This document shows positions 1 through 41,163 of a stretch of DNA of 41,163 nucleotides, one piece after another. Positions within the stretch are counted from its first letter, which is position 1. Each line of letters starts with the position of its first letter. The notes under the pieces were generated by a model, which made no database searches, was not told the origin of the DNA, and saw only the letters and a list, made by a program, of their open reading frames with translations. Position numbers and translations under genes: made by a program. The stretch lies in IMG/VR virus record IMGVR_UViG_3300045988_125200, positions 1-41,163 of that record; one strand, 5' to 3'. The DNA is from a virus.

Positions 1-54
1 CAAGTGTCTGGCCTGTTTTCTTAACAAATGTTACAACTGCTGTAAGCGCATTTC
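1..54. repeat. Terminal direct repeat (assembly or circularisation overlap), identical to 41110..41163
   Basis: Direct comparison shows caagtgtctggcctgttttcttaacaaatgttacaactgctgtaagcgcatttc at both ends. Confidence 0.95.
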
Positions 55-183
55 CGATCAGCCTCGCGAGCGTCTGGCCAATTTTCTTGACAAACGTTAC
101 AGTAACAGTCAATGTTGTACCAATCAAACCAGCAAGTGTCTGGCCTGCTTCTTTTACAAAGAATACTGTGGCTGTGATCACTG
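1..183 (-). repeat. 66-nt (22-aa) tandem repeats inside the tape measure gene, part 1
   Basis: The motif gtctggcc recurs at 6, 72 and 138 (period 66). The peptide repeat is xxxTxTVTFVKKxGQTLAGLIG. Confidence 0.85.
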
Positions 184-2386
184 TATCAACAGTTTCCAAT
201 CCCTTCAAAAAGAGCTTCCATACTTCTTTAGCTACTTTCTTCCAATCGACTTTCTTTAACCCGGATAAGATTGCATCAACGAGACCTTCAGCTAATTTAA
301 TTACAGCAATAATTGCGTTACAAATGGCTGTACCGACTGCAGCCAAACAGCCCACCCAATCGATATTAGTTAAGAATGTTCCAATGCCCTCACCTACAGC
401 GTTCCAGTCAGTCTGCTCGAGTGCGGTATTAATCGTTGAAAAAATTCCTTTAAACCCATCAGACAATGTCTGTCCTGCTTTGGTCCAGTCAAGATTTTTT
501 ATAAAACCATCGATAGCATCTGCAATAGCCTGGCCAAATTCAGCCCAATCAAATGTTTCTACAAAGGTGTATGCAAATTCGATAACTGTATTAATCCCTT
601 CGGCAAAAGTCTTACCGACCAGTTCCCAGTCTGTTGCGGCAATGAAGCCGTTTAAGAATGTTGCTATACTTTTTGCAATTTTCCTAGATGTTTCTTTAAT
701 CTTCTCCCATGGGATATTCCCAAGCGCCTCATTTAATTTTCGGCCGAAGATTTCGCCGATTTCTGTAAAATCGGCCTTTTCCCAGGCTTCTTTGACCATT
801 TTTGCGAAGTCTGCAATACCTGTGTCTATAGTCTCGGTAGTAAACATATTGCCGGCACCTACTCCGGTACCGCCGCCTCCACCTCCACCGGAACCACCAC
901 CTCCGGAAGAATCGTCATCATCCAGCTTATTGACTTCATCAAAACCAAGCAATGTACGCTTTAATTTTTCCGCCGCCGTGTTGGCCTTGTCTGCTGAAGA
1001 AGCCGTTTTACCAAGACTGGCCGCATAATCTGTGCTGACTCTCTTGGCAACCGTGTAACTACTCTTTCCAGTGATGGCCGCAAAAAGCTGTGCTAGTGCA
1101 TTGACTGCCGCAAGAACATAATCAATCAACTGACTGAGCATCGGTGTTACAGCTTCCAGAATTGGTGAAAAAGCTGTTGCCAATGCATTTTTAAGCTGAT
1201 TAAGCTGTGATACCAGCAGTGACAGGCTTTGATTTGTTGCATTTGAATAACCGGCAAGGTTGTTCATTCCGTCTTTCACGCCGTTAAATACACCGGTGAT
1301 TAAGAAACTTGCCACCATAAAGCGGGCCGTCATGCCAAGCGTGCTTAATGCCCTGCTCAGAATACCGCCCTGCTGACCAGTTCGTCTTGCAGCCCCCGTA
1401 AATCTGTTTAAGACGGGAATGCCGGAAGCAAACTTTTGAATCATTGAAGCAGCTGCACCACCGGCTTTTACGATGCCGGTGCCTATGCCTTTCAGCGCAA
1501 ACGAAAGAAGTGATAATCCTTTTCTGCCAAGATAAGCACTTTCTGTCAATACGCGGCCGATAACCGGAATGCTCTGAATTGTTTCGGCCACTTGGGTTCT
1601 AATCTGTTTTAAAGCAGAAACCGCAACAGAAGCTGCTGTCTTCGCTGTGACTCCTGCGGATCCAATCATACTTCCGGAGCTCAAGCCTTTTACCACAGGG
1701 CTCACATTTGCACCGCTGGACTCCATCTGCATTTTCTCCCCGTTGTACATCTGAAGCTTCGACCTTGCCTCTTGAATCTGATTAGAGAGGCCTTTCCATG
1801 CATCTGTTTCCACCTGACTCGAACCATCACTGACCATTTCGTCAAGTTCGCCTTTGACATATTTTGCCTCGTTTCTGACTTCTTCGAGCTGTTCCACAAG
1901 CTTTTGATATACGCCGTCGTTATTTGGAATGCCGATGTCATCATACATTTGTTTTTGCTGTGACAGCTCATCGATTCGCTTCAATGCGGATTCGTACTGA
2001 TTCTGTGCCGCAAGGTAATCCTCAGAAGGTTTGAAGCGCTTAGTGTCAGGCATAGAGGCCTGTTTTTTATTCAGAATATCAATTTGCCTTTCCGTATCCT
2101 TGATAGCTTGCTGCAAATTCAGATAACTATCCGAATATTTTTTTATACCTGCCTCGACACTGGCATCATTACTCATTTTTCTGATTTCGGCATTCATGCT
2201 CCGGATAGAATCAATCACTTTTTTTGCCGGGCCATTAAGATTTTGCATACTCTTTGAGCCTTTCTGAGTAGATGCATCTACATGTTTCATTGCGTCAGAT
2301 GTTTCCTTCTTAATAGCATTCATTTTTTCTTTATACGGCCGAATCACTGCATCGATAACAACTTTCAATGTTTCAAGTTCTTTCAA
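1..2386 (-). CDS. Tape measure protein, N-terminal about 795 codons (continues at 41109 on the circle)
   Basis: The minus frame is open from TTG 2386 to the window edge. That start follows GAGGAGGTG and overlaps the upstream TGA as TTGA. The ORF is missing from the ORF track only because its stop lies across the junction. The product has a coiled-coil N-terminus, a hydrophobic/Gly-rich core, a DDDDSSGGGGSGGGGGG linker and W-rich repeats. It sits directly after the chaperone pair. Confidence 0.85.
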   Translation of the reverse strand, partial: MKELETLKVVIDAVIRPYKEKMNAIKKETSDAMKHVDASTQKGSKSMQNLNGPAKKVIDSIRSMNAEIRKMSNDASVEAGIKKYSDSYLNLQQAIKDTERQIDILNKKQASMPDTKRFKPSEDYLAAQNQYESALKRIDELSQQKQMYDDIGIPNNDGVYQKLVEQLEEVRNEAKYVKGELDEMVSDGSSQVETDAWKGLSNQIQEARSKLQMYNGEKMQMESSGANVSPVVKGLSSGSMIGSAGVTAKTAASVAVSALKQIRTQVAETIQSIPVIGRVLTESAYLGRKGLSLLSFALKGIGTGIVKAGGAAASMIQKFASGIPVLNRFTGAARRTGQQGGILSRALSTLGMTARFMVASFLITGVFNGVKDGMNNLAGYSNATNQSLSLLVSQLNQLKNALATAFSPILEAVTPMLSQLIDYVLAAVNALAQLFAAITGKSSYTVAKRVSTDYAASLGKTASSADKANTAAEKLKRTLLGFDEVNKLDDDDSSGGGGSGGGGGGGTGVGAGNMFTTETIDTGIADFAKMVKEAWEKADFTEIGEIFGRKLNEALGNIPWEKIKETSRKIAKSIATFLNGFIAATDWELVGKTFAEGINTVIEFAYTFVETFDWAEFGQAIADAIDGFIKNLDWTKAGQTLSDGFKGIFSTINTALEQTDWNAVGEGIGTFLTNIDWVGCLAAVGTAICNAIIAVIKLAEGLVDAILSGLKKVDWKKVAKEVWKLFLKGLETVDTVITATVFFVKEAGQTLAGLIGTTLTVTVTFVKKIGQTLARLIGNALTAVVTFVKKTGQTL

Positions 2387-2736
2387 GTATCCACCTCCTC
2401 CCCTTTATGTCTTTGTGCATTAAATTTCTTTACTCTCTGTCGCCAAGCTGCTTTATAATTTTCCAGCTCAGCCGCTTCTTTTTCTTTTTCAAAGTCTGCT
2501 TTTTCATCCGCAAACAATGTTGGATATACATCCCACGGCATTGTAAGATTTTCCTTTTCTGCCATCGGATGCTGCTCGGCTGTGATCCTGGCCAGCAAAA
2601 AGCAATCCATAATGGCATCTTTACGCCTGCGGCGCTGATTTCGCTGGTAACTCGCCATAATATCCAGATTTTCAGCAATAGAATTGCCCCAGAAAGCGGC
2701 AGGACTTATACCGCAATCTAGGGCATCTTCATACAT
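2383..2736 (-). CDS. Tail assembly chaperone, -1 frameshift extension (gpT-like part of a G-T fusion)
   Basis: This ORF lies in the -1 frame relative to 2760..3203. That frame is open from the slippery site at 2823-2829 to the TGA at 2383. The ORF sits between the chaperone and the tape measure. Confidence 0.7.
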   Translation of the reverse strand: MYEDALDCGISPAAFWGNSIAENLDIMASYQRNQRRRRKDAIMDCFLLARITAEQHPMAEKENLTMPWDVYPTLFADEKADFEKEKEAAELENYKAAWRQRVKKFNAQRHKGEEVDT

Positions 2737-2759
2737 ATTTTCAATGATCTCCGTAAGTG

Positions 2760-3203
2760 TTACAGCATCTGCTGAGTCGCTGCTTCCAACTTGTCCTCCA
2801 TTGCCTCTGCTTGCTCTGCTGTAAAAAAACCAGATACCGCCATAATACCCATAATGACATTCGTATACAGCTTCATCTGGTCGCCACCCTCTTCAACATA
2901 TCTGTCATACAGTTTCTGAACCTTTTCAAAGGTCAGGCTGTGCTGGTATTTCACAGTAGCACTCTGGACAATTGTCAGCATAACGCCCAGTGCCGGAATA
3001 CCATTCATTGAAATGACATTTAACAGATTCTGTCCGAATTTTTCTTCCAGACGGCAGACGGCGGCCGAGTCCAACTTTAATCTGTAACTTTCACCGCCGA
3101 TTTCCCATACATAAAAAGGTCTTTTCTTTGGCTTTTCAAATTCAACAACCTTTTCCTCGTTTTTTTCTTCCGTAATCTCTTCGTCTAATCCAAATACACT
3201 CAT
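2760..3203 (-). CDS. Tail assembly chaperone (gpG-like)
   Basis: 147-aa acidic protein between the major tail and tape measure genes. It contains the slippery site near its 3' end. Confidence 0.75.
   Translation of the reverse strand: MSVFGLDEEITEEKNEEKVVEFEKPKKRPFYVWEIGGESYRLKLDSAAVCRLEEKFGQNLLNVISMNGIPALGVMLTIVQSATVKYQHSLTFEKVQKLYDRYVEEGGDQMKLYTNVIMGIMAVSGFFTAEQAEAMEDKLEAATQQML
2823..2829 (-). promoter_or_regulatory. Programmed -1 ribosomal frameshift slippery heptamer T_TTT_TTT
   Basis: The minus strand reads GGT TTT TTT ACA in the chaperone frame (..SGFFT..). This is a perfect X_XXY_YYZ site, and the -1 frame has no stop before it joins ORF 2383..2736. Confidence 0.7.
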
Positions 3204-3220
3204 TTTTTTCGCACTCCTAA

Positions 3221-3637
3221 TTATGATGGATCTGTGTAAGTGAGGTCACTCTGTACAGCCACAGTCAGTTCAAATTCTACAACGCCATTCACACCGCCGC
3301 CGGTCATCTTCACAGATGGCTGCGCATCATATGCAATAGTTGTCCCGTCTTTTAAAGTTTCCTTGAAAGACAGAACATCTCCATTATCTGCTGCTTTTCT
3401 TAATACACGATATGGACTGTCGACCTTTGAATTATCGTATTTGAACTTATACTTCATATCACCCAAGTCGCCAATGCCATTTTCGTACTGTTTGTTTTTA
3501 TCCGTCAAACAGGTGTTTTCGACCTTTTCCGGTTCAACACCAATATCTGGAACCTCTTTCAATCCTGGAAGATCTGTGTATTCTCCTTCAGCGTCTGTCT
3601 TCTTTTTATAGCCTAATTTCGCACCATTAACTAACAT
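3221..3637 (-). CDS. Major tail protein
   Basis: 138 aa with an RBS, located just upstream of the chaperones. The sequence resembles phi13/TP901-1-type major tail proteins from memory. Confidence 0.75.
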   Translation of the reverse strand: MLVNGAKLGYKKKTDAEGEYTDLPGLKEVPDIGVEPEKVENTCLTDKNKQYENGIGDLGDMKYKFKYDNSKVDSPYRVLRKAADNGDVLSFKETLKDGTTIAYDAQPSVKMTGGGVNGVVEFELTVAVQSDLTYTDPS

Positions 3638-3651
3638 ATTCTCTTTGCCTC

Positions 3652-4005
3652 CTATTCGAAAAATGTCATCTGTGTTTCGTTGTCAATAATTACCTCATAG
3701 CGCATGATCTTATGTTTTAAACCGCTCGGGTCATCCACATCCATGCACTGTGTCCTTTTAAGGCCTAATCCGGCCAAAGCCTCGTCGACGGCAAGTGCTG
3801 CCCTTGATGTGCTCTTGTTATCCCAGATATCAATGCGATACCGACAGAAAGACTTTTCCTCTTTGTCAGTAAATTCATAAACCTTGTTATCTTCTTCCAT
3901 ATACTGAACGGCCGGAAGGACTGCCCAATCTTTTGGATAAGAATCTGACACGTTATTCAGCTTTTCTAATAACGCTGCATACACCTGATCTTTTACATTG
4001 ATCAT
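3652..4005 (-). CDS. Tail terminator / tail completion protein (putative)
   Basis: 117 aa with an ATGA start-stop overlap with the upstream gene. The call rests on synteny between the HK97 gp10-like gene and the major tail gene. Confidence 0.5.
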   Translation of the reverse strand: MINVKDQVYAALLEKLNNVSDSYPKDWAVLPAVQYMEEDNKVYEFTDKEEKSFCRYRIDIWDNKSTSRAALAVDEALAGLGLKRTQCMDVDDPSGLKHKIMRYEVIIDNETQMTFFE

Positions 4006-4520
4006 TGCACTTCTCCTATCTTTTCTTTGACATATTTTTTATAGATATCGATAATTTCCTCTACATTGTCAGCCATAGCAGGATACAGAAAAGGTCTTGC
4101 CGGCTGACCTTTGGTGTAATATCCGATGACTTTACCTTCCTTATCCTTGGCAATGCCGAAACCGTATTCTCTTGCTTCCTCCTCGGACATAGCACTGGCC
4201 GGCATCATCCATCCTGTCTGACGGTAAGCAACTGGAATATTCGGAGATATTCCCTGATGATTAGCCTGTCCGTTCGGACCTGTACCAAACTCAACATAGC
4301 CCGCATGGCTCTTGTTTGTAAAGCAGGTGCTGCGTGCATCCAGTTCATTGCCCCTTACATCTATGTAGATGGAGCCTCTTAGCTCACTTGTTCTTACACG
4401 CACACTGCTCTTCGCTGCCTCTTGCACAAGTGCTATCGCTTTACTGGTCGGAATACGAATATCCACATCTTCAAGTCTTCCTAGTTTAGCTGTAAACCGT
4501 TCAAGCCCTTCTATTGACAA
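4002..4520 (-). CDS. HK97 gp10-like neck / tail-completion protein
   Basis: 172 aa with a TTG start after GGAGG. Position in the connector module and sequence style (MSIEGLERF..VRVRTSELRGSI) support the call. Confidence 0.6.
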   Translation of the reverse strand: MSIEGLERFTAKLGRLEDVDIRIPTSKAIALVQEAAKSSVRVRTSELRGSIYIDVRGNELDARSTCFTNKSHAGYVEFGTGPNGQANHQGISPNIPVAYRQTGWMMPASAMSEEEAREYGFGIAKDKEGKVIGYYTKGQPARPFLYPAMADNVEEIIDIYKKYVKEKIGEVQ

Positions 4521-4881
4521 TCCTCTCTGCCTCCATTCTCAAATGTCCCGCTGGTCGGACAGCAATAATCTGATATTCTTGTTGTTTACTGCCGTGCAAA
4601 GAAATCCCATCTTTTTCTCGGATAGCTAAGCCATTTTCAAGAACATACGTCATCGCTCCGTCTTCCGTCTGAATCTGATACCGACCGTCTATCTCAAGAT
4701 TGATGATATAATTCAACCGTTCACCATACATTTCTACCTGTGTCTTGCCGGAAGCAGGCCAGACAATTGCTTTTGCTGTACCAGCATCTGAAAAGGTTTC
4801 ATAACGTCCACCCTCAGAATCTTTCTCGACAATTCTCTTTTTGATATGGATTTCTTTAAGCTCACTTCTTTTCAAACGCAT
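4501..4881 (-). CDS. Head closure / head-tail adaptor (SPP1 gp16-like)
   Basis: The ATG at 4881 (MRLKRSEL..) follows a GAGGGTGG RBS. It is preferred over the longer TTG start at 4899. Connector-module synteny supports the call. Confidence 0.65.
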   Translation of the reverse strand: MRLKRSELKEIHIKKRIVEKDSEGGRYETFSDAGTAKAIVWPASGKTQVEMYGERLNYIINLEIDGRYQIQTEDGAMTYVLENGLAIREKDGISLHGSKQQEYQIIAVRPAGHLRMEAERIVNRRA

Positions 4882-5182
4882 GGCCACCCACCCTCGCAAG
4901 ACGGTATCTGTTCAAAATACTGTAGATAGACTGCGGTGCATTGTCGAAAGAATAAGAAGAACCACCGTCATTACGGCTATTCTCCCCCTCGGTCCCCATC
5001 CGATTCAATGCCATTACAGCCAAGTCAAGTACCGGCTTTTTCAGAACGTCCGGCAGCTTTGTCCGGTTTGTATATGCCAGGACATAGGATTCTGCCTCTT
5101 CAAGTAGAAGAGAGAGCAACTCTTCGTCACTCTCTCCCGTCAGCTTTTTTAACTTTTCAAGCTCTGTCAAATCAGACCACAT
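4862..5182 (-). CDS. Head-tail connector (gp6-like / SPP1 gp15-like)
   Basis: 106 aa. The N-terminus (LTELEKLKKLTGESDEELLSLLLEEAESYVLAYTNR) is typical of gp6-like connector proteins. Confidence 0.7.
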   Translation of the reverse strand: MWSDLTELEKLKKLTGESDEELLSLLLEEAESYVLAYTNRTKLPDVLKKPVLDLAVMALNRMGTEGENSRNDGGSSYSFDNAPQSIYSILNRYRLARVGGHAFEKK

Positions 5183-5414
5183 CCTTTAGCGCATCCAAAA
5201 GTTCAGTCTTTGTAAGACTCGAGTACCCGGATAATCCCTTCTCTTTCGCTAAAGCCCGAAGGTGTGTTGTATCCATGTCTGATAAATCAATTGGTTCCTT
5301 CGTTCCCGACACCATTTCGACAGGCTCGACTTCTGTATATCCTTTTGCTTTCAGACATTCAACAGCATCCAGCGTCTCCGCGATACGTTCAATATTGTTT
5401 TTGACCATTCTCAT
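5172..5414 (-). CDS. Small protein with a Rho-N/SAP-like C-terminal motif
   Basis: The segment HLRALAKEKGLSGYSSLTKTELLDALK resembles a Rho N-terminal (HeH) motif. Genes of this kind are common immediately after capsid genes. Confidence 0.55.
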   Translation of the reverse strand: MRMVKNNIERIAETLDAVECLKAKGYTEVEPVEMVSGTKEPIDLSDMDTTHLRALAKEKGLSGYSSLTKTELLDALKDVV

Positions 5415-5426
5415 AATGACCACCCA

Positions 5427-6359
5427 TTACTGCGCATCTTTGATGCTCATGAAAATGCTGTCCAGCTTGTTATCAAGGATCCACAGATCGTGAAATCTTC
5501 TGTAGTCCATGCTCCATGCGTCTGCTTTCTGGTAAGTATTCGGGTCAAAGATTCGCATCTTGTCCTGCTTGGAAATAGCCAGTGGCGTGGTTCTTGGCAT
5601 AACTAAGAAGTTAATATCTTTTCCTGTTGTACCTTTTGTATAGCCGCCTGCCTTCTGGTCAGAGCTCTTGCCATCATAAACTGTAATGGCTGTGTACATA
5701 CGATTGGACGGTGTAGATACAATAGGCACGCCGTCTACAGCTGGTACAATTGTATCAATGCCACCCTTAGAGAAGGTCACGGATGTAATCTTACCAGCCA
5801 GCTCAAGCTCAAGCTCCAGGATGAAATCTGGTGTTGCGTGTACAACCAGCGGACCATTATAACCATTGCTTCTTACTGCTTTGATGCCTTCTTTGATTTT
5901 TCTAAGAGCGGATGTGCTCGCTGCTCCCGGTGTATAGCCATACTCTGTCATACCCGCTTTTGCTGCTTTAATTACCTCTGAAGCAATCTTAGAGAGACGA
6001 TACGCATCAATCTCAGGAACAACATACATTCTCTGAAATTCGCCCATAACAGATGCTGCTGTTGCCACAAAGTTGGTCTCATTTACATCCATGGAATCCA
6101 GCTGGAATTTACGACCTCTGTCCTGTGTCATTTTTCTTGTTTCATATTCCAGAGTAACGGCACCCTGTACATATCCTTCATCTCTATCGTAATCTGCAAG
6201 ACCCTGTACACTCAACTTTGGAATCTTGACCTCTGCGCCGCCGTTATAGATAACCTGTCCGGCGTTACCTTCCATCCATCCTGTCACTGCATCCTGTACA
6301 GCGGCCTTATCAAGTGTTTTCTGAAACAATGTTGCTGTTGCTAATGTATTAATTGCCAT
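5427..6359 (-). CDS. Major capsid protein
   Basis: 310 aa with a strong RBS (AAAGGAG), immediately downstream of the scaffold gene. Confidence 0.85.
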   Translation of the reverse strand: MAINTLATATLFQKTLDKAAVQDAVTGWMEGNAGQVIYNGGAEVKIPKLSVQGLADYDRDEGYVQGAVTLEYETRKMTQDRGRKFQLDSMDVNETNFVATAASVMGEFQRMYVVPEIDAYRLSKIASEVIKAAKAGMTEYGYTPGAASTSALRKIKEGIKAVRSNGYNGPLVVHATPDFILELELELAGKITSVTFSKGGIDTIVPAVDGVPIVSTPSNRMYTAITVYDGKSSDQKAGGYTKGTTGKDINFLVMPRTTPLAISKQDKMRIFDPNTYQKADAWSMDYRRFHDLWILDNKLDSIFMSIKDAQ

Positions 6360-6375
6360 GTTTTAGTCTCCTTTC

Positions 6376-6981
6376 TTACATACGCCCCATAATCAGCGCT
6401 TCAACCTGTTTTTCCATGCTATCGGCATCACTTTCAGGTGCTTTTTTCATTGGTTCGCCGCCTTTCAAACGCTCCTGAACAGCTGCCTCAACAGCTGCCT
6501 GGAATGTTTTTTCGACTGCTGCAATAGATTTGTTGCACGTCTCTGCATCCGTGTAATTTAACACTTCCGCCAAGCCTGCAGGCAGTTTCTTTTCAGCCAG
6601 TGTATTTTTCGCTTCGGCCATCAATTCTTTTCTGGCCACAGCCGATTCCCTGTCTGAAAGTTCTTTCTCTTTCTTCTGTTGCATGTACGCTGCTTTCTCT
6701 TCTTTGTTCATTTTCGCCAGCTTTTCGGCCTCTGAAAGCTTGTCATCTGCCAGCGCCTGCCACTTCTGCTGTGCATTACTCACCGCCGTATCAATTGCCT
6801 TCTGAACACGACGGTCAAATTCTGCCTGATTGCCTTCCTGCGCAAGAAAGCCATCAAAAGACAGCGGTTCATTGTTTGTACCCTCGCCACTTGCACCAGC
6901 TCCACTGACGTTTCCGCCTCCGGCTCCGTCACCGTCTCCTTCTGCAAACAACTGTAATGTCATTGGAAAAATTTTTTTCAT
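6376..6981 (-). CDS. Capsid scaffolding protein (DUF4355-like) with an L27-like N-terminal leader
   Basis: 201 aa, Ala/Glu/Lys-rich and helical. The N-terminus is MKKIFPMTLQLFA|EGDGDG. It lies upstream of the capsid gene. Confidence 0.8.
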   Translation of the reverse strand: MKKIFPMTLQLFAEGDGDGAGGGNVSGAGASGEGTNNEPLSFDGFLAQEGNQAEFDRRVQKAIDTAVSNAQQKWQALADDKLSEAEKLAKMNKEEKAAYMQQKKEKELSDRESAVARKELMAEAKNTLAEKKLPAGLAEVLNYTDAETCNKSIAAVEKTFQAAVEAAVQERLKGGEPMKKAPESDADSMEKQVEALIMGRM

Positions 6982-7066
6982 GTTCTATCCTTTCCGCCCC
7001 AGCCCATTCAGTTAAGCCCAGGCCATTGCTTTAAGCTTTTAGTTTAACGACATTTCGGTCACATCG

Positions 7067-7354
7067 TTACAATATCCGGATATACCCCGGCTGAATCTCA
7101 TCTACCATGCAAACGCCAATAAAAAAAGAATCTATCAAAGCTCTTGCCTTTTCTGATAAATCCTTATATCTTGCATCAACCCACCCAGGTTGCACATCGT
7201 ATTCAATTTCATCCTTTGTTAAATCCACAAGCGATTGGAGCGTTGTTAGAGACAGAATCGTCACGGCTGCGCAGACAACGTCTTCACCTTTGGTAGCATA
7301 ATTAGCATGGCCAGACACAGTCAATCGGTCTTTTCTTACCGTTACATCAATCAA
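7067..7354 (-). CDS. prp: Prp-family cysteine protease (ribosomal-processing protease homolog)
   Basis: 95 aa with the motifs VSGHANYATKGEDVVCAAVT.. and ..GYIRIL, matching the Prp/YsxB (DUF464) His-Cys pattern. TTG start. Confidence 0.7.
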   Translation of the reverse strand: MIDVTVRKDRLTVSGHANYATKGEDVVCAAVTILSLTTLQSLVDLTKDEIEYDVQPGWVDARYKDLSEKARALIDSFFIGVCMVDEIQPGYIRIL

Positions 7355-7419
7355 CGTTCACCACATCCTTTCGTTCCGGCCGTTCCCTGCCGGTGGGAGA
7401 TGAATGGATCACCGCCTTT

Positions 7420-7719
7420 CTATGGTTCAATCCGATTGATATCGTATTCAACAGCACATGTATGCTCAATCTTGCATCCTCTCGCATCTTCCCAACCCGG
7501 AGCAAAATAAGCCACATCAGCATCTGCCAGAAGTTCCAAAGATTTTCCTAAGAACCATAACGGCTTCGCATTGACCGGCGCTTTCTCAAAGAAGGAATCA
7601 ATTACTTCTACCGGTTCGCCAATCACCTTTTCTGCTGCCTCGATTGCTTTCTGACGTTCTTCCAGGATATCTTCATCTGATTTGCCGCGCATCGGCTGGC
7701 TGATAAATAATTTCTTCAT
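7420..7719 (-). CDS. DUF4406 / nucleoside 2-deoxyribosyltransferase-like protein
   Basis: 99 aa. The motifs LFISQPMRGKS..ADADVAYFAPGWEDARGCKIE match my recollection of the DUF4406 pattern. Strong RBS (AGGAGGTG). Confidence 0.5.
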   Translation of the reverse strand: MKKLFISQPMRGKSDEDILEERQKAIEAAEKVIGEPVEVIDSFFEKAPVNAKPLWFLGKSLELLADADVAYFAPGWEDARGCKIEHTCAVEYDINRIEP

Positions 7720-7725
7720 ACTGAT

Positions 7726-7854
7726 TTACACCTCCTGTTTTGGCTGAATGTTTCCACATCCACGACAATATGTTTTTTCACCAACTTCTTTAGTACACAT
7801 ACAATTATGTACTTCATCGCATTTCTTTTCATCCACTTCTACATAGTCTTCCAT
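7726..7854 (-). CDS. Cys-rich micro-protein (42 aa, not in the ORF track)
   Basis: My own translation gives MEDYVEVDEKKCDEVHNCMCTKEVGEKTYCRGCGNIQPKQEV. It fills the gap between two genes exactly. Its 3' end carries the RBS of the next gene, but its own RBS is weak. Confidence 0.4.
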   Translation of the reverse strand: MEDYVEVDEKKCDEVHNCMCTKEVGEKTYCRGCGNIQPKQEV

Positions 7855-7870
7855 ATTTTTTCTGTGCCCC

Positions 7871-8140
7871 CTATTCTTCTGTGTGACATGTATTGGTTAT
7901 TTTACCGTATACATCCTCATAAAGCTCCTGCTTATCACCGTTGTAGGTGTACTCAGCATAGATACCATCTCCACTTACTGTAGTGGATACCAGGCATTTA
8001 TAGTTCTGCAGCGTCTTACAGGACCATACTACAAATACATTTCCGAGATTAATCTGAACCCCCGGTTTGTTCTTGCGGTACCATTCAACAAGTTTCTTCC
8101 GTGCAACACTTTGAAAATGTGCCATTCCAGTAATAATCAT
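7871..8140 (-). CDS. Hypothetical protein (candidate immunity partner of the MuF C-terminal module)
   Basis: 89 aa with RBS AGAGAGG. It is the first gene downstream of the MuF gene and follows a 124-bp intergenic region. Confidence 0.6.
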   Translation of the reverse strand: MIITGMAHFQSVARKKLVEWYRKNKPGVQINLGNVFVVWSCKTLQNYKCLVSTTVSGDGIYAEYTYNGDKQELYEDVYGKITNTCHTEE

Positions 8141-8264
8141 GTTTTTTTACCTCTCTTTCTTGAAAAATCACACGTAGTATAGTAAAATAATTATAAGTTA
8201 AGAGTTGTTTTGTTCCCCCCTCTTGCCTCTGCTTTTGCAGAGTTGCCGGGAGCGAAGACAACTC

Positions 8265-9872
8265 TTATTTATTTCTCTTATAAACCTTTACTATTTCCAT
8301 GTCTTTCACTAAAACAATATTATCCACAAACGCTGTATGTTTCGACAAATAAATGTCTTCTATCTGGCGTATCAATTCGTTCAGCTCAAGTGGCGTTTTA
8401 TCTGCGCAAATCACAAAGTTATTCGCTTGTCTCTTTTTTGATTTTACCATTCCATATAAAGTGTTTTTGCCATTGCCTTCTGGTGTTTTTAAATCAAATC
8501 TTGCACCATTGATCAGATAATCCGGTGTTTGTATGCCTTGCGTATAATTGATTTTTGGAACCATTTGAACTTGTTTTCCGGCTTTTCGAGCAATAACTTC
8601 TGCAATTTGCTTTTCATGTCCAGAATAGTTAAGTGTTATCTTATCATTATCCACCTGATACAATTTTCCATCCACTGTGTACTCCATCAGATCAGAAACG
8701 CTTCCGGCATTCCTAGTTTTATTTTTCCAGTCTGCCGTTATATCTAATGGTTTTCCGAAAAAATGTGAATTCGGTACATTTTCTTGTACAGTTTGTGCTT
8801 TTTCCGGCTTAGCAGTTGCGTTTTCTCGCCCCTCAACATATTTTGCGTACCATTCAGCATAATTCATGCTTCTTGGCACCAGTATCTTCTCACCGGTTGC
8901 CGGATCTATTGCAGATCGTTTCATTTTCGATATGTAAGCCCTGTCTACAACTGATATCGTTGTCGAACGACACCACGGATGCATTGGTGGACAATTCACA
9001 CCCACCTGATGTTCGCTGACTTTGAATATCTTTCCATCAAGACTTCTGCAGATTTCGGATGTTTTCAAGTCAAGTGTGGCAAGATACTGATATTCTTCAA
9101 TACCAGCTTCTTCATACGCTTTAAAATTCAGCTCAGTTGTTACATAATTGCTTTCTGTTCTGATGAGGCGCCTTGCAACCGCAGAGCCCTTTGCAAAGAC
9201 AGCATTTACACTTTCTGCCGCCTCACGTTCTGTCTTGCCGGTCATCAGTGACAAAAGAATCTCTTCTTGCACCTGCTCAGCCAGAGCCTGCGTGTTGTCC
9301 CATATCCGTTTTGAATAATGCTTTCCTGACCACGGACGAGACAAAACATGTTCGATCTGCTTCGGGTCAATGTGATTGAAAGAAAAACCAACTCCGCAGC
9401 GCTGTTGGATATCAAATATGGAACGGTAATAACTGTCCTGTGCAAGACTTTCGTACAGCTTCTGATTGGCTGTTTTTTCCTGCTTGTAGACATTCTGTAC
9501 CATTTCATCAATCTGGCTTTGAAGTCTCGCAAAATGTTCTATCCTGGCACGATAGGCAGCCGATTCGAGCTCAGCTATCAGCCGTTCTTTTTCTTTCTTG
9601 TCACCAGCATCTATAGAGTTTTGAAGCAACCTTACAAGCTCCTCAAGATCGCTCTTATTCTTCATCCGTCTGATAAGCAGATAAGCTTGCGACGCGCTCA
9701 GACCATGGCGGCGTCTGTATGTATCAAAGATATCTTCGAGCTGTCCTTCAATATATCTTGAAGCTTTTAGATATACCTTAGCAACCGTCTCGGCGGTTTC
9801 CTCAGCCTCGGCCATATCTTCATACATTTCCTGTGCAGCTCTGTTTTTCCAATATTCATCACTGCTCGCCAT
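8265..9872 (-). CDS. Minor capsid / head morphogenesis protein (MuF, SPP1 gp7 family) with a C-terminal toxin-like extension
   Basis: The MuF core is present (RPWSGKHYSKRIWDN..RLIRTESN..LDGKIF..PPMHPWCRSTT). It is followed by an extra C-terminal domain of about 180 aa. Confidence 0.85.
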   Translation of the reverse strand: MASSDEYWKNRAAQEMYEDMAEAEETAETVAKVYLKASRYIEGQLEDIFDTYRRRHGLSASQAYLLIRRMKNKSDLEELVRLLQNSIDAGDKKEKERLIAELESAAYRARIEHFARLQSQIDEMVQNVYKQEKTANQKLYESLAQDSYYRSIFDIQQRCGVGFSFNHIDPKQIEHVLSRPWSGKHYSKRIWDNTQALAEQVQEEILLSLMTGKTEREAAESVNAVFAKGSAVARRLIRTESNYVTTELNFKAYEEAGIEEYQYLATLDLKTSEICRSLDGKIFKVSEHQVGVNCPPMHPWCRSTTISVVDRAYISKMKRSAIDPATGEKILVPRSMNYAEWYAKYVEGRENATAKPEKAQTVQENVPNSHFFGKPLDITADWKNKTRNAGSVSDLMEYTVDGKLYQVDNDKITLNYSGHEKQIAEVIARKAGKQVQMVPKINYTQGIQTPDYLINGARFDLKTPEGNGKNTLYGMVKSKKRQANNFVICADKTPLELNELIRQIEDIYLSKHTAFVDNIVLVKDMEIVKVYKRNK

Positions 9873-11289
9873 CGCCTACATCCTTTTTATCCGGTGACTG
9901 GTCTGGCGGTATATTACTGCCGATACCGAAGGCCTCCTGCTGCCGCTTCAGGCTCTCTTCGTTTTCCTCATCAATCATCTTGATTTCTTCATCGACATCA
10001 TCTACAAAAGGCACCTGAGCTAACAGTGTTCGACGGCTCACCTTTCCCCAAAGATTAGATACGTATTGACTAATCTCTAAAAGATTCTTCGGCAATGCTC
10101 TTGTGAACACCGGCGTAATACCGGCTGTATCAATGCGGATGCCCGACCGGGTATTAAGGAAGTTCGCGAATATTCTCAGGCGTTTCCTCAGACCTCGCTT
10201 ATAATACCGCGTCTTAATCTTCGTGATATTTTCCATTCCCAGAAGTTTGAACTCCATAGCCACACCGCTGACGTTTCCGCCAAAACTCTCATCTGTCATA
10301 CATGGAATATGAGAAAACTTATGGATATCCTGTTCAATAGCTTTCTTCAATATCTCAACACCTGCTTCATCGTATGTTCTTGTTAGATATTCCGCTTTCG
10401 AGCCATCACCCGGCATTTCAAGCAGCTTTTCCTTATGGAGCTTTCGCATAGCCGCCTGGCCGCCACTCATCGTCCTGCCGTTTTCATCTTTTTCTTCGAT
10501 GTTGTCATCCGCCAGCAGAGTGCCATAGATGGCTAGAATAGCATCGATAAACTGTTCTTTATCCGTGATTCGGTCACTCATCAGAGCATTGTAAGCATCA
10601 ATCAAAGGGATCTGCAGCTCGAAGTCACCAATGGCCAGTTTATTGTTCAGATACTCAATCAGTGGAACTTCGCCTTTGAAATGAGCCTCAGGCGCTTCGA
10701 TCAAAGCCTGTGGTCCTTCTATGTTCTGGATATCCAATACATACTTATAGTTCTGAGTTAGAATGGTAGCGACGTAAACGGTATTATTGATATCTGTGTC
10801 GTCTTTTCTGGCATAATAATAGACACCGAAAAGCTCGTTCTGCTCAATGGTGTCATCGTAAACCATAAAAGTATTCTGTGGTCGCAAATTCTTCGTCATA
10901 AGGGCCGTGTCGCCCTGTTTTGTATAGATATATTCATATGCCCGGCCGTATATTGACAAGTCAAGGCCGTTGTCGCCATCCGTTTCATCTGCTCCGGCTT
11001 CTTCAAGTGCATCAGTCAGCTTATTAATATCTGTATCAGCCGACTTGTAAGTGACAGAATTGCCAATGAAATATCCACTGGCTGTATCTGATATGTCCTT
11101 TGCATGATTGCAGACCAACCTGTTCTCGCGTTCCTCATCATCCAGAATCTTATGTTTGCCCTCATAGTAATCTCTCAACTTATTCAGTTCGCCTACACCT
11201 CTTTGGTGTTTCAGAATAAGTTGTAAAATAGCCTGCTTATTAGGGTTCTTCTCATTCCATTTATCTGCAGGCATTGTAAACACATACAC
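9859..11289 (-). CDS. Portal protein (SPP1 gp6-like)
   Basis: 476 aa, located between terL and the MuF gene, with an acidic C-terminus. Confidence 0.88.
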   Translation of the reverse strand: MYVFTMPADKWNEKNPNKQAILQLILKHQRGVGELNKLRDYYEGKHKILDDEERENRLVCNHAKDISDTASGYFIGNSVTYKSADTDINKLTDALEEAGADETDGDNGLDLSIYGRAYEYIYTKQGDTALMTKNLRPQNTFMVYDDTIEQNELFGVYYYARKDDTDINNTVYVATILTQNYKYVLDIQNIEGPQALIEAPEAHFKGEVPLIEYLNNKLAIGDFELQIPLIDAYNALMSDRITDKEQFIDAILAIYGTLLADDNIEEKDENGRTMSGGQAAMRKLHKEKLLEMPGDGSKAEYLTRTYDEAGVEILKKAIEQDIHKFSHIPCMTDESFGGNVSGVAMEFKLLGMENITKIKTRYYKRGLRKRLRIFANFLNTRSGIRIDTAGITPVFTRALPKNLLEISQYVSNLWGKVSRRTLLAQVPFVDDVDEEIKMIDEENEESLKRQQEAFGIGSNIPPDQSPDKKDVGDGEQ

Positions 11290-11305
11290 TTTTCATCACC
11301 TCACA

Positions 11306-12604
11306 TTAATAAATTCCTGTCTTTGCTTTGCTTCCTATCTTCGCCATTCGATTACCCAACATCGTAAATACAAAATATCTCACTGCATCCATTGCGTGAT
11401 CATGCTGTTTCACCGGCCTGTCTTCGCCGTATTCTGCCGCCTTTGCATCCCAGATATACGAGCCAAACTCCATAATGGTATTCTCGCAGCTGTCCGCAAA
11501 GATAATTCTCAGAAGGTTCAACATCGTTGATACCATGCGGATGCCGTCTCCCACATCGTTCTTTGCTTTCAGCACCCTGTACCCTCGTTTTCTCAACTCT
11601 GCGATAAAAGAAGCGGCAGCAGGGTCAACTATGATCGCTTTGATTTCTGTGCCGTCCAGCCACTGCTCAAGGTCGTCAGCATATTCTGAATCCGTTTTCT
11701 GTTTGCCATGGTCACGGCCGGAATAGTAATATTCCCGGATGCAGTACCAAACGCCATCAACGCCCTTATTCCACAACAGAAAGACTGTAGCATTCTGCGT
11801 ACCATAGTCACAACTGACATACCGGTTCCCGTCTATGAGCTTTGGTCGGATAGCCTGGATATTCCTGACATGCTTTTCCTTCTCAAACATGTCATAGATA
11901 ATACCTTCCGCCATGGCCCACAGGCCTTTGATATAGCGCTGATAGAACACGCCCGTATACATCGAACGGTATCTGGCTTTGATAGCCTCAGACAGGCTCA
12001 GATTGTCGTCCATGGTGAAATGGAGATATAACAGATGCTTGTCCCTTGTCTTATCTATCCAATTCACCTTGAACCAATGATACGGACCGTCCGGATTGCA
12101 GTTAAACCAATACTTTGAGCCATCGACAGAACAACGGCCAGTTGCCTGGTTAACAAAAGATTCAGGCATCAAAGCAACTTCATCAAAAAAGACCCCGGCC
12201 AGAGTAATACCCTGGATGAGGTCTTGTGAACGTTCGTCCTTACCACCAAATATGTAAAAATTGTTTTCAACACTGCCCCTGGATATGACAACTAAGTTAT
12301 CGGCTCTGTGATCCGCAACTCTGTATCCTCTGGATTTCAACATCAGTTTCAGCCAAAATAAAACATTTCGTCTGAATGAACCGATCGTCTTGCCACACAT
12401 GGCAAAATTCTGGCCATTAAATGTCGTCATGGCCCACAGCACGAATGACAGCGACATGCTGACTGTTTTGCCGGAACGGATAGCACCATCAGCGATAATG
12501 CCATCATAATCTTTAACCGGTGATGTCTCTGTCCACCAGTTCAGGACCTTGCGCTGCTTTCTTGAGAAAGGCTGAAAATGAAAGAACTGTTTAATCCGTT
12601 TCAT
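11306..12604 (-). CDS. terL: Terminase large subunit (PBSX/Terminase_3-like)
   Basis: 432 aa. It has a Walker A-like motif (DGAIRSGKT), a Walker B motif (GVFFDE) and a C-terminal nuclease region (DHAMDAVRY). Confidence 0.92.
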   Translation of the reverse strand: MKRIKQFFHFQPFSRKQRKVLNWWTETSPVKDYDGIIADGAIRSGKTVSMSLSFVLWAMTTFNGQNFAMCGKTIGSFRRNVLFWLKLMLKSRGYRVADHRADNLVVISRGSVENNFYIFGGKDERSQDLIQGITLAGVFFDEVALMPESFVNQATGRCSVDGSKYWFNCNPDGPYHWFKVNWIDKTRDKHLLYLHFTMDDNLSLSEAIKARYRSMYTGVFYQRYIKGLWAMAEGIIYDMFEKEKHVRNIQAIRPKLIDGNRYVSCDYGTQNATVFLLWNKGVDGVWYCIREYYYSGRDHGKQKTDSEYADDLEQWLDGTEIKAIIVDPAAASFIAELRKRGYRVLKAKNDVGDGIRMVSTMLNLLRIIFADSCENTIMEFGSYIWDAKAAEYGEDRPVKQHDHAMDAVRYFVFTMLGNRMAKIGSKAKTGIY

Positions 12605-13163
12605 CCTGCACAGCCTCCTCCGACCAATCGTCAGCGGCAGTTCCCTTTAAAGCTTCAAGAAAACCGTCATCAGCTGCCTCTTCATCATCATCCAGCTGCG
12701 CTTTCGCCTTAAGCAGTTCTGTCTGGGCCTTGACCTGTTCAATTTTTGCCCGCTGTTCTTCTTCATCGAGTGAGGACTGTGTGCGGTCATTCCATCCGGC
12801 AAAATTATTCCGCAAACTGAATTGAGCGCCATTTGAACCGTCTCGATCAAATAATCGTTCTTCGGTATACGCTTCAATCATTGTCTTCGCGCGTGTAATC
12901 GTGTTCACAAACTCTTTTTTGCCTTGATAATTAATTAATGACAATCTCGTTGTAAAACCCAATGCAAGCGCCAATCCGGTCACGGTCGGTGGCCGCTGGT
13001 TGATAATAACCGGATTACCCCATTTATTTAAAACAGGCTCACCATCATCATTTCTTAAGATTTCGCCTTCGCACTCCTTGAAATAGGCGTTAATCTTTTC
13101 TTCAATTTCTTCTCGGCTTTTATATTTCGGCGGCCTTCCAACTACCGCTTTACTTGCTGCCAT
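12591..13163 (-). CDS. terS: Terminase small subunit
   Basis: 190 aa. The N-terminal HTH-like GRPPKY..EIEEKINAYF is typical of gp3-type small terminases. The gene overlaps the terL start. Confidence 0.8.
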   Translation of the reverse strand: MAASKAVVGRPPKYKSREEIEEKINAYFKECEGEILRNDDGEPVLNKWGNPVIINQRPPTVTGLALALGFTTRLSLINYQGKKEFVNTITRAKTMIEAYTEERLFDRDGSNGAQFSLRNNFAGWNDRTQSSLDEEEQRAKIEQVKAQTELLKAKAQLDDDEEAADDGFLEALKGTAADDWSEEAVQDETD

Positions 13164-13183
13164 CTGGCCACCTCCCTGTTAAT

Positions 13184-13582
13184 TTATTTCTTGAGTTTCT
13201 TTCCTGTTTTCCAATCTATGCCACGTTTAGCAAGTGCCCTTCTGGCCGCCTGTGTTGAAGAATTATCCTCATGCCCTGTTGCGTGTCTAAGAAGTCTCTC
13301 AACGGTAGTAGGCTTTCTTATCCTGCCTGCTGCCACTTCGTTATTATACGCATCAATAGCAGCATTTCGTTTTGCGGCATAATCGTTCCTTGCCTGTGTT
13401 GCTTCTTTCAACATTTTTTCATTTTGCCTGCGTGTCAATCCATGCGGAATACGCATTTTGTCAATCATGTAATCACTGATCGGTGAACTTAGACCACGCT
13501 TTCCGAGATATTGTTCAAGTGACTGGACTTTAGGTTCCACAGCGCTTTTGCTCATCCCACTGCTGCCTCCACGTCCTCCCAT
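13184..13582 (-). CDS. Hypothetical basic protein with an MGGRGGSSGMS leader
   Basis: 132 aa with RBS AAAGGAG, immediately after a terminator hairpin. Confidence 0.7.
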   Translation of the reverse strand: MGGRGGSSGMSKSAVEPKVQSLEQYLGKRGLSSPISDYMIDKMRIPHGLTRRQNEKMLKEATQARNDYAAKRNAAIDAYNNEVAAGRIRKPTTVERLLRHATGHEDNSSTQAARRALAKRGIDWKTGKKLKK

Positions 13583-13590
13583 AAAAAACT

Positions 13591-13619
13591 CCTTTCAAAA
13601 CAAAAAAGAGACCCATTTC
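13591..13619 (-). terminator. Intrinsic terminator
   Basis: The minus strand reads AGAGAC-TCAGAAATGG-GTCTCT followed by TTTTTTG. It lies directly 3' of tRNA-like element 1 and 5' of the RBS of gene 13184..13582. Confidence 0.65.
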
Positions 13620-13630
13620 TGAGTCTCTCA

Positions 13631-13700
13631 TGGCAAACGCCCGGATTCGAACCGGAGCCACCTCCATCAAGGTATGCTCCCCCTACACTACTATTTGCCA
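13631..13700 (-). ncRNA. tRNA-like element 1 (non-canonical, possibly a degenerate tRNA)
   Basis: The acceptor pairing is GGCAAAT/GTTTGCC, the D loop contains GG, and the T arm is TCCGG-TTCGAAT-CCGGG. The anticodon arm (TACCT-TGATGG-AGGTG) has only a 6-nt loop. The variable region is about 2 nt. Confidence 0.4.
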
Positions 13701-14086
13701 GTTCTATTGTACCATAACTTTCTTACTCTCTCAACCATACGTTTCTCTTCAGTTGTCAATCTGGATGCACCTTTTTTGCCATCATATTCATTATGATTAT
13801 ATCCATGATGCACGTGGGGTTTCATTCCTTTATGTGCCTTATCCAAATCAATCTGCTTACTCCTTTTATTTTCATTGTCGTGATATGTAATAGCTACCAG
13901 ATTATTTTCTCCATTAACAGTTACATACACTCGACCCCTTGTCATGGTTTCCATCGGTGTTTTCGCAGAACTCGCATCATTATATCTGACAAATTTAATA
14001 TTACCAGCTTTGTATAATGTGGTATATTCTGTTCCATATCTCTTTCCTTTGTCGCTCATCCCACTAGATGAGCCTCTACCACCCAT
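13691..14086 (-). CDS. Hypothetical protein with an MGGRGSSSGMS leader and a His-rich C-terminus
   Basis: The internal ATG at 14086 has RBS AAGGAGG. The longer ORF-track version, which starts at 14263, would overlap the DUF4417 gene. 131 aa, ending in TAG TAG inside tRNA-like element 1. Confidence 0.65.
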   Translation of the reverse strand: MGGRGSSSGMSDKGKRYGTEYTTLYKAGNIKFVRYNDASSAKTPMETMTRGRVYVTVNGENNLVAITYHDNENKRSKQIDLDKAHKGMKPHVHHGYNHNEYDGKKGASRLTTEEKRMVERVRKLWYNRTGK

Positions 14087-14717
14087 TGCATTTCGCCTCC
14101 TTGAATTTCTCCGAGAATGCCCGAATCCTGACAATACTCTCTGTACATTCATCCGGAACGTTGCCATAAAAAATGATGGTCTCAGGTTCCAACCGTCTGA
14201 CCATCTCTTTATACCCCTGTATGAACAGTTCCTTTGTTCGTTTATTCTGCTGAGTGCCGACACTGGACACTGCTACAACTCCGTGTGCAGGTTCTCCATC
14301 AAAGCACCACTCATAACTGCTTTCATCGCTCCAACCGATTGTCGGGATGACATCAATGCCATTTTCCTGAAGGTATGCGCCTATCCAGTGCTTGCGGTAA
14401 TGATTGTATATCTGCATAGCCTTCGGAAAATCCGTGTACATAGAAAAATCCGGTGTCATCACGCACCGGAACTGTTGAAGCATCGGCAGGTATCTATCAG
14501 GCGTGGACTATAACCGGTTAAACCTGTAATCGTCGATAAAGAAATGAATGCCTTTATCCACACGCTGCGTGCATCTGGCAGCCTGACTGAATGGGATAAA
14601 TTCGCAGTCCCCCACATCAATGTGTGCAGGCTCTATCTCGGGAATGTTATACTCACCTACACCATCATAGATGCACTTTTCCAAATTTTCATAATTTCTC
14701 GTATTTCTGTAATTCAT
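14076..14717 (-). pseudogene. DUF4417-family gene interrupted by one in-frame TAG (14508..14510); either a pseudogene or a readthrough gene
   Basis: ORFs 14508..14717 and 14076..14483 are in the same frame. The conserved domain runs straight across the TAG: ..IHFFIDDYRFNRL*STPDRYLPMLQQFRCVMTPDFSMY.. Confidence 0.75.
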
Positions 14718-14750
14718 TCAGTCTCACCACCTCTCATTCATTGATATTTA

Positions 14751-14818
14751 AGCCGCCATCAGGAATCGAACCTGCGACCGTCTACATTGCAGCTACTCTA
14801 CCACTGAGCCATGACGAC
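14751..14818 (-). ncRNA. tRNA-like element 2 (non-canonical, possibly a degenerate tRNA)
   Basis: The element reads GTCGTCA-TG-GCTC-AGTGGTA-GAGT...GCAGG-TTCGATT-CCTGA-TGGCGGC-T. The acceptor, D and T arms are good. Only 19 nt separate the D and T arms and there is no 5-bp anticodon stem. No CCA is encoded. Confidence 0.4.
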
Positions 14819-14820
14819 AC

Positions 14821-14850
14821 GAAAAAGACGCCCAGTCAAACCGGGCGTCC
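14821..14850 (-). terminator. Intrinsic terminator
   Basis: The minus strand reads GACGCCC-GGTTTGACT-GGGCGTC followed by TTTTTC. It lies after the late regulator gene and abuts tRNA-like element 2. Confidence 0.75.
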
Positions 14851-14933
14851 ATATACAAAAGGAGGGATTCAATTAATGAACCAGTATGCCACAAGGTCTC
14901 TTCCCGAAAACCTCAGTGTAATAATATCATAGA

Positions 14934-15380
14934 TTAATACTGTCTTTCTATGTCCTCTTTGATATCTATAGCATCCAAAGCCTTGGAATGTAGTTTATGC
15001 GTCCATCGCCATGTGTACCCCAATTCACTGGCCACATCCTCCCATCGCATCCCCTTTATGTACCGGCACATCAGCAGCGCTCTCTGGTTATGATCCTCCA
15101 CTCTTCGGATCCTGTCTGATATGCTCTCATACAATCGAATTTTCTCAAGCTGCCATTCTTTCAGCCTGGTCAGCTGCTCATCCATTCTAGCCATGTACGC
15201 AGATAAATCACTGTGATCAGAACCATGCGGCATACCATCCATGACCATTGACGGAAACATTTTGTCTTCTCGAAGTCGCTGAATTTCATCAAGGATCATT
15301 TGCTCTTCCCGGACAGCTGCACGGTACTTATTTAGCCAGACTATTTTTCTGTGGTTTTCTTCTTTCTTTGACATTTCCAT
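14934..15380 (-). CDS. Late-gene transcriptional activator, ArpU/RinA/DUF1492-like (sigma-70 region-4-type HTH)
   Basis: The C-terminus (LLMCRYIKGMRWEDVASELGYTWRWTHKLHSKALDAI) looks like a sigma region 4 HTH. The ATG at 15380 follows GGGAGGGG. The gene sits upstream of the packaging module. Confidence 0.65.
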   Translation of the reverse strand: MEMSKKEENHRKIVWLNKYRAAVREEQMILDEIQRLREDKMFPSMVMDGMPHGSDHSDLSAYMARMDEQLTRLKEWQLEKIRLYESISDRIRRVEDHNQRALLMCRYIKGMRWEDVASELGYTWRWTHKLHSKALDAIDIKEDIERQY

Positions 15381-15396
15381 CGGTATCCCCTCCCAC

Positions 15397-15424
15397 TCAA
15401 AACGGGACAGCACAACGCCGTCCC
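15397..15424 (-). terminator. Terminator-like hairpin immediately upstream of the late regulator RBS
   Basis: The minus strand reads GGGACGGC-GTTGT-GCTGTCCC (8 bp including one G-U) followed by GTTTTGAG. Confidence 0.5.
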
Positions 15425-15445
15425 TGGTTAATTGTTATTTACTTA

Positions 15446-15745
15446 CTACATTTCACGTTCTTTTCTAATCCTTGCCGCCCATCTGTGCCATTTTGAATTA
15501 TCGCATGATTCCAAAATGGGGACACCAATCGCATCCGCCGCCACCAGAACATCCGCTAACTCTTCATTCAGCTGTTCAGATGCAATCGATACATGTGTCG
15601 TTGTCGGATTGTCGGAAAGCTTTTCAGCCCTGATCAGCTTCAACGCCGCTTGCGACAGCTCTGCTGCTTCTTCTGCAAGCTGTTCAAGCAATGTTCTTCT
15701 GTCGATATGTTCAAGCACATATCTTTTATCGTCAATATAACTCAT
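15446..15745 (-). CDS. MazG-like nucleotide pyrophosphohydrolase family protein (putative)
   Basis: 99 aa. The motifs LEQLAEEAAELSQAALKL..NEELADVLV resemble the EExxE/ExxD helices of small phage MazG proteins. Confidence 0.5.
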   Translation of the reverse strand: MSYIDDKRYVLEHIDRRTLLEQLAEEAAELSQAALKLIRAEKLSDNPTTTHVSIASEQLNEELADVLVAADAIGVPILESCDNSKWHRWAARIRKEREM

Positions 15746-15984
15746 TTCATCGCCTCGCTAATCACTAATGAAACTATAAAAAGTATTAAATTTGTCAGCC
15801 AAAGGACCGATATAGTACCATACATTAAAGCCCACAGTCGTCTTCCTTGTACATAGAAATCCGTAAACAGCATTATACTTATGACTATAAGCAAGCTGTA
15901 TATTATTATTTTAGTTATTTCTCCTGCCATTCTCACTTTATCATTGCCTCCCTTATCTTTCTGTATAACTTCAAGGCTTCCCAC
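15742..15984 (-). CDS. Small membrane protein (2 TM segments)
   Basis: Two hydrophobic segments are present (IIIYSLLIVISIMLF and LWLTNLILFIVSLVI). The true start is probably internal, at the GTG at 15936 or the ATG at 15930. Confidence 0.55.
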   Translation of the reverse strand: MGSLEVIQKDKGGNDKVRMAGEITKIIIYSLLIVISIMLFTDFYVQGRRLWALMYGTISVLWLTNLILFIVSLVISEAMK

Positions 15985-15990
15985 ATTTCT

Positions 15991-16239
15991 TCAGCTCCCC
16001 CAAGCAATTTTCTGTCCGCAATTCGGGCAATATTCATATTCATCATAATCCACTTCATACCGTGAATTACAACAAGGGCAAAGCCATTCGTCAACCACCA
16101 AGCTCCCATCCGGAGTAAGGCCATAACCGTCTAATCTCGGCTTCTGTGGCACCTGTTTCTCAAGTACATCAATAATAGTTTGCGCCTCTTTCACGATAGC
16201 CTTAAGGTCATCTAAAAGTTGTTTTATCTCCATCATCAT
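15991..16239 (-). CDS. Zinc-ribbon protein
   Basis: The start MMMEIKQ follows AGGAGGTAAG. The product contains CPCC..(17)..CPNC. Confidence 0.6.
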   Translation of the reverse strand: MMMEIKQLLDDLKAIVKEAQTIIDVLEKQVPQKPRLDGYGLTPDGSLVVDEWLCPCCNSRYEVDYDEYEYCPNCGQKIAWGS

Positions 16240-16240
16240 C

Positions 16241-16525
16241 TTACCTCCTGTTGCAAGCAAAATAGCGTGTAATATCAAGTGGGCTTTTCCCAGGCAGGCT
16301 ATCATTGCTTTTTCGGAGCGTGTGGTATTTCAAAACGCCAAGTCCGTATACGATAGGTTGTCTCATGAGTGGTGCAAGTTTTTCCAAATAGAAATTTTTG
16401 CACCCCTCAAGTAAACAGCAATCTTTACACGGAGAATCAAATTGATGCCCAGTGTAATTTAACAGCTCACTAAATTGACTAAGATTATCGACTATGCATT
16501 TTTCATCATATATTGCATAATTCAT
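16241..16525 (-). CDS. Hypothetical Cys-rich protein
   Basis: 94-aa ORF, tightly packed in the operon. Confidence 0.55.
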   Translation of the reverse strand: MNYAIYDEKCIVDNLSQFSELLNYTGHQFDSPCKDCCLLEGCKNFYLEKLAPLMRQPIVYGLGVLKYHTLRKSNDSLPGKSPLDITRYFACNRR

Positions 16526-16974
16526 TACTCTACCCGCTTTCTGTATTTAAGCTTGTCTTCCTCTCTGGCAAGTGTTACATTTGACTTACTGTGAGAACAG
16601 TATTTAATTATCCCTGCTTCTGCAATCGATGACCAAGATGTTCTTCCGTTGATGAACAGAGCAAGTGCTCCTTCTGAAAGAGTTCTGCAAAAATATCTTT
16701 TGTTGTCAACATTGTCTTTGTCTTTCAAAAGCACCGGCGTATCAATCGGCACTGATGCCCAGTCTATCTCGTACTTTGGCTCGACATATTCAGATTCAGC
16801 CCAAGTTTTACGCATTTCATTACATTCTATTCCGTCTCTATAAAAAGAACATTTATAGCAAGGAAGTCCCACGCATTTACGTATAATTCCACTACTCATC
16901 GCTAGCACTCCGCCCGAACACGCAATCTCTACAATCTCTTTTGCAAACTTCTCTTTATTCTTCATCTTTTCCAC
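16525..16974 (-). CDS. Hypothetical Cys-rich protein
   Basis: 149-aa ORF with an ATGA-type junction to its neighbour. Confidence 0.6.
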   Translation of the reverse strand: MEKMKNKEKFAKEIVEIACSGGVLAMSSGIIRKCVGLPCYKCSFYRDGIECNEMRKTWAESEYVEPKYEIDWASVPIDTPVLLKDKDNVDNKRYFCRTLSEGALALFINGRTSWSSIAEAGIIKYCSHSKSNVTLAREEDKLKYRKRVE

Positions 16975-17254
16975 CTCGCTTAACTATTTCAATTGCCATA
17001 TCTATAGCGTGCTCTTCACTCATGTCTCCATCCCAGCATTCATCGGAATATTTGCAATATTCGCAGTCCTCATTACCACAAGCTCCACCAAACTTTAGCT
17101 GCTCTAAGTTAGAGACAACATTGTTCACATCAAACGCTGTCGGCTGGTTATCTACCAATTCGCAAAGTGCATTAGATTTGTTCAGTGGATAATTGTTCAG
17201 GATTGTCATTCCTACTATCTGTTTTTGAAATTCATCCGCATCAATCAGTCTCAT
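16955..17254 (-). CDS. Hypothetical protein (MRLIDADEF.. type)
   Basis: The ATG at 17254 lies right after the upstream TGA. The C-terminus is Cys-rich. Confidence 0.55.
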   Translation of the reverse strand: MRLIDADEFQKQIVGMTILNNYPLNKSNALCELVDNQPTAFDVNNVVSNLEQLKFGGACGNEDCEYCKYSDECWDGDMSEEHAIDMAIEIVKRGGKDEE

Positions 17255-17256
17255 AA

Positions 17257-17619
17257 TCACTCTTCCTCTCTGCAAGGTTCCGGCAGCGGCATCCAGGCAT
17301 CTACAAAAATTCCGTAACTTGAACACGGTTTAGCATCATCACCGACATAATAGGCACCGCCACCATCTTTATCTACGACATATTGACCGATTTCGTGAAC
17401 AGTAGCATTTGCGAAATTCAACAGGATGTATTTGCTGTAACCTTCTTCGTCAACTTCCGGCGGATTCTCAGCCGGGATCCACTGCATTTTCTTGTAGAAT
17501 TCAACTGCTTTTTCGATGAATTCAAAGTCTTCTTTTGTAGCACAGCAAACAGTCGCGTACGGCTCTTTATATTTCCTCAATGTTCCGTAATCATTAAAAG
17601 TAAGAATCATACCTTCCAT
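17257..17619 (-). CDS. DUF551-like protein
   Basis: WIPAENPPE.. and ..VDAWMPLPEP resemble DUF551 motifs. Confidence 0.5.
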   Translation of the reverse strand: MEGMILTFNDYGTLRKYKEPYATVCCATKEDFEFIEKAVEFYKKMQWIPAENPPEVDEEGYSKYILLNFANATVHEIGQYVVDKDGGGAYYVGDDAKPCSSYGIFVDAWMPLPEPCREEE

Positions 17620-17628
17620 ACCATCCTC

Positions 17629-17907
17629 CTATAAACCAAGTCGTTTAACAAGCTCATCCTCAACTATCTCCATCATTCCGTGAACGAGATTTCTCTGATC
17701 AGACGTATTATCGTTCCTGATCATCTCAAAAACACATTCGAATACGGACGGCAATGCATTCAGTAGGATGTATAAATCAATAATACTACCAGGCATCTCG
17801 CAGTTACTTTTAACTTCTGCTTCAAGCGTTCCTTTTGGCTTTTTTATCAGCATTGCAATGTCATTATCCTTCAGGATTTTATCCATAATTTCACAAAAAA
17901 CTATCAA
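17629..17907 (-). CDS. Hypothetical protein
   Basis: 92-aa ORF in the operon. Confidence 0.55.
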   Translation of the reverse strand: MIVFCEIMDKILKDNDIAMLIKKPKGTLEAEVKSNCEMPGSIIDLYILLNALPSVFECVFEMIRNDNTSDQRNLVHGMMEIVEDELVKRLGL

Positions 17908-17916
17908 TATCCATGT

Positions 17917-18255
17917 TCATCTTCGTTCTTCCTGTTCCTTCCAAAGTTCTATAAAATCAATACCAAGCTCTTTCTTCATTTCCTTTGCGAGTTCCACAAA
18001 ATATTCCGGATCGTCCTCAACATACTTGACGCTCTGATTGACAAAATCAAGATATCTGTTGATCCGCTTATTGCCAAACCCGCAGAATCTTTCCAGATAA
18101 TCCACACTGATCAGAATGAAGGTTCTGAAAGCTTGTGCAACATTCTCTTCCTGTTCTTCTTTGTGTCGTCTGGCATATTCCGGATTATTCCGTATAATGT
18201 CATCGATCTGCTTCTTCATCCTGGAACGCTGCTTATCGCGCTCTATCCTGTTCAT
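17917..18255 (-). CDS. Hypothetical protein
   Basis: 112-aa ORF in the operon. Confidence 0.55.
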   Translation of the reverse strand: MNRIERDKQRSRMKKQIDDIIRNNPEYARRHKEEQEENVAQAFRTFILISVDYLERFCGFGNKRINRYLDFVNQSVKYVEDDPEYFVELAKEMKKELGIDFIELWKEQEERR

Positions 18256-18256
18256 A

Positions 18257-18691
18257 TCAATCCTCTTCTCTTATCGTGTCATACAGTTTCTTCCGGCTGT
18301 TCCACTTGACTGCTACAGGCGCACCGCATTCAATGCAATTGACATCAAATGCAAATTCTGTCATATTGGTGAAGTAATGGGATGCTTTGCCACATTCGCA
18401 GTTCAGCCAGAGATGAGATAGGTTCTTTAAAGGTGTTTCTGTACCGCATTCAGGACATCTGTAATTCTTAATAGTCTTCTTGCTACAAAAACTCTTAACT
18501 TCTCCACAGTGCTGACACTTTATATACAGGAAACCTTTGTATTCATCATGTTCCGATATGGTATCCGACTGCGTCTGATCAGCTGCGCCCTGATTGGAAC
18601 CATGTTCCCTCCGTACAGGTTCAGCAACTGGTTTTTCAGAAACATCTGTATTCTGATCAGCTTTGCCTGGGGCAATCCTCTTCGCATTCAT
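18257..18691 (-). CDS. Multi zinc-ribbon protein
   Basis: The product carries CQHC..CPEC, CEC and CIEC pairs. The ATG at 18691 is preferred over the TTG at 18721. Confidence 0.6.
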   Translation of the reverse strand: MNAKRIAPGKADQNTDVSEKPVAEPVRREHGSNQGAADQTQSDTISEHDEYKGFLYIKCQHCGEVKSFCSKKTIKNYRCPECGTETPLKNLSHLWLNCECGKASHYFTNMTEFAFDVNCIECGAPVAVKWNSRKKLYDTIREED

Positions 18692-18815
18692 CACTGCCCC
18701 CCCCGGAAGGTTTCCGGCCAATAAGGCGACACACTATTTCGTTAAAAAGCTTATCGCTCTGATCAGAATCTGTTTTTAAGGTGAATCTTTTAGTTTTTGT
18801 TGTAATTGTAATCAT
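18657..18815 (-). CDS. Small ORF (52 aa, not in the ORF track), possibly the frameshifted N-terminus of 18257..18691
   Basis: My own translation gives MITITTKTKRFTLKTDSDQSDKLFNEIVCRLIGRKPSGGG.. with RBS TGGAGAA. The ORF runs through a G8 tract (C8 on the plus strand, 18697-18704). Confidence 0.35.
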   Translation of the reverse strand: MITITTKTKRFTLKTDSDQSDKLFNEIVCRLIGRKPSGGGSDECEEDCPRQS

Positions 18816-18817
18816 AT

Positions 18818-19225
18818 CTATTCTCCAATCTTAACTCCATCTTCCAGCAACAAATCAATATACTTAAATGCGCTCACACATTTACCGACTTGCGATGTAA
18901 AGACATGTTTATACTTACCAATTATCGGACATCTCTTTGCTGTGTTGTATGTATAGCCATCTTCGTCTTCTACGTTATCGACAAGTACTGCATCTCCAAC
19001 ACTCAGACTATTCATAACTTCATCTATCATCTCAAAAGTTATCCTGCCGGCTGGAGGCTTCCGCCTGCCGGTTGTACGATAACCATGACCCATGTCCGTG
19101 TTATTAATAATGGCACTCACATAGCGTTGTGATAATCCTTTAGTACTGGCAATATCTTTTCTGGTCATGCCCTGTTCGAAATACATTCGCTTAACTTCCT
19201 CGCGTTCGGCTTTGCTAATTTTCAT
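18818..19225 (-). CDS. HTH DNA-binding protein
   Basis: The N-terminus (ISKAEREEVKRMYFEQGMTRKDIASTKGLSQRYVSAIIN) looks like a sigma-r4/terminase-small-like HTH. Confidence 0.55.
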   Translation of the reverse strand: MKISKAEREEVKRMYFEQGMTRKDIASTKGLSQRYVSAIINNTDMGHGYRTTGRRKPPAGRITFEMIDEVMNSLSVGDAVLVDNVEDEDGYTYNTAKRCPIIGKYKHVFTSQVGKCVSAFKYIDLLLEDGVKIGE

Positions 19226-19431
19226 AAGAGCCTCCTTTCTACCTTGCCGGATATCTGTACTTCCAGCATGTCATAATATAGTAATGCTGTCCGAATATGC
19301 TCAGGCTTATCACCTGCCCGTCTGGCAATACCGCGCAAAGCATTGAATGCCTTTTCCCAATCCTCAGCCGTATCCGTCATATGCGTACGGCAATTGTCAT
19401 ACACTTTTTCAAATTGTGTCATTAAATCCAT
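19222..19431 (-). CDS. Hypothetical protein
   Basis: 69-aa ORF, the first gene after the 230-bp intergenic region. Confidence 0.5.
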   Translation of the reverse strand: MDLMTQFEKVYDNCRTHMTDTAEDWEKAFNALRGIARRAGDKPEHIRTALLYYDMLEVQISGKVERRLL

Positions 19432-19661
19432 CTATTTGCCCTCGCCTGTAACAGTTAGTATCAGATTATATCCCTCAGTAACTCAAATCCGTTACCACCT
19501 TAAAGTCTTTATTTATGCGGTTTTGCGCTATTTTGTAACAGGGTAACATGCGTTTTGTTATCTATAAAAAGAAAAATATATTTTATCTCTGGAAAAATAT
19601 ATATATTTTTTTCTCCCTATATAGCATGATTTTTGATTGATACCGCTGTTACATTGTTACG
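19432..19661. promoter_or_regulatory. Origin-like or regulatory intergenic region with GTAACA/TGTTAC iterons flanking an AT-rich core
   Basis: GTAACA occurs at 19448, 19535 and 19543. GTAAC occurs at 19478 and GTTAC at 19491. TGTTAC occurs at 19647 and 19655. A (TA)n/A-T core lies at about 19560-19625. Confidence 0.45.
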
Positions 19662-21518
19662 TTATTTGAATGGCAGTTCTACATCATCCGCCTGCCTAAA
19701 GCCGTCTTCGTCGATATCTGCATCCAGTTTAAGCCAGACGCAGCGGTTGTTCTTGCCGGCAATCTTCTTCTGTCTGGTCGGATTACCAAGCGAATCAGAC
19801 ATGATCAGCTTGTTTCTGGCTGCCCATGACAGGAAAGAAGCCTTGGAAAATCCACCGTTTCTGCACAGCTCGTCAAATGCCCGGTTGTAAAAGATGGCAT
19901 ATCCGTCTTCAAGAACGCCCCATTTTTCTATATTGCCGTCCGGTTCAAAACGGACATGATTCATCGCTACTTTATCTTGAATATATTCATAACAGCGCAC
20001 GTTGTCTGAAACAATCTTCCGGTCTGTAAGCAGCTTCTCAGCCTCTTCCAGGGTGATATTACAATTGTCCTTAAAGATATACTCTGTTGCGATTCTGTCC
20101 GCTGTAAGGACGATGGAAAGCGACAGCGCCTGTTTTTCCATCTTGTCATTAGACTGCAGTTCCTGCTTGAACACTTCCTGCACAGCACGGATTTTCTCGA
20201 TGCCCATCTTTTTGATGATCGCAATAAAGGCTTTGCCGGCATAACCATAGTTTTTCTTTACAATATCGGCCGTTTTGCCGGGATCCTGAAATACTTTTTC
20301 ACCACATTCCACTTCTATAATCCTGTTGATTGCTCCTCCCTGTTCTACATAAGCAGACAACGGACGTTCGCCATTGCAAATGATCACATTGCGCCACCGG
20401 TTTTCCCTGTTGATGCCTAGATCCTTGTTGGAACGGCTCTTGCCCTTTCCGGAACAAAGATCATAAACAACACCTTCAAAGTTATCCCGAATCCTGGCCG
20501 ATGTCTTACTGGTATCATCTAAAAGCATCGGCAGATTGTTCAGCATATCCGCTTTTGCTTCCAAAGCAACGTCCGTACTCTTAAAATCGCCTATGTACTG
20601 TGATTCATCGGGATTTGCCCAGACAGATGCAGCAACCATCAGAGACACCGTCTTACCGCCTTCCGTTTCTCCCCACAGGTCTACAAAAAATGGGAGCCCG
20701 CCTAGCGGCTGCAGCAGTACACTTGCAAAGGATGCAGCCAGCAAAAACTTCACTTCCATTCGGCCAGACCGGCGCAATGACCGGATATGTTCCAGCCACA
20801 CTGCTGCGGATCCGCGTTCTGTAATGGCATCAAATATATTCTTAAACCGGAAATCCCCGTCAAAAACAATGTCTGTGTCATAAGGCAGAAACTCCTGACC
20901 GTGCCATCCAAGCTTGCTGCTGGAGTACTGCATGGCGATGTAATCATCGTTTAGGTTTTCCACATCTGACAGATATTTGACCAGAAGCTTTGCATTCTCG
21001 CTTGTAACGGAAATGCCTCTTCCTGATAGAGCAACAATCTTATTTGCCGATGTGATCATTGTTTTTGGTACTGTAATCTCATCCCATCGGCCGTTCCGAA
21101 AATAAGCCAGTTTGATCTGTTCTTCGCCGGTCTCAAGGTTCTTCATCCGCTCCACAGGAAGTATAGGATGATAGCAGGCCACCTGATCAATAGAACTATT
21201 GGACTGGCTGTATATGCCGCTCAATTTCGCGATCCATGCACCGCATGCCAGTTCATCATAAGGACCTTGGAAATTCGTATAATTATCCAATGTACAGATC
21301 TGGTTCTCTTGCATTTTCTTCAGCTTCATTTCTTTGTCCGCTTTCTCGTAAGCTGACAGCAGATCTTTAAAATCCTGCGCCACCTTAAGTACTTTTGCCC
21401 GCTCTTTCAATGCAATCTTTAAGCGTGTCCTTTTTACCTGATCCTGCATATCCAGCAGCTCCGTGAAAACAGATTCGTCCAATATGTCGTCAACAGTCAT
21501 TTCATCTAAAGGTTTCAT
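19662..21518 (-). CDS. Replicative helicase/ATPase (SF3, DUF927/VirE-like) with an N-terminal primase-associated region
   Basis: Walker A (WGETEGGKT) and Walker B-like (PMLLDD) motifs are present. The ATG at 21518 is preferred. Confidence 0.75.
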   Translation of the reverse strand: MKPLDEMTVDDILDESVFTELLDMQDQVKRTRLKIALKERAKVLKVAQDFKDLLSAYEKADKEMKLKKMQENQICTLDNYTNFQGPYDELACGAWIAKLSGIYSQSNSSIDQVACYHPILPVERMKNLETGEEQIKLAYFRNGRWDEITVPKTMITSANKIVALSGRGISVTSENAKLLVKYLSDVENLNDDYIAMQYSSSKLGWHGQEFLPYDTDIVFDGDFRFKNIFDAITERGSAAVWLEHIRSLRRSGRMEVKFLLAASFASVLLQPLGGLPFFVDLWGETEGGKTVSLMVAASVWANPDESQYIGDFKSTDVALEAKADMLNNLPMLLDDTSKTSARIRDNFEGVVYDLCSGKGKSRSNKDLGINRENRWRNVIICNGERPLSAYVEQGGAINRIIEVECGEKVFQDPGKTADIVKKNYGYAGKAFIAIIKKMGIEKIRAVQEVFKQELQSNDKMEKQALSLSIVLTADRIATEYIFKDNCNITLEEAEKLLTDRKIVSDNVRCYEYIQDKVAMNHVRFEPDGNIEKWGVLEDGYAIFYNRAFDELCRNGGFSKASFLSWAARNKLIMSDSLGNPTRQKKIAGKNNRCVWLKLDADIDEDGFRQADDVELPFK

Positions 21519-22023
21519 CTCCTGCCACACCTCCCTTCTTGTGGATTTGCTCGTATGTTATCAATTCTTTTTGCAGGGCATTGTAGCTTTCACACCACTC
21601 ATCACTGAGAGGCTGCGAACGGCTTATAGATGTCCTGTAGATATCAATCAGGTTAATGTTGTGCTGAACCGTTTCCTGCCTCTTTTGCTCCCGAATCTGG
21701 CGTTCTTCCTTAGCTTTCTGGGACTTATAAACGGCCAGCCTTGCTTGGGCCTTAGAGCGTTTTTTTTTGCACTCATATTCACCGCCGAGAAAAAGAAAGG
21801 CCTCTTTAAAGCTCATGCCGTCCATTTTGCGGATGAAATCAAACACGTCACCTGCTGCGCCACACCCGAAACAGTAAAAGCTGTCTTTATAAATCTTCAA
21901 AGAAGCATTTCTGTCACCCTTATGGAACGGACACACGATAAAACCGGCCCTGTTAGGATAAAGCCCATATCTTTCAACCAGTTCCTCCATAAATACGGTT
22001 CTTTTTATTTCTTCAGATGTCAT
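21502..22023 (-). CDS. CHC2 zinc-finger protein (DnaG primase zinc-binding domain only)
   Basis: CPFHKGDRNASLKIY..FYCFGCGAAGDVFDF is the classic CHC2 motif. No TOPRIM region is visible in its 173 aa. Confidence 0.75.
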   Translation of the reverse strand: MTSEEIKRTVFMEELVERYGLYPNRAGFIVCPFHKGDRNASLKIYKDSFYCFGCGAAGDVFDFIRKMDGMSFKEAFLFLGGEYECKKKRSKAQARLAVYKSQKAKEERQIREQKRQETVQHNINLIDIYRTSISRSQPLSDEWCESYNALQKELITYEQIHKKGGVAGDETFR

Positions 22024-22519
22024 ATGTGCCGCCTAGAATCTGGATAATTCTTTTCCCCGTTTCTTCCTTGTCGCAGAACAAAAACTTGCACCCGTATTTC
22101 CGTTCTTGGGTCTGAAGGATCTTGCAAAGTGTCTCGCCTGTAGTAGCCTTTGTCTCGACTTCTTCCCAACGTCCTGTATCCGGATTCTTTCGGCGCTTCC
22201 AACGTCTCGGATTCTCCCAGAACATGACATCAGCCATACTCTTGATACCTTTACCGTGTTCACATAGAAAAATCAGCTGGATCTCATTCCGCTGTGCCAG
22301 AAGCATTTCCCTCCGGAATCTTTCATGATCAGAAGTTACGTTGCTGCACAACTCGGACAGATTCTGTTTTCGGTCAACAATTACGCGGGGATTGTCGTAA
22401 TTCATGTAATCCCCCACCAGTAACTTGCTGATAGGATGCTTGATGTCCTGCCGGTCAAATTCGGCCAGGATCTTTTTGATCGCCCGGGCCTTTTCCCGGC
22501 TGTCAATCTGTATGATCAT
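22013..22519 (-). CDS. ERCC4/XPF-type nuclease (putative structure-specific endonuclease)
   Basis: The pattern IDSRE..VGDY..VDRKQNLSEL.. matches ERCC4-domain catalytic residues. Confidence 0.65.
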   Translation of the reverse strand: MIIQIDSREKARAIKKILAEFDRQDIKHPISKLLVGDYMNYDNPRVIVDRKQNLSELCSNVTSDHERFRREMLLAQRNEIQLIFLCEHGKGIKSMADVMFWENPRRWKRRKNPDTGRWEEVETKATTGETLCKILQTQERKYGCKFLFCDKEETGKRIIQILGGTYDI

Positions 22520-22534
22520 GTTTCATGTCTCCTT

Positions 22535-22972
22535 TTAGCTAAATGGCAGCTCTTCATCGAGTTCGGTTGGAATATTCATCCAGCCATCTGCGGACTGTGC
22601 CTGATTCGGATTTGGCCGGCCCGCTGCTCCTTGAGTATTCTGCTGTCCGCTTTCGCTGCCTTTGCTTTCGGCAAAAGCTACCGTCTGGGCAATGACATCT
22701 GTCGTATAGACTTTTGCCCCGTCTTGATTTGTATAACTGCCTGTCTGGATAGAGCCAACCAGCTCCATCTTTTTGCCTTTCCAGAAATATTTTTCGATGA
22801 ATTCTGCAGTTTTTCTGAAGGCTTTACAATTAATAAAATCCGCTGTCGGTCCGTTGTCGCTTTTATACTGGCGGTCAACAGCGAGGGTAAACCTCGCTAT
22901 CGTATGGCCATTGTCTGTATACCGGACTTCCGGATCTCTTGTTAATCTTCCTGTCAGCTGTACACTATTCAC
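22535..22972 (-). CDS. ssb: Single-stranded DNA-binding protein
   Basis: The N-terminus (MNSVQLTGRLTRDPEVRYT) is an OB-fold signature. A Gly/Gln-rich linker follows, ending in the acidic tail DEELPFS. GTG start. Confidence 0.9.
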   Translation of the reverse strand: MNSVQLTGRLTRDPEVRYTDNGHTIARFTLAVDRQYKSDNGPTADFINCKAFRKTAEFIEKYFWKGKKMELVGSIQTGSYTNQDGAKVYTTDVIAQTVAFAESKGSESGQQNTQGAAGRPNPNQAQSADGWMNIPTELDEELPFS

Positions 22973-23693
22973 GCGGTGTCACGTCCTTTCTGTCCGGTGT
23001 TTTTTCAAATTTCTTCATCACAGCTTTATATTCAGTGATTGTCATTTCGCTTACTTTCTTTGCTTTTACGGCACGCATTCCGAGGATTGCTTCATCGCTT
23101 ACTCCGGTTCTGAACTGCTGCTCACGGATGGTCTGCAGCATAACCGGTGTGATTCTTTCCTCTGTGGAACCATCCTGGCTTACTGCAGGCTTCTGCTCAG
23201 GTGCTGGCTTTTGCGCCGGCTGCTGCTTCGGTGCAACTGTCTGCGTGACAATCTCTTCTGCAGGACTGTTGGCATCCGGATCCTGCATCTCTTCTGTTGG
23301 AATACAGAACACTTGAAAGCATGCATATTTATATGCTATAGACATGGCCTTGTTTATTCCCTTGTCCCCCATGTCCATGGCCTCGCCATAAATGATCGTT
23401 TCAATATGGCTGCCATCACTGGCATAGAAAGTAAATTTTACTTTCAGCATAACTTTTACGATGGTGGCGCCTTTACTGGTCTTTCCTACTTCCGTGCATT
23501 CTCGTTGCAGGATGAGCGGAACAATAAATACACCATTTTTTGCCAGTGCCGGATTCAGGGCATTAAAAACATCATCCACTGATCTGTATTTGAATCCCTG
23601 CTGCCGGTTAACCTTGTCTTTTCCGACGGCACCAACGTCGGCGATAACTTTTGGAATGGCCTCATAGATCAGGCCGCTTGATGAATTACTCAT
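22965..23693 (-). CDS. erf: ERF-family single-strand annealing recombinase
   Basis: KFRSVDDVFNALNPALAKNGV..GEAMDMGDKGINKAMSIAYKYA.. is typical of ERF proteins. The ATG at 23693 follows AGGAG. Confidence 0.8.
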   Translation of the reverse strand: MSNSSSGLIYEAIPKVIADVGAVGKDKVNRQQGFKYRSVDDVFNALNPALAKNGVFIVPLILQRECTEVGKTSKGATIVKVMLKVKFTFYASDGSHIETIIYGEAMDMGDKGINKAMSIAYKYACFQVFCIPTEEMQDPDANSPAEEIVTQTVAPKQQPAQKPAPEQKPAVSQDGSTEERITPVMLQTIREQQFRTGVSDEAILGMRAVKAKKVSEMTITEYKAVMKKFEKTPDRKDVTPRE

Positions 23694-24675
23694 TCTCGTC
23701 TCTCCTCTCGAAAAAGATACCAATACTGTTAAATGCTATTTCAACCTGTTCCAGTTCTTCCGGTGTGGCCACGACTTTGTAAAATACTGTCTGTGTATGC
23801 GGCTGTTCAAATGGCAGGTCATCTACTGCAAAACCTTCTGTATCAAATCCAGATTCTTCAGGTGCTTCCTGCTCTGGAATATTATGTACAGGTGTCGGCT
23901 GCTTTTCGGTAACCTTTTCCGCTGCCTTTCTACGCTCTTCTTCACGGATACGCTCTTCTGCAGCAATCCGTTCACGCTCTTCCTGACGGATTCTCTCAAG
24001 CTCCTGCCGACGATTCTGTTCTTCCCTAGCCCTTCGACGTTCTTCTTCACGCTTCAGGATCTCTTCTTTCTGGCGTTCATAAGCGGCGATTGCCATAGAT
24101 GCTTTTGACAGATCATGTGTCTTTTTATATTCCTCAAGCGCCTTCGGAACAGCTTCAGATGTATTGGCTTTAATAACTTCAATATCATTCCGGATACGGC
24201 TAACCTGTCCGGTCAAATCGGTTTTCCATGCTTTTGTGGAAGTTGAAGCGTTTTCCCAATGGCTGTCGTAAATCTGATCAAGAGAAACATACTCCAGCAG
24301 ATCAGATGCGATATCTCCAAAGAATTCTTCAATCTCTTTGCGTCGTGCTGCCTTTCTTTGTTCTTCCATTTCCTTGATCTGGGCATCGATCAGACTGATA
24401 GGTTCATCAATCAGCTGCAGAAGTTCTTTTGTTTTGGATTCAAACTCTTCGTAAGGTCCCATCCATTCTTTTTTTATTTCCTTACGGCGGTCATCCAGTG
24501 CCTTTCTGATTTTTCTCAGTGTTGCAAGTTCGCCTTTCGCCTGGGTCTTATATTCTTCGGAAAACTTCGCGTTTTTATATAATTCCATAGACTGCGCCAG
24601 TACTGCTTTTTGTTCCCCAAAATTTGTATCGATTTTGCCTGGTATGATATTGGCCAGGATTCTCAGTTCATTCAT
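23686..24675 (-). CDS. DUF1351-family protein (Erf-associated)
   Basis: 329 aa with a coiled-coil, Glu/Arg-rich centre. The N-terminal pattern and synteny with erf/ssb support the call. Confidence 0.6.
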   Translation of the reverse strand: MNELRILANIIPGKIDTNFGEQKAVLAQSMELYKNAKFSEEYKTQAKGELATLRKIRKALDDRRKEIKKEWMGPYEEFESKTKELLQLIDEPISLIDAQIKEMEEQRKAARRKEIEEFFGDIASDLLEYVSLDQIYDSHWENASTSTKAWKTDLTGQVSRIRNDIEVIKANTSEAVPKALEEYKKTHDLSKASMAIAAYERQKEEILKREEERRRAREEQNRRQELERIRQEERERIAAEERIREEERRKAAEKVTEKQPTPVHNIPEQEAPEESGFDTEGFAVDDLPFEQPHTQTVFYKVVATPEELEQVEIAFNSIGIFFERRDENE

Positions 24676-24944
24676 TATTTATCTCCCTTCTGACTAAGAC
24701 CGAGAAGCGCTCTCAGTGGCTTCGCGTCAATATAGCTGTCTTCTTCAAGTGCAATGATAACCGTAATATTGGCCAACGTCGCAAGTGCTCTGATTCCTTC
24801 GTTATGCACGCTGATTGGCACCTGGATGTAGTAATCCTCCTCTTTGACAGGACTGATTTTTGTGTTATAATCATCTTGAAGTATTTTTTCTTTTTTGGCT
24901 GACTGGCTGGCGGGCTGGTCGGCCTTTCTGTTATCAATAATCAT
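24675..24944 (-). CDS. Hypothetical protein
   Basis: 89-aa ORF in the operon. Confidence 0.5.
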   Translation of the reverse strand: MIIDNRKADQPASQSAKKEKILQDDYNTKISPVKEEDYYIQVPISVHNEGIRALATLANITVIIALEEDSYIDAKPLRALLGLSQKGDK

Positions 24945-25086
24945 CTTGTTCTAACCTCCTGTTTAATTCTGATAATTTTGCGGATGTTTCCCGCATTTTT
25001 GCCTGTAACTCTATGTATTGCTTTTGCATCTGGTTGTATTCAGATATCAGATCATAATACTCTTGCGGCTTTTCAATCTTCTTCAT
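24934..25086 (-). CDS. Hypothetical coiled-coil protein
   Basis: The ATG at 25086 (MKKIEKPQEYY..) is preferred over the longer form. Confidence 0.45.
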   Translation of the reverse strand: MKKIEKPQEYYDLISEYNQMQKQYIELQAKMRETSAKLSELNRRLEQDDY

Positions 25087-25363
25087 AGTATCTCTCGGCA
25101 CTGGCCATGATCCCGAAGAAACCACCAACCATAATAAAGAAACATACTACCAACAGCAATTGCCACCAGCGTTCAACCATATCCAGTCTCAAAGACAAAA
25201 AGATGCCTGCTGCCATGTAAACTATGCATGTAATCTCACGGGCTGTCAGTTTAACTGGATTCGTTGTTGACTTTCGTTCTTCCTCCACCTGCACCGGGTG
25301 ATACGGTTCTGTTTTCCTGGTGGCATTCATTCTAGCCACTGGCGGATAATTAAGACTGCTCAT
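25073..25363 (-). CDS. Small membrane protein
   Basis: Two hydrophobic segments are present (ITCIVYMAAGIFLSL and LLLVVCFFIMVGGFFGIMA). Confidence 0.55.
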   Translation of the reverse strand: MSSLNYPPVARMNATRKTEPYHPVQVEEERKSTTNPVKLTAREITCIVYMAAGIFLSLRLDMVERWWQLLLVVCFFIMVGGFFGIMASAERYYEED

Positions 25364-25374
25364 TTTGTACCTCC

Positions 25375-25623
25375 TTATAATGGCTGCGGCTTTCTGATAA
25401 AAGCCACTCTTATTTCAAGTGCATCAAGAATCGCATATAACTCTTCAATCGTAAACCTCCCTGGTTCCCCAAGTTTGGTTGTCAATGTCTTTGTTGAAAA
25501 CTGTGCCTTTACCGCTATCTGCTCAGGGCTTTTATGATAACGGACCATCTCTCCTTTTATCATGCTGCTGATGAAATCTTCCCGTTCCTTTTTCTTTGGA
25601 ACAGAAACTAATGATTTTGCCAT
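25375..25623 (-). CDS. Hypothetical, possible HTH protein
   Basis: The ATG at 25623 follows AAGGAGG. Confidence 0.5.
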   Translation of the reverse strand: MAKSLVSVPKKKEREDFISSMIKGEMVRYHKSPEQIAVKAQFSTKTLTTKLGEPGRFTIEELYAILDALEIRVAFIRKPQPL

Positions 25624-25636
25624 GCTCTCCGCCTCC

Positions 25637-25843
25637 TTAATAAAATGTACGTATTTGCATAACACACACATCGTAATTCGGATTTCTCCGCTGAATAACT
25701 TCTTTCAACTTCTCAGCCTTTTCTCTGGTAAACTTCAATGCCCGATGAATGGCATTATCAAACGACAGACCGCTATTCTCTTTGCCGACAAGAACATAAA
25801 TCTTATCCTTCTGGTAGATGGCTACTGTGAATTCTTCTTCCAT
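25637..25843 (-). CDS. Hypothetical protein
   Basis: 68-aa ORF with RBS GGAGGGG. Confidence 0.5.
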   Translation of the reverse strand: MEEEFTVAIYQKDKIYVLVGKENSGLSFDNAIHRALKFTREKAEKLKEVIQRRNPNYDVCVMQIRTFY

Positions 25844-25861
25844 GGTTATCCCCTCCTTCTG

Positions 25862-25890
25862 TTGATTTTCTTCTCTGAATCTCCTATACT
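25862..25890 (+). promoter_or_regulatory. Sigma-70-type promoter of the protease gene
   Basis: TTGATT (25862-25867), a 17-nt spacer, then TATACT (25885-25890). The RBS AAAAGGAG follows before the ATG at 25943. Confidence 0.6.
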
Positions 25891-25942
25891 TTGATTACAG
25901 GCACTGCCATGCCGAGTACTTACCAAAAAGGAGTTTAAACTT

Positions 25943-26725
25943 ATGATTAATTCACCCGCAGACAAGATGTTAGATTGTGCCACTTTAGTCCAATCACACA
26001 ACCAAAACACAATTTCTTCCGCAACAGGATTTTTCTTCACGTTTAACATTGATGGAAATGCTGTTCCTGTCCTTATAAGCAATAGGCACGTTCTTGAATT
26101 TTCTCAAGCCATACAAATCCATTTACGTGTTTCCAATTTTCAATCCCGTGATGAACAACTAAATAGTTATCACCGCGTTGAAGTGAATATGAATATTAAA
26201 GAATCTGTCTTTCTTCACCCAAATCCAGAGATTGATTTGGCACTTGTACCTCTGGCCGGATTGATGCGACAATGTGAATCTCAAAACGAATATATAGCCA
26301 ATTTCTTCATACCAGAATCCTCGCTGTTGGCAGAAGAAGAATTTCGAAGTTTAACTGCCATAGAAAATCTGATTATGATTGGCTGCCCTGAAGGACATTA
26401 TGACCACTTTAATCACCTTCCTCTTATTCGTCGTGGAATAACTGCCTCTCACCCTACTTATAATTATAATGGGAAACCCGTTTTTCTATCTGATATCGCC
26501 TGTTTCCCTGGTTCTAGCGGTTCACCGATTTTTCTTTACAATCCATTTGGTTACGCTGATTATCAAACTCAGACGTATAGATTTGGGGAGAGCCGTATAA
26601 AACTAATCGGAATACAAAGCGCTGGTTATTTAAAACCAGATACCCGACAGTTCATTAATTTAGCTATCGCTCAAAAAGCCTATTTGCTAAAGGACTTTAA
26701 GTCTCTGTTGCAAAATTATCTTTAG
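25943..26725 (+). CDS. Trypsin-like (S1/Trypsin_2) serine protease, cytoplasmic
   Basis: The catalytic triad context is present: ISNRHV (His), EIDLALV (Asp) and FPGSSGSPIF (Ser). There is no signal peptide. It is the only plus-strand gene inside the early lytic operon. Confidence 0.8.
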   Translation: MINSPADKMLDCATLVQSHNQNTISSATGFFFTFNIDGNAVPVLISNRHVLEFSQAIQIHLRVSNFQSRDEQLNSYHRVEVNMNIKESVFLHPNPEIDLALVPLAGLMRQCESQNEYIANFFIPESSLLAEEEFRSLTAIENLIMIGCPEGHYDHFNHLPLIRRGITASHPTYNYNGKPVFLSDIACFPGSSGSPIFLYNPFGYADYQTQTYRFGESRIKLIGIQSAGYLKPDTRQFINLAIAQKAYLLKDFKSLLQNYL

Positions 26726-26981
26726 TTTTCCCCATTGAAACATGTTCGCGAGAAGCTTTGTGATTAATAGTCTGCTCTGTAATTTCTCTTTTGATGTTGA
26801 AATCAATTTTTAAGTCAAAGTATTGAAGCCGATCAATTGTCTGACGCAGACGTTCGGCTTCTTCCTTTGCCTGTTCGATAAGCTTTTCAAACTCAGTCAA
26901 ATTTGTTACTGAAATGTTTAATCGACCAGTCGGAACCGATGATTCACTTTGCTTTTGGTTTGCAATATAAAATCCATCCAT
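26697..26981 (-). CDS. Hypothetical coiled-coil protein
   Basis: 94-aa ORF. Its 3' end overlaps the protease 3' end convergently by 29 nt. Confidence 0.5.
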   Translation of the reverse strand: MDGFYIANQKQSESSVPTGRLNISVTNLTEFEKLIEQAKEEAERLRQTIDRLQYFDLKIDFNIKREITEQTINHKASREHVSMGKTKDNFATET

Positions 26982-27015
26982 CCTCTATCCCTCCTCTCTG
27001 TCTGGTTCGAATGAA

Positions 27016-27336
27016 TCAACTGTTCAAATTTAATTTTCGTTCAGAGCTCAGCATTTCACTTACTGGAATTCTTAAAACTTCCGACAAAGCAATAAGTATT
27101 GAAGCTTTCATATCTTGCTACCGTTCGCCTTTTTCTATAGAACAGTAATAGTTTGTTGAAATTCCGATACGCTTAGCTACATCTTCCTGTATCATTCCCA
27201 GTGATAACCGGGCGTTTTTTAAGTATTCTCTGAGGGAATTTTCTTCCGGTCCGCCTTCTATGCCCATACCTCTTTTGCTTTTCACTTCGGTCATGTTGAT
27301 TATTTTTATGCCGTTAGGATAATCGAGTCTTTGCAT
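27016..27336 (-). pseudogene. XRE-family HTH regulator interrupted by one in-frame TAG (27118..27120); either a pseudogene or a readthrough gene
   Basis: ..LSLGMIQEDVAKRIGISTNYYCSIEKGER*QDMKASILIALSEVLRIPVSEMLSSE.. The HTH_3 domain continues in the same frame after the TAG and ends at a TGA at 27016. Confidence 0.7.
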
Positions 27337-27358
27337 TAGCTACTCCTCCTCTCCTTTG

Positions 27359-27373
27359 TTGAATTTAATTCAC
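27359..27373. promoter_or_regulatory. Operator copy TTGAATTTAATTCAC (distal)
   Basis: Exact copy of the 27601 site, with a TGAAT-N3-ATTCA palindrome. It overlaps the cro-like stop and lies 23 nt upstream of the 27336 start. Confidence 0.55.
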
Positions 27374-27580
27374 TTCAGAATCAAAAAAAATAGCATCCCG
27401 CTCTCTGGTTGACAGTCTCAACACTTTTGATAAACTAGAAATTTCAGAAGCTTTAAATTCCGTGTTTCCTTTAAGCTTATTATATAAGCTTTCCCGCAAA
27501 ATTCCTGTCTTTTCCGCCAAAGAAACCATGGTCATACCCGAATCAGAAATTTTCTTTTCCAGCAATTTGGTATTAATCAC
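27365..27580 (-). CDS. Cro-like HTH regulator (first lytic gene)
   Basis: 71 aa, with a GTG start after GGAGG. The HTH is MTMVSLAEKTGILRESLYNKLKG. It is divergent from the CI-like gene. Confidence 0.65.
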   Translation of the reverse strand: MINTKLLEKKISDSGMTMVSLAEKTGILRESLYNKLKGNTEFKASEISSLSKVLRLSTRERDAIFFDSEVN

Positions 27581-27600
27581 ATTTTCACCTCCAAACCATG

Positions 27601-27615
27601 TTGAATTTAATTCAC
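27601..27615. promoter_or_regulatory. Operator copy TTGAATTTAATTCAC
   Basis: Palindromic site between the lytic -10 element and the cro-like RBS. Confidence 0.55.
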
Positions 27616-27621
27616 ACTAAC

Positions 27622-27650
27622 AATATATCACTAAGGTGAATTTGTGTCAA
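27622..27650 (-). promoter_or_regulatory. Early lytic promoter
   Basis: On the minus strand: TTGACA, a 17-nt spacer, then TATATT, upstream of the cro-like gene. Confidence 0.6.
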
Positions 27651-27651
27651 C
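27636..27651. promoter_or_regulatory. Operator-like variant GTGAATTTGTGTCAAC
   Basis: Related half-sites that overlap the -35 of the lytic promoter. Confidence 0.45.
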
Positions 27652-27668
27652 ACTTTTTAACATTTTTG

Positions 27669-27683
27669 TTGAATTTTTTTCAC
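27669..27683. promoter_or_regulatory. Operator-like variant TTGAATTTTTTTCAC
   Basis: Related site that overlaps the -35 of the repressor promoter. Confidence 0.45.
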
Positions 27684-27697
27684 ACATGTGCTATAGT
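27669..27697 (+). promoter_or_regulatory. Repressor (lysogenic) promoter
   Basis: TTGAAT, a 17-nt spacer, then TATAGT preceded by TGc (extended -10), upstream of the gene starting at 27721. Confidence 0.6.
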
Positions 27698-27720
27698 GTT
27701 CTCAGAAGGGATATGTCAAC

Positions 27721-28044
27721 ATGCTAGATTTATATAAGAATATTAAAAACTTAAGAGAAGCAAAAGGATTGTCGCAAGATGATTTAGCGAAATTAACCGG
27801 ATATACAAGTCGCTCTTCTATTGCAAAAATAGAAAAGGGCGAAGTGGATTTGCAGCAAAGCAAAATACTCGCATTCGCAAAAGCATTAGGCACAACTCCA
27901 GGGAAATTAATGGGCCTTACAGAAAATGATTATGTTGAAAAAGTAGATACTTTGGCAGCCCACTTCAGCGGTGACGAATACACAGAATCCGAACTGGATG
28001 AGATCCGCCAGTTCGCAGCATTTGTAAAGAACAAAAGAAAATAG
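27721..28044 (+). CDS. CI-like / ImmR-like XRE-family repressor
   Basis: The HTH_3 motif is LREAKGLSQDDLAKLTGYTSRSSIAKIEKGE. The gene heads the plus-strand lysogeny operon and is followed by ImmA. Confidence 0.85.
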   Translation: MLDLYKNIKNLREAKGLSQDDLAKLTGYTSRSSIAKIEKGEVDLQQSKILAFAKALGTTPGKLMGLTENDYVEKVDTLAAHFSGDEYTESELDEIRQFAAFVKNKRK

Positions 28045-28072
28045 ATACACATACCAGAGTGGGAGGTGTCTT

Positions 28073-28540
28073 ATGAACACATATGAAAAACTCCAAGATA
28101 AGGCCTGCAAGGACGGTATTGATGTGATAGATTATCCGTTCAATAGCAATAGAATCGATGGGTTATATTGCGACGGCACGATTGCTATCAGAAAAGATAT
28201 TGAAACATCGGCCGAAAAGGCATGTGTCTTGGCCGAAGAACTTGGTCACTACTATACCAGTCATGGAAACATTATCAATATGAATGATGTAAAAAGCAGA
28301 AAACAGGAACGTCAGGCAAGGGAATGGGGCTTCAATAACCGGATCGGGCTTCTCGGTATCATCCGTGCTTTCGAACACGGCTGCCGTAACCGATACGAAA
28401 CGGCTGAATACCTGGAAGTAACTGAAGAATACTTGGAAGAAGCACTGAAATGCTACAGAAGCAAATATGGAGTATATAAGGTCGTTGATAATTATGCAAT
28501 TACTTTTATTCCGAATTTAGCCGTTACAAGGATATTATAG
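28073..28540 (+). CDS. ImmA/IrrE-family metalloprotease (anti-repressor protease)
   Basis: An HExxH-type motif (LAEELGHYYTSHG) is present. Size and pairing with the XRE repressor support the call. Confidence 0.8.
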   Translation: MNTYEKLQDKACKDGIDVIDYPFNSNRIDGLYCDGTIAIRKDIETSAEKACVLAEELGHYYTSHGNIINMNDVKSRKQERQAREWGFNNRIGLLGIIRAFEHGCRNRYETAEYLEVTEEYLEEALKCYRSKYGVYKVVDNYAITFIPNLAVTRIL

Positions 28541-28567
28541 AGTTAAAGATGTAAGGGGAATTTTGTT

Positions 28568-29881
28568 ATGGGATTTTCTGATATATTTAAGGGTAAACAA
28601 TATAAAAGTGAACTTGAAACATTGCAACAAAAATATGATGAGTTACAGGCGCTACTTACGCCTGAAATGAGAAATGCACTGGCTCTTCAAGAGAAGATAC
28701 GAGAACTGAAGCAAAGCATTCAATCAGAGCAAAAAGAAATAGAATCTCTTGATAAAGCTATTGCGGATAAGCAAAACCATATCAGCTTATTGGACAACAC
28801 AATCTCAAACAAGAAATCTGAAATCGTGTCTCTTGATGATGAAATTTTGGTTCAGGAATTTGGACTTTATGAACCTTATTTTGATTTTGCAAATGCATTG
28901 GACTACAAAGAAGAGCTTGCAAAAATCCGCTCAAAACAAAAGGAATTGATAAAAAATAAAACAGCCGTTTCCGGAGCTACAGAATGGACGGTAAATGGGA
29001 GCGCGTCAAAAGGCAAAAAAATGGTATCTGACACACAGAAGCTTTTACTACGAGCCTTTAATACTGAATGTGATGAGCTTGTTGCTAAAGTAAAGTATAC
29101 CAATTTCGATGCTTCTCTTAATAAAATTTATAAGTCTGCTGAAGCTATATCAAAACTTGGAACAATTATGCATATATCTATCAACTCCAATTATCTCGAT
29201 TTAAAAATAAAAGAGTTACGTTTAGCATTTGAGTATCAGCAGAAAAAGCAGGAAGAAAAGGAAGCTCAAAAAGCTGCACGTGCTGAAATGCGAGAAGCCG
29301 CTCGATTGCAGAAAGAAATTGAAGCGCAGCGTAAAAAGATTGAAAAGGAACAGACACATTACCAGACTGCATATGATCACCTTCTTCATCAAATCGAGCA
29401 AAATCCAGGCAATGCCGATTTGTTAAAGAAGAAAGATGAATTGGAGAATCAATTAAATGACATCGATAAGGCTATGAAGGATATCGACTACAGAGAAGCT
29501 AATCAACGTGCCGGTTACGTCTATGTTATATCCAATATCGGTGCTTTTGGACCGAATGTTTACAAAATCGGAATGACCAGAAGATTAGACCCTCAGGACC
29601 GTGTTGATGAATTAGGTGACGCTTCTGTCCCATTCAATTTTGATGTTCATGCCATGATTTTCTCTGACGATGCACCGGCTTTGGAAGCTGCGCTCCATAG
29701 AGCATTTGAAGATAGAAAATTGAATATGGTTAATACTAGACGTGAATTTTTCAATGTTACTCTGGACGAAATCAAAGAAGTAGTCAAGAAAAGCTTTGAT
29801 AAAACTGTAGAATTTATTGACGTTCCAGATGCAGAACAATATCGTATCAGTCAGAAAATGCGTGAACATCAAAGTAAATAG
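28568..29881 (+). CDS. DUF4041 protein with a C-terminal T5orf172/MUG113 (GIY-YIG-like) domain
   Basis: The N-terminus is coiled-coil. The C-terminus reads GYVYVISN..VYKIGMTRRLDPQDRVDELGDASVPFNFDVHAMIFSDDAPALEAALHRAF..REFF. Confidence 0.75.
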   Translation: MGFSDIFKGKQYKSELETLQQKYDELQALLTPEMRNALALQEKIRELKQSIQSEQKEIESLDKAIADKQNHISLLDNTISNKKSEIVSLDDEILVQEFGLYEPYFDFANALDYKEELAKIRSKQKELIKNKTAVSGATEWTVNGSASKGKKMVSDTQKLLLRAFNTECDELVAKVKYTNFDASLNKIYKSAEAISKLGTIMHISINSNYLDLKIKELRLAFEYQQKKQEEKEAQKAARAEMREAARLQKEIEAQRKKIEKEQTHYQTAYDHLLHQIEQNPGNADLLKKKDELENQLNDIDKAMKDIDYREANQRAGYVYVISNIGAFGPNVYKIGMTRRLDPQDRVDELGDASVPFNFDVHAMIFSDDAPALEAALHRAFEDRKLNMVNTRREFFNVTLDEIKEVVKKSFDKTVEFIDVPDAEQYRISQKMREHQSK

Positions 29882-29953
29882 CCCTCGGAACTACATACTT
29901 TGATTAAATCGCTCTAGCGTTTCAATAATAAAATTCAAAAGGGGAAAAGTATT

Positions 29954-30508
29954 ATGAAAAAGAAAATCACAACTGCCATGCTTATTGCTGCAATGTCTAT
30001 GTCTATCATGGCGTGTGGCGGCGGCAAAACAACTGAAACACAGGCACCAACAACAGAAGCTCCTGCAGTTACCGAAACAGTCACAACAACTGAGGCTCCT
30101 ATCATAACTGAAACGCCGGATACCGAATCTGTTGACAATGGTATCATTGATTTTAAAGCTTCTGATTGTACAATTAAATATTTGAAACACGAATTCGCCG
30201 TAGATTGGGATGGTGACCCATGTTTGTTATATTATTTTACGTTTACCAATACCAGCGACACAAACGAATCCGCTGATTCAACAGTAATACTTCAATGCTT
30301 TCAGAACGGCATCGAATGCAACATGACCCAATTAGAAGAAGATAATGCAGAGATATCCCGATTCTACAAAGATATTCAACCAGGAACTAGTGTTGATGTA
30401 TGTGCTGTGTTTAAATTAGAAGATAACAGTGAAATTACCATGGAAGCCTCTGATTTTATTACCTTCGGAACCCCTAAAGGTAATATTCAAAAAATTACTG
30501 TAGAATAA
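29954..30508 (+). CDS. Lipoprotein (DUF5067-like), prophage-encoded surface protein
   Basis: A signal peptide with a lipobox (SMSIMAC|GGG) is followed by a Thr/Glu/Pro-rich linker and a beta-rich domain. Confidence 0.75.
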   Translation: MKKKITTAMLIAAMSMSIMACGGGKTTETQAPTTEAPAVTETVTTTEAPIITETPDTESVDNGIIDFKASDCTIKYLKHEFAVDWDGDPCLLYYFTFTNTSDTNESADSTVILQCFQNGIECNMTQLEEDNAEISRFYKDIQPGTSVDVCAVFKLEDNSEITMEASDFITFGTPKGNIQKITVE

Positions 30509-30586
30509 TTTTACATAAAATAGCAAAACCGCCCGGTGTTACCAGCACCGAACGGTTTCACATAGATTTCTTGTACAAGTCGAAGC

Positions 30587-30626
30587 TTGTGATCAATACA
30601 TCCTAGACAAGTGTATTGTATCACAA
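30587..30626. repeat. Imperfect inverted repeat upstream of the integrase gene
   Basis: TTGTGATCAATACA (30587-30600) and TGTATTGTATCACAA (30612-30626) are separated by 11 nt. Confidence 0.5.
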
Positions 30627-30685
30627 AAATCCGGCACCGTACAGGTGTATTTTTTATACCCATTTTTAAGATTGGAGTGATACAT

Positions 30686-31696
30686 ATGGCAACACCTAAA
30701 AAACTTCCTTCAGGCAACTGGCGTGTTCGTGTCTATGACTATACTGATGAATCAAATGTCAGGCACTACCGCTCTTTCACTGCCGCAACGAAAAAAGAAT
30801 GTTCTTACATGGCAGCGGAATTTTCACAGAACAAATCCCGCATTGCTGCAGGTGATTTGACTATTGCCGAGGCTATTGATGAATACATACGTGTCAAATC
30901 AGAAGTTTTATCTCGCAGTACGATCAGGGGCTATCAGACACAGCGCAAAAACTACTATAAAAGTATCGAAACCATACGGATCCGGACATTGACTACGCCT
31001 GTCGTACAGGAATGGATCAATCGCCTGGCAGGAAGACTTTCACCGAAGACTGTATCCAACGTGAACGGATTGTTGATGGCTGCACTTGCCATGTTTGCTC
31101 CGGAACTCAGGATCAACGTAACTCTGCCAAGAAAAATACCGGCACAGCTTTATACACCATCTGATTCAGATATAAAAGCTTTGTTGGCTGCCATTGATGA
31201 TGACGAGCTTTACTTGGCTGTCTTACTGGCCGCCTTCGGTCCATTGCGCCGTGGCGAGCTGTGCGCCTTAGAAAGCAGTGATGTACATGATAACTATATA
31301 ACTGTCAATAAATGCATGGTAAAGGATTCTGACGGCATCTGGCACGTTCAGCCGCGTCCCAAAACAGATGCTTCCTTCCGTACAGTAGACTTCCCGGAAT
31401 TTGTCATAGAACACATTCCCCAAAAAGAAGGCCGGATTTTTGACTGCAATCCGGATAACATAACCAACCGGTTTCACCGTACCATCCGAAGGAACAATCT
31501 TTCACCATTCCGCTTTCATGATCTCAGACATTATGCCGCCAGTATCATGCATGCTATCGGTGTTCCAGATCAGTATATCATGCAGCGCGGCGGATGGGCT
31601 ACAGACGGCATCATGAAATCCGTCTACAGAGATGCTATCGATGAGCAGACTGTCAAAATGAATCGGCTTATCAATAAACACTTCTCGTCTCTGTGA
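30686..31696 (+). CDS. int: Tyrosine integrase
   Basis: The catalytic residues are in context: RRGE, HDLRH, GGW and VYRD (Tyr). The ATG at 30686 follows TGGAGTG. Confidence 0.9.
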   Translation: MATPKKLPSGNWRVRVYDYTDESNVRHYRSFTAATKKECSYMAAEFSQNKSRIAAGDLTIAEAIDEYIRVKSEVLSRSTIRGYQTQRKNYYKSIETIRIRTLTTPVVQEWINRLAGRLSPKTVSNVNGLLMAALAMFAPELRINVTLPRKIPAQLYTPSDSDIKALLAAIDDDELYLAVLLAAFGPLRRGELCALESSDVHDNYITVNKCMVKDSDGIWHVQPRPKTDASFRTVDFPEFVIEHIPQKEGRIFDCNPDNITNRFHRTIRRNNLSPFRFHDLRHYAASIMHAIGVPDQYIMQRGGWATDGIMKSVYRDAIDEQTVKMNRLINKHFSSL

Positions 31697-31698
31697 AG

Positions 31699-31721
31699 CG
31701 TGTCATATTCCGTGTCATATT
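31699..31721 (+). repeat. Tandem CGTGTCATATT x2 (putative integrase arm-type sites, P arm)
   Basis: Copies at 31699-31709 and 31711-31721, with a 12-nt period, immediately after the int stop. Confidence 0.5.
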
Positions 31722-31770
31722 AATTTGCAAAACAATGCTTTATGATGACAATTTAATGCAAAAATAAGAA

Positions 31771-31813
31771 AAAGCAAGCACCCCGGGAAAACTCTGAAAT
31801 GCTTGCTTTTTCT
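31771..31813 (+). terminator. Terminator of the integrase transcript
   Basis: AAGCAAGC ... GCTTGCTT stem (large loop) followed by TTTTTC. Confidence 0.5.
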
Positions 31814-31823
31814 GTACATATAG

Positions 31824-31854
31824 CAAAAAAGCGGCTTTCCTAAGAAAACCGCTT
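31824..31854 (-). terminator. Terminator at the end of the lytic (late) transcript
   Basis: The minus strand reads AGCGGTTTTC-TTAG-GAAAGCCGCT (10 bp) followed by TTTTTT. Confidence 0.7.
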
Positions 31855-31927
31855 TCCAGCTGATGACGGGAATTGAAAACGTTTTTTCTACCTATATTAA
31901 TAGGAAGAATCACCGTTTCAGAAAAAC

Positions 31928-31949
31928 CGTGTCATATTTCGTGTCATAC
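31928..31949 (+). repeat. Tandem CGTGTCATAT(T/C) x2 (putative integrase arm-type sites, P' arm)
   Basis: Copies at 31928-31938 and 31940-31949. Orientation and period match the 31699 pair. Confidence 0.5.
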
Positions 31950-32024
31950 GGCCGAAAAAACTGTATTTTTTTACAGTCAAAGCTTTCGCTTCATTATCCC
32001 ACAGCTGATAAAAAAACGCAAGAA

Positions 32025-32786
32025 TTATTTCTTCACCGTCTTAGCTCTAGTCAGGCATGCCGGTCCGAATCTCTCGTCCTGTTTCAGCTTTTCTTCTGCC
32101 TGGAATGCAACCACGGCTTTTTCAGTATTCGCTCCAAAGCTGCCATCGATGCTGTCTTTATATACGCCGTACCACTTCAGAAACATCTGCAAATGTTTCA
32201 CCTGGGTTCCCGTATCTTTAAGACCAAGATATCCCTTCGCTGGCAATGTTGGAAATGCGCCTGAATAAGTGGCCACGTTGCTCTTTTTCTGAATCACCCA
32301 GATAACGTTTGTGTCATACCTGAGAAGCTCCGGATCATAGTACCCAGTTCTTTTCTTGGATCCGGAATCTCTGACATACAATTTGCCATTCTTCAGGTCC
32401 GTGATAGCAAGATAATGACCGCCAGATGTCCAGAGATTGTCCTTTCCACCGTTTCTCTTTCCAACAACGAGAAAAATCGCCCACCAGTCGCCCTTAAGGC
32501 TTTTCATCTGTTCCATTGCTTTTTTCCAGGATGAGCCGCCAGTATGTTCCGGTGTGTAATACGTGCTCTTGAAGCCATAATGTTCCAGAGCAACTGTGAT
32601 GCCTGCACGGGTTGTTCCGGAAGAACCGAAAGCCCCTCTTCCAGATAACCATGCTGCCACCTGTTTTGGTGTGGTATAGGAAATGTTGCATGCGATAGAC
32701 GCAACGGAACACGGACCACAACCCGCCAGAGGCATCGATGTGCCGTTTACATAACCCTCTTTTGTCTGATCAAATGTTACACTCAT
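32025..32786 (-). CDS. Endolysin: N-terminal papain-like cysteine peptidase plus a C-terminal PG_binding_1 domain
   Basis: The Cys (AGCGPCSV) and His (GGHYLAI) contexts are present. The C-terminus is VKHLQMFLKWYGVYKDSIDGSFGANTEKAVVAFQ. The ATG at 32786 follows AAAGGAG. Confidence 0.8.
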   Translation of the reverse strand: MSVTFDQTKEGYVNGTSMPLAGCGPCSVASIACNISYTTPKQVAAWLSGRGAFGSSGTTRAGITVALEHYGFKSTYYTPEHTGGSSWKKAMEQMKSLKGDWWAIFLVVGKRNGGKDNLWTSGGHYLAITDLKNGKLYVRDSGSKKRTGYYDPELLRYDTNVIWVIQKKSNVATYSGAFPTLPAKGYLGLKDTGTQVKHLQMFLKWYGVYKDSIDGSFGANTEKAVVAFQAEEKLKQDERFGPACLTRAKTVKK

Positions 32787-32803
32787 AGAAATTCTCCTTT
32801 CAT

Positions 32804-32825
32804 AAAAAGGCACCCGAAGGTGCCC
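32804..32825 (-). terminator. Intrinsic terminator-like hairpin between the holin and endolysin genes
   Basis: The minus strand reads GGCACC-TTCG-GGTGCC followed by TTTTTAT. It lies 6 nt before the endolysin RBS. Confidence 0.6.
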
Positions 32826-32881
32826 ATACTTTATTCAATTTAGTTTAATCAACTCGTTTTCCAGTTTCTTCAACTGTTTCT

Positions 32882-33115
32882 TTAATTATTTTCACTTTCT
32901 ACTTCCGGAATACCCTGGATACTTGTCAGGATGGACAATACACCCGCCAGGATGGATGCAGAAGCAACATACTTCCAGTCAACCTGTCCCATAGCTGCAG
33001 CGGCACCGATGCCGCCAACAGCCGCCTGCGCAACTGTTTTTACTGCTCTGATACCCGCTGCCTTAAACCATTTCTTTGTATTTACATTTACATTCCATAC
33101 AGGATTCTTAAACAT
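32882..33115 (-). CDS. Holin (LL-H-like)
   Basis: Two TM-like segments are present (AVKTVAQAAVGGIGAAAAMG and ASASILAGVLSILTSI), with a charged C-terminus. It is adjacent to the endolysin gene. The start is uncertain (33115 or 33148). Confidence 0.65.
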   Translation of the reverse strand: MFKNPVWNVNVNTKKWFKAAGIRAVKTVAQAAVGGIGAAAAMGQVDWKYVASASILAGVLSILTSIQGIPEVESENN

Positions 33116-33116
33116 A

Positions 33117-33443
33117 TTAATCACTTTTCCTTTCGTTGTTGATTCCAAACTGTTTCACGATATCGTCAAGCCTGTGATGTGCAGATTTGGTTGAAGCATC
33201 AATCAATGCCACTTGTTTCTCGATGTCTGTAATTCTCTGATTCTGTGCTTTCTGGCCAAGACGCATCTCATTCACAGCCGACAAAATGCTGTCCTGCTTC
33301 ACATCCATCTTTGCAAAGGCAACCGATAAGTCTTTACTCTCTTTTGACTCTTTCGACTGGTCGTCTCTATGTTCCTTGTGAAAAGCAAGATATAGACTGA
33401 CCAGAATGGCCGCAGTAGAAATTATCAGCGGAATATATTGCAT
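33117..33443 (-). CDS. N-terminally membrane-anchored coiled-coil protein (lysis-associated?)
   Basis: An N-terminal TM segment (IPLIISTAAILVSLYLAF) is followed by a coiled coil. The RBS is GGGAGG. Confidence 0.55.
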   Translation of the reverse strand: MQYIPLIISTAAILVSLYLAFHKEHRDDQSKESKESKDLSVAFAKMDVKQDSILSAVNEMRLGQKAQNQRITDIEKQVALIDASTKSAHHRLDDIVKQFGINNERKSD

Positions 33444-33458
33444 ATGTAGCCTCCCTTC

Positions 33459-33851
33459 TTAGATTTCTTCCCAACCGTAGACGCCAGGTTCCCATACATT
33501 GCCATCAATCGTACTCTGCCACGTCTTGCCGTTATGTGTTACCTTATCTCCTTTGCTGTAGGGATTGGTGCTCTCCGGCTGCTCCCATTCCGGAATAACA
33601 TTTTTATCTGGAATTAAAACTTTGGCGAATAAAGACGGCGCTGCATCCGGTGCCCAGTCGGCCTGAGACGTATGGTCTGTTAGGACATTGTACAGGGTAT
33701 CGTTATACAGCACTCTTTCGCCTTTCTGATAATCTGTACCTACTTTCCACTTCGGATACAATGCTGATGCTTTCTGTGCCTGCTCATCTGTCGCAGAGTT
33801 TCTGAGTGTCACAAGTGCATCAATAATAGCTTTTGCTTCTTCAAGTGTCAT
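33459..33851 (-). CDS. Carbohydrate-binding (CBM5/12-like) protein
   Basis: Two Y..G..V.YN..(Y/W)......H.S...W.P-type repeats are present (GERVLYNDTLYNVLTDHTSQADWAP and GDKVTHNGKTWQSTIDGNVWEP). Confidence 0.55.
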   Translation of the reverse strand: MTLEEAKAIIDALVTLRNSATDEQAQKASALYPKWKVGTDYQKGERVLYNDTLYNVLTDHTSQADWAPDAAPSLFAKVLIPDKNVIPEWEQPESTNPYSKGDKVTHNGKTWQSTIDGNVWEPGVYGWEEI

Positions 33852-34189
33852 TACATCACCTCCTCTACCATGGCCAGAAAGTCGTCACCGGAAATATCTG
33901 TGTCCGCCTCATCTACAATATCTTTTGCTCCCTCAAAGATAGGCAGTGTCTTCAGATAAGCATAGGCTTTTCTGTCGGTCATGGCTCTGTCGTAATCCGT
34001 CTCATACGTGACTGCTTTCGTATATGGCTGAGCCATTGTATTGTCTTTTTCGGCCTCTCTGGCTTTTTCATTGACATATGACAGTACAGTTATAGATGTC
34101 TGCCTGTTTGGGGTTGTCTGATGGTACAGGATACGGTGATAGCAAGTCATTACACCATCATCCTGTACAATTTCTTTATAAAGTGCCAC
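33851..34189 (-). CDS. Hypothetical tail-fibre-associated protein
   Basis: 112 aa, with a GTG start after AAAGGAG. Confidence 0.5.
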   Translation of the reverse strand: MALYKEIVQDDGVMTCYHRILYHQTTPNRQTSITVLSYVNEKAREAEKDNTMAQPYTKAVTYETDYDRAMTDRKAYAYLKTLPIFEGAKDIVDEADTDISGDDFLAMVEEVM

Positions 34190-34201
34190 TTTGATTCTCC
34201 T

Positions 34202-36319
34202 TTATGAAAATGTGATGCGAATATTCGCTACAATACCAATCGGGCTGTTATTTGTCACGCCTGTATTATTGTCGAAAGACGCTCTAACATTGAATCCGAA
34301 AGCGTGCGTGACATCCGTTACTCTATATGAAGCCGGCTTGCAATAATTTGACGAATTATGCGGGTAACTGTTGTTCTGTCGAAGAACAAGGCCATTAATG
34401 CTCGATACCGATACGGTTGGGCTGCCGATGATCGGCTTCGAAAGTGGAACTAGGAATAAAATATCTTTTCCGCCTGTTGTCGCGTATCCAGATGTATGCA
34501 AATATACGTCGATAGTGTCACCTCGGTGGTAATAGGGGTGATACGATGCATCAGAAGCACCGCTAGATACGCCAAATGTTATGTCGTGACCACATATAAA
34601 AGTGCTACCGTATTTATCCGCATATTGCCCCCAACCAAGAACAGTATCGTTATTGACATTAACCAATTGCAGCATATTTCGTTGTACATTGTCTTTACAT
34701 GTAACAAAAAAACTTGAGCCTCCATTTTGACTACACCACATATTACCACCAAGACCAATATCCCTATTTGCATTGATATTGCCATTTGCATGAAATGTGC
34801 CATTGCACGCAACATCTCCATGAAATGAGGCACCACCGGAAAATCCAGAATCGCCATTCACCTGTAAATCCGAATTCATAGTGACTTTCTTTCTGAAGAT
34901 GGTTTCCAAAGCCACATCCAGCATATTGTCTATTTCCGGAATTTTTCCGATAGCGATAGCGAATCTCTTAACGATATACGACAGCAATCTGACGGCTGTA
35001 CCGATTTCTTTGTAGAACGAAGCCGTTCCGAAGCTATCTGTAACGACTAGTCCAACCTGATAAGTGCTGGCGGTGTTCAATATTGCTGTTGCAGATATAT
35101 ATGTTCCAGAATAGGTGTATTCTGTTTTAGAAATCAGACCACCCCATTTGCCATCATCATAGACAGAATATTTCAACAAACAATTTGCCTGGTTCTTGTT
35201 GTTCAGTGGTGAAACCGAATAGCCAAACGTGACTTTCAGATATTGACCGTTCGCATTAGCACTGCCATTCGCGTCTCCGCATCGGCTGCATTCGAAATGC
35301 GTGATCTGAGGCGGACTGTAGGCTAGAACTGTTATACTAACTGTTTTGCTGGCCGTTCTGCCTCGGCTGTCGGTAACCGTAACGGTCACAGCAACTGTGC
35401 CGGAATCCCGAACCACCTCGCCCATCGTATAAGTATCCTCAAGCCCACTGTAGGACTGTGAACCAATATTATAGACATACGACCGGATTGAGCTGCTATA
35501 GGAACCAGATGCTGATGCCACGATCTTGAGTTTTGATTTCGTCTGGACATAGCCGAAGTTCGACAAACCGCTAGCTGCTTCTGAAACAGTTATGGTAGAT
35601 ACGGATGGCGCTACTGAAGCCGGTATCGTGATATTCAGATTGACCGTCTGTGTGCCACCAATCTGCGTGCTGCCGTTATAAGTGTTCAAACCAATCGTGA
35701 TCGTGCCTTTCGTTGCTGTCTGATAACTGCTTGCGATGGCTAGAGGAAGTGTCCAACTATAATTGCTCTTTACGCCTGTTGCAAAGCGTGTCCAACTTCC
35801 AGTACCGATACGATAATAAATATTATGTGTCCATGAGCTAACTGCGGGTGAAATATTAATCGTGACTGCACTTCCTAAAGCCACAGAAGACGACGATAGA
35901 GTTGGCTTAGTTGCTCTTGGAATGGATTCGAGCTGAATACTACAACTGATAGAACCGCCAGACAAGTAGGATGAGCCAGATATTGAGAATGAACCGGAGC
36001 AGTCTAATTTTTTTGAACCGTCCGATCCATGGCTGATAGCCCCCGTCCAGGAGGCAAGTTGTACAGTCGCTTTGTTCCGGAAATCCATAGCCATTGTTTT
36101 GTTGACGACTTGTTTATTGTTGACGGTCATTTTAACTGTATTACCGGATGCATCCAGGTTGTAAGCTCCATAGCTTGAGCTGTCTGATTGTGCGTACATC
36201 TTAACTGTCACATTCGACTGATTTGTTGATGCATTACGTTTGTTCTGCGTTATAGTCATGTACAAATGATAGTGGCCGTTATAGCCGCATGGCACATGAT
36301 TACTTGCTGTTGAAGCCAT
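34202..36319 (-). CDS. Receptor-binding / tail fibre protein (DUF859-like N-terminus)
   Basis: 705 aa, Ser/Thr/Gly-rich and beta-rich. It lies downstream of the tail-tip gene. Confidence 0.65.
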   Translation of the reverse strand: MASTASNHVPCGYNGHYHLYMTITQNKRNASTNQSNVTVKMYAQSDSSSYGAYNLDASGNTVKMTVNNKQVVNKTMAMDFRNKATVQLASWTGAISHGSDGSKKLDCSGSFSISGSSYLSGGSISCSIQLESIPRATKPTLSSSSVALGSAVTINISPAVSSWTHNIYYRIGTGSWTRFATGVKSNYSWTLPLAIASSYQTATKGTITIGLNTYNGSTQIGGTQTVNLNITIPASVAPSVSTITVSEAASGLSNFGYVQTKSKLKIVASASGSYSSSIRSYVYNIGSQSYSGLEDTYTMGEVVRDSGTVAVTVTVTDSRGRTASKTVSITVLAYSPPQITHFECSRCGDANGSANANGQYLKVTFGYSVSPLNNKNQANCLLKYSVYDDGKWGGLISKTEYTYSGTYISATAILNTASTYQVGLVVTDSFGTASFYKEIGTAVRLLSYIVKRFAIAIGKIPEIDNMLDVALETIFRKKVTMNSDLQVNGDSGFSGGASFHGDVACNGTFHANGNINANRDIGLGGNMWCSQNGGSSFFVTCKDNVQRNMLQLVNVNNDTVLGWGQYADKYGSTFICGHDITFGVSSGASDASYHPYYHRGDTIDVYLHTSGYATTGGKDILFLVPLSKPIIGSPTVSVSSINGLVLRQNNSYPHNSSNYCKPASYRVTDVTHAFGFNVRASFDNNTGVTNNSPIGIVANIRITFS

Positions 36320-36333
36320 ATTATCTCACCTCC

Positions 36334-39300
36334 TTACAAGCCGATTAGTGACACAATTGTATCACCGTTGATATTTGTTTCTACCGTCCATGCGCTATCC
36401 GCAATACGCAGCTGATTAATGATTTCACAGGTTGTGTTGTACATTCGCTGATCAGAAATGTAGGCAACCTCATATCCATTTTGAAGGAACTGAATACGAT
36501 CGTTTCTGATACGAAGAATCAGCGGACTGGATGAATTACCCAAAAGAATATTGCCATCCTCGAAACGAATGTATTTTCGAATTTCATCAAACGCTGCATC
36601 CGAGCCGTCCGAATAATCGTTCAGCTGCTTAACGAGCTGATTAAATGTTACCTGCCATGAAGTTTTCGTCTGCTCAACTTCTGTATTAACAGAAGAAAGC
36701 AAGCTGTCTACATCATCTTTCATGTAAACTTTCTCATATACAGATGACTTGATGGCTTCTCCAGTCTGCTCAATATTACTGCTGACTTCCTGGCGAAGTT
36801 CGGTGAGTTTATCGTTGACATTGTCCGCTGTAGCAAGGTCTTCTGGTGCCGGCGTCCAATCGGTTGCTTTGTTGCCAGCTTCAGCTTTTAAACGACGCCA
36901 TCTTATTTTTCCTGTTCCAGATGAATAATCGCATCGAAAACCAACTATATAATTTGTTGCTTTTCCATCCCAGGTATTTGTAACTTTAAATAACCATGAC
37001 CCAGATTCAGTTCTTATTTCAGCCAGATGCGAAGCAAACGGATTAAGTTTATCCCACGTACCATCCGAAGACCCTCGTGACCATAATCCAAATGTACCTT
37101 CAGACGATTTAAACCCAGACCATTCAATTTCAATAGATGTAGTGAATACATCTCCTTTTTTAAAAGTATCGGGTACTACAATTTTAGTCACATCACGACA
37201 TATATTGACTCCAGTGCTAGGTATCCAATATTCAGACCATTCATTTGATGTTCCGACTGCATAATTTCTCCCACCAATTTGTAGATTGTCAAACTTTTTT
37301 GTTACATTCTGATTAATACTGTCAGCAGTAACTTTGATCTGAGCATCTGCGTAGGTCTTGGCACTCTTTAGAGTAGCATTTGCCGCTTCAGTCACTTCTT
37401 TCTTAGTTGCCCTCAGTTCAATCGCCTCAGAATTCTGCTTAATAGATGTTTCTGCATTCACTACCCGCTTAGTCAGAGCATTCACATCGTCCTGTGCCTT
37501 ATCAGCAGCTTTCTGGGCATCATCGGCAGCTTTCTTGGCATTGTCAGCTGCGGTCTTAGCTGTATCAGCTGCTTTCTGAGCATTCGATGCGTTCGTCTTT
37601 GCCGTATCGGCTGTGGACTGTGCAGTGGCTGCGTCCGTTTTAGCTTTGTCCGCGGCTGCTTGAGCATTAGCTACAGCTGTTTTTGCTGCTTCAACTTCTT
37701 CAGCAGTGGAATCCACTTTTCCAGACACTTCCTCAAGATTCTTCTTGGCAGTTACCAGATCTGCGGCTGCCTGGTCAGATTTCTTCTTGGCATCGTCAGC
37801 AGCTGCCTGAGCAGCGGTTGCGTTTGCTTTTGCAGTATTAGCAATGTCCTGTGCATCACTCGCTGTCTGGGCAGCATTATTAGCGGCTGTCTTGGCATCA
37901 CTAGCAGTCTTTACTGCATCTGCGGCTTTCTTCTGTGCATCTGAAGCATTCACTTTTGCTTCATTGGCAATAGTCTGTGCCGCTTCAGCTTTTGCACTTG
38001 CCTGATTAGCTGCGGTCTGGGCAAGTGATGCATTTTCTTTTGCAGCATCCGCAACATCCTGTGCACTACTGGCTTTTGTAGCGGCTGCATTGGCGTCACT
38101 CTGAGCCTTCTCGGCAGCGGCCTGTGCGGTGGTCACTGCTTTCTGTGCTTTAGCAATATCCCCTTCTGTGGCATCTACACGTCCCTTTACAGTGGCTAGA
38201 TTCTTCTGTGCTTCTGCCAGGTCCGTTTTAGCTTTATCCGCTACAGACTGTGCGTTTTCCGCTGCGGCTTTGGCAGTGTCAGCATTACTCTGTGCTGTCT
38301 GGGCTGCCTGTGAGGCTTCATCGGCTTTTGTCTGTGCGGCTGCCGCTTCTGAAGTTGCTTGATCTGCTTTTGTCTGCGCGGCTTCTGCCTTTGTCTGAGC
38401 TGTGGCAGCGAGGTCTGCGGCATTGTTAGCAGTTTCGTCAATCTTATTTACCTTGTTGACCGTTGAAGAAATCTCAGCAGCATTCTTCGAAATCTGTGAC
38501 TGCAATTTTGCTTCAGATTCTGTCAGTTCGGTCTTCTTTGCGTAGTTCGCCTCCATTGTTTCAGTCACGGTGGTCAGGTTCAAACTGAGATTGTCTATAT
38601 CTTTCCGAGCCTGTTCGGTTTCCGCTTTCGCTGCACTAGCCGTTTTACTTGCCTCTGTCGCTGCGCTTTTCGCTTCAGATGCATTATCTTTAGCTGTTTC
38701 AGCTGATTTAATGGCACTGTCCGCCTTTGTTTGTGCATCACTGGCGGCTGTTTTTGCATCACCGGCGGCCGCCTCTGCATTTTCAGAAGATGCTCTTGCT
38801 GTAGCAGCATCAGTCTTTGCTATGTCCGCTGCTTTCCAGGCATCATCGGCTGTTTTCTTTGCGGACGCAACTGTTTCCGTAATCTCAGCGACATCCTTTT
38901 TTACATCGCCTACATTGGATACAGCATTGTCAGCTTTCGTCTGTGCTTCACTCGCGGATGCAAGAGCCTCATCGGCCGCAGACTTGGCGTTCTCCGCCTG
39001 CTGCTTAGCCTGATTAGAAACTTCTTCGGCTAAATTTGCTTTAATCTTTGCCTGCTCTGCAGCCTTCCGAGCTTTTTCAACCTGTATCTGTAACGGTCCC
39101 TTCAACTGTTCATCTGATGCCGATCTGCCAGGTGCAGTCACCGTCGTAGTTAAACCACCATCAAAATCATGCACGATATTCATGCAGGGAACTGTCTTAG
39201 TCTCGCCATCGATAGCAATAGAAATCATATCCGTTGCATCTAAACGTGGATCACCTAAAAAACTCAGTGTTCCGGGATGATACATGTATCCTATGAGCTT

Positions 39301-40092
39301 ATTTTTCAAACTATCGAACAGTGGCTGCGTTATGTATGGATTTTCTACTGCTATTCCATTTCCGAGTCCGTCACTATCGGTATATACTGTGTCAGCATCG
39401 TCTCCGACCGAGACAGATATTTTTCCGACTTTATACACACCTTCCTCGAAACTATGTTCCATAGTGATCTGTTCCAGCACTTCGCGCGTAACTGTTGAAG
39501 GGAAAGAATTTATTCTAACGATGCCTGCACGGTCAACACAACAAAAGCCTCCTAAGAGGCCGGCTATGTCACCAAGTAAATCAAGACAAGTCGTATTTGA
39601 TGGCATTTTATTGATTGTCCCGGAAACGTTAAGCGATGTCGCGATCACGATACCTGTCTGTGCCGAAATATCATTCAGGACATCGCCAATCTTTGCCGGA
39701 TAACTTATCCGTGCTTTATAAGGTGACTGGCAAGCAGAAAATCTATCTGCTGCCTTTAAAGAAATTTTCCCCTGTGTCTTACTTATATTTTCCGAAGAAG
39801 CTGTAAAATAGCCAAGTGGTACGTATTCAATTGTATTGTCCTGTAGATAAAGGCCAATCTCAATGAATAATTCCTGATCAGCCAGAAACTGTCCTGTATC
39901 GGCAAGCACTATTTCTGCATAAGACGAAAAAACTGTTCCAAAAGAAAAAGCTGTGTCTCCACAGCTTCCCAGATTTATAGTCATTGTCAGAATCTCATCT
40001 TGAAATATTTTTTCACCCGTCGTAATTCGCGCTTTAAATCTCCGGCTTGTTTTTAATATTTCGCCGTTAAATACTTCTGATGTCTGATACAT
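36334..40092 (-). CDS. Tail tip / tail-associated structural protein with a very long Ala-rich coiled coil
   Basis: 1252 aa. An N-terminal tail-tip-like domain is followed by about 560 aa of A/K/Q/T/D heptad-like sequence, then a beta-rich C-terminal domain. Confidence 0.75.
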   Translation of the reverse strand: MYQTSEVFNGEILKTSRRFKARITTGEKIFQDEILTMTINLGSCGDTAFSFGTVFSSYAEIVLADTGQFLADQELFIEIGLYLQDNTIEYVPLGYFTASSENISKTQGKISLKAADRFSACQSPYKARISYPAKIGDVLNDISAQTGIVIATSLNVSGTINKMPSNTTCLDLLGDIAGLLGGFCCVDRAGIVRINSFPSTVTREVLEQITMEHSFEEGVYKVGKISVSVGDDADTVYTDSDGLGNGIAVENPYITQPLFDSLKNKLIGYMYHPGTLSFLGDPRLDATDMISIAIDGETKTVPCMNIVHDFDGGLTTTVTAPGRSASDEQLKGPLQIQVEKARKAAEQAKIKANLAEEVSNQAKQQAENAKSAADEALASASEAQTKADNAVSNVGDVKKDVAEITETVASAKKTADDAWKAADIAKTDAATARASSENAEAAAGDAKTAASDAQTKADSAIKSAETAKDNASEAKSAATEASKTASAAKAETEQARKDIDNLSLNLTTVTETMEANYAKKTELTESEAKLQSQISKNAAEISSTVNKVNKIDETANNAADLAATAQTKAEAAQTKADQATSEAAAAQTKADEASQAAQTAQSNADTAKAAAENAQSVADKAKTDLAEAQKNLATVKGRVDATEGDIAKAQKAVTTAQAAAEKAQSDANAAATKASSAQDVADAAKENASLAQTAANQASAKAEAAQTIANEAKVNASDAQKKAADAVKTASDAKTAANNAAQTASDAQDIANTAKANATAAQAAADDAKKKSDQAAADLVTAKKNLEEVSGKVDSTAEEVEAAKTAVANAQAAADKAKTDAATAQSTADTAKTNASNAQKAADTAKTAADNAKKAADDAQKAADKAQDDVNALTKRVVNAETSIKQNSEAIELRATKKEVTEAANATLKSAKTYADAQIKVTADSINQNVTKKFDNLQIGGRNYAVGTSNEWSEYWIPSTGVNICRDVTKIVVPDTFKKGDVFTTSIEIEWSGFKSSEGTFGLWSRGSSDGTWDKLNPFASHLAEIRTESGSWLFKVTNTWDGKATNYIVGFRCDYSSGTGKIRWRRLKAEAGNKATDWTPAPEDLATADNVNDKLTELRQEVSSNIEQTGEAIKSSVYEKVYMKDDVDSLLSSVNTEVEQTKTSWQVTFNQLVKQLNDYSDGSDAAFDEIRKYIRFEDGNILLGNSSSPLILRIRNDRIQFLQNGYEVAYISDQRMYNTTCEIINQLRIADSAWTVETNINGDTIVSLIGL

Positions 40093-40102
40093 AACTCACC
40101 TC

Positions 40103-40471
40103 TTACAACTCTATCAGATTGACGCCGACGCCGGTATACCTTGAAAAACCATCTACATATGAATACACAGGATAAGACGGATCATTAGCATACATTACCT
40201 TTTCAACCGTCCGCCCTTTTGAATCGGACGGATCCACATACTTAACTCTGATTGAAGTATTTTCCACAATAGAATCCAAAAGTGCGCTATTCTCCTGGCT
40301 CATTGTTTTCCATTCAATCTGCAGTTTATCTTTAATGGCCACAATATCACCGATGAATGTACCTGTGCTACTTCGACCGGTGTTTTTTGACCATACTTTA
40401 TTTTTTGTGATTGTCAGCTTAGACGGTGTGGGCATTGCCACACCGTCGAGCCATAATACTGTGTTTGCCAT
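40103..40471 (-). CDS. Short distal-tail / minor tail protein
   Basis: 122 aa with RBS GGGAGG, immediately after the tape measure stop. Confidence 0.6.
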   Translation of the reverse strand: MANTVLWLDGVAMPTPSKLTITKNKVWSKNTGRSSTGTFIGDIVAIKDKLQIEWKTMSQENSALLDSIVENTSIRVKYVDPSDSKGRTVEKVMYANDPSYPVYSYVDGFSRYTGVGVNLIEL

Positions 40472-40480
40472 TTTGCCTCC

Positions 40481-41163
40481 CTACACCGGAAATGGTGCCG
40501 TATGATGCGAATTGGTATAGTTGACGGCTTCCTGCTGCATTGCTTTAAAGAACTTCTTAGCATCACCCTGAAGGATAACCTCAACCTTTGAGCCGCCATT
40601 GCTACCATTAAACTGCATAGCAGACACCATAGCGCTGTATACAGCGGGGCCAACTGCTGCAGCAATGGCCGTTGTGATCTGCTGACTATTCGCAACAGTC
40701 GACTTTCTACCAATTTTACCAATCATCTCAGGGCCGGCCTCATTTGCAATGAACATCTCCCCGTTCTGAGGGAAACCGCCTTTAGCATAAGTATAGAACC
40801 CTTTCGGATACTTAATCGTAAAGCCAGCAACTGTTTTTGAGCCCCAGTTGATGCCAATCCTCGGCAAACCGAGCCGTACCCATAAAGCACTTGCTATACC
40901 AAGCCAATTCTTAATCGTACCTGACCAAGTCTTGATCAATGAAATTTTCACTGCTAAATGCGAACCTATCAAACCAGCAAGCGTCTGGCCTGCTTTCTTG
41001 ACAAACGAAACAGTTGCTGTGAGACCAGTTCCGATTAAACCGGCAAGGCTTTGTCTCGCCTTCTTCACGAATGAAACAGTCGCTGATGTGGCTGTGCCTA
41101 TCAAACCAGCAAGTGTCTGGCCTGTTTTCTTAACAAATGTTACAACTGCTGTAAGCGCATTTC
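40481..41163 (-). CDS. Tape measure protein, C-terminal part (same ORF as 1..2386)
   Basis: Same frame as 1..2386 once the 54-nt overlap is removed (..VTFVKKTGQTLAGL|IGTATSATVSF..). The whole gene is 3,015 nt with a TAG stop at 40481. Confidence 0.85.
   Translation of the reverse strand, partial: NALTAVVTFVKKTGQTLAGLIGTATSATVSFVKKARQSLAGLIGTGLTATVSFVKKAGQTLAGLIGSHLAVKISLIKTWSGTIKNWLGIASALWVRLGLPRIGINWGSKTVAGFTIKYPKGFYTYAKGGFPQNGEMFIANEAGPEMIGKIGRKSTVANSQQITTAIAAAVGPAVYSAMVSAMQFNGSNGGSKVEVILQGDAKKFFKAMQQEAVNYTNSHHTAPFPV
40900..41163 (-). repeat. 66-nt (22-aa) tandem repeats inside the tape measure gene, part 2
   Basis: The same repeat unit continues (TATSATVSFVKKARQSLAGLIG, TGLTATVSFVKKAGQTLAGLIG) and ends in a degenerate copy, SHLAVKISLIKTWSGTIKNWLG. 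Confidence 0.8.
41110..41163. repeat. Terminal direct repeat, identical to 1..54
   Basis: Same 54-mer as at the start of the window. Confidence 0.95.

What the first reader, a model, noticed from the sequence alone, without database searches (positions are those of the whole stretch)
25862..26725. Cytoplasmic trypsin-like serine protease embedded antisense in the early lytic operon, with its own promoter
This is the only plus-strand gene between 27580 and 1, so it interrupts the minus-strand early operon. It has a near-consensus promoter (TTGATT-17-TATACT), a strong RBS, and a His/Asp/Ser triad (NRHV, DLAL, GSSGSP). It has no signal peptide.

Lytic transcripts must cross about 850 nt of its antisense strand to reach the next early gene, and its 3' end overlaps gene 26697..26981 convergently. 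This layout is typical of lysogen-expressed morons such as superinfection exclusion or abortive-infection genes. Lytic transcription could silence the gene by convergent interference.

I cannot place a stand-alone S1 protease of this kind in any named defence system. It is my best candidate for an undescribed single-gene function, either phage defence or a protease switch acting on phage or host regulators.
Basis: partly seen in the sequence, partly recalled or inferred. Interest (0 to 1): 0.72.

Follow-up and report, generated by a model that had tools for sequence, protein, structure and literature searches.

The report
Stand-alone serine protease prophage cargo gene
A temperate gut phage carries a small cytoplasmic trypsin-type protease gene with its own promoter, pointing against the phage's early lytic genes; it belongs to PDC-S45, a widespread family already listed as an untested anti-phage defence candidate, so it is a good test case but not a new kind of gene.

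Summary
ORF 25943..26725 (+) encodes a 260-aa soluble S1/PA-clan protease with triad H49/D98/S192. It is the only supported plus-strand gene in the minus-strand block 1..27580 of a complete circular temperate phage genome (54-bp terminal repeat).

The promoter TTGATT-17-TATACT matches only 9 of 12 consensus positions and is unremarkable alone. However, a -35/-10 pair at the same distance from the ATG is conserved in 7 of 9 related loci.

It matches PADLOC PDC-S45 (E=5e-71), one of 145 untested "guilt-by-embedding" defence candidates. The family is large (2138 clusters at 50% identity with E<=1e-30) and patchily spread over bacteria, archaea, prophages and plasmids. Members are almost always stand-alone, with no conserved partner gene.

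In seven Lachnospiraceae-type prophage lineages (40-97% identity) the gene keeps the same place. It lies on the repressor/integrase strand, embedded antisense a few genes after cro, while immunity, replication and cargo modules around it change.

Best reading: a lysogen-expressed single-gene defence or exclusion protease. The function is untested, and trigger and substrate are unknown. I rate it a new member of a known candidate kind, of moderate interest.

The parts
25862..25890 (+). Sigma-70-type promoter of the protease cassette: -35 TTGATT, 17-nt spacer, -10 TATACT
   Evidence: Matches 9/12. A -35/-10 pair at the same distance from the ATG is conserved in 7 of 9 related loci while the spacer diverges.
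25895..25918 (+). Conserved element TTACAGGC-N8-GCCGAGTA just after the -10, around the likely transcript start. It is an imperfect palindrome or 5'-UTR hairpin of unknown role.
   Evidence: Conserved in five distinct loci (window/L166, L081, L161, L171, L168). It occurs once in the window. The fold is not unusually stable (z = -0.11) and shows no two-sided covariation.
25927..25933 (+). Ribosome-binding site AAAGGAG, 9 nt before the ATG
   Evidence: Read directly from the sequence. GGAG is kept in the relatives.
25943..26725 (+). 260-aa cytoplasmic S1/PA-clan serine protease of the PDC-S45 family (phrog_7688); triad H49, D98, S192
   Evidence: AF2 model pLDDT 94.2. Chymotrypsin-fold matches to DegP/DegS/FAM111A. 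No hydrophobic segment. The ORF is intact in 10 prophage copies.
26697..26981 (-). 94-aa early gene (phrog_3882, unknown function) whose 3' end overlaps the protease 3' end convergently by 29 nt (26697-26725)
   Evidence: The identical protein is linked to the protease in 8 of 8 places shown. The genes at this position in more distant relatives are not homologous.
25637..25843 (-). 68-aa early gene directly beyond the protease cassette. Leftward early transcripts must cross the protease gene antisense to reach it.
   Evidence: No family hit. No promoter-like site on the minus strand between 26697 and 25843.
27622..27650 (-). Strong leftward early promoter TTGACA-17-TATATT (11/12, TG-extended). 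It drives the cro-like operon that converges on the protease gene.
   Evidence: Cro-like HTH genes lie at 27365..27580 and 27118..27336.
27669..28044 (+). Rightward promoter (TTGAAT-17-TATAGT, 27669-27697) and cI-like repressor gene (27721..28044). This starts the lysogeny module, on the same strand as the protease.
   Evidence: ImmA metalloprotease (28073..28540), a PD-Lambda-1 homologue (28568..29881) and an integrase (30611..31696) follow.

Best explanation
The gene is accessory cargo (a moron) of a temperate Lachnospiraceae-type phage. It encodes a soluble, stand-alone chymotrypsin-fold serine protease of the PADLOC candidate family PDC-S45.

Shown:
- It is an intact, conserved, catalytically complete protease with no sensor domain and no conserved partner gene.
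- It has its own conserved promoter and RBS.
- It lies on the repressor/integrase strand inside the leftward early operon, in many mosaic prophages.

Inferred:
- It is transcribed in the lysogen from its own promoter.
- It acts as a one-protein defence against superinfecting phages.
- It does so either by cutting a protein of the incoming phage directly, or, like Lit, by staying harmless until a phage product makes a host or phage target cleavable (abortive infection).
- When the resident prophage is induced, transcription from the strong early promoter at 27650 runs head-on through the gene and lowers its expression, so the phage's own lytic cycle is spared.
For: Protease identity:
- Pfam Trypsin_2 above its cutoff.
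- H/D/S triad conserved in 46 homologues.
- AF2 pLDDT 94.
- PA-clan fold hits with probability 1.0.

Defence candidacy:
- PDC-S45 at E=5.3e-71. PDCs were defined from genes embedded in BREX, DISARM or type I R-M systems.
- Immediate neighbours in 46 genome loci include type I R-M subunits, HamA, DrmD, DpdE, PbeA, a type IIG enzyme and PDC-S06/S11.
- A 13-kb Acinetobacter plasmid carries it alongside an R-M system.

Single-gene nature:
- The best neighbour cluster occurs in only 14 of 80 viral loci, and neighbours are heterogeneous.
- 2138 clusters at 50% identity with E<=1e-30; the 150 best-scoring are almost all 260-300 aa.

Patchy, mobile distribution:
- 417 hits among 185,579 species genomes, spanning many bacterial phyla, CPR and archaea.
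- 137 IMG/VR contigs and 15 plasmids.
- In prophages, neighbours are repressors, integrases, endolysins and terminases, which mark typical moron slots.

Lysogenic layout:
- Same strand as cI and int, antisense within the cro-side operon, in the window and in L161, L162, L166, L168, L170, L171, L173 and L174-L181. Repressor type, replication module and cargo differ between them.
- Conserved promoter.
- The ORF is intact, with pN/pS mostly 0.2-0.5.
- The same phage carries a PD-Lambda-1 homologue at E=8e-159.
Against: - No member of PDC-S45 has been tested. Only 4 of 8 other PDC/HEC candidates protected E. coli in one study.
- I could not compute a defence-island enrichment with a control. Only a minority of the 46 genome loci have clear defence neighbours, and only 2 of 150 prophage neighbours hit defence ATPases.
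- There are no expression data. The promoter is only a 9/12 match.
- There is no evidence on substrate, trigger or toxicity.
- The strictly conserved position next to the genetic switch could equally reflect a role in the phage's own regulation.
- In the wider family the gene is usually co-oriented with its neighbours (28 of 80 viral loci are ++P++). The antisense layout is therefore specific to this clade.
Confidence: 0.5

Rival explanations
1. The protease serves the phage's own lysis-lysogeny circuit. It sits beside the cI/cro switch and cleaves a phage or host regulator (for example a Cro/CII-like early protein or a host factor), stabilising lysogeny or timing induction.
For: The position is strictly conserved, 1-4 small genes after cro, in seven prophage lineages whose other modules differ. 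No plus-strand terminator lies between the protease stop (26725) and cI (27721). A transcript from the protease promoter could therefore run antisense through the cro-like genes and into cI, as lambda PRE does (from memory). A conserved element lies at the transcript start.
Against: Most family members lie outside prophage switches: in chromosomal loci next to R-M, Hachiman or DISARM genes, on plasmids, in archaea and CPR, and in other prophage slots next to lysis or terminase genes. The switch types next to it differ (S24 LexA-like repressors versus short HTH plus ImmA), so a common regulatory substrate is unlikely. The window already has an ImmA-type anti-repressor protease.
Confidence: 0.15
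2. It is a counter-defence or host-takeover protease that the phage uses to degrade host immune or other proteins.
For: It is phage-borne, cytoplasmic, and near the early region where anti-defence genes often sit.
Against: It is transcribed against the early operon and with the lysogeny module. It is essentially absent from 50,697 sequenced phage records; the only hit is a truncated relic in SfII. It is common in cellular chromosomes and plasmids next to defence genes, and was picked up as embedded inside defence systems.
Confidence: 0.08
3. It is a toxic protease kept in check by an antisense RNA or overlapping transcript, acting as an addiction or stability module for the mobile element rather than as an anti-phage system.
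For: The convergent 3' overlap with the neighbouring early gene recurs although those genes are not homologous: 29 nt in the window and L166, 33 nt in L162, 59 nt in L168, 6 nt in L171, 36 nt in L173. The family also occurs on small plasmids.
Against: There is no conserved protein partner anywhere in the family. L161 and L170 have no overlap. In most of the family the gene is co-oriented with its neighbours. No structured RNA was detected.
Confidence: 0.07
4. It is an ordinary accessory or housekeeping peptidase with no role in phage-host conflict, carried passively.
For: Public annotations are only generic ('S1 family peptidase', 'serine protease'). Many neighbours in genomes are metabolic or regulatory genes. 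No NCBIfam model exists.
Against: The distribution is patchy and MGE-linked rather than vertical. The gene is cytoplasmic and lacks PDZ or other quality-control domains. Its own promoter and its placement are conserved in mosaic prophages, and the ORF is kept intact.
Confidence: 0.15

Closest known systems
PADLOC phage defence candidate PDC-S45 (model PDLC05022); also phrog_7688
   Same: Full-length HMM match: E=5.3e-71, residues 3-243 on profile positions 14-252 of 293. It is a single gene with a Trypsin_2 core. Other members are also prophage-borne, for example in Sinorhizobium phiLM21-like prophages (PMC12429752).
   Different: PDC-S45 is only a computational candidate with no demonstrated activity. 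The window's clade lacks an insertion of about 20 aa near the C-terminus that most members carry (alignment A1). Its antisense placement beside the phage switch is clade-specific.
HtrA/DegP/DegQ/DegS protease domain (MEROPS S1C)
   Same: Best structural matches: Foldseek probability 1.0, TM about 0.52-0.55. Same H-D-S chymotrypsin fold and a GxSGxP serine motif.
   Different: Only 15-17% identity, and no significant sequence match to any PDB chain (best E=0.086). It has no PDZ domain and no signal peptide or membrane anchor. It is MGE-borne rather than a conserved envelope quality-control gene.
Lit protease of the E. coli e14 prophage (abortive infection; from memory)
   Same: It offers a working analogy: a prophage-encoded, single-gene, cytoplasmic protease expressed in the lysogen that blocks a superinfecting phage by cleaving a target only during infection.
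   Different: Lit is a zinc metalloprotease that cleaves EF-Tu when the T4 Gol peptide is present. It has a different catalytic class and fold and is not homologous. The PADLOC scan at E<=1 returned only PDC-S45. Trigger and substrate here are unknown.
Trypsin-like proteases inside multi-gene immune systems: trypsin-MBL / HamMAB nuclease-protease pairs, and CARD-trypsin proteases of gasdermin systems
   Same: The same broad Trypsin_2-type domain is used in anti-phage immunity (10.1101/2025.09.03.673762; review PMC13434031).
   Different: Those proteases are fused to, or encoded next to, sensors (HamA, NLR/CARD) and a pro-effector that they cleave (MBL nuclease, gasdermin). Here there is no fusion and no conserved neighbour. 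No PADLOC model other than PDC-S45 matches.
FAM111A serine protease domain (human antiviral restriction factor)
   Same: A cytoplasmic/nuclear chymotrypsin-fold protease, among the top structural hits (8s9k, TM 0.52-0.55).
   Different: Identity is 12-13% and the fit is no better than to DegP, so this is fold-level similarity only. No functional link can be drawn.

Membership tests
S1 / PA-clan serine peptidase (Pfam Trypsin_2, PF13365) | Profile match above the curated threshold | tested here: met
   33.0 bits against a cutoff of 27.6, E=1.2e-7, residues 28-197.
S1 / PA-clan serine peptidase (Pfam Trypsin_2, PF13365) | Catalytic triad in the order His-Asp-Ser, with a GxSGxP serine motif | tested here: met
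   H49 is in >=90% of sequences; D98 and G190-S-S192-G-S-P195 are invariant in 46 sequences. The HP motif (H92-P93) precedes the Asp.
S1 / PA-clan serine peptidase (Pfam Trypsin_2, PF13365) | Double beta-barrel chymotrypsin fold | tested here: met
   AF2 pLDDT 94.2, pTM 0.92, mostly beta. 197 PDB hits at E<=1e-3, all PA-clan proteases among those listed. BFVD hits are viral 3C-like or trypsin-like proteases.
S1 / PA-clan serine peptidase (Pfam Trypsin_2, PF13365) | Proteolytic activity | not testable with these tools
   Needs a biochemical assay comparing wild type with S192A.
PADLOC PDC-S45 | Match to the PDC-S45 HMM | tested here: met
   PDLC05022, E=5.3e-71, 236.9 bits; the only PADLOC model matched at E<=1.
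PADLOC PDC-S45 | Single-gene system with no obligatory partner | tested here: met
   No neighbour cluster occurs in more than 14 of 80 viral loci. Neighbours are heterogeneous in 46 genome and 38 viral loci. Flanking small genes in the clade are not homologous. Family members are almost all 260-300 aa.
PADLOC PDC-S45 | Association with, or embedding in, known defence systems (the basis on which PDCs were defined) | tested here: inconclusive
   Some genome loci have type I R-M, HamA, DrmD, DpdE or type IIG neighbours, and a plasmid copy sits with an R-M system. I could not compute enrichment against a control. In the window it is not embedded in a system; PD-Lambda-1 lies 1.8 kb away in the lysogeny module.
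PADLOC PDC-S45 | Experimentally shown anti-phage activity | not testable with these tools
   The authors describe all 145 PDCs as untested. PDC-S45 was not among the eight candidates later assayed.
HtrA/DegP family (S1C) | C-terminal PDZ domain(s) and export to the envelope | tested here: not met
   No PDZ hit. No signal peptide or TM segment. The protein ends 60 residues after the catalytic Ser.
Trypsin-MBL / nuclease-protease pair modules | Adjacent MBL-fold or gated pro-nuclease partner, and fusion of the protease to a sensor (HamA, Ago, Avs) | tested here: not met
   Window neighbours are small proteins of 68-98 aa without family hits. No sensor fusion is present. No MBL family appears among the 25 most frequent Pfam families of neighbours; only that top list was visible.
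Prophage moron / lysogenic-conversion cassette | Own promoter, orientation independent of the surrounding operon, presence or absence independent of flanking modules | tested here: met
   Conserved -35/-10. Opposite strand to both flanks, same strand as cI and int. The same cassette occurs in prophages with different repressors, replication modules and cargo.
Prophage moron / lysogenic-conversion cassette | Expression in the lysogen | not testable with these tools
   No transcriptome data are available here.

The most novel reading that the evidence does not exclude
A bare chymotrypsin-fold protease of about 260 aa, with no sensor domain, no partner and no pro-effector, is a complete anti-phage immune system. 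Substrate recognition itself would be the sensing step: it cuts a conserved phage protein, or a host protein only when a phage factor presents it. In this prophage clade it would be wired so that the resident phage's own early transcription collides with it and switches it off. That would make PDC-S45 the first validated stand-alone S1-protease defence, spread across bacteria, archaea, plasmids and prophages.
Probability: 0.4. Interest if true: 0.72.

Novelty: new member of a known kind. Interest (0 to 1): 0.48.

Why it matters
Every trypsin-like protease with a worked-out role in bacterial immunity that I found acts inside a multi-gene system, where a sensor switches it on and it cleaves a neighbouring pro-effector. 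PDC-S45 has neither a sensor nor a neighbouring effector. If it defends, the protease itself must decide what to cut, which would be a simpler and different logic.

The family is large and very widely spread, so one validated member would annotate thousands of genes.

This prophage lineage is a convenient entry point:
- It is abundant in human-gut metagenomes; the identical neighbouring 94-aa protein is indexed in 642 blocks of the collection.
- The cassette is compact and carries its own promoter.
- The conserved antisense placement gives a concrete, testable model of how a prophage might avoid being harmed by its own defence gene.

If the gene proves to act on the phage switch instead, that would be a new type of regulator for temperate Firmicute phages.

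Tried and rejected
- **Conserved partner gene.** All-against-all clustering of neighbours in 80 viral loci, Pfam/PADLOC/PHROG scans of about 300 neighbours, and BLAST among the small flanking genes of the clade found none.
- **Informative domain fusions.** N-terminal extensions in longer homologues have no Pfam domain. The single fusion to DUF4917/SIR2-like in L116 has no full-length relative among the 120 best homologues listed, which are all stand-alone DUF4917. I treat it as one adjacency or an assembly artefact.
- **Close solved or viral structures.** Only generic PA-clan matches at TM about 0.5.
- **Named family in NCBIfam.** None.
- **Literature for a characterised stand-alone trypsin-like defence gene or any PDC-S45 test.** Seven searches found nothing.
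- **5'-UTR hairpin as a structured RNA.** Not thermodynamically unusual and no compensatory changes.
- **Compositional island.** The protease is 38.1% GC against a gene mean of 42.7%, but the whole immunity region is equally AT-rich, so this is not diagnostic.
- **Relatives of the 94-aa neighbour in IMG/VR, to find the same slot with different cargo.** No hits.
- **Similarity of the window to cultured phages.** Only short terminase-level matches.
- **Head-maturation protease.** Rejected. The family is found mostly outside phage structural modules and in cellular chromosomes and plasmids. Here the gene lies in the early region on the opposite strand.
Full report
**1. The observation**

The window is a complete, circularly assembled phage genome. 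Its first 54 bases repeat at its end, and a tape-measure ORF of at least 960 aa crosses the junction.

Genes on 1..27580 and 32025..41104 run on the minus strand. A plus-strand lysogeny module occupies 27721..31696:
- cI-like HTH repressor
- ImmA-type metalloprotease
- 437-aa PD-Lambda-1 homologue
- lipoprotein
- tyrosine integrase

Within the minus block, ORF 25943..26725 (+) is the only plus-strand ORF with any support:
- It is 260 aa, and nothing comparable lies opposite it.
- It has hundreds of homologues.
- The other long plus ORFs in the block have no PHROG match, whereas the overlapping minus ORFs do (Erf, SSB, nuclease and others).

Other details check out.

The promoter TTGATT-17-TATACT exists at 25862-25890 but matches only 9 of 12 positions. 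Sites of that quality are common in this AT-rich region: 12 found against 7.3 +/- 2.9 expected. What makes it credible is conservation. In 7 of 9 related loci, a >=9/12 pair with a 17-nt spacer ends 47-55 nt before the ATG, while the spacer and surrounding sequence diverge.

**2. What the protein is**

Pfam places it in Trypsin_2 above threshold. In an alignment of 46 homologues (31-97% identity), H49, D98 and the GSSGSP serine motif are conserved, together with the classical HP motif before the Asp.

AlphaFold2 gives a confident model (pLDDT 94.2, pTM 0.92). Its best PDB neighbours are the protease domains of DegP, DegQ and DegS and the FAM111A protease domain. The fit is only TM about 0.5 with 12-17% identity. 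No PDB chain matches by sequence, and BFVD offers only generic viral chymotrypsin-like proteases.

The protein has no PDZ domain, no signal peptide and no other domain. It is a divergent, soluble, minimal PA-clan protease.

**3. The family**

The decisive result is the PADLOC scan. The protein matches PDC-S45 over its full length at E=5.3e-71 and matches no other defence model. It also belongs to phrog_7688, of unknown function.

PDCs are 145 'phage defence candidates' that Payne and colleagues derived from genes embedded inside BREX, DISARM and type I R-M loci. They added them to PADLOC explicitly as untested (10.1101/2024.01.29.577857). The only paper in the library that names PDC-S45 records it in a Sinorhizobium prophage (PMC12429752). 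A later study assayed eight other candidates, of which four protected, but not this one (PMC12881386).

A profile search of 1.84 billion representative proteins finds 2138 clusters at 50% identity with E<=1e-30. The 150 best-scoring are almost all 260-300 aa. The few longer proteins among them have extensions without recognisable domains. One fusion to a SIR2-like DUF4917 domain (L116) has no full-length relative among the 120 best homologues listed.

The family is patchily distributed:
- 417 of 185,579 species genomes carry the exact motif, across many bacterial phyla, CPR and Thermoplasmata archaea.
- 137 IMG/VR contigs carry it.
- 15 plasmids carry it, including a 13-kb Acinetobacter plasmid where it accompanies an R-M system.
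- Among 50,697 sequenced phage records, only Shigella phage SfII has a relative: a 206-aa CDS aligning only to the C-terminal part of the family, next to IS911.

No partner gene is conserved. Immediate neighbours in genomes include type I R-M subunits, HamA, DrmD, DpdE, PbeA and other PDCs in a minority of loci. In prophages, neighbours are mainly repressors, integrases, endolysins and terminases, which mark the usual cargo slots.

**4. The local architecture is conserved in this clade**

I examined the genomic setting of relatives at 97%, 57%, 57%, 47%, 42%, 41% and 40% identity (L166, L161, L171, L173, L168, L162, L170), plus eight further close copies (L174-L181).

In all of them the protease gene lies on the strand of the repressor and integrase, one to four small genes beyond the cro-like gene. 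Opposite-strand early genes lie on its cro side in every locus and beyond its 5' end wherever the contig extends that far; in L170 a 121-aa gene on the protease's strand lies directly upstream, and L173's contig ends there.

Around this fixed cassette everything else changes:
- Repressors are LexA-like S24 proteins or short HTH proteins with ImmA.
- Replication and recombination modules are Erf/SSB, RecT/YqaJ, D5-type primase, PriCT/AAA_25 or Rep.
- Cargo between repressor and integrase is PD-Lambda-1-like SNIPE/T5orf172, ThsB-TIR plus SLATT, SIR2, Abi_2 or a lipoprotein.

The small genes flanking the protease are not homologous across the clade. A convergent 3' overlap nevertheless recurs in most loci.

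The ORF is intact in all ten close copies, with pN/pS mostly 0.2-0.5 on few substitutions.

A 24-nt element (TTACAGGC-N8-GCCGAGTA, 25895-25918) directly after the -10 is conserved in five distinct loci and unique in the window. As an RNA hairpin it is unremarkable, and it shows no compensatory changes. Its role is open.

Outside this clade the gene is usually co-oriented with its neighbours, so the antisense layout is a property of the clade and not of the family.

**5. How it most likely works**

Shown: a catalytically complete, soluble, partner-less protease; an independent, conserved transcription unit on the lysogeny strand; a mobile, patchy distribution that includes defence loci; and a host phage that carries another recognised defence gene.

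Inferred: the gene is expressed in the lysogen and protects it from other phages. It would do so either by cutting an incoming phage protein, or, like the e14 Lit protease (from memory), by cleaving a target only when a phage product is present.

The strong leftward promoter at 27650-27622 (11/12 match with TG) must send transcripts through about 850 nt of the protease antisense strand to reach 25637..25843. No minus-strand promoter-like site lies in between. Head-on interference during induction is therefore plausible but untested.

I put the defence reading at about 0.5. The main rival, at about 0.15, is a role in the phage's own switch. It is favoured by the fixed position beside cro/cI and by the absence of a plus-strand terminator before cI, which allows a lambda-PRE-like read-through. 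It is disfavoured by the family's many non-prophage contexts and by the diversity of adjacent switch types. Counter-defence, an antisense-controlled addiction toxin and a conflict-neutral peptidase are less likely, for the reasons given under rivals.

**6. Comparison with what is known, and novelty**

By the HMM and single-gene criteria it is a member of PDC-S45. The defining biological claim of that group, anti-phage activity, has not been tested for any member.

It is not an HtrA-type protease (no PDZ domain, no export). It is not a trypsin-MBL or CARD-protease module (no partner, no fusion).

Every trypsin-like immune protease with a known mechanism that I found works inside a multi-gene system, so a validated PDC-S45 would be mechanistically new.

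What this analysis adds is the conserved cassette (promoter, leader element, ORF) and its fixed antisense placement in a widespread gut prophage lineage.

**7. Verdict**

- Observation: confirmed.
- Interpretation: partly supported.
- Novelty: new member of a known (candidate) kind.
- Interest: 0.48.
- Most novel reading not excluded: a sensor-less S1 protease as a complete immune system, silenced by the prophage's own lytic transcription. Probability about 0.4; interest 0.72 if true.

Noticed in passing
window 28568..29881 (+): A 437-aa protein between the ImmA-like protease and the integrase is a strong PD-Lambda-1 homologue (PADLOC E=8e-159; phrog_1847 E=1.6e-154). PD-Lambda-1 is a named single-gene defence family. 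The phage therefore carries at least one recognised defence gene in its lysogeny module.
   Followed up: partly
window 29954..30508 (+): A 184-aa protein with a lipoprotein signal (MKKKITTAMLIAAMSMSIMAC...; weak NCBIfam lipoprotein hits; the equivalent 184-aa gene in relative L174 is DUF5067) sits next to the integrase. It may be a superinfection-exclusion-type moron.
   Followed up: no
L174-L181 (relatives of the window), region between repressor and integrase: Prophages sharing the identical 94-aa/protease block carry very different cargo in the cI-int slot: SNIPE/T5orf172 (PD-Lambda-1-like), ThsB_TIR plus SLATT, a 534-aa SIR2_2 protein, Abi_2, DUF5067. This looks like a defence-cargo hot spot. 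Several copies are integrated next to a SpoU methylase gene.
   Followed up: partly
window 25895..25918 (+): Conserved 24-nt element TTACAGGC-N8-GCCGAGTA immediately after the -10 of the protease promoter. It is present in five distinct loci and unique in the window. It is not an unusually stable hairpin and shows no compensatory changes. It could be an operator or a leader element.
   Followed up: partly
window 1..54 and 41110..41163: A 54-bp direct terminal repeat shows a circular assembly of a complete genome of about 41.1 kb. A tape-measure ORF of at least 960 aa spans the junction, and ORF 87..1028 (+) lies on the strand opposite it.
   Followed up: yes
window 26725..27721 (+): No terminator-like site on the plus strand between the protease stop and the cI start. 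A transcript from the protease promoter could run antisense through both cro-like genes and into cI, a layout reminiscent of lambda PRE.
   Followed up: no
window 26622..26639 (-): A weak terminator-like hairpin with a T-rich tail on the minus strand, 58 nt after the stop of the 94-aa early gene and inside the protease gene. It could attenuate early transcripts before they cross the cassette. The prediction is no better than chance (3 found against 1.7 expected).
   Followed up: no
L116 9962..11893 (Nitrospirae MAG): A single 643-aa ORF joins a PDC-S45-type protease to a DUF4917/SIR2-like domain (E=1e-83). No other full-length fusion appeared among the 120 best homologues listed. It is either a rare fusion or two adjacent genes merged by an assembly error.
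   Followed up: yes
L165 2833..3453 (Shigella phage SfII, SfII_57): The only relative among sequenced phage records is a 206-aa CDS that aligns only to the C-terminal part of the family (residues 143-227 of the window protein, 144-265 of P0020). It lies beside IS911, between the lysis cassette and the HNH/terminase region, and is probably a truncated remnant.
   Followed up: partly
alignment A1, columns about 327-347 (after window residue about 227): The window's clade (P0001-P0008, P0011, P0014, P0026) lacks an insertion of about 20 residues (consensus like GEIKVxxVPT...) that most PDC-S45 members carry before the last strand and C-terminal helix. It is a short-form subfamily.
   Followed up: no
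window 27721..28540 (+): The cI-like repressor matches the PADLOC CapH model (E=1.6e-12) and is followed by an ImmA/M78 metalloprotease. It is the same HTH plus metalloprotease pairing that regulates some CBASS operons (CapH/CapP); here it is the phage immunity switch.
   Followed up: no
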